A stretch of 32,902 nt of DNA from Geosiphon pyriformis uo1 (Eukaryota; Fungi; Glomeromycota): NCBI GenBank assembly GCA_016748015.1, contig JAAOMT010000176.1:462705-495606 (forward strand), given 5' to 3'. The translations under genes were made by a program, and so were the position numbers. The notes beneath the pieces were generated by a model. That model was not told where the DNA came from. It did not search any database and saw only the letters and a program-made list of their open reading frames with translations. The stretch's first letter is position 1. Each line of letters starts with the position of its first letter. Of the stretch, positions 1-32,902 are shown in pieces.

Positions 1-230
1 CCAGACGAGCAATTCCTGGGAAAGAGTTGACGTTTACTACAACGTAACTACATAAAGTAACTGGCACGGAATTGGCCATTCCACTTATAAGCCCAGCGGT
101 TCAAATTATAGGAGATAATTTGAAGATAAATTCAGTTACTGGAGGTTCAACTACTTCCTGAAAACGTGAATTTACAGCAAATCAACATTACCAACATTTA
201 AGAAAAGAGACCAAAAAACCTCCGGTAACA
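1..230 (+). repeat. 3' part of a Ty3/gypsy LTR (3' LTR or solo LTR) inserted into LINE A ORF1
   Basis: Matches the last ~230 bp of the LTRs at 22118-22347 and 31017-31246. Ends ...CCTCCGGTAACA and is followed by LINE sequence (CTGC...), not by the TTTGGTG PBS. Confidence 0.93.
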
Positions 231-1770
231 CTGCCGACACAAATGAGTCCAACCTCTTAACCAACTCACCAATTTGTCCTATGAGACTGACAAGACTGCT
301 TTCAATATTCTTCAAATGATTTTCCAATTCACCATTAACAGGTGAGAGAGGTTCACCATAAGATATGGAACCAGATTGAGCTGAACCACCAAAAAACACT
401 ATCGGGAGTGGTCTACCAACCATGGAAGCCCAAGTTTTTCCACCAAAAACCAAGAGATGAGAAACGGGGGCAGATTTTTTTTCATATATCTTCACCAGAC
501 AGAACTGATCCTGAGCTGAAAGAAGAGCTCTTTTGTTCTTAGGACTTGAAGACACACCAGCAGTATGACAAGCAAGAGAAGTATGACCAGAAGTTTTGCA
601 AATTGAGCACAGTGCAGCGGTTAAACAAGACCATCAGAGACCAACATCTTTTATAACAGGAGTATTTGCCATCGCCTGAATAAGACTACCCTCAGAATTG
701 AAGCACACAGTAGCACAGCATGTTCAGACATAACTGACAGAACTGCACTCAATAATACATGTTTTCTCACCAATTGAACCAATGAAATCCCAAAGATCAT
801 GAGCATTGGTGCCCATGAGGAGGGTATAAAACAAAGCCCTAAACTCATCTCTGGCATCCCACGTTTGTTTGTCAATATCAGCCTGGGCCACATGCACCAC
901 ATCTTTCCCAATAAGGATGAACCACTCAGCTGCCAAGAAATCAGCCTGAATTTGATCCTCCAATTTGATGACTGCCTTTTGCCATAGTCCTATCAACTGC
1001 ATCTTGATTGACTTAATAACCCCAAATTCAGAAATGGCTGCACGCACTGCCTCAATGGAAGTTCTCACAGGAATTTCTTTTAACACAATTGTCCGATTCA
1101 TATGATTGTTGATGGGGCACTTAAGATCAGTGTTTATCACAACACCATGATTATTTGCCAATTGTGCAGCTGCCATCATCATCTTTTCAGAAGTGAAAGA
1201 TGCCTGAATGATTCCACCAAATTTTGAGAGGATGAAAGCCCTCCCAAAACCATTTACACTTGAAAAGATTTTTCTAACAAAATTGACTTTTTCCTGAGAT
1301 GATTTACCAGCCACTGCTACAAGATTAATATCTAAAGTGAAAAATTTGTGAACAGGCACTTGAACAGACGGCTTGACTGAAAGAGAAGGTGGGAGAAAAA
1401 GAGACTCATCCAACACATTATCTTCTGCATCGACATTATCATAGTCAATCACACCCAGTGGTTTCCCTAGCACCTTCTTGGTCTTCACACACAAACTCTT
1501 TGGTGTCTGATCAGGATCCTCTTCCACAAAAGTACCATTATTACCATAGTCTACACTGGTTTCTTCAACCAAGCATTCTTCTTCCATGTCAATACTCTCA
1601 AATTCCGTAGTGTCACCAGTTTGAGAACCCCATGAATGAGCGCTGAGAGTTTTAACAGCAACCCCTTTATTATCAACATTCTCTTCCAACACACCATCCT
1701 TCTTTTTTTTCCTTGATACAACAGCCTTGAAACCACTCTCAGAACCAGAAGCTTTAATGGTCTTTTTCAT
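231..1770 (-). pseudogene. LINE ORF1 (gag-like nucleic-acid-binding protein), disrupted
   Basis: ORF fragments 724-1770 and 231-555. CCHC knuckle CSICKTSGHTSLAC at ~566-610. In-frame stops; C-terminus cut by the LTR insertion. Confidence 0.85.
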
Positions 1771-1920
1771 AACAGCAATAACAGAGCCAACAGTGGTCTC
1801 GTAATCAAAAAATGGTTTTGATTTGTCATACTGAATAGTAAAAAACTTCTTTCAAAAAAACTATAGACTTTTTTTCGGGAATTTCGGATGAAGGAGAAAA
1901 AGAAGTTTTTTTTATTATAA
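231..1920 (-). mobile_element. LINE (non-LTR retrotransposon) A, 5' portion: 5' UTR plus ORF1, interrupted by the LTR at 230
   Basis: ORF1 is homologous to LINE B ORF1 (KIFSSVNGFGRA vs KIFSTVNGFGRA; SEFGVIKSIKMQLIGLWQK vs SEFGEIKSIKIQLIGMWQK). The 5' UTR shares motifs with 6611-6754. Confidence 0.85.
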
Positions 1921-2532
1921 TAAATTATATAAAAGAAAAGCTTTTTTTTTTAAAAAAATATATCTTAGCAGAAAATAACAATTTTATCTTAGAATTATCT
2001 TCTATAGAATAAGTTTTTTTATACAAATTAATAAAACATCAAATATTTCAAAAACATAATTCAATTTAATTAAATTATGAATTAAAATTTCTCAAATTTC
2101 AACTAATATTTTGAAATTGATTAGCTATTAATTTCAGTAATTTATTAATGATTTCAAGTCTAAACAGAAAACAATTTTTTTAACAAAATTCTTTTTTTAT
2201 ATTTTTTATATATTTTTTTTTTATTATAATCATTAAAATAGTTTATAAATAAAATTCTTGTAGAAAAGTTAACTTTTACAGCAAAATAACTACATATTTA
2301 AGTGAACTTCTAGATGAGTATTTTCTAAAAAAAAGTTGACTTTTATCATAAAATAATTATATAAATAACTAGCACAAAATTGGCTATTTTATTTATAAGT
2401 CCAGTTATTTAAATTATAAGAAATAATTTGAAGATAAATTTAGTTATTAAAAGTTTAACTGCTTCTAATAATTAAAAATTAACAACAACATTAATAACAT
2501 ATAAAAAAAAAAATCAAAAACCTTTGATAATA
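1921..2532 (+). repeat. Degenerate 5' LTR of the relic (5' end removed by LINE A)
   Basis: 2101 aactaatattttgaaattgattagctattaatttcagtaa matches LTR aactaacgttttgaaattgattagctaccaatttcagtaa. Ends aaaaacctttgataata, matching aaaaacctccagtaaca. Confidence 0.8.
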
Positions 2533-5500
2533 TTTAATTTTTTTTTATAAATTAATAAAACAATAACTTCAAAATAGTAACTTTAGTAAACACAATTACT
2601 CTAAAGTATTATTAATTAATTTATATTTACTGTAAACAAAGATTTAATATCCAAAACAGAATTGAAATTTTTAAAAAAATATTTTATTAATATATTGAAA
2701 ATCACAATAACAATTATTTTTTTAGAAACTACAATATTTTAAAAGTTAAAAGTAATTTTTATAAAAACTTATTACACTATTTTTATGTAAACACTAAAAA
2801 TTACAACAGAAAAACTTTTTACATATACTTTTAAAAACTTGACTACAGCATTATTTAATATTGTAAAGAGAAATACTTAGTACAATCCAAATTTTTTTTT
2901 AATTTAGAATCAAAACCAAAAGCTAAAAAAAAAAAAAAAAAAAAATTTTAAATCAATTATATTAATCACAATATATTAAAAATAATTGCTAAATACTTAC
3001 AAACACCAAAATAAAAAACCAATATTAAATTACTATTTTCTATTATATTATTTTTAGCTTCATTTGTTTAAGCACAAATACTAAATTTACTACTTAACTA
3101 TTTTTCAAAACCAGAAGACTTTACATTACTAAAAAGTCTAATACAACAGTTTAAATAAATCTTTATTAGCATAAATCTTCTTAATTACTTAGCAAAAAAC
3201 CAAAATAATTATTTTAACAACATAATTAATTATAAAAACATTTCTGAATTCACTAAAAAAGAAACTACTAAAAGCAAAAACACAAAAAAATAACAACTAT
3301 CTGTATTATAAAAATCACTAAATTTATAGAAGAAAATACTAATACTAGCTTTTAAAAATGGCTTGATAAAGTTTTAAAAACAAAATATGCAAATAGTTAG
3401 AACACAGCAAAAATGCTAAAAACTATTTATTATTTCTTTTAAAAAACAGCAAAAAAATGATTTGAAAACTTAAACAAACTTTTTAAAAACTGACAAATAT
3501 TTAAAGATGCTTTTTTAAGACAATTTACTAACGATAACATATTAATTACACTTTAAAATAGATTTTAAAACATAAAACAAAAACTTTTTGAATCTGTTAT
3601 AACCTATCTTAAGAAGTTTAACAAACTTTTTCAATGAATTTACCAATTGAAAACCAATAACTATTACTTTAATATTTAGATTTTATATTAATTTATTACT
3701 AAATTAAAAGATAAATTCATTAAAAAAGTTCACTATATGTTTTAAAAAATTTAGTTATAGTCATTCAATATGTTAAAGCCTATAAAATAGTCATAGAAAA
3801 ACTCAAACATACAAAATTTGTCAACTTCATAATAGAAAAAACCAGCTTAACAACTGAGAAAAAAAATTGACCAATTAATTAAAAAAGTTAAAAATTACTT
3901 TACTAATTAACAATAATAGCAACTACAAAGATATTAATTATCATAATAACAAAATTTAAACAACTTTTCAGTATTATTTAGCAACAAATTTTAGAATTGT
4001 TATTATTGTGGAATTTTAAAACACTAAAAACAAAATTGCCAAAAGATATAATGAGACTAATAATTAAGAAATAACTAATATTATTCTTAATTCCAGCAAT
4101 TATATTATTAATTTATATTATTAACATATTATTTACCAAGATCTTAATATTAAAACAATTACTATTAACTGGTTCCACAACTTCAATACTAACAATTTCT
4201 ACAATTTTAACAATATTAACAAGCATTACTAATTTAACAATATTAAATATTTGCAAAAAATGTGATTTAGCAAAATTAATTTTTATTTTAAAACTAATTT
4301 ATAATTAACAATAACAGAACTAATATTAACAATTATTAGTTTTCTAAAACAATTTACAATAAAGACCCAAACATTATTATATTCAACTTAGCTATTTAAT
4401 TATGTCAAAAAAATCGAATTTTTAATAAACTACACTTTTTAAGGATAAAATTATAGTATTAAGATTAAATTTTTTCAATAATATAATTCTATTAACAAAG
4501 ATTATTAAAAATACTAATTTTTTTAATATTTTTTTTTTCAAATTTGAAGCAAACAAATTATTATTTTTGCTTAATAATATAGCTGTTAACAAACAAAAAG
4601 CAATCACAACTATATACATAAAAACCAAAATTAAAAAAGAACCAATTCAATTAATCTTAAATAACAAATTTACTAAAAGTATTATTATTTACCAATTAAT
4701 ACAACAACTTAAATAAACTATTAATAGACCAACTTAAACAGTTATTATTATTGTTAATAGTATAAAAAAAAACTTTATTAAGAAAAATTAACAATTTTTC
4801 TTTTATAATTAATAAAATTACTATTTTACTTAAAGTTTAATCATAAATGCACTTCAATATCAAGCTTTAATTAGAAATAATTGGCTTCTTAAAGCCAATA
4901 CAAATCTAAATTAAAAAACTTAAGAATTAAAAATTTCATACCAAGAACAATATACTTAAGTATCAACTATTTGTGGTATTTTTAACAAACAATCTAAAAA
5001 AGTCACAGTATTTAAATTTGAAAAAAAGAAAAAAAAACCAATTACCAAAACTTATATAACTCTTAGATTAATATTTAATTGGGCTAAAAAAACCAAACAA
5101 AAATGTTTTAATAATACAAAATCGCATACTGAAACTATTTGGTCTAAAATTCTAAATTATAACACTAAACCAATTATTAGTGATTAGAGTATACTATATT
5201 TAAAACAAAAATCAAGAAAAAAATCAGTTTATATTCTTTTTAAATATAAAAATTGTGGAAAAAAACTCTTTTCTATAAGAGTTTGTCTATATTTAAAAAA
5301 AATATATGAAAGCTATACTTATTATTACTGTAAAGTTTATTACAGAAAATGATTTAAATATTTAAAAAAAAGTAAAAAATAAAACCAAAATTTTTGTTTT
5401 ATATATAAAAAACTATTACTTAAAGAATACAACTAGATTAATATTATAATAAGAAAAAAATTTTGTAATCAAACTTCTTAATATGCTTTGTTAATTTTAA

Positions 5501-6610
5501 AAAAAGTAAAAAAAGAACTTTTTTTGATACAGTATATAATAGTACTTTAACAAACTTTATTATTACTTACATAATGCTAAAATAATCTATAATTTTATCA
5601 TAGTTTTAATTAATAAAGCCATTCAGAAAAATGTTCACTAAATAAAAAAAACTGAATATATTAAATACACAATAGAATTAGTTAAATTTAATTACAAAAA
5701 TGAAGTAAAAGTATATTATTATATTATTAATTTCAACTACTTAATCCAAAAAGTCCAAATTCAATTATTAAAACAAATAAATATTTAATTGTGCAAAAAA
5801 TATATCATGTCTTATAATAACAAATAGTGTTCAAAATATTATGTTTTTAGCATTTTTTTGCTCAACAAAGATAATGAATATAAAATTAAATTTAGTGAAC
5901 AAAAACCAAAAGAAAAATTACTAATTATTCTAATTTATTTATTTAAAAACCAACTTGTTATATAATTTAAGTATTTCAATAATAATAATTAAGAAATTAA
6001 ACCAAAAAAAGCTTATAAAATTAATGTAGAATATGATTTATAATATCTCAGCAAAGATACTTTGGTTTTTTAACCAAAGTTTTTAATAAAAATTAATCTT
6101 AAAAGCAATAATTCAAATTGTTTTTTAATCATTCTTGATCAGCAAAAAAATCAATATTAGAAAAATATTACAATTATATTATAAAATAAAACTAAAAAAC
6201 CCTTAAAAATTAAACATGCTAAAAAAATTGCTCAAGCTATTTACTTGTTTTTAATTAATATTTCAGGTTTATAATTAGTAAATTAACAAAAACAATTAAG
6301 TAAAAGTGAAAAAAACTCAAAATTTTGGTTCAACTAAATAATTTATAATTTCAGTTAATATAACTCTCAATATACAAAATAAATTTTACCAAATTTTTTA
6401 ACTTTTTTAACCAAATTACTATTTTACTTTTAAAAAACATTATAAAATTTATATTTATCCAAAACCTATTATTACATAAAAAATATTTGAATTAAATAAA
6501 CAAATTTTTTTAAGCATAAAATTTTAATTTCAAATCATTAATTTTACAAATTAGTATATATTTTTCTTTAATTAATTCCAAAAATATTTTTCAAAACTTA
6601 GAATCAATAA
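1921..6610 (+). mobile_element. Hypermutated, internally deleted Ty3/gypsy relic of the same family (partial LTR, gag, PR, Cys-rich region, dUTPase, integrase tail)
   Basis: Collinear with 21740-26370 with pervasive C>T/G>A changes (e.g. 3841 accagcttaacaactgagaaaaaaaattgaccaa vs 23674 accagctcagcagctgaggaaaaaattgaccaa). 6536-6610 matches the integrase end at 29346-29420. Confidence 0.9.
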
Positions 6611-6754
6611 TTATAATAAAATAACAAAAATACACAAAAATCTTCTTTCTTTTTTACCTCCACAAATTCTCAAAAAGCACATTTTCTGAAAAAGAAGTTT
6701 TTTGTTTTTTTAGTCTATATCAATATTTCTTTACCTAATAGTAACCCATTTTTT

Positions 6755-8634
6755 GTGGATATGGAGGCTACTGCTAGTAGCACCACATTTAAAAAAAAGG
6801 CTCTTAAGGGTGCTTTTCATAGTCCTGCTAGTGGCTTCTTTTCTCAGAAGAAAAAAGTTGTTCTTAGTAATGTAAAACATTCTGGTGATAAAAGGGATAT
6901 ATCCTTAAGCAAATCTGAATCTAGTGGCAGTGTTTATTCTGATGTGGAGAGTCTATCTGATGAGAATGAGAATGTTAGCATGTCTGGAACAAATGGTGGG
7001 TCTCTTTTGGGTTCAGCTGCTATTACACCCAAGGCAAAGCAAGTCAACACTAGTGCTGGTTTTGGTTCTCTGCTCAGCTCTTCTAATTTTTATATGGATG
7101 ATAATGAAGTTGTGCTCCCTCTTTGCTTGTCTATCTCTTTAGAAAAAAAGTGGATTGACCTTAAAATTATCAAAACTCTTGTAAAAGTGTCAATTAGAAA
7201 GTTATTTGCTTTGAATATTAATCTCTCAGCTATGGAAAGTAAATTGGCAATGGCAAAAACTCAGTTAATTAAGAAAATTTTTTCAACAGTCAATGGTTTT
7301 GGGAGGGCCACTACCCCTTCAAAATTTGAAGAGATCATCTGATCAACATTTACATCAGAAAAAAGCATGGAGATGGCCACATCATTGGCCAGAGAAAAAG
7401 GGATTGACATAAACAGTGATCTTAAGAAACAAGGAATGAGGTCAGATCGGACTGTAGTGATTAAGAAAATTCTCATGGACATGCCTAAGAACATAATTGT
7501 TACCACAGTATCTGAATTTGGAGAAATTAAGTCGATCAAAATTCAACTGATAGGAATGTGGCAAAAGACTGTAGTGAAGTTTGCTGAATTAGACCAAGCT
7601 AATTTGTTGGCCTTAAAATAGTCATTTCTGATTGGTAAAGACTCTATGCATGTAGCCAAAGCAATAGGGGATTGTGAGACCTGAGCGTTAAGGGATCAGT
7701 TTAGGGCATTGTTGTTTACTCTACTGGTGGGAACAACAGCACATGATCTTGGGACTCTTCTAGAAAAGGCTGGTAAGAAAACTTGTGTCATAAACAGATC
7801 TCTGGGAACTGGCAATAGGATTTGCTGTGCAGTAGTTGGTTTTGAATCTGATAATGATCTGGAATTTGCTTTTTGTATGGAGCTGATTCTTGGCAGTGTT
7901 AGACTTTTTTAGGCAAGGATGGATCTAGTTCAGTGTGAGAAATGTGGGAAGTTTGGTTATTCTGCTCTGGAATGTGATACACCTGTTGCACCTACCTTTA
8001 AGTCTTTAAAAAAAACATTTATAAGGATTGTATCTAATGAACATCATCTTCAGTTGGCTAAGTTGTATGAGAAAAAGAGTGTTTCAATATTTCACTCTGC
8101 TGCTTTTGATGGTAAGTCTTGGGCCCAGATGGTCTTATTTGCTGATTCTTCTGATGGTCTTTACTTTGCTTCTGGTTCCGGTTCCTTTCTTTCTGGCACC
8201 TCAGGTTTGAATAATGGTATCCCTCCCGTTTTGGTTGACAATTTGTCTTTGGATGCTCATTTGGCCTTTTTGGAATAATCCTTAGAATTGCTAACTGACC
8301 AAGTCTCTAACATCATGCAAAAACTCAGCAACATGGAATTGATGCCACAAGCTTCAACTTCCCTCCTAAAGTCTCAGCTATTTTGATTGCTGCCAAAGAG
8401 GATTTGGTTGTGGATGTAGTCATGGATAATTCTGAATTGGTACTATTATTCCCTCTCTCCACTTTTCCTAGTATCTTGACATTGGATCTGAGTAGTTCAA
8501 AGGTCTTGACTACCAAGGTTGGCTGTTTGGAATCTAAGTTGGTTGCTCTTAAAGTCTTTATTAGTTCTGTTTTGGCAAAGTTAGAGCTAATCTGTGCTGG
8601 TTCAAGTTCATTGGCCTTTTTTTCTTCTCAATGA
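6755..8634 (+). pseudogene. LINE B ORF1 (gag-like), multiple stops
   Basis: Fragments 6755-7342, 7367-7621, 7709-7912, 7919-8278, 8383-8634. Degenerate knuckle CEKCGKFGYSALEC. Homologous to LINE A ORF1. Confidence 0.85.
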
Positions 8635-11600
8635 ATGATTTGATCTGAAAAATAGCTACCTGTAATATTCGGGATATCAATGTCCCTACCAAGTAGAAGA
8701 ACGTTGTTTGTTGGCATAAAAAATCTGGTAATATGATTTCTATTATTATGGAAACAAAATTAAGATTTAACATTAGGCCATAGATAGCCAATAGGTTTAA
8801 TGGAGTAAGAATATTCTCAACAGACTTGGATAAAGGCTTTTTTGGTGCTGAAGTAGCAATAATCATAATCTGGCTTGTCATGTGTGCAAAATTGAGGAAA
8901 TTCCAGGTTGGGTTATTCTGGTGTGGTTTTTGTTCAAAGACAAGCTTTCAGTTTCGATTTTGGGTCTATATGCTAGTGCTTCAGCTGGAGCTAGATTTAG
9001 TCAAGCTCTGGAGATTAATGCATTTATTGCTAAGACTGTCAACTCTAGTACTTTCTTGGTTATTGGTGGGAATTTCAATGAGAATAGTTCAAGAAGAAGT
9101 GTGTTTCAGGTTCTGTTCAGATTTGGGTTTGGTTAACTCACTCAGTAGATCTTTTTTGGTTAAGGCTCCCACATGAAGCAATTCTAGAGAGGTTGAGAAG
9201 ACCATAAACTTTGTTTTTGTTAGTACAAGTTTGGCTTCCGCAGTTGCCAGACATGCTGTTAGTTCTGCTTCAGAATTTTTTGAGTTTGATCATAAGATGG
9301 TCTTGATCTTAGTTGGTTTGGGTGGTCTTGTGGATGTCAATTTGAACAGCTTGTGTAAGCAGGCCAACAGGAACAAATAGAAGTTCAAAATTAAGTCAGC
9401 TAGTAATGATCAATGGTTGCAATTCAGGGAGTGTTCTTCTAGTGAATTTCAGTTAAGATCTGTGGACTTTGATATCGCAAAAAAAGATAATAATTTAGAT
9501 AAGATGTGAGATATTCTTAGAGAGGTAATAGTTTGCTCTGCTGATTGAGTGTTTTTTAAGTTCTGGTTTAATGATTTTGAATGTTCAAGGAATAAGGTTT
9601 TTTCAAAGTTCTTTAAGCTGAAATTATTAATCTCCAAGCTGGTAAAGGATCTGAGCTTGCATTGAAATCTAGTGGCTAACCGCTTTGTTGACACTTGATC
9701 TGTTGTTGATTTTGAGGAAGCCTCCAAATTTCGTACCATGGTTGATAATGGTACTGGTCGTGATGCAATTCTTAGTCATTTGTTGAATGTCAGAAAAAGA
9801 TACTGTAAGTCCAAGTATTTTAAATCCAGAAACACCAGGGATGCTGCTATTAGAAAAGCAGTTAACAAGCACATGGAAAATTTTTGTACTAACAAGGGCT
9901 GTATGATTAAAAGCATTTTGGAATGGTCTTTTTGTAAGGTGGTCCTCAACCATTTGGTGGTTAACAATGATTTAGTTTTGGAGCCTAGTGAAGTTAAATC
10001 TGTAGTTGACACTATTATGGAAGGTTAGACAAGAAAGTGCACAATCCCTGATGTTCTGTCTGCTTGCTGAACTGCCCAATATGCTCCTCTGAATTATGTT
10101 GATGATAGTGCTTTCTCAAAAGTTATGTGCAATATAGGGTCTAATGAATTTCTTCAAGTGGTCAAGTGTTTGTCTGATGATAAGGCTGCTGGTTTGTCTG
10201 GCATTCCTAATGAGCTTTGAAAACATGATAATGCATGGGTTTTGGGTGGTTTGCTGGATATTCTTAATGTGTGTTTGGTATTAGGTGCAGTGCCTATTCA
10301 TTGGAGATGCACATAGGTGTCTATGATTCCAAAACCATATGATTGAAAGGGGACTCTCACAAACACCAGACCAATTGCTTTGGTTGAAACATCCCAGAAA
10401 ATATTGTTTAAGATATTGTCTAACAAGATCTCTGTGGCTTGTAGTAGGTTTGATGTTTTGCAAAGTAACAATTTCTTGGTTTTGAAAAATACATCCACAC
10501 AAACTCTAATTTTTGCTATTGGTTCAATTGTTAAAGACACTTTAAAGAAGAATAAGGAGCTGTGGCTGGTGCTTCAGGATATGTGAAAGGTATATGATTC
10601 TGTTGGGTGGTTTTATCTGCATAATAGTCTGGCTAAGATCAAAATGTGTTCCTGTTTTATTAAGTTTTTTGGCGGCCTACACAATAGCAGATTCAATCAG
10701 GTCATGACTGACTTTGGATTTACAGATGGTTATGTTGTTCACAATAATCTAGATTAAAGAGAAGTTTTCTTGTCTTTGTTGTAGAGAATTTTTTATGATC
10801 CTTTGTTCTACAAAATCAAGCATTGTGGTGATTTATTTGGGTATAAGTTGGATTCAAAAATTTTTTACTAAATCTGGCAAGCCAGATTCTAGAGGTGGCT
10901 TGACATTTTTTCTGGCTGCTAGGGCTTTTGTAGATAACACAATATGGATTGGAAACAGTATAATTGCTACTCAAAATATTTTGGATATAGCAAGTGAGTT
11001 TTTTGGAATCAATGACATCTCTATCAACACAGATAAGACAGTCGCCATACTCATCAACATGAGAGTGGAGAATCTTTAGTTGTTTATTAGTGGAGCTGCC
11101 ATTTCAATAGCAAAAAGAAAGGAACCACACAGATACTTGAGCATCTTTTTGTCTACAGATGGTTTTTCTGTACCCAGTCTTGCCAAAGCGCACTTAGATG
11201 TTTGGTTTTTTACCAATCTAATATTGAGGAAGGCTATTTTAGACAAGCAATTTTTGTATCTGATGTCTGCTGTGCTTCAGCCCATTGTTAGTTACAAGAT
11301 CCAATTCAGCTATGTTTCAGCATGTATGTGTGAGAAATGGAATGGATTGCTCAGAAAAAAGCTGAAAATTAAGACCAGCTTACCTAAAAATTTCTCTAAT
11401 GAGGGTTTATATTATCCTAAGATGTATGGTCTCAAATTTTTTGGCCAATTGCAGGCCAAAAATTTATTAGCCAGTGTGATTGGGTTTGCCAACTCTGGTG
11501 GCGTCCTCGGCAAGTTGTTTGAGCACAGAGCCATGGACCTACAGGCCATCAGCTGGATGCCTCAGCAATCCCTTAGTTTTCTAGTTAAATTGTCTGTTAA

Positions 11601-12471
11601 TCCAATCAATTGCTTTCTGGCTGGCATGAACATGCTTGCATCATGTAGGTCTTTATTGGTCAATAATATTCCTAATGTTTTCTGGTCTGGTGTCAGTGTT
11701 TCTGTTGCTGATGTTTTGAACATGATGTAATACTTAAGCATGGTTGCCTCTTTAAGAAAATTCGGGATTGTGTTCACAAATCAGCTTCTAAATTATAATG
11801 GCATGTGCTTTACTTGGAGCACTTTTTGCCAATAGAAAAGACTGGATCCCAGAGATTGGGTTTCTGGTTGGTTCATCTCTTTAGTCTTGTTCATTTCTAG
11901 TAGTGGTTTAACCGGTGTTGGTGCTTTGGTCCACCATTCCATTTTAGACGTACACTTATGTGATTTTGGTTTTGCTAATAGTTGTCTTGTTGAAAATAAG
12001 CCTGGTGTTGTAAGTATATACACAGATAAGTCAGTCAAAAGTTTGGGTTCTGTAGGTGCTTGTGGTGGTGTTACTGCTTACTTTTCAGATGTTGACTTAA
12101 GTATAGATATTAGAATATACAGCTTGCTTTTTTTGACTCTGGTGGAACTTCAGGCCATCACTCTTGCTTTGAAATGCATTCCAGCTTCTAGCTCAGTTAT
12201 GTTGTTCACAAATAGCCAGGCTTTCTTGAATGTGTGTGTTTTGTTGGTTAATTCTGTTGGTTCCAATTTTTGTGATAAATGCTGAATTGAAAAGAAACAC
12301 ATTTGTACCACTATTGTTTCTAAGAGACTTTCAGTTTGTTGGAATAAAGTCAAGAACCACTTTGGGGTGATTGGTAATGAGCATACTGACTTTTTTGTTG
12401 ACACTGCCACTAAGTCTAAGTTCGTGCTACTAGTCAGTATGGTGTGTCAATTTATTGCTATGGAAAGCCAA
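8631..12471 (+). pseudogene. LINE B ORF2: apurinic endonuclease, reverse transcriptase and RNase H, disrupted
   Basis: APE motifs IATCNIR..ETKL, GGNFNE, FDH. RT motifs IPKP..TNTRPIALVET, LVLQDM*KVYDSV, AFVDNTIW (from FVDD). RNase H motifs IYTDKS, ELQAI, LFTNSQ, KVKNHFGVIGNEHTD. Confidence 0.92.
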
Positions 12472-13450
12472 TGTTACTGGAGGTTTTTGGTCTCTTTCCT
12501 AAATGTTGTTGATGTCTGTTTGCTATGAATTCACGTTTTTTGGATGTGGTTGAACCTCCAGTAACTGAATTTATCTTCAAATTATTTTCTATAATTTGAA
12601 CTGCTGGGCTTATAAATGGAATGGCCAATTCTTTACCAGTTATTTGTTGTAATTACGTTGTAGTGAATGTCAACTCTTTCCCAGGAATTGCTCATCTGAA
12701 AGCTCACTAAAAATGTGTAGTTACTTTGATGTGAAAGTCAACTCTTTTACAAGAATCTTGTCTGTAGGCTACCCTAATGATGGTAATAAGAAAAGAAAAG
12801 AAAAATAAGAGAAAATGTAAAAAAAATAGAATTTTATTAAGGGAAACGTTTTCTATCTAGGCTTGGAGTTACTAACAGTTTATTGAAATTGGTAGCTAAT
12901 CAATTTCAAAACGTTAGTTGGGTTTTGGGGATTTTCCAAGTACAATAATTAACAAATTTGGTTTTTCAAATTATTTGATATTTATTTCTTTTTGTGTGTA
13001 TAAGAATGGTTCTAAGTAATAAATCTAAAGTAAGATACATTTTCTCAAAGAGAGAAGCTTTTCTTTTATACAACTTGTCATAACACTATTCTATAAACTT
13101 GAACTTTGCTCTTTTCTACAATTTTGCTAAACTAAAGATATATTTCAGTGAACTACAAGTTATTTCTGCGAACTATTAGATATTTTGGTAAACTATCAAT
13201 TATTTTGGCAAATTTCTACAAATTTTGGCAAACTTTTGAATGTTACATATTTTGGGGTATTGCATGATTGATCATCGCACTTAGGTTACATTTGTGTTAT
13301 GTACAAATTGGGTTATTAATTAAATGATAATTTCGGACATTTTGCTAATGTAATAAGTGATAATTTGAAATGATAATATATGCTAATTAATGATAAGATT
13401 TATAAGAATAATTTCATGCTAAACAATATCTCTAATTTTGTCTGATAACA
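12472..13450 (-). repeat. 3' LTR of outer element (979 bp)
   Basis: Direct repeat of 31276-32255. TGTTAC...TAACA termini. Adjacent to the PPT. Confidence 0.96.
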
Positions 13451-14138
13451 TAACCTCCTCCTCAAGACTGAGCTCCGTTGAAGTCCAAATACTGTCTATA
13501 ATTTCCAGATAATAATCCAAAATTATTGAAGAAATTTGGTCTGAAAATTGTTGAAATTTCAGTTCTGTGAGCTTTCCAATATATTGAATTTTCAAAGGCT
13601 GTAAAATTGGGTTTTGTAGGACGTTTTCACAGGTGTGGAATAGATCATAAAGTCTAAGAGCAGCTTTTAGTTTATAACAACTGTTTGTAGGTCCAGCTGT
13701 TGTCTTGAATTCATTGTGGAGTTGTTTCCGAATAGCTTCTTTTGTGAAGTTTGCTGCTGTAAGCTCTTGTTTTTGTTTATGAAGTGTTTTTCCAATGTAG
13801 AAATATCTATATATTGGAGTATAGTCATAGTTTTCTTCATTAAGACACAGTTGAAGTTTTTGTTGAATAGTAGTATTTGGTGGAATACTAATAGGAGTGA
13901 GCATTAAGTTTTCTCTTAAAGCAAGCTTTAAAAGTTCTGGCAGGTGAATTCCAGAATAACTTCTTGTGTTCTTTTTATATGGGTGATATTTTCGTGAATT
14001 TGGGGCTAAATTTGTGACTACTTTTGTTTGGGTATAATTAATATAGTTTCCAGTAACAGTAATAAATAATTCAGGTATTGTTTTTAAAGCTAACATTAGT
14101 TTTTGGGATAATTGTTGAATGTTTTGAGGAATAGTCAT
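13419..14138 (-). CDS. Accessory ORF3 of the gypsy element, 239 aa, unknown function
   Basis: Intact ATG-to-stop ORF between integrase and the 3' LTR. Same 720-nt length as its homologue at 29577-30296. Reads through the PPT and stops 32 nt inside the LTR. Confidence 0.75.
   Translation of the reverse strand: MTIPQNIQQLSQKLMLALKTIPELFITVTGNYINYTQTKVVTNLAPNSRKYHPYKKNTRSYSGIHLPELLKLALRENLMLTPISIPPNTTIQQKLQLCLNEENYDYTPIYRYFYIGKTLHKQKQELTAANFTKEAIRKQLHNEFKTTAGPTNSCYKLKAALRLYDLFHTCENVLQNPILQPLKIQYIGKLTELKFQQFSDQISSIILDYYLEIIDSIWTSTELSLEEEVMLSDKIRDIV
13454..13463 (-). other. Polypurine tract of outer element
   Basis: GAGGAGGAGG followed by TTA, immediately before the 3' LTR on the minus strand. 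Confidence 0.85.
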
Positions 14139-14266
14139 TATAAGAGATTTGAAAATAAAAGAAAATTATTTTTGGTGTATGGGTTTTTATGTTATTTTTG
14201 CTTTTGTTTTGTTTTTGTGAGATTGTTCCTAAATTATAAGAAGATAACTATAATAATAAATTTAAA

Positions 14267-15651
14267 TTAAGTGTTCAAGTTGGGAGGTTGTTCAATGACA
14301 ACTATTGGTTCTAAATTCCGGGGAATATCTTCGGGATTGATTAAAAAGGAATGTGTGCCAATTTGTGGAATTAATAGTTCAGGATTGTTTCTGGAATTAT
14401 AGTGTTTTAAACAATCTCCATGTGCAACTTTTGCTAGGATTTTGTCATCAAGTCTTAGCTTGTATGATCCGTTGCTTAGGACTTCATGAATAAAGAATAG
14501 TCCATCCCATTTATTTTCAAATTTTTCACTCCATTGTTTTTTAGCTTTAGTTCTGTGTAAGAGAACTTTGTTTCCGATTTTAAATTCATTGGTAACTAGA
14601 GGCAATTTGTCATCATGTCGTTTTTTTTGTTAAGCTTGGGAGTGTTTAATATAGGTGGCTGCTATTTATCATTTTCCTTCCAATGTGCTAAGCAGAGTGT
14701 AGACTCTTTGTTGTAGTGTTTCCTGAAAATTGTTTTTATCAATTGGTTGTGCTGGGTATGTTTCCACTATGAAACTAATTGGTAATATTGCTGTTCTTCC
14801 ATAAGTTAAATTAAATGATGTGTGTTTTGTGGTATCTTGTTTTAGTGTTCTATATGCTAGTAACACTGATGGAATAAAGAGATTCCATTTTTGCTCAAAA
14901 TTGGTTGAGACTTTGGCTAATAATTCACACAATGTTCTGTTGAAACATTCTACAAGTCCATTTGTTTGTGGATGATAGGGCAAAGATAATGATCTCTTGA
15001 CATTAAATTGTTCACAAATTTTCTGGATTAAATTGTTCATGAAATATGTTCCTTGATTAGATAAAAGTTCTATTGGGCATTTATGTCTACAAATAATATC
15101 TTTGTAGATGAAGTTTGCTATTGATTTTGCATCTGCTCATTGAATGGCTCTGGCTTCAGACCATTTGGTGAGATAGTTTACTGCTACTGCAATATAACGG
15201 TTTCCTTGGTTTGTAATAGGGAGTGGTCTGACTAAATTAATACCAACTCAATCAAAAGACTGTCTAACTTTAATTGAGTTTAAAAATTCTGTAGGGCGAG
15301 TTCTTCTTCTTCTTTGACAATTATCACAAGACTTAATATATTCATGAATGTCTTTTCTCATTTGAGGCCAAAAATAATATTCTAGTGTTCTTTGGGTGGT
15401 GCTGTTTTTTTCTAGGTGTGCTGATAAAGAGTCTGAGTACATGTTATATAAAATGGTTTTTTTTTATGTTCTTGTATTAATCTAAGTGGACTGTTTAGAT
15501 TTCTTAAGTTTTGATAATAAATAATGTTGTTGTGTAAGAAGTATTGTTTGGGTTGTTGTTGTAACTGACGTTTTTCATCTAGGGACCAATCTGTTGGGAT
15601 TGTTAATGTCTCCAGATATTGTTTAAGATTGTTGTGGTTTTCAGGGTTCAT
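14267..15651 (-). pseudogene. Integrase of outer element (separate ORF), with stops and one frameshift
   Basis: HHCC remnant (SAHL...CDNC), core motifs YHPQTNGLVE and LLAYRT, GPY/F-like WDGLFFIHEV. Has its own ATG (MNPEN). Confidence 0.92.
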
Positions 15652-15691
15652 TGTTTGTTGTTTTGTTGCTGTTAATTCAAATGAGTATTGG

Positions 15692-18600
15692 TTAATCTTG
15701 CCTCATTCTTAAGAGACAATCAACGTTGGTGTGAAGTTTTTCTGATTTGTGGTGTACAATGTATTGGTAGTTGGCTAAAAATCCTGTCTATTAGGTTTGT
15801 TTTGCGTTCAATTGGGTGTTTTTGTTCTGAAGCCATTTGAGTCCAATATTATCAGTGATAATATCGAATTCTTTAGGCCTGAGATAAAAATTGAAGTGGT
15901 GTAGGGCCCAGATTACAGCTGCTGTTTCTAGTTCTGTGACAGGGTAGTTTTTCTCGGCTGGTTTTAATGTTCTGTTAGCATAAGTGATTACTTGCTCATT
16001 TCCGTTATCATCTAATTGTGATAGGATGGCACCAAAAGCAGTATAAAAAGCATTTGTAGCTAGTTGAAATTGGTTACTGAAGTCTGAGTAGGTGAGAATT
16101 GGAGCTGTTGTCAGCTTTTCCTTGAGAATTTCAAAAGCTTTTTGGTGTTCTTCTGTCTATTTGTATTTGATGTTTTTAATAGTGAGCTGGTTGAGGGGTT
16201 TTGCAATTTCTGAGAATCCTTTGATGAATTTTCGGTAATAAGAGACTAATTTAATAAATCCTCTCAATTCTGTGGTATTTTGTGGAGTTTTGAAGTTCTT
16301 GACAGTGCTGATTTTTCTGGGGTCTGGTTTAATTCCATCTTTGCTTACAATGTGGCCAAGAAAAGCCAAACTCGTTTTTCCGAAGTAGCATTTTTCGATG
16401 TTCAGTTTCAATTCTGCTTTCCGTAATCATTGAAAAACTTCTCACAGATGTTTTAAGTGTAATTCAAAAGATGGTAAATAAACATCAGTATCATTCAGAT
16501 AAACAACTACTGATTTTCAAAGGAGGCTTTTGTAAACAACATTCATGAGTCTTTGGAATGTTGCTGGTGCATTGCATAATCCAAAAAACATTACGTTGAA
16601 CTTGTAATTTCCTCCTTGAGTGGTGAATGCTGTTTTGGGGTGATCTTTGGGATCCATGGCAACTTGCCAGTATCTACTTTCTAAATCTAATGTCAAAAAG
16701 TATTTGGATTTTCCAAGGGCATTCAACATATCATCAATTCAGGGAAGGGGGTAGGCATCTCCAATAGTGACACTGTTGAGTTGTTGATAATCAACACAAA
16801 ATTATATCTTTCCATTTTTCTTTTTAACTAAGACTACAAGTAAGGTTTATGGACTCATTGATGGTTGAATAAGCCCATTGTTGAGCATCCATTGTACTTT
16901 TTCGTGGATAAATTGGTGACTTTTTGGAGCAACTCAATAGGCTTGTTGTCATCTTGGTTTGGCATCTCCTGTATAGATTTGGTGTTGAACCAAATCGGTT
17001 CTTTCTAAGTCATTGTTGTTTTCAGCAAAGATATCAGAAAATTCTGCAATTAGCTCTTTAAGCTGGTTTTGTTGTTATGATTCAAATTGTCCCATGTTGA
17101 TTCGAGATAGTTTTTCTATAACAACATGGTAGTTTTCAGAGCTGGTGTTTGGGTTGATTTTTGGTAATAAATGTCCAATAATTTCAGAGAAATCGGGGAT
17201 TGTTTGGGGTAATTCTTATTAAAAGATATTACTGTGAATAACTCCAATTTCTAAGTTATTTAATAAAACTATGAGGAAATTGTTGGGATTGTAAAAAGTA
17301 ACTCGGATTTTTTTTGTTTCTTCTGGAATATAAATGTTTGGGATCAAGATATTATATTCCAAGCAGATTTGTTCATTGGACTCAAAAATTTGTTGTGTGG
17401 TTGTTGGCTTTTCACAAGTGTAAATTTCAGGGTGTTCTCCAAAGAGTGAAATAGTAATTGGTTGTGGAAGTTGTAAAATCTGGTGAGATTCTTTTTGTTT
17501 GTTGAGGGCTATGTTTACTGAAATTGTGAATTGTCCAGTTGAACCAAAACCTTGGGTTCCTCTTTCATTTTTTCCCAATAGTTCTCTTTGATTAACTAAT
17601 TGTAAACCCGAAATGTTGATTAAAAGTAAATAAATGGCTTGCACAATTTTCTTGGCATGTTCAATCTTAAACGGCTTGTCAGTTTTGTTTTGGAGTATTA
17701 CTGTTATGTCATCAGTATATCCAGCATCGATTATTCCTCTTCTGACATTGATTTCTTTGCTTGCCAGAGAGAACCGGGAGGCAATTTGAACCATTGCTCC
17801 TGGCAGGATTTTGAGAGCAATTTTGAGATTGATTTTTGTGAGAGATTTGGGTTTGAGAATAAGAGTATCCTTGTCTGGATATCTTAGGTCATATCCAGCA
17901 TCAATTTCATGTGTTTTTTTGGGTTTTATTTCTTGTTTATTGTTGTTGAAGTATTTGAGTTGTAAGACAGGCTGGTTTTTAATGAGATAGATGAGTGTTG
18001 CTTCAATTTCTTCTGTTGCTTCAGGTTCTCCAAATTCAATTTTATTCTCATCATTTTTACTGGGCAGAGGAATGCTAAGAGCATAGCATTCAGGACACCA
18101 CTGTTCATCACAAAGCATAATGCATTCTTCACATAGCCTAATGTTCATTTGCTCTAATCATTGAATTTGAGCTTCTTGGGTTGGGTAGGTATGACTTGCA
18201 ATTTGGTGGTAGACTTCTACTTCATCTTCATAATTGAATCTAGCTAATTCTATGATGTATTCAATGTATTCTGCTTCCTTCATTTGATGGACATCTTCTT
18301 TGGTAGCTCCATTAATTAATGCCATTGCTAGGTCGAAAATCATCTTAGCATCATGGGGGTAGTGATAAAGTTTGTTGAAAGCACTGTTATATGCCACATT
18401 AAAGGGTGTTCCTCTTTTTTTTTTTTCTGAAATTGATAAAGCATATTGGCAGGTCTGATCACAGACTCTTCTTCTCATTGCTACATCAATCCAATTACAT
18501 TCTTCTGGTAGCATATCTCCACAAGTCAAACAAAGAGTGTTGTTCTATTTTCTGCTTCTTTTTATTAGGTGGCTCTATCATTCTTTGTGACAAGCCTTGT

Positions 18601-21365
18601 AGTAATAACAAGTATGATTTTCATATTCTTCTTCAGGTAAAATGCAGGCTCCCATTGAAGAGAGTTTTTTGTGGCAGTCCTTGCATTTAAGTGGAATGTA
18701 GGGGCATTGTTTTTGTGATTCTGGTTTGAATAGGAGACATTCCATCTGGTTGTCACTGGTTCTTTTGTTTCAAGAGAATTATTTGTTGAAAAGTACTGTT
18801 GTTCAGTTTCATTGGCCCAATTAGAGGTTGATCCAAGTACCATAAATGTTTCAATAATGGGCTTTTTTTCTTCCAGTTCGAATTCAAAAGCCGGGGCTTT
18901 TTCGGAGTGTTTGTTGAATGTACCACAAGTAGCAGGTATTCGGGCGTGTTGTTCTTGGTAGGAGATTGTTAACTCTTGTGTTTCCCAATTCAGATTAGTA
19001 TTTGCTTTTTGAAGCCAATTATTTCTGATGAAAGCTTGATACTGGGGCGCATCCATTACAAGAACTTTGACTGGAATGGTGATTCCATTAAGAATGAATG
19101 GAAAATTGTCAATTTCTCCTACTGGAGTTTTTTTCATGCCATTAGCAATAACAATTACTGTTTGAGCTGGTTGGTCGATATTTCTCTTTAACTGTTGCAT
19201 TAACTGGTAGGTGATGATGCTTCTAGTGGATCTACTGTTTAGGATCAAGTGAATTGCCTTTCCTTCGACTTCTGCTTTAGTGTATATAGTAGTAATTGCT
19301 TTTTGTTCATTGGCGGCTGTATTGCTAAGCAGGAATGGTGACTCATTTGCTTCAAACTCAAAAGGGAATATGTCTAAAAGGTTGACGTTTTCAGCAATTC
19401 TAGTTGGTGGGATTGTGATAAAAGTATAGGAAGAATTTTGTTGTCGTGCTGCAGCTCTACTTTCTGAGAGTACAGTATAGTAAAAATTCTGTTCTTCAGG
19501 TATTGTAAGATAGCTAGGTTGAGTATAATAATGGGTGGGTCTTGGCTAAGCTGGATTTTGAAGAACTAATTGGTTGTTTGAATTGATTCTATTGTTGTTT
19601 ACTTGGTATCAGTTTTGTGGTGTAAATTGATTTTGTGGAATTAATCTTTAAGCAGGCACTTGATAATGTTGTGTGGGTGGTTGTTGGTATTGCTGTTGAA
19701 TTGGCTGTGGGGCAGGCTGATAATAGTTACTTTGATATTGGGGTCTTGGTGGATAGTAAGCTGGTAGTGGTGGTTGATAATAAAATTGCTGTAGTGGAGG
19801 GTAACATTGATTACTTTTATTTTGTTGGTCTCATTGTAGCTTTCTGCAATCTCGTTTCCAGTGGCCAGGAATTTCACAGTAATGGCAACTCTGAGACTAA
19901 TTATTAGAGGATGATGTGAAGTTGTTTTGATTCCATCTTTGGAGTGGTTAATATCTTTGGGGTTGCTGTTGTTGTTGGTTGGTGAAATAGTTTTTGACTT
20001 TCTTTGTGAGTTGGTCAATTTTCTCTTCAGCTGCTGAGCTAGTCTCTCCAATGGCTAAGTTCATGAGCTTTGTATGATTGGCTTCTTCTATGGCCATTTC
20101 ATATTTCTTTGCATGCTGAATAGCAGAGTTTAAATCTTCTGGGACATGGGGGCGAACCTTTTTAATCAGTTTATCCTTTAAACCAGTGATAAATTGATCC
20201 AAAATTTAAGCATCAGAATAATAATCATTAGTTTCAAGTTGGCAAATTCATCTGAAAAGTTTGTTGAATTTTCTAATATAAGTCATAATAGATTCAGAGG
20301 ATTCTTGTTTAATATTGTGAAAACGATTTCAAAGTGTGATTGAGGTGTTGTTATTGGTGAATTGTTCTAAGAAGGCAGTTTTGAAAGCTGTTCAGTCATT
20401 AAAAGGGGTGGTCAAGTTTTTGAACTATTTGCCTGCTGTTTCTTTGAGAAAGTAGAGAATTGTTCTTAATATTCTGGCAGCATTCCATCCATTTGCATCT
20501 CCAGCTTTAGTAACTTGGTCAAGCCATTCTTGGAGACTGGTCTCAATATCTTTTCCATTAAATTTGGGAATTTTTGCAATATAAGCTGTCATTTTGTCTT
20601 CTTCCTCGTTATCTGTTAATTCACTTTTTTTTTCGGATTCTACTTTTTCTTCAATAGATTCAGAAATGTTTTCTTTGTTGGCTAATGTTTCAGAGTGTTC
20701 ACTTGTGTTTTCTGCTAAATAGTCAAGAAGATTGATACTAGTCTGAAGGGTTTCTTGTTGTCTGGTGGAACTTCTGGGTGATATATAATCTTTTAGTCTT
20801 GAAAATTGATTTAAAAGTGAATTAGGAGTTTCTGCTTGTGCAAGTAAAGCTGGAAAAGATGTAATAGTAAGTGGGAGTTTTGAACTGGTTTCTTGTTCAG
20901 GTGTTTGTAAGTGTTTGGCAGTTGTTTTTGGTAGTATTGGAGTATTTAGGGTGGTTTTTGAGTATTGTTTCAATTTTTGTTTGCCTTTGTTGCTTGTTTC
21001 TGTCTCTAATTCAAAGTCAAAAGAGTATTTAGACTGTACTAGGTATTTTTCTTCACAATACTCAATAATGTTAAAATTAAGTTCTTGGAAGTAGGTAGCA
21101 AGTGTTTCACTGTTCAGGTCTTCTGTTCTCAATTGTGAATAGTGCACTAAATTATTGTAGAGGTTGCTTCTAACTTCTGAAATGTTGTAGTTTCCAAAAA
21201 AATAATTGTTAATGCAGTTTTCAATGTATTGGTATACTGATTTTTTGACAACTTCAATTCTGTCTGGAATGTTGAATCTTTGCTTGTAGTGTGTATAAAT
21301 TGACTGGTAATACTTTAGAGTTGCTGTGTCTGGTGTGGTTGCCACTTTGAATTTGTTGTTGCTGT
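15692..21365 (-). pseudogene. gag-PR-Cys-rich-dUTPase-RT-RNase H polyprotein of outer element, disrupted
   Basis: Fragments share one frame except for a frameshift near 18725. RT motifs LDLESRYWQV, FGLCNAPATFQR, VYLNDT. Ends LRMRQD*. Confidence 0.93.
17534..17925 (-). other. dUTPase domain in outer pol
   Basis: Motifs DAGYDL, IASRFSLA, GIIDAGYTDDI, KIVQ, ERGTQGFGSTG. Confidence 0.93.
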
Positions 21366-22347
21366 TGTTACCAGACAAAATTAGAGATATTATTTAGCAT
21401 AAAATTATCTTATAATTCCTATTATTAATTAGCATATATTATCGTTTCAAATTATTACTTATTACATTAGCAAAAAACGTCTGAAATTATCATTTAATTA
21501 ATAACCCAAATTGTACACAATACAAATGTAACCTAATTGCGATGATCAATCATGCAATACCCCAAACTATGTAATATTTAAAAGTTCGCCAAAATTTATA
21601 GAAATTCGCCAAAATAATTGATAGTTCACCAAAATATCTAATAGTTCGCAGAAATAACTTGTAGTTTGCCAAAATGTATCTTTAATTCAGCAAAATCGTA
21701 GAAAATAGCAAAGTTCAAGTTCATAGAATAGTGTTATGACAAGTTGTATAAAAGAAGAGCTTCTCTCTTTGAGAAAATGTATTTTACTTTAGATTTATCA
21801 CTTAGAACTATTCTTACACACAAAAAGAAATAAATATCAAATAATTTGAAAAACCAAACTCTTTAAATTATTGCACTTGGAAAATCCTCAAAAACCCAAC
21901 TAACGTTTTAAAATTGATTAGCTACCAATTTCAGTAAACTGTTAGTGACTCCAGGCCTGGATAGAAAATGTTTCCCTTGACAGAATTCTATTTTTTTTAC
22001 ATTTCTTTTATTTTTTTCTTTTCTTTTCTTATTACAATCATTAGGGTAGCCTACAGACAAGATTTCTGTAGAAGAGTTGACTTTTACAGCAAAGTAACTA
22101 TACATTTTAGTGAGCTTCTAGATGAGCAATTCCTAGGAAAGAGTTGACGTTTACTACAACATAACTACATAAAGTAATTGGCACAGAATTGGCCATTCCA
22201 CTTATAAGCCCAGCAATTCAAATTATAGGAGATAATTTGAAGAGAAAGTTCAGTTACTGGAGGTTCAACCACATCCAAAAAACGTGAATTCACAAAAAAC
22301 AGGTATCAACAACATTACAGAAAAGAGACCAAAAACCTCCAGTAATA
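21366..22347 (+). repeat. 5' LTR of inner element
   Basis: Begins TGTTACCAGA and ends CCAGTAATA (CA mutated to TA). Direct repeat of 30265-31246. Confidence 0.96.
21581..21700 (+). promoter_or_regulatory. Array of ~5-6 degenerate palindromic motifs (inferred consensus TTCGCCGAA, ~21-bp spacing) in the LTR, putative U3 enhancer
   Basis: gttcgccaaaa, attcgccaaaa, gttcaccaaaa, gttcgcagaaa, gtttgccaaaa. Different CpG-decay variants occur in the other LTRs. Function is inferred. Confidence 0.5.
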
Positions 22348-22349
22348 TT

Positions 22350-22369
22350 TGGTGCTCTCTCACAGAAAC
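22350..22369 (+). other. Primer-binding site of inner element
   Basis: TGGTGCTC... lies 2 nt after the 5' LTR. TGG complements tRNA CCA. Primer identity not determined. Confidence 0.8.
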
Positions 22370-25300
22370 AACACAGCAAAAACAACTTCAAAGTAGCGAC
22401 CACACCAGACACAACAACTCTAGAGTATTACCAATCAATTTACACCCACTGCAAGCAAAGATTCAACATTCCAAACGGAATTGAAGTTGTCAAGAAATCA
22501 GTATACCAATACATTGAAAACTGCATCAACAATTATCTTTTTAGAAATTACAATATCTTAGAAGTTAGAAGCAACCTTTACAATAATTTAGCACATTATT
22601 CACAGTTGGGAACTGAAGACCTTAACAGTGAAACACTTGCCACTTACTTTCACAAACTTAATTTTAACATTATCAAATACTGTGAAGAAACATATCCAGT
22701 GCAGTCTCAATACACTATTGATTTTGAATTGGAAACAGACACAAGCAACAAAGACAAAAACAAATTAAAGCAATATTCAAGAACCATCCCAAATACTCCA
22801 ACACTACCAAAAACAACTGCCAAACATTTACAAACACCTGAACAAGGAACCAGTTCAAAACTTCCACTTACTATCACACCTTTTTCAGCTTCACTTGCAC
22901 AAGCACAAACACCTAATTCACCCTTGAATTGATTTGCAAGACCAAAAGATTTTATATCACTCAGAAGTCCCATCAGACAACAAGAATTCTTTCAAACTAG
23001 TTCCAATCTCCTTGATTTTCTAGCTGAAAATCAAAGTGAACACTCTGAGACAGCAGCAAATGAAGAAAACAACTCTGAAATAACTGAAGAAGAATCAATA
23101 GACAGTAAAAATGAAGAAGATGAAATGACAACATACATCGCAAAAATCCCTGAATTCAATGAAGAAGATATAGAGACCAGTCTCCAAGAATGGCTCGACC
23201 AAGTTACTAAAGCTGGAGATGCAAATGAATAGAATGCTGCCAGAATGTTAAGAACAATTTCCTACTTTCTCAAAGGAACAGCAGGAGAATAGTTTGAAAA
23301 CTTGGCTGCTCCATTCAATGATTGGAACGCTTTCAAAGCAGCCTTCCTTAAACAGTTCACTAACAATAATACTTCTATCACTCTTCGTAATCATTTTCGA
23401 AATATCAAACAAGAACCCTCCAAATCTGTTATGACTTATATTGGGAAATTCAACAAACTTCTCAAACAAATTCGCCAACTCGAAACAAATGATTATTATT
23501 CTGATGCTCAAATCTTGGATCAATTTATCACTGGTCTAAAAGATAAACTAATTAAAAAAATTTGCCCACATGCGCCAGAAGATTTAAACTCTACCATACA
23601 GCATGCAAAAAGATACGAAATGGCCATAGAAGAGGCCAATCGCACAAAACTTGTAAATTTGGCAATTGGAAAAACCAGCTCAGCAGCTGAGGAAAAAATT
23701 GACCAACTCACAAAAAAAGTTGAAAACTATTTCACCAATCAACAACAACAGCAACCCCAAAGATATCAACCACCCCAAAGACGAAATCAAAATAACTTTG
23801 CACCACTTTCCAATAACCAGCCTTAAAATTGCCATTATTGTGGAATCTCTGGCCACTGGAAAAGAGATTGCAGAAAGCTACAATGAGACCAACAAAATAA
23901 GAGTAATCAATGTTACCCTTTACTACAGCAATCTTATTATCAACTGCCACCATCAGCTTACTATCCACCAAGACCCCAATACCAAAATAACTATTATCAG
24001 CCCGCCTCACAGCCAATCCAACAGCAATACCAACAACCACTCACACAACATTATCAAGTATCTGCTTGAAGACTGCTTACACAGAATCAATTCACACCAC
24101 AAAACCGATACCAAGTAAACAACAATAGAATCAGTTCGAATAACTAATTGGTTCCTCGAAATTCCACTCAACCAAGACCCAACCACTACCACACTCAACC
24201 CAGTTATTTAACAATGCCAAAAGAATTGGATTTTCATCATACTGCACCCTCGGAAGGTAGAGCTGCAGCACAACAACAAAACCCTTTCTATACTCTTACT
24301 ACAATTCCACCAGCCAGAATTACTGAAAACGCTAACCTTTCAGATATATTCCCTTTTGAGTTCAAAGCAAATGAGTCATCATTCCTGCTTAGCAATGCAG
24401 CTGTTAATGAACAAAAAACAATCATAGCTATGTACACTGAAGCAGAAGTCGAAGGAAAGACAATTTACTTGATCCTAGACAGTGGATCTGCTGGAAGCAT
24501 TATCACCTACTAGTTAATGCAACAGTTGAAGAGAAATGTCGACTGACCAGCTCAAACAGTAATCGTTACTGCCGATGGCATGAAAAAAACCCCAGTAGGA
24601 AAAATTGACAATTTTCCATTCACTCTTGATAAAATCACCATTTCAGTTAAAGTTCTTGTAATGGACGTACCTCAGTACCAAGCTCTCATCAGAAATGATT
24701 GGCTTCAAAAAGCCAATACTAATCTGAATTGGGAAACACAAGAGTTAACAATCTTCTACCAAGGACAACACACCCGGGTACCTGCCACTTGTGGTACATT
24801 CAACAAATGCTCTGAAAAAGCCCCAGCTTTTGAATTCGAACTGGAAAAGAAAAAACCCCTTATTGAAACATTCATGGCTCTTGGATCAACATCCAACTGG
24901 GCCAATGAAACAGAACAAGAACATTTTACCCCACACTCTAAACCCGAAACCTCTGGATGGAATATCCCTTACTCAAAACCTGAACCAAGAAAACAATGCC
25001 CCTATATTCCCCTTAAATGTAAGGACTGTCATAAGAAACTATCGTCAATGGGAGCCTGCATTTCACCTGAAGAAGAATATGAAAATCATACTTGTTATTA
25101 CTGCAAGGCTTGCCACAGAAAATAATAGGGCCATCTAATAAAAAGGAGTGGAAAATGGGACAACACCCTTTGTTTGACTTGTGGAGATATACTACTGGAA
25201 GAATGCAATTGGATTGATGTAGCCATGAGAGGAGGGGTTTGCGATCAGACCTGTCAATATGCTTTATCAATTTCAGAAAAAGTAAAAAGAGGAACACCCT

Positions 25301-25770
25301 TTAATGCAGCATACAACAGTGTTCTCAACAAACTTTATCACTACCCCCATGATGCTGAGATGATTTTCAATCTAGCAATAGCATTAATTAATGGAGCTAC
25401 CAAAGAAGATGTTCGCCAAATGAAAAAAGCAGAATATATTGAATACACCATGGAATTAGCTGGATTCGATTATGAAGATGAAGTAGAAGTCTACTACCAA
25501 ATTGCAAGTCACACCTACCCAACTCAAGAAGCTTAAATTCAACGATTAAAGCAAATGAACATTAGGCTATGTGAAGAATGCATTATGCTTTGTGATGAAC
25601 AGTGGTGTCCTGAATGCTATGCTCTTATTATCCCCTTGTCCAGTGAAAATGATGAGAATAAAATTGAATTTGGAGAACCTGAAGCAACAGAAGAAATTGA
25701 AACAACACCTATCTACCTTATCAAAAATCAGCCTGCCTTACAACTTAAATACTTCAACAACAACGGACAA

Positions 25771-26172
25771 GGAATAAAACCCAAAAAAGCACACGAAATT
25801 GATGCTGAATATGACCTAAAATATTCAGGCAAGGATACTCTTGTTCTCAAACCCAAATCTCTCACAAAAATCAACCTCAAAATTGCACTCAAAATCCCGC
25901 CAAGAGCAATGGTTCAAATTACCTCCCAGTCCTCTCTGGCAAGCAAAGAAATCAATGTCAGAGGAGGAATAATCGATGCTGGATATACTGGAGACATTAC
26001 AGTGATGCTTTAAAATGAAACTGACAAACCATTCAAGATTGAACATGCTGAAAAAATTGCCCAAGCTATTTACCTACCCTTAATCAACATTTTGGGTTTG
26101 AAACTAGTCAATTAAAGAGAACAATTAGGAAAAAGTGATAGAGAAACCCAAGATTTTGGTTCAACTGGACGA
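25771..26172 (+). other. dUTPase domain in inner pol
   Basis: AHEIDAEYDL, SQSSLA, GGIIDAGYTGDI, KIAQ, DRETQDFGSTG. Confidence 0.93.
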
Positions 26173-28069
26173 TTCACAGTTCCAGTTAATATAGCTCTTA
26201 ACATACAGAATGAATCCCACCAGATTCTCAGACTTCCACAACCAATTACCATCTCACCCTTTGGAGAACATCCAGAAATTTACACCTGCCCAAAACCAAC
26301 AACCACACAACAAATTTTTGAGTCCAATGAACAAGTCTGTTTGGAACATAATATTTCAATCCCAAACATTTATATTCCAGAAGGAACAAAAAAAGTCCAA
26401 GTTACTTTTTACAATCCCAATAATTACCCCATAATTTTATTAAATAATTTAGAAATTGGAGTTATTCACAGTAATATATTTCAACAAGAATTATCCCAAA
26501 CAGTCCCCAATTTCTCTGAAATTATTGGACATTCAATACCAAAAATCAACCCAAACCCCAGCTCCGAAAACTACCATGTTGCCATGGAAAAACTATCTCG
26601 AATCAACATGGGACAACTTGAACCACAACAACAGACCCAGCTCAAAGAGCTAATTGCAGAATTTGCCGATATCTTCGCTGAAAACAACAATGACTTAGGA
26701 AGAACCAATTTGGTCTAACACCAAATTTATACAGGAGATGCCAAACCAAGAAAACAACAAGCATATCAAATTGCTCTAGAAAGTCACCAATTCATTTGAA
26801 AAGAAGTACAACGAATGCTTAACAATGGGCTCATTCAACCCTCCATGAGTCCTTGGGCTTCACCTGTAGTGCTAGTTAAAAAAAAAAATGGAAAGATCTG
26901 ATTTTGTGTTGACTATCAACAACTCAACAGTGTTACAATTGGAGACACCTACCCTCTTCCCCAGATTAATGACATGTTAGATGCTCTTGGAAAATCCAAA
27001 TACTTTTCAACACTAGATTTAGAAAGTGGTTACTGGCAAGTTGCTATGGATCCCAAAAATCACCCCAAAACAGCATTCACCACTCAAGATGGAAATTACG
27101 AGTTTAATGTAATGCCTTTTGGATTATGCAATGCACCAGCAACATTTCAGAGATTAATAGATGTTGTGTACCAAGGACTTCTTTGGAAATCAGTAGTCGT
27201 TTATCTTGATAATACTGATGTTTATTCTCCATCGTTCGAATTACACTTAAAACACATGTGAGAAGTTTTTCAACGATTACGAAAAGCAAGACTAAAACTC
27301 AATATCAAAAAATGCTACTTTGGAAAAACAAGCCTGGCCTTCCTTGGTCATATTGTTAGTAAAGATGGAATTAAACCAGATCCTAGAAAAATTAGCGTTG
27401 TCAAAAACTTCAAAACTTTTCGAAACACTACAGAATTAAGAGAATTCATAGGATTAGCATCCTACTATCGGAAGTTTATCAAAGGATTTTCAGAAATTGC
27501 AAAACCTCTCAACCAGCTCACCACCAAAAACGTTGAATACAAATAGACTACCGAACACCAAAAAGCTTTTGAAATTCTCAAGAAAAAACTGACAACAGCT
27601 CCAATTCTCACCTACCTGGATTTCAGCAACCAATTTCGACTAGCTATAGATGCTTTATATACTGTCTTTGGTGCCATCTTATCACAACTAGATGACAACG
27701 GAAATGAGCGAGTAATTGCTTATGCTAGCAGAACATTAAAACCAGCTGAAAAAAACTACCCTGCCACAGAACTAGAAACAGCAGCCATAATTTGGGCCCT
27801 ATACTATTTCAATCTTTATCTCAGGCCTAAAGAATTCGATATTATTATTGATAATATTGGACTCAAATGGCTTCAGAACAAAAATACTCAGCTGAATGCA
27901 AAACAAACCTGATGGACAGAATTTCTAGCAAACTATCAATACATAGTACATCACAAACCAAGAAAACTCCACACCAATGTTGACTGTCTCTCCAGAATGA
28001 GACAAGATTAGAAAAACACAAAAAAAAAAACCAACACTCAACTTAACCAACCAAAAGAGCCAACAAACA

Positions 28070-29455
28070 ATGAATTTGGAAAATTACAATGATCTTAAAC
28101 AATATTTGGAAACATTAACAATCCCAACAGATTGGTCTCCAAATGAAAAACATCGACTACAACAACAAGCCAAACAATATTTTTTACACAACGACATTAT
28201 TTATTACCGAAATTTCAAAAACCCAGACAAACCACTCAGATTAATACAAGAACAGGAAAAAGAGACTATATTATACAATATGCACTCAGATCCTTCATCA
28301 GCCCACTTCGGAAAAGACAACACCATCCAAAAAACACTAGAATACTACTTTTGGTCTCGAATGAGAAAAGACATTCACGAATATGTCAAATCTTGTGATA
28401 GTTGTCAAAGAAGAGAAGGAACTTGCTTTACAGAACCTTTAAACCCAATCAAAGTTGGACAGCCTTTTGACAGAGTTGGTATTGATTTAGTCGGACCACT
28501 ACCTATTACAAACCAAGGAAACTGCTACATTGCAGTAGCCATAAACTATCTCACCAAATGGCCTAAAGCCAGAGCCATTCAACAAGCAGATGCGAAATCA
28601 GTAGCAAACTTTATCTACAAAGACATTATTTGTAGACATGGATGCCCAATAGAACTTTTATCTGATTAAGGAACACATTTCGTGAACAATTTAATCTAGG
28701 AAATTTGTGGACGATTTAATGTCAAGAGACCATTATCTTCACCCTACCATCCATAAACAAATGGACTGGTAGAACAGTTCAACAGAACATTGTGTGAATC
28801 ATTAGCCAAAGTTTCAACCAATTTTGAGCAAAAATGAGATCTTTTTATTCCATCAGTATTACTAGCATATAAAACACTAAAACAAAATACCACAAAACAC
28901 ACACCATTTAATTTAACTTATAGAAGGATGGCAATGTTACCAATTAGTTTCACAGTGGAAACATACCCAGCACAACCAATCAATGAAAACAATTTCCAAG
29001 AAACACTTCAACGAAGAGTCTACACTCTGCTTAGCACATTAAAAAGAAAACAACGAATAGCAGCCACTCATATTGAACACTCCCAAGCTCAACAAAAAGA
29101 ACGGCATGATAACAAATTGCCTCTAGTCACCAATGAATTTAAAATTGGAAACAAAGTTCTTTTACACAGAACTAAAGCCGAAAAACAATGAAGTAGAAAA
29201 TTTGAAAATAAATGGGATGAACCATTCTTTATCCATGAAGTTTTAGGCAACAGATCATACAAGCTAAGACTTGATGACAAAATTCTAGCAAAAGTTGCAC
29301 ATGGAAATCGTTTGAAACACTATAATTCCAGAAACAATCCTGAACCATTAATTCCACAAATTGGTACACATTTCCTTTTAATCAATCCCGAAGACATTCT
29401 CTGAAATTTAGAACCAATAGTTGTCATTGAACAGCCTCACAACTTTAACACTTAA
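28070..29455 (+). pseudogene. Integrase of inner element (separate ORF, 461 codons, with stops)
   Basis: HSDPSSAH...CDSC zinc finger; D (GIDLVG), D (LLSD*G), E (NGLVE); WDEPF motif. No chromodomain apparent. Confidence 0.93.
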
Positions 29456-29576
29456 TTTAAATTTATTATTATGGTTATCTTCTTATAATTTAGAAACAAT
29501 CTCACAAAAACAAAACAAAAATAACATAAAAACTCATGCACCAAAAATAATTTTTTTTTATTTCAAATTGCTTATA

Positions 29577-30296
29577 ATAACTATTCCTCAAAACATTCAA
29601 CAATTATCCCAAAAACTAATGTTAGCTTTAAAAACAATACCCGAATTATCCATTACTGTTACTGGAAACCACATTAATTATACCTAAACAGAAGTAGTTA
29701 CAAATTTAGCCCCAAATTCACGAAAATATCACCCGTATAAGAAGAACACAAGAAGTTATACTGGAATTCACCTGCCAGAACTTTTAAAACTTGCTTTAAG
29801 AAAAAATCTAATGCTCACTCCGATTAGTATTCCACCAAATACTACAATTCAACAAAGACTTCAACTGTGTCTCAATGAGGAAAACACTAAATATCCTCCA
29901 ATCTATAGATATTTTCACATTGGAAAAACACTCTATGAACGGAAACTGGAACTTACAACAGTAAATCTCATAAAAGAAGCTATTTAGAAACAACTCCACA
30001 ACAAATTCAAGACAACAGCTAGATCAACAAACAGTCGCTACAGGCTCAGAGCTGCTCTTAGACTTTATGACCTATTTCACATCTGTGAAAACGTATTACA
30101 AAACCCTATTTTTCAACCTTTGAAGATTCAATATATTGGAAAGCTCACAGAACTGAAATTTCAACAATTTTCAGACCAAATTTCTTCAATAATTTTGGAT
30201 TATTATCTGGAAATGACAAATAGTACTTGGACTTCGATGGAGCTCAGTCTTGAGGAGAAGGTTATGTTACCAGACAAAATTAGAGATATTATTTAG
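29577..30296 (+). pseudogene. Accessory ORF3 of inner element (ATG>ATA, internal stops)
   Basis: Collinear with 13419-14138 and of identical length. Confidence 0.8.
30252..30261 (+). other. Polypurine tract of inner element
   Basis: GAGGAGAAGG followed by TTA, before the 3' LTR. Confidence 0.85.
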
Positions 30297-31246
30297 CATA
30301 AAATTATCTTATAATTCCTATCATTAATTAGCATATATTATCGTTTCAAATTATCACTTATTACATTAGCAAAAAACGTCCGAAATTATCATTTAATTAA
30401 TAACCCAAATCGTACACAACACAAATGTAACCTAATTGCGATGATCAATTATGCAATACCTCAAAATATGTAACATTCAAAAGTTTGCCAAAATTTGTAG
30501 AAATTCACTGAAATAATTGATAGTTCACCAAAATATCTAATAGTTCACAGAAATAACTTGTAGTTTACCGAAATGTATCTTTAGTTTAGCAAAATTGTAG
30601 AAAAGAGCAAAGTTCAAGTTTATAGAATAGTGTTATGACAAGTTGTATAAAAGAAGAGCTTCTCTTTTCGAGAAAATGTATCTTACTTTAGATTTATCAC
30701 TTAGAACCATTCTTACACACAAAAAGAAATAAATATCAAATAATTCGAAAAACCAAACTTTTTAAATTATTGCACTTGGAAAATCCTCAAAAACCCAATT
30801 AACGTTTTGAAATTGATTAGCTACCAATTTCAGTAAACTGTTAGTGACTCCAGGCCTGGATAGAAAACGTTTCCCTTAACAAAATTCTATTTTTTTTACA
30901 TTTTTTTTATTTTTTTCTTTTCTTTTCTTATTACAATCATTTGGGTAGCCTACAGACAAGATTTCTGTAGAAGAGTTGACTTTGACAGCAAAGTAACTAT
31001 ACATTTTAGTGAGCTTCCAGACAAGCAATTTTTAGGAAAGAGTTGACGTTTACTACAATGTAACTACATAAAGTAACTGGCACAAAATTGGCCATTCCAC
31101 TCATAAGCCCAGCAATTCAAATTATAGGAGATAATTTGAAGAGAAAGTTCAGTTACTGGAGGTTCAACCACATCCAGAAAACGTGAATTCACAGCAAACA
31201 GGTATCAACAACATTACAGAAAAGAGACCAAAAACCTCCAGTAACA
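30265..31246 (+). repeat. 3' LTR of inner element
   Basis: TGTTACCAGA...TCCAGTAACA. Follows the PPT. Confidence 0.96.
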
Positions 31247-31253
31247 CTGTGTT

Positions 31254-31273
31254 ATTTCTGTAGAAGAGCACCA
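31254..31273 (-). other. Primer-binding site of outer element
   Basis: Minus strand TGGTGCTCTTCTACAGAAAT, 2 nt after the outer 5' LTR. Confidence 0.8.
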
Positions 31274-31275
31274 AA

Positions 31276-32255
31276 TGTTACTGGAGGTTTTTGGTCTCTT
31301 TTCCTAAATGTTGTTGATGTCTGTTTGCTGTGAATTCACGTTTTCTGGATGTGGTTTAACCTCCAGTAACTGAATTTATCTTCAAATTATTTCTTATAAT
31401 TTGAACTGCTGGGCTTATAAGTGGAATAGCCAATTCCTTGCCAGTTACTTTATGTAGTTACATTGTAGTAAATGTCAACTCTTTCCCAGGAATTGCTTAT
31501 CTAGAAGCTCACTAAAAATGTGTAGATACTTTGCTGTGAAAGTCAACTCTTCTACAGAAATCTTGTCTGTAGGCTACCCTAATGATTATAATAAGAAAAT
31601 AAAAGAAAAATAAAAGAAAATGTAAAAGAAATACAATTTTATCAAGGGAAACGTTTTTTATCCAGGCCTGAAGTCACTAACAGTTTACTGAAATTGGTAG
31701 CTAATCAATTTCAAAACGTTAGTTGGGTTTTGGGGATTTTCTAAGTGCAATAATTAAAGAATTTGGTTTTTCAAATTATTTGATATTTATTTCTTTTTGT
31801 GTGTATAGGAATGGTTCTAAGTGATAAATCTAAAGTAAAATACATTTTCTCAAAGAAAGAAGCTCTTTTTTTATACAACTTGTCATAACACTATTCTATG
31901 AACTTGAACTTTGCTCTTTTCTACAATTTTGCTGAACTAAAAATACATTTCGGTGAATTACAAGTTATTTCTGTGAACTATTAAATATTTCGGTAAACTA
32001 TCAATTATTTTGGTGAATTTCTACAAATTTCAGTGAATTTTTGAATGTTACATATTTTGGGGTATTGCATGATTGATCATCGCACTTAGGTTACATTTGT
32101 GTTATGTACAAATTGGGTTATTAATTAAATAATAATTTCGGACATTTTGCTAATGTAATAAGTGATAATTTGAAATGATAATATATGCTAATTAATGATA
32201 AGATTTATAAGGGTAATTTCATGCTAAACAATATCTCTAATTTTGTCTGGTAACA
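31276..32255 (-). repeat. 5' LTR of outer element (980 bp)
   Basis: Direct repeat of 12472-13450. Adjacent to the PBS. Confidence 0.96.
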
Positions 32256-32385
32256 CCGATCTGTTTCTGGAAATGCTCATCAGTTTGTATGGTATCTATT
32301 TGATGCTGTTAATTTTGTTGGCTGGAAGTCCAAGTGTATGGGTGGCATCATTGATTTGAATCTTGTCGAACAATTTAATATGCAT
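32256..32385 (+). pseudogene. Continuation of LINE B ORF2 after the gypsy insertion
   Basis: Frame continues across the TSD: ...FIAMES|RSVSGNAHQFVWYLFDAVNFVGWKSKC. Same GT-rich composition as LINE B. Confidence 0.75.
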
Positions 32386-32902
32386 TGTTATGGTTTAAGA
32401 ATTTAGCAAAAAGAATCATAAAAATAATACAAACTATTCAATCATAATATAGCACAATAATGATCTTAGAAAGATAATGATTAACATAGTAGCAAACACC
32501 ATTTCGCGATAGTGGCAAGCACCAGTTCACAATAGCAGCCAACACCAACTGGTGATAGCAGCAAACACCAGATTGAAATATCAAAAAGAAAGTATTACAA
32601 TGTGTTTTCTCGTAGAACTATAAACATGTATATATACAGTAGTTTTAATATTGGAAAATAATTAATCAAGTAATAAAAATCATAACTTATCAAGCAATAG
32701 ATCCAATTTTATCCAACAAACTCCACTTTAAATCATACTTTCAAATTAAATATCCCAAGAAACTTTTAAAATCAAAAAGAAATGAAAAAGAATATTTAAA
32801 ACTGAACTATCACAACCCAAAGTATTAGGAAACTTACTTGTATTATTTATTGAATGAAACTATCATTTATCAACTGAATCCCTTGGAAGAATAATCCTTG
32901 AT
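32386..32902. mobile_element. Possible LTR end of a different element interrupting LINE B again
   Basis: Abrupt composition switch at TGTTATGG, non-coding, and contains a tandem array. The partner LTR would be outside the window. Confidence 0.4.
32486..32577 (+). repeat. 4 x 23-bp degenerate tandem repeat (ATAGYRGCMARCACCA plus 7 variable nt)
   Basis: Units start at 32486, 32509, 32532 and 32555. Confidence 0.85.

Follow-up and report, generated by a model that had tools for sequence, protein, structure and literature searches.

A probable stand-alone integrase in Ty3/gypsy retrotransposons of Geosiphon pyriformis and related fungi

LTR retrotransposons normally secure a place for integrase in the particle by encoding it within Gag-Pol. 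How, then, is integrase supplied by an element whose long frame stops after RNase H (RH), with integrase in an ORF of its own? The question is raised by a decayed Ty3/gypsy LTR retrotransposon, here called copy B, at 21366-31246 of the window (the whole stretch of 32,902 nucleotides analysed). It is an inactive member of an abundant, high-copy family, likely of Geosiphon pyriformis, a fungus in which LTR elements make up 41% of the genome (PMC11952901).

Copy B has the marks of Ty3/gypsy (Metaviridae): TG...CA LTRs, a primer-binding site (PBS), a polypurine tract (PPT), a short target-site duplication (TSD) and the order gag-PR-RT-RH-IN (Table 1). Its LTR pair is 94.9% identical, with termini TGTTAC...GTAACA save that the 5' LTR finishes in TA; all four full LTRs contain a TATAAAA (near 21747) and a short frame opening with ATG (21777). 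The element is inserted inside a sister, copy A, in opposite orientation, just past A's primer site and starting 29 bp behind A's 5' LTR; copy A is divided by B, so it is no independent neighbour. Both copies have the arrangement given in a preliminary description of this DNA: extension-gag-PR-Cys-rich-dUTPase-RT-RH in one frame, a stop, separate integrase, then ORF3 reaching the 3' LTR. There are 1060 differences between them, 893 of which are transitions, and copy A has two 1-nt frameshifts. As that description also had it, the RT motif differs (YLDN in B, YLND in A) and the lesions are mostly distinct: of 40 positions at which an internal stop interrupts the long frame, 31 are private and nine common to both. 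The functional consensus that it proposed would, if built from these two copies alone, leave the nine shared stops in place.

Table 1. Features of copies B and A in the window
Feature	Position	Strand	Remarks
5' LTR, copy B	21366..22347	+	982 bp
PBS-like site TGGTGCTCT	22350..22361	+	TGG 2 nt past LTR
N-terminal extension of gag	22393..23124	+	AUG-less; purifying selection
gag	23125..23900	+	capsid 23257-23541; one CCHC knuckle 23827-23877
Aspartic protease (PR)	24439..24708	+	LDSG preserved in B and decayed in A
Cys-rich insert	24988..25650	+	17 Cys; kept among family copies
dUTPase	25780..26169	+	between PR and RT; Pfam E 2e-17
Reverse transcriptase (RT)	26875-27357	+	YLDN; with RH 26875..27936
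RNase H (RH)	27619-27936	+	
gag-pol stop and spacer	28009..28069	+	stop 28009-28011; 58-nt A-rich ATG-free spacer
Integrase (IN)	28070..29455	+	own ATG-led ORF; HHCC, core, SH3/GPY-F-type module
ORF3, copy B	29577..30296	+	~239 codons; crosses purine tract into 3' LTR
Polypurine tract, copy B	30252..30261	+	
3' LTR, copy B	30265..31246	+	982 bp
TSD CTGT, copy B	31247..31250		4 bp; partner 21362-21365
Copy A, 5' part	31247..32255	-	5' LTR (32255-31276), PBS, first 29 internal bases
Copy A, remainder	12472..21365	-	layout as in B
Copy A, RH stop	15694-15692	-	integrase ATG 15651
ORF3, copy A	14138-13422	-	239 codons; to 13419 with stop
3' LTR, copy A	13450-12472	-	TSD TCGG/TTGG

The best PDB match of RT-RH is the Ty3 RT (E 3.7e-91); retroviral-type enzymes are listed below the third row, at E 7e-37 or weaker. 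Integrase lies outside pol, whereas its inclusion is usual in the group, not universal. Assignment to the chromoviruses was rejected: the integrase C-terminus gives no chromodomain match up to E 0.1, and the protein ends ~40 aa past the SH3 module. Retroviridae and errantiviruses were set aside as well, there being no env and no RT of retroviral type; ORF3, with a peak 19-residue hydropathy of 1.06 and no R-x-K/R-R furin site, is not an env, as it lacks both a hydrophobic segment and the cleavage site. To call the family complex-retrovirus-like, as was done at first, is an overstatement on these grounds and because the RT is far nearer Ty3 than the retroviruses.

With stops read as X, Pfam finds Retrotrans_gag, zf-CCHC, aspartyl protease, dUTPase, RVT_1 and RNase H in a single frame of copy B, and Integrase_H2C2, rve and SH3_Tf2 in the +1 frame from the ATG at 28070; the matches to Ty3_capsid and SH3_Tf2 are below the cut-off. 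The AUG-less extension reported earlier is confirmed: B has no in-frame ATG upstream of the gag Met at 23125, and in A the region has no ATG in any frame before 20592. The extension most likely begins at GUG, the candidate near-cognate start being 22393 (GTG in A, GTA in B). BLAST gave no match to it in 120 listed relatives; the N-terminal extension in relatives opens with Met. When amino-acid changes between A and B were compared with 1000 shuffles per segment, they were fewer in the extension, gag, Cys-rich insert, RT, RH and ORF3 (0/1000 for each) and in integrase (1/1000); the same test was not significant for protease (297/1000) or dUTPase (81/1000). Judged by these sequences, purifying selection has acted on the extension, Cys-rich insert, integrase and ORF3.

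Trimeric dUTPases are recognized by five conserved motifs. The enzyme of copy B covers positions 6-129 of the 129 in PF00692 (63 bits) and has all five, which by sequence assigns it to this class; in copy A the alignment extends to the GFGST motif at the C-terminus, and motif 2 has a single Ser-to-Phe substitution. Counterparts 45-51% identical occupy the same position in 4 of the 120 listed relatives. The Cys-rich insert has no Pfam match, its predicted model (pLDDT 47.7) has no PDB match, and its profile reaches at best E 0.78 across the 120 listed RT relatives and 81 scanned loci; a large insert of this kind is seen only in Geosiphon models. The PR-RT interval is probably a variable cargo slot, holding dUTPase plus Cys clusters. 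Such cargo is less rare in Ty3/gypsy than first supposed: gypsy elements with a PR-RT dUTPase have been described from fungi, rotifers and planarians, and 3372 plant Ty3/gypsy elements are reported to have extra ORFs.

One way to understand the stop and the frame change is as lesions of a dead master copy: both copies are badly decayed, their differences are mostly the transitions counted above, and nine other stops are shared. This account is already largely refuted and hardly credible, as an identical stop position occurs in dozens of relatives of ~50% identity and in Rhizophagus. Among relatives with at least 50% RT-RH identity, 29 of 34 end no more than four residues from the same point, as against 0 of 37 below 48% (24 of the 120 listed matches do not reach that end and were left out). 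Single-ORF proteins of R. irregularis finish there too (four models), as does R. clarus P0165. In a tree of 53 chosen rows, a branch with support 98/98 unites A and B with each of the other 31 rows that lack integrase and with a single fused row, while 19 fused elements fall outside it; the branch leaving out the fused row, P0204, has support of 40/19 only. A scan yielded 81 loci (79 metagenome, 2 viral), mostly ordinary fused elements; 68 reach the RH end, three were placed in the stand-alone-integrase lineage and one has integrase DNA.

The shared end point in most close relatives, Rhizophagus included, together with the 98/98 branch, argues that the stop is a lineage trait and not damage; from these comparisons, the stand-alone integrase is very probably a real feature of a lineage of mycorrhizal-fungal elements. 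The idea that the layout marks a distinct lineage recurring in related fungi is upheld by the post-RH stop, common to most close relatives, R. irregularis and R. clarus proteins among them, by the dUTPase counterparts at the equivalent position and by two distant ORF3 homologues; the full combination is a mark of the family only, given the distribution of the Cys-rich insert and the Met-started extensions elsewhere. The new part of the layout is the stand-alone integrase. Among the papers listed by literature searches, none describes one in fungal gypsy elements; a Repbase entry with such a layout may exist.

A successful old lineage without a Gag-Pol integrase poses the question of how eukaryotic ribosomes come to translate a second long ORF that begins 40-74 nt beyond a stop. 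Three junctions with integrase DNA were compared, all or most in decayed copies: the spacer is 58 nt in B, 40 nt in A and 74 nt in a third element, L025, and the integrase frame is +1, +1 and +2, respectively. The A and B spacers are 53-64% A and ATG-free, and the integrase ATG has A at -3; the L025 spacer contains an out-of-frame ATG. In run X1, every alternative letter stays below 5% at the ATG and at bases one and two of the stop.

A first perspective supposes that ribosomes restart after the gag-pol stop and translate integrase: post-termination 40S subunits would cross the A-rich spacer and restart at the ATG of integrase, much as has been suggested for ORF2 of LINE-1. LINE-1 is described as reinitiating across 63 nt, and SART1 where its stop and start overlap (PMC5972666). 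Against this stand the out-of-frame ATG in the L025 spacer and the length of all three spacers, which is more than viral termination-reinitiation allows (29 nt); the TURBS-type process was rejected on that count and because its UGGGA motif, sought as TGGGA in the 150 nt upstream of the stop, is absent at all three junctions. That integrase is made by reinitiation is the favoured but tentative reading, to which we give a little under an even chance.

Env and foamy-virus Pol are expressed from subgenomic mRNAs. A second perspective derives integrase and ORF3 from such messages, arising either by splicing from around the 5' LTR or from an internal start, with ORF3 as a Rev/CERV-like exporter of unspliced RNA. 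Spacer length and frame vary freely, as this would allow. In B a pyrimidine run ending in CAG stands directly before the RH stop, with no X1 variant listed at 5%; however, this AG is at the same time the Arg codon conserved where RNase H ends, copy A has TAAG there, and the L025 spacer has no AG. Another relative, L007, has an A run immediately past the RH stop which, if it is a poly(A) tail, would favour separate messages; but L007 is a single contig, and in B an A run found at that place is genomic. A and B both have a branch-like/pyrimidine/TTTAG stretch upstream of ORF3, LTR-element ORF3s typically come from spliced messages (PMC5408684), and CERV offers a precedent (PMC10309623), yet ORF3 matches no known RNA exporter in sequence or fold. 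This perspective is the main rival, somewhat less probable than reinitiation.

Two further routes would join integrase to pol after all. If ribosomes shifted by +1 at the RH stop, they would read the spacer as a linker and yield a small share of Gag-Pol-IN fusion. In A and B the integrase frame is +1 and is open from 11 nt before the stop end through the spacer, and the two spacers differ by 18 nt; A-rich spacers are poor in stops regardless. In L025 the frame is +2 and does not overlap pol, X1 contigs include spacers 1 and 6 nt shorter as well as pieces carrying 8, 9 and 10 gaps, and the start Met stands at the equivalent place in all three junctions; a frameshift is accordingly improbable. 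Still less probable is a spliced message fusing RT-RH with integrase, which would make the split merely apparent. In R. clarus, three gene models (P0203, P0210 and P0226) do connect RH to the integrase start, but they are near-identical predictions whose joins omit the conserved RNase H end; the L025 spacer offers no acceptor AG, and the R. irregularis models terminate at the stop.

ORF3 is open in copy A; copy B has two internal stops in it and ATA at the start position. All 120 of its listed matches are from Geosiphon, with two distant homologues beyond Geosiphon models and no relatives found in viral contigs. It belongs to no Pfam family (best E 0.011-0.015, to DUF1016_N, in 4 of 44 members), and a weak match to FtsQ was treated as chance. 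The predicted model is helical (pLDDT 59), with a best structural Z of 5.2 and no viral match. Most likely ORF3 acts as a soluble regulator and is translated from spliced RNA.

Yeast Ty3 and its kin have the LTRs, PBS, PPT, 4-bp TSD and gag-PR-RT-RH-IN order in common with the Geosiphon family, which differs in placing integrase outside pol, in uniting gag and pol in one frame, and in its PR-RT cargo and 3' ORF. Postia PosPlaTy3-5, Phanerochaete elements and Tuber Tmt1 carry dUTPase in pol, in PosPlaTy3-5 at the same PR-RT position; compared by description only, these come from a chromovirus survey (PMC2864245), whereas here there is no chromodomain match and there are a Cys-rich insert and a separate integrase. 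Displaced integrases occur in the Ty3/gypsy elements REM1 (Chlamydomonas), truncated and reversed, and Gmr1, behind PR; here integrase is full, forward and separate, a type not among the five integrase states listed in PMC2774666. Bdelloid rotifer elements likewise have dUTPase and a family-specific non-env ORF3 (PMC5408684), and plant eORF elements 3' extra ORFs of no assigned role (PMC6317226), but both are described with integrase within pol. Phygy, a moss non-chromovirus clade, has a 4-bp TSD with NCGN preference (PMC6317226), which A's TSD fits and B's only if decayed; Phygy elements are short, with a polyprotein filling the internal part, unlike here. In LINE-1 and SART1, too, a long upstream ORF and its stop precede another enzyme-coding ORF that has an AUG of its own; they are non-LTR elements in which reinitiation was tested, where here it is inferred (PMC5972666).

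If integrase is made by reinitiation, its dose would be uncoupled from gag-pol and lowered. Replication of the element would have followed the ordinary LTR pathway, with protease cleaving a Gag-Pol that lacks integrase and dUTPase keeping uracil out of the cDNA; integrase would have to enter particles with no tie to Gag. The fullest version, unlikely as a whole, is an old mycorrhizal-fungal LTR clade with a free, untethered integrase made by reinitiation on a bicistronic genomic RNA, a GUG-start Gag (in this family) and a new-fold helical ORF3 regulating messages: an independent plan in complex-retrovirus style.

Family pieces are annotated as host 'hypothetical proteins' in all 240 listed matches to ORF3 and the Cys-rich insert, and annotators would take a lineage-wide stop for damage. 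A free integrase poses a packaging question, and intact single-ORF relatives are present in R. irregularis, which can be cultured.

One way to place this family is by its integrase, which stands apart from pol. By structure and RT the element is a Ty3/gypsy element; by the domain test it is not a chromovirus, nor is it a retrovirus. Pfam places the integrase in a different frame from gag, CCHC, protease, dUTPase, RT and RNase H, which share one. The layout given in the preliminary description holds.

Split integrase is a trait of the lineage. An RT-RH search among proteins of 784-2235 aa gave 6654 relatives; among the best 120, 96 cover the RNase H end, and the protein stops within 30 residues of that end in 41 and within 4 residues in 34. 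The latter make up 29/34 relatives at at least 50% identity, 5/25 at 48-50% and 0/37 below 48%. The top match groups with R. irregularis proteins, and four of these terminate precisely at the RH stop point, one of them a 1577-aa gag-PR-RT-RH ORF. A tree of 53 chosen rows, long branches excluded, places the sister copies A and B on one branch (support 98/98) together with 31 further rows whose pol lacks integrase and a single fused row; 19 fused elements lie outside it. One change suffices for the integrase-split label, and the branch excluding that fused row is weak (40/19). A quick tree of 98 rows gives corresponding support of 89. In contigs of run X1, no other letter reaches 5% at either of the first two bases of the stop or in the integrase ATG, and spacer length varies. 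At L025, a metagenome locus of the same lineage, a 74-nt spacer separates the stop from an ATG-led integrase, which lies in the +2 frame with no overlap. In one subgroup (P0196, P0194, P0211, P0202, P0186, L016:1922-2750) an acidic Cys/His-rich RNase H tail replaces integrase. A complete, forward-oriented integrase with an ORF to itself, as found here, is absent from the five integrase states given in PMC2774666; PMC3248453 takes integrase to be the final portion of pol; and in the literature searched, outside Repbase and GyDB, we found no description of such an arrangement.

How the integrase is made can be approached from three junctions, with stop-to-ATG distances of 40, 58 and 74 nt and integrase frames +1, +1 and +2. 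These spacers and frames speak against +1 frameshifting, and the spacers against TURBS-type coupling, which tolerates about 29 nt (PMC5972666); SART1 uses a stop-start overlap (PMC5972666). Ribosomes might instead reinitiate at the integrase ATG past the RH stop, much as the unconventional reinitiation proposed for LINE-1, whose 63-nt spacer matches the range here (PMC5972666). Reinitiation is the leading candidate, at a little under even odds; the spacer of L025 contains an ATG out of frame, which counts against it. A subgenomic message is somewhat less likely. In its favour, stretches resembling splice acceptors lie ahead of ORF3 in both copies and ahead of the RH stop in B, as does evidence from locus L007 (1555-1670), where the RNase H stop is followed immediately by an A run, then T; this run may be a poly(A) tail ending gag-pol or an A-rich spacer.

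Copy B, at 21366-31246, is a complete LTR element with target duplication, PBS-like site and purine tract; its 982-bp LTRs show 51 differences, 46 of which are transitions. It lies 29 bp past the end of A's 5' LTR and runs in the opposite direction; the greater divergence of A's LTRs is in keeping with an older age for A. For comparison, moss Phygy elements prefer NCGN targets (PMC6317226).

Features in the window
Feature	Position	Strand	Details
Copy A LTRs	32255-31276; 13450-12472	-	66/979 sites differ
Copy A 4-bp TSD	32256-32259; 12468-12471		TCGG/TTGG; central CpG, decayed in one of the two
Copy B 4-bp TSD	21362-21365; 31247-31250		CTGT
Third copy of family	1981-6548	+	truncated; GC 17%
Same-family LTR, 3' end	1-230	+	
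LINE-like element, decayed	6620-12470	+	ORF1-like part, RT-like part, weak RNase H match
Second ORF1-like stretch	172-1851	-	same LINE-like kind

Both copies are dead: the long frame has internal stops at 40 positions (9 common to both), the RT motifs are broken (YLDN in B, YLND in A), and A carries two frameshifts. Internally they differ at 1060 of 7868 aligned bases, 893 by transition. CpG observed/expected is 0.37 in B and 0.23 in A, a depletion in line with the CG methylation reported for R. irregularis transposons (bioRxiv 10.1101/2021.03.30.436303). A-versus-B pN/pS is 0.16-0.45 across all 12 regions. With differences shuffled within each region (1000 shuffles, CpG context not kept), the deficit of amino-acid change was significant for extension, gag, Cys-rich insert, RT, RH and ORF3 (0/1000 each), integrase (1/1000) and post-dUTPase linker (4/1000), and not significant for protease (297/1000) and dUTPase (81/1000).

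LTR sequence makes up 41.2% of the Geosiphon pyriformis genome (PMC11952901). The third copy is decayed far more heavily than A or B: of its 1402 changes relative to B, 894 are of the C>T or G>A type, which recalls RIP-like or extreme deamination. Copy A is inserted into the end of a LINE-like element, a label that comes from reading translations.

Relatives carry 150-300 residues, mostly Met-led, ahead of capsid; the N-terminal extension thus belongs to gag, with only the absent AUG unusual. A/B conservation starts near 22393, where copy A reads AAA GTG G, copy B GTA and the third, hypermutated copy ATA, and the simplest guess is a GUG start; alternatively, a spliced leader could supply the start from the ATG at LTR position 411, found in all four LTRs. 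Seven relatives (P0174, P0227, P0186, P0202, P0236, P0210, P0395) share a His/Cys motif (H..H...C..C) at the start of gag and have a helical domain ahead of capsid; the Geosiphon extension showed neither.

The dUTPase shares 45-51% identity with same-position dUTPases of four relatives (among the best 120 of 6654). Three others (P0201, P0212, P0220) have a Nudix hydrolase domain in gag-pol, ahead of protease in the two that were scanned; it is a second nucleotide-cleaning cargo of the lineage. The 17-Cys insert was seen only in Geosiphon pyriformis gene models (best 120 of 370 matches); shorter Cys clusters occupy the same interval in several relatives, and its predicted model is too weak for assignment.

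The best 120 of 201 ORF3 matches are likewise all Geosiphon pyriformis gene models, and these two sets of matches make that fungus the likely source of the window. Searching 1.84 billion representatives with an ORF3 profile yielded 35 matches, of which seven were looked up: five Geosiphon models and two metagenome proteins at 26-30% identity. The latter share the C-terminal residues whose codons here lie in the purine tract and the beginning of the LTR, and so likely occupy the same place in related elements. By sequence the product appears soluble and mildly basic, with none of the env features looked for; its predicted model is helical, and family and fold searches gave no match. Extra ORFs in themselves are common (PMC6317226), and our guess, by analogy with CERV of Cer1 (PMC10309623), is that ORF3 may be regulatory.

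The preliminary description had proposed a distinct lineage. Its dUTPase and cargo do not set it apart: cargo in gypsy elements is known already, as is dUTPase in pol, published between PR and RT for fungal (PMC2864245), rotifer and planarian elements (PMC5408684, PMC6431247). The split integrase and ORF3 do support a distinct lineage.
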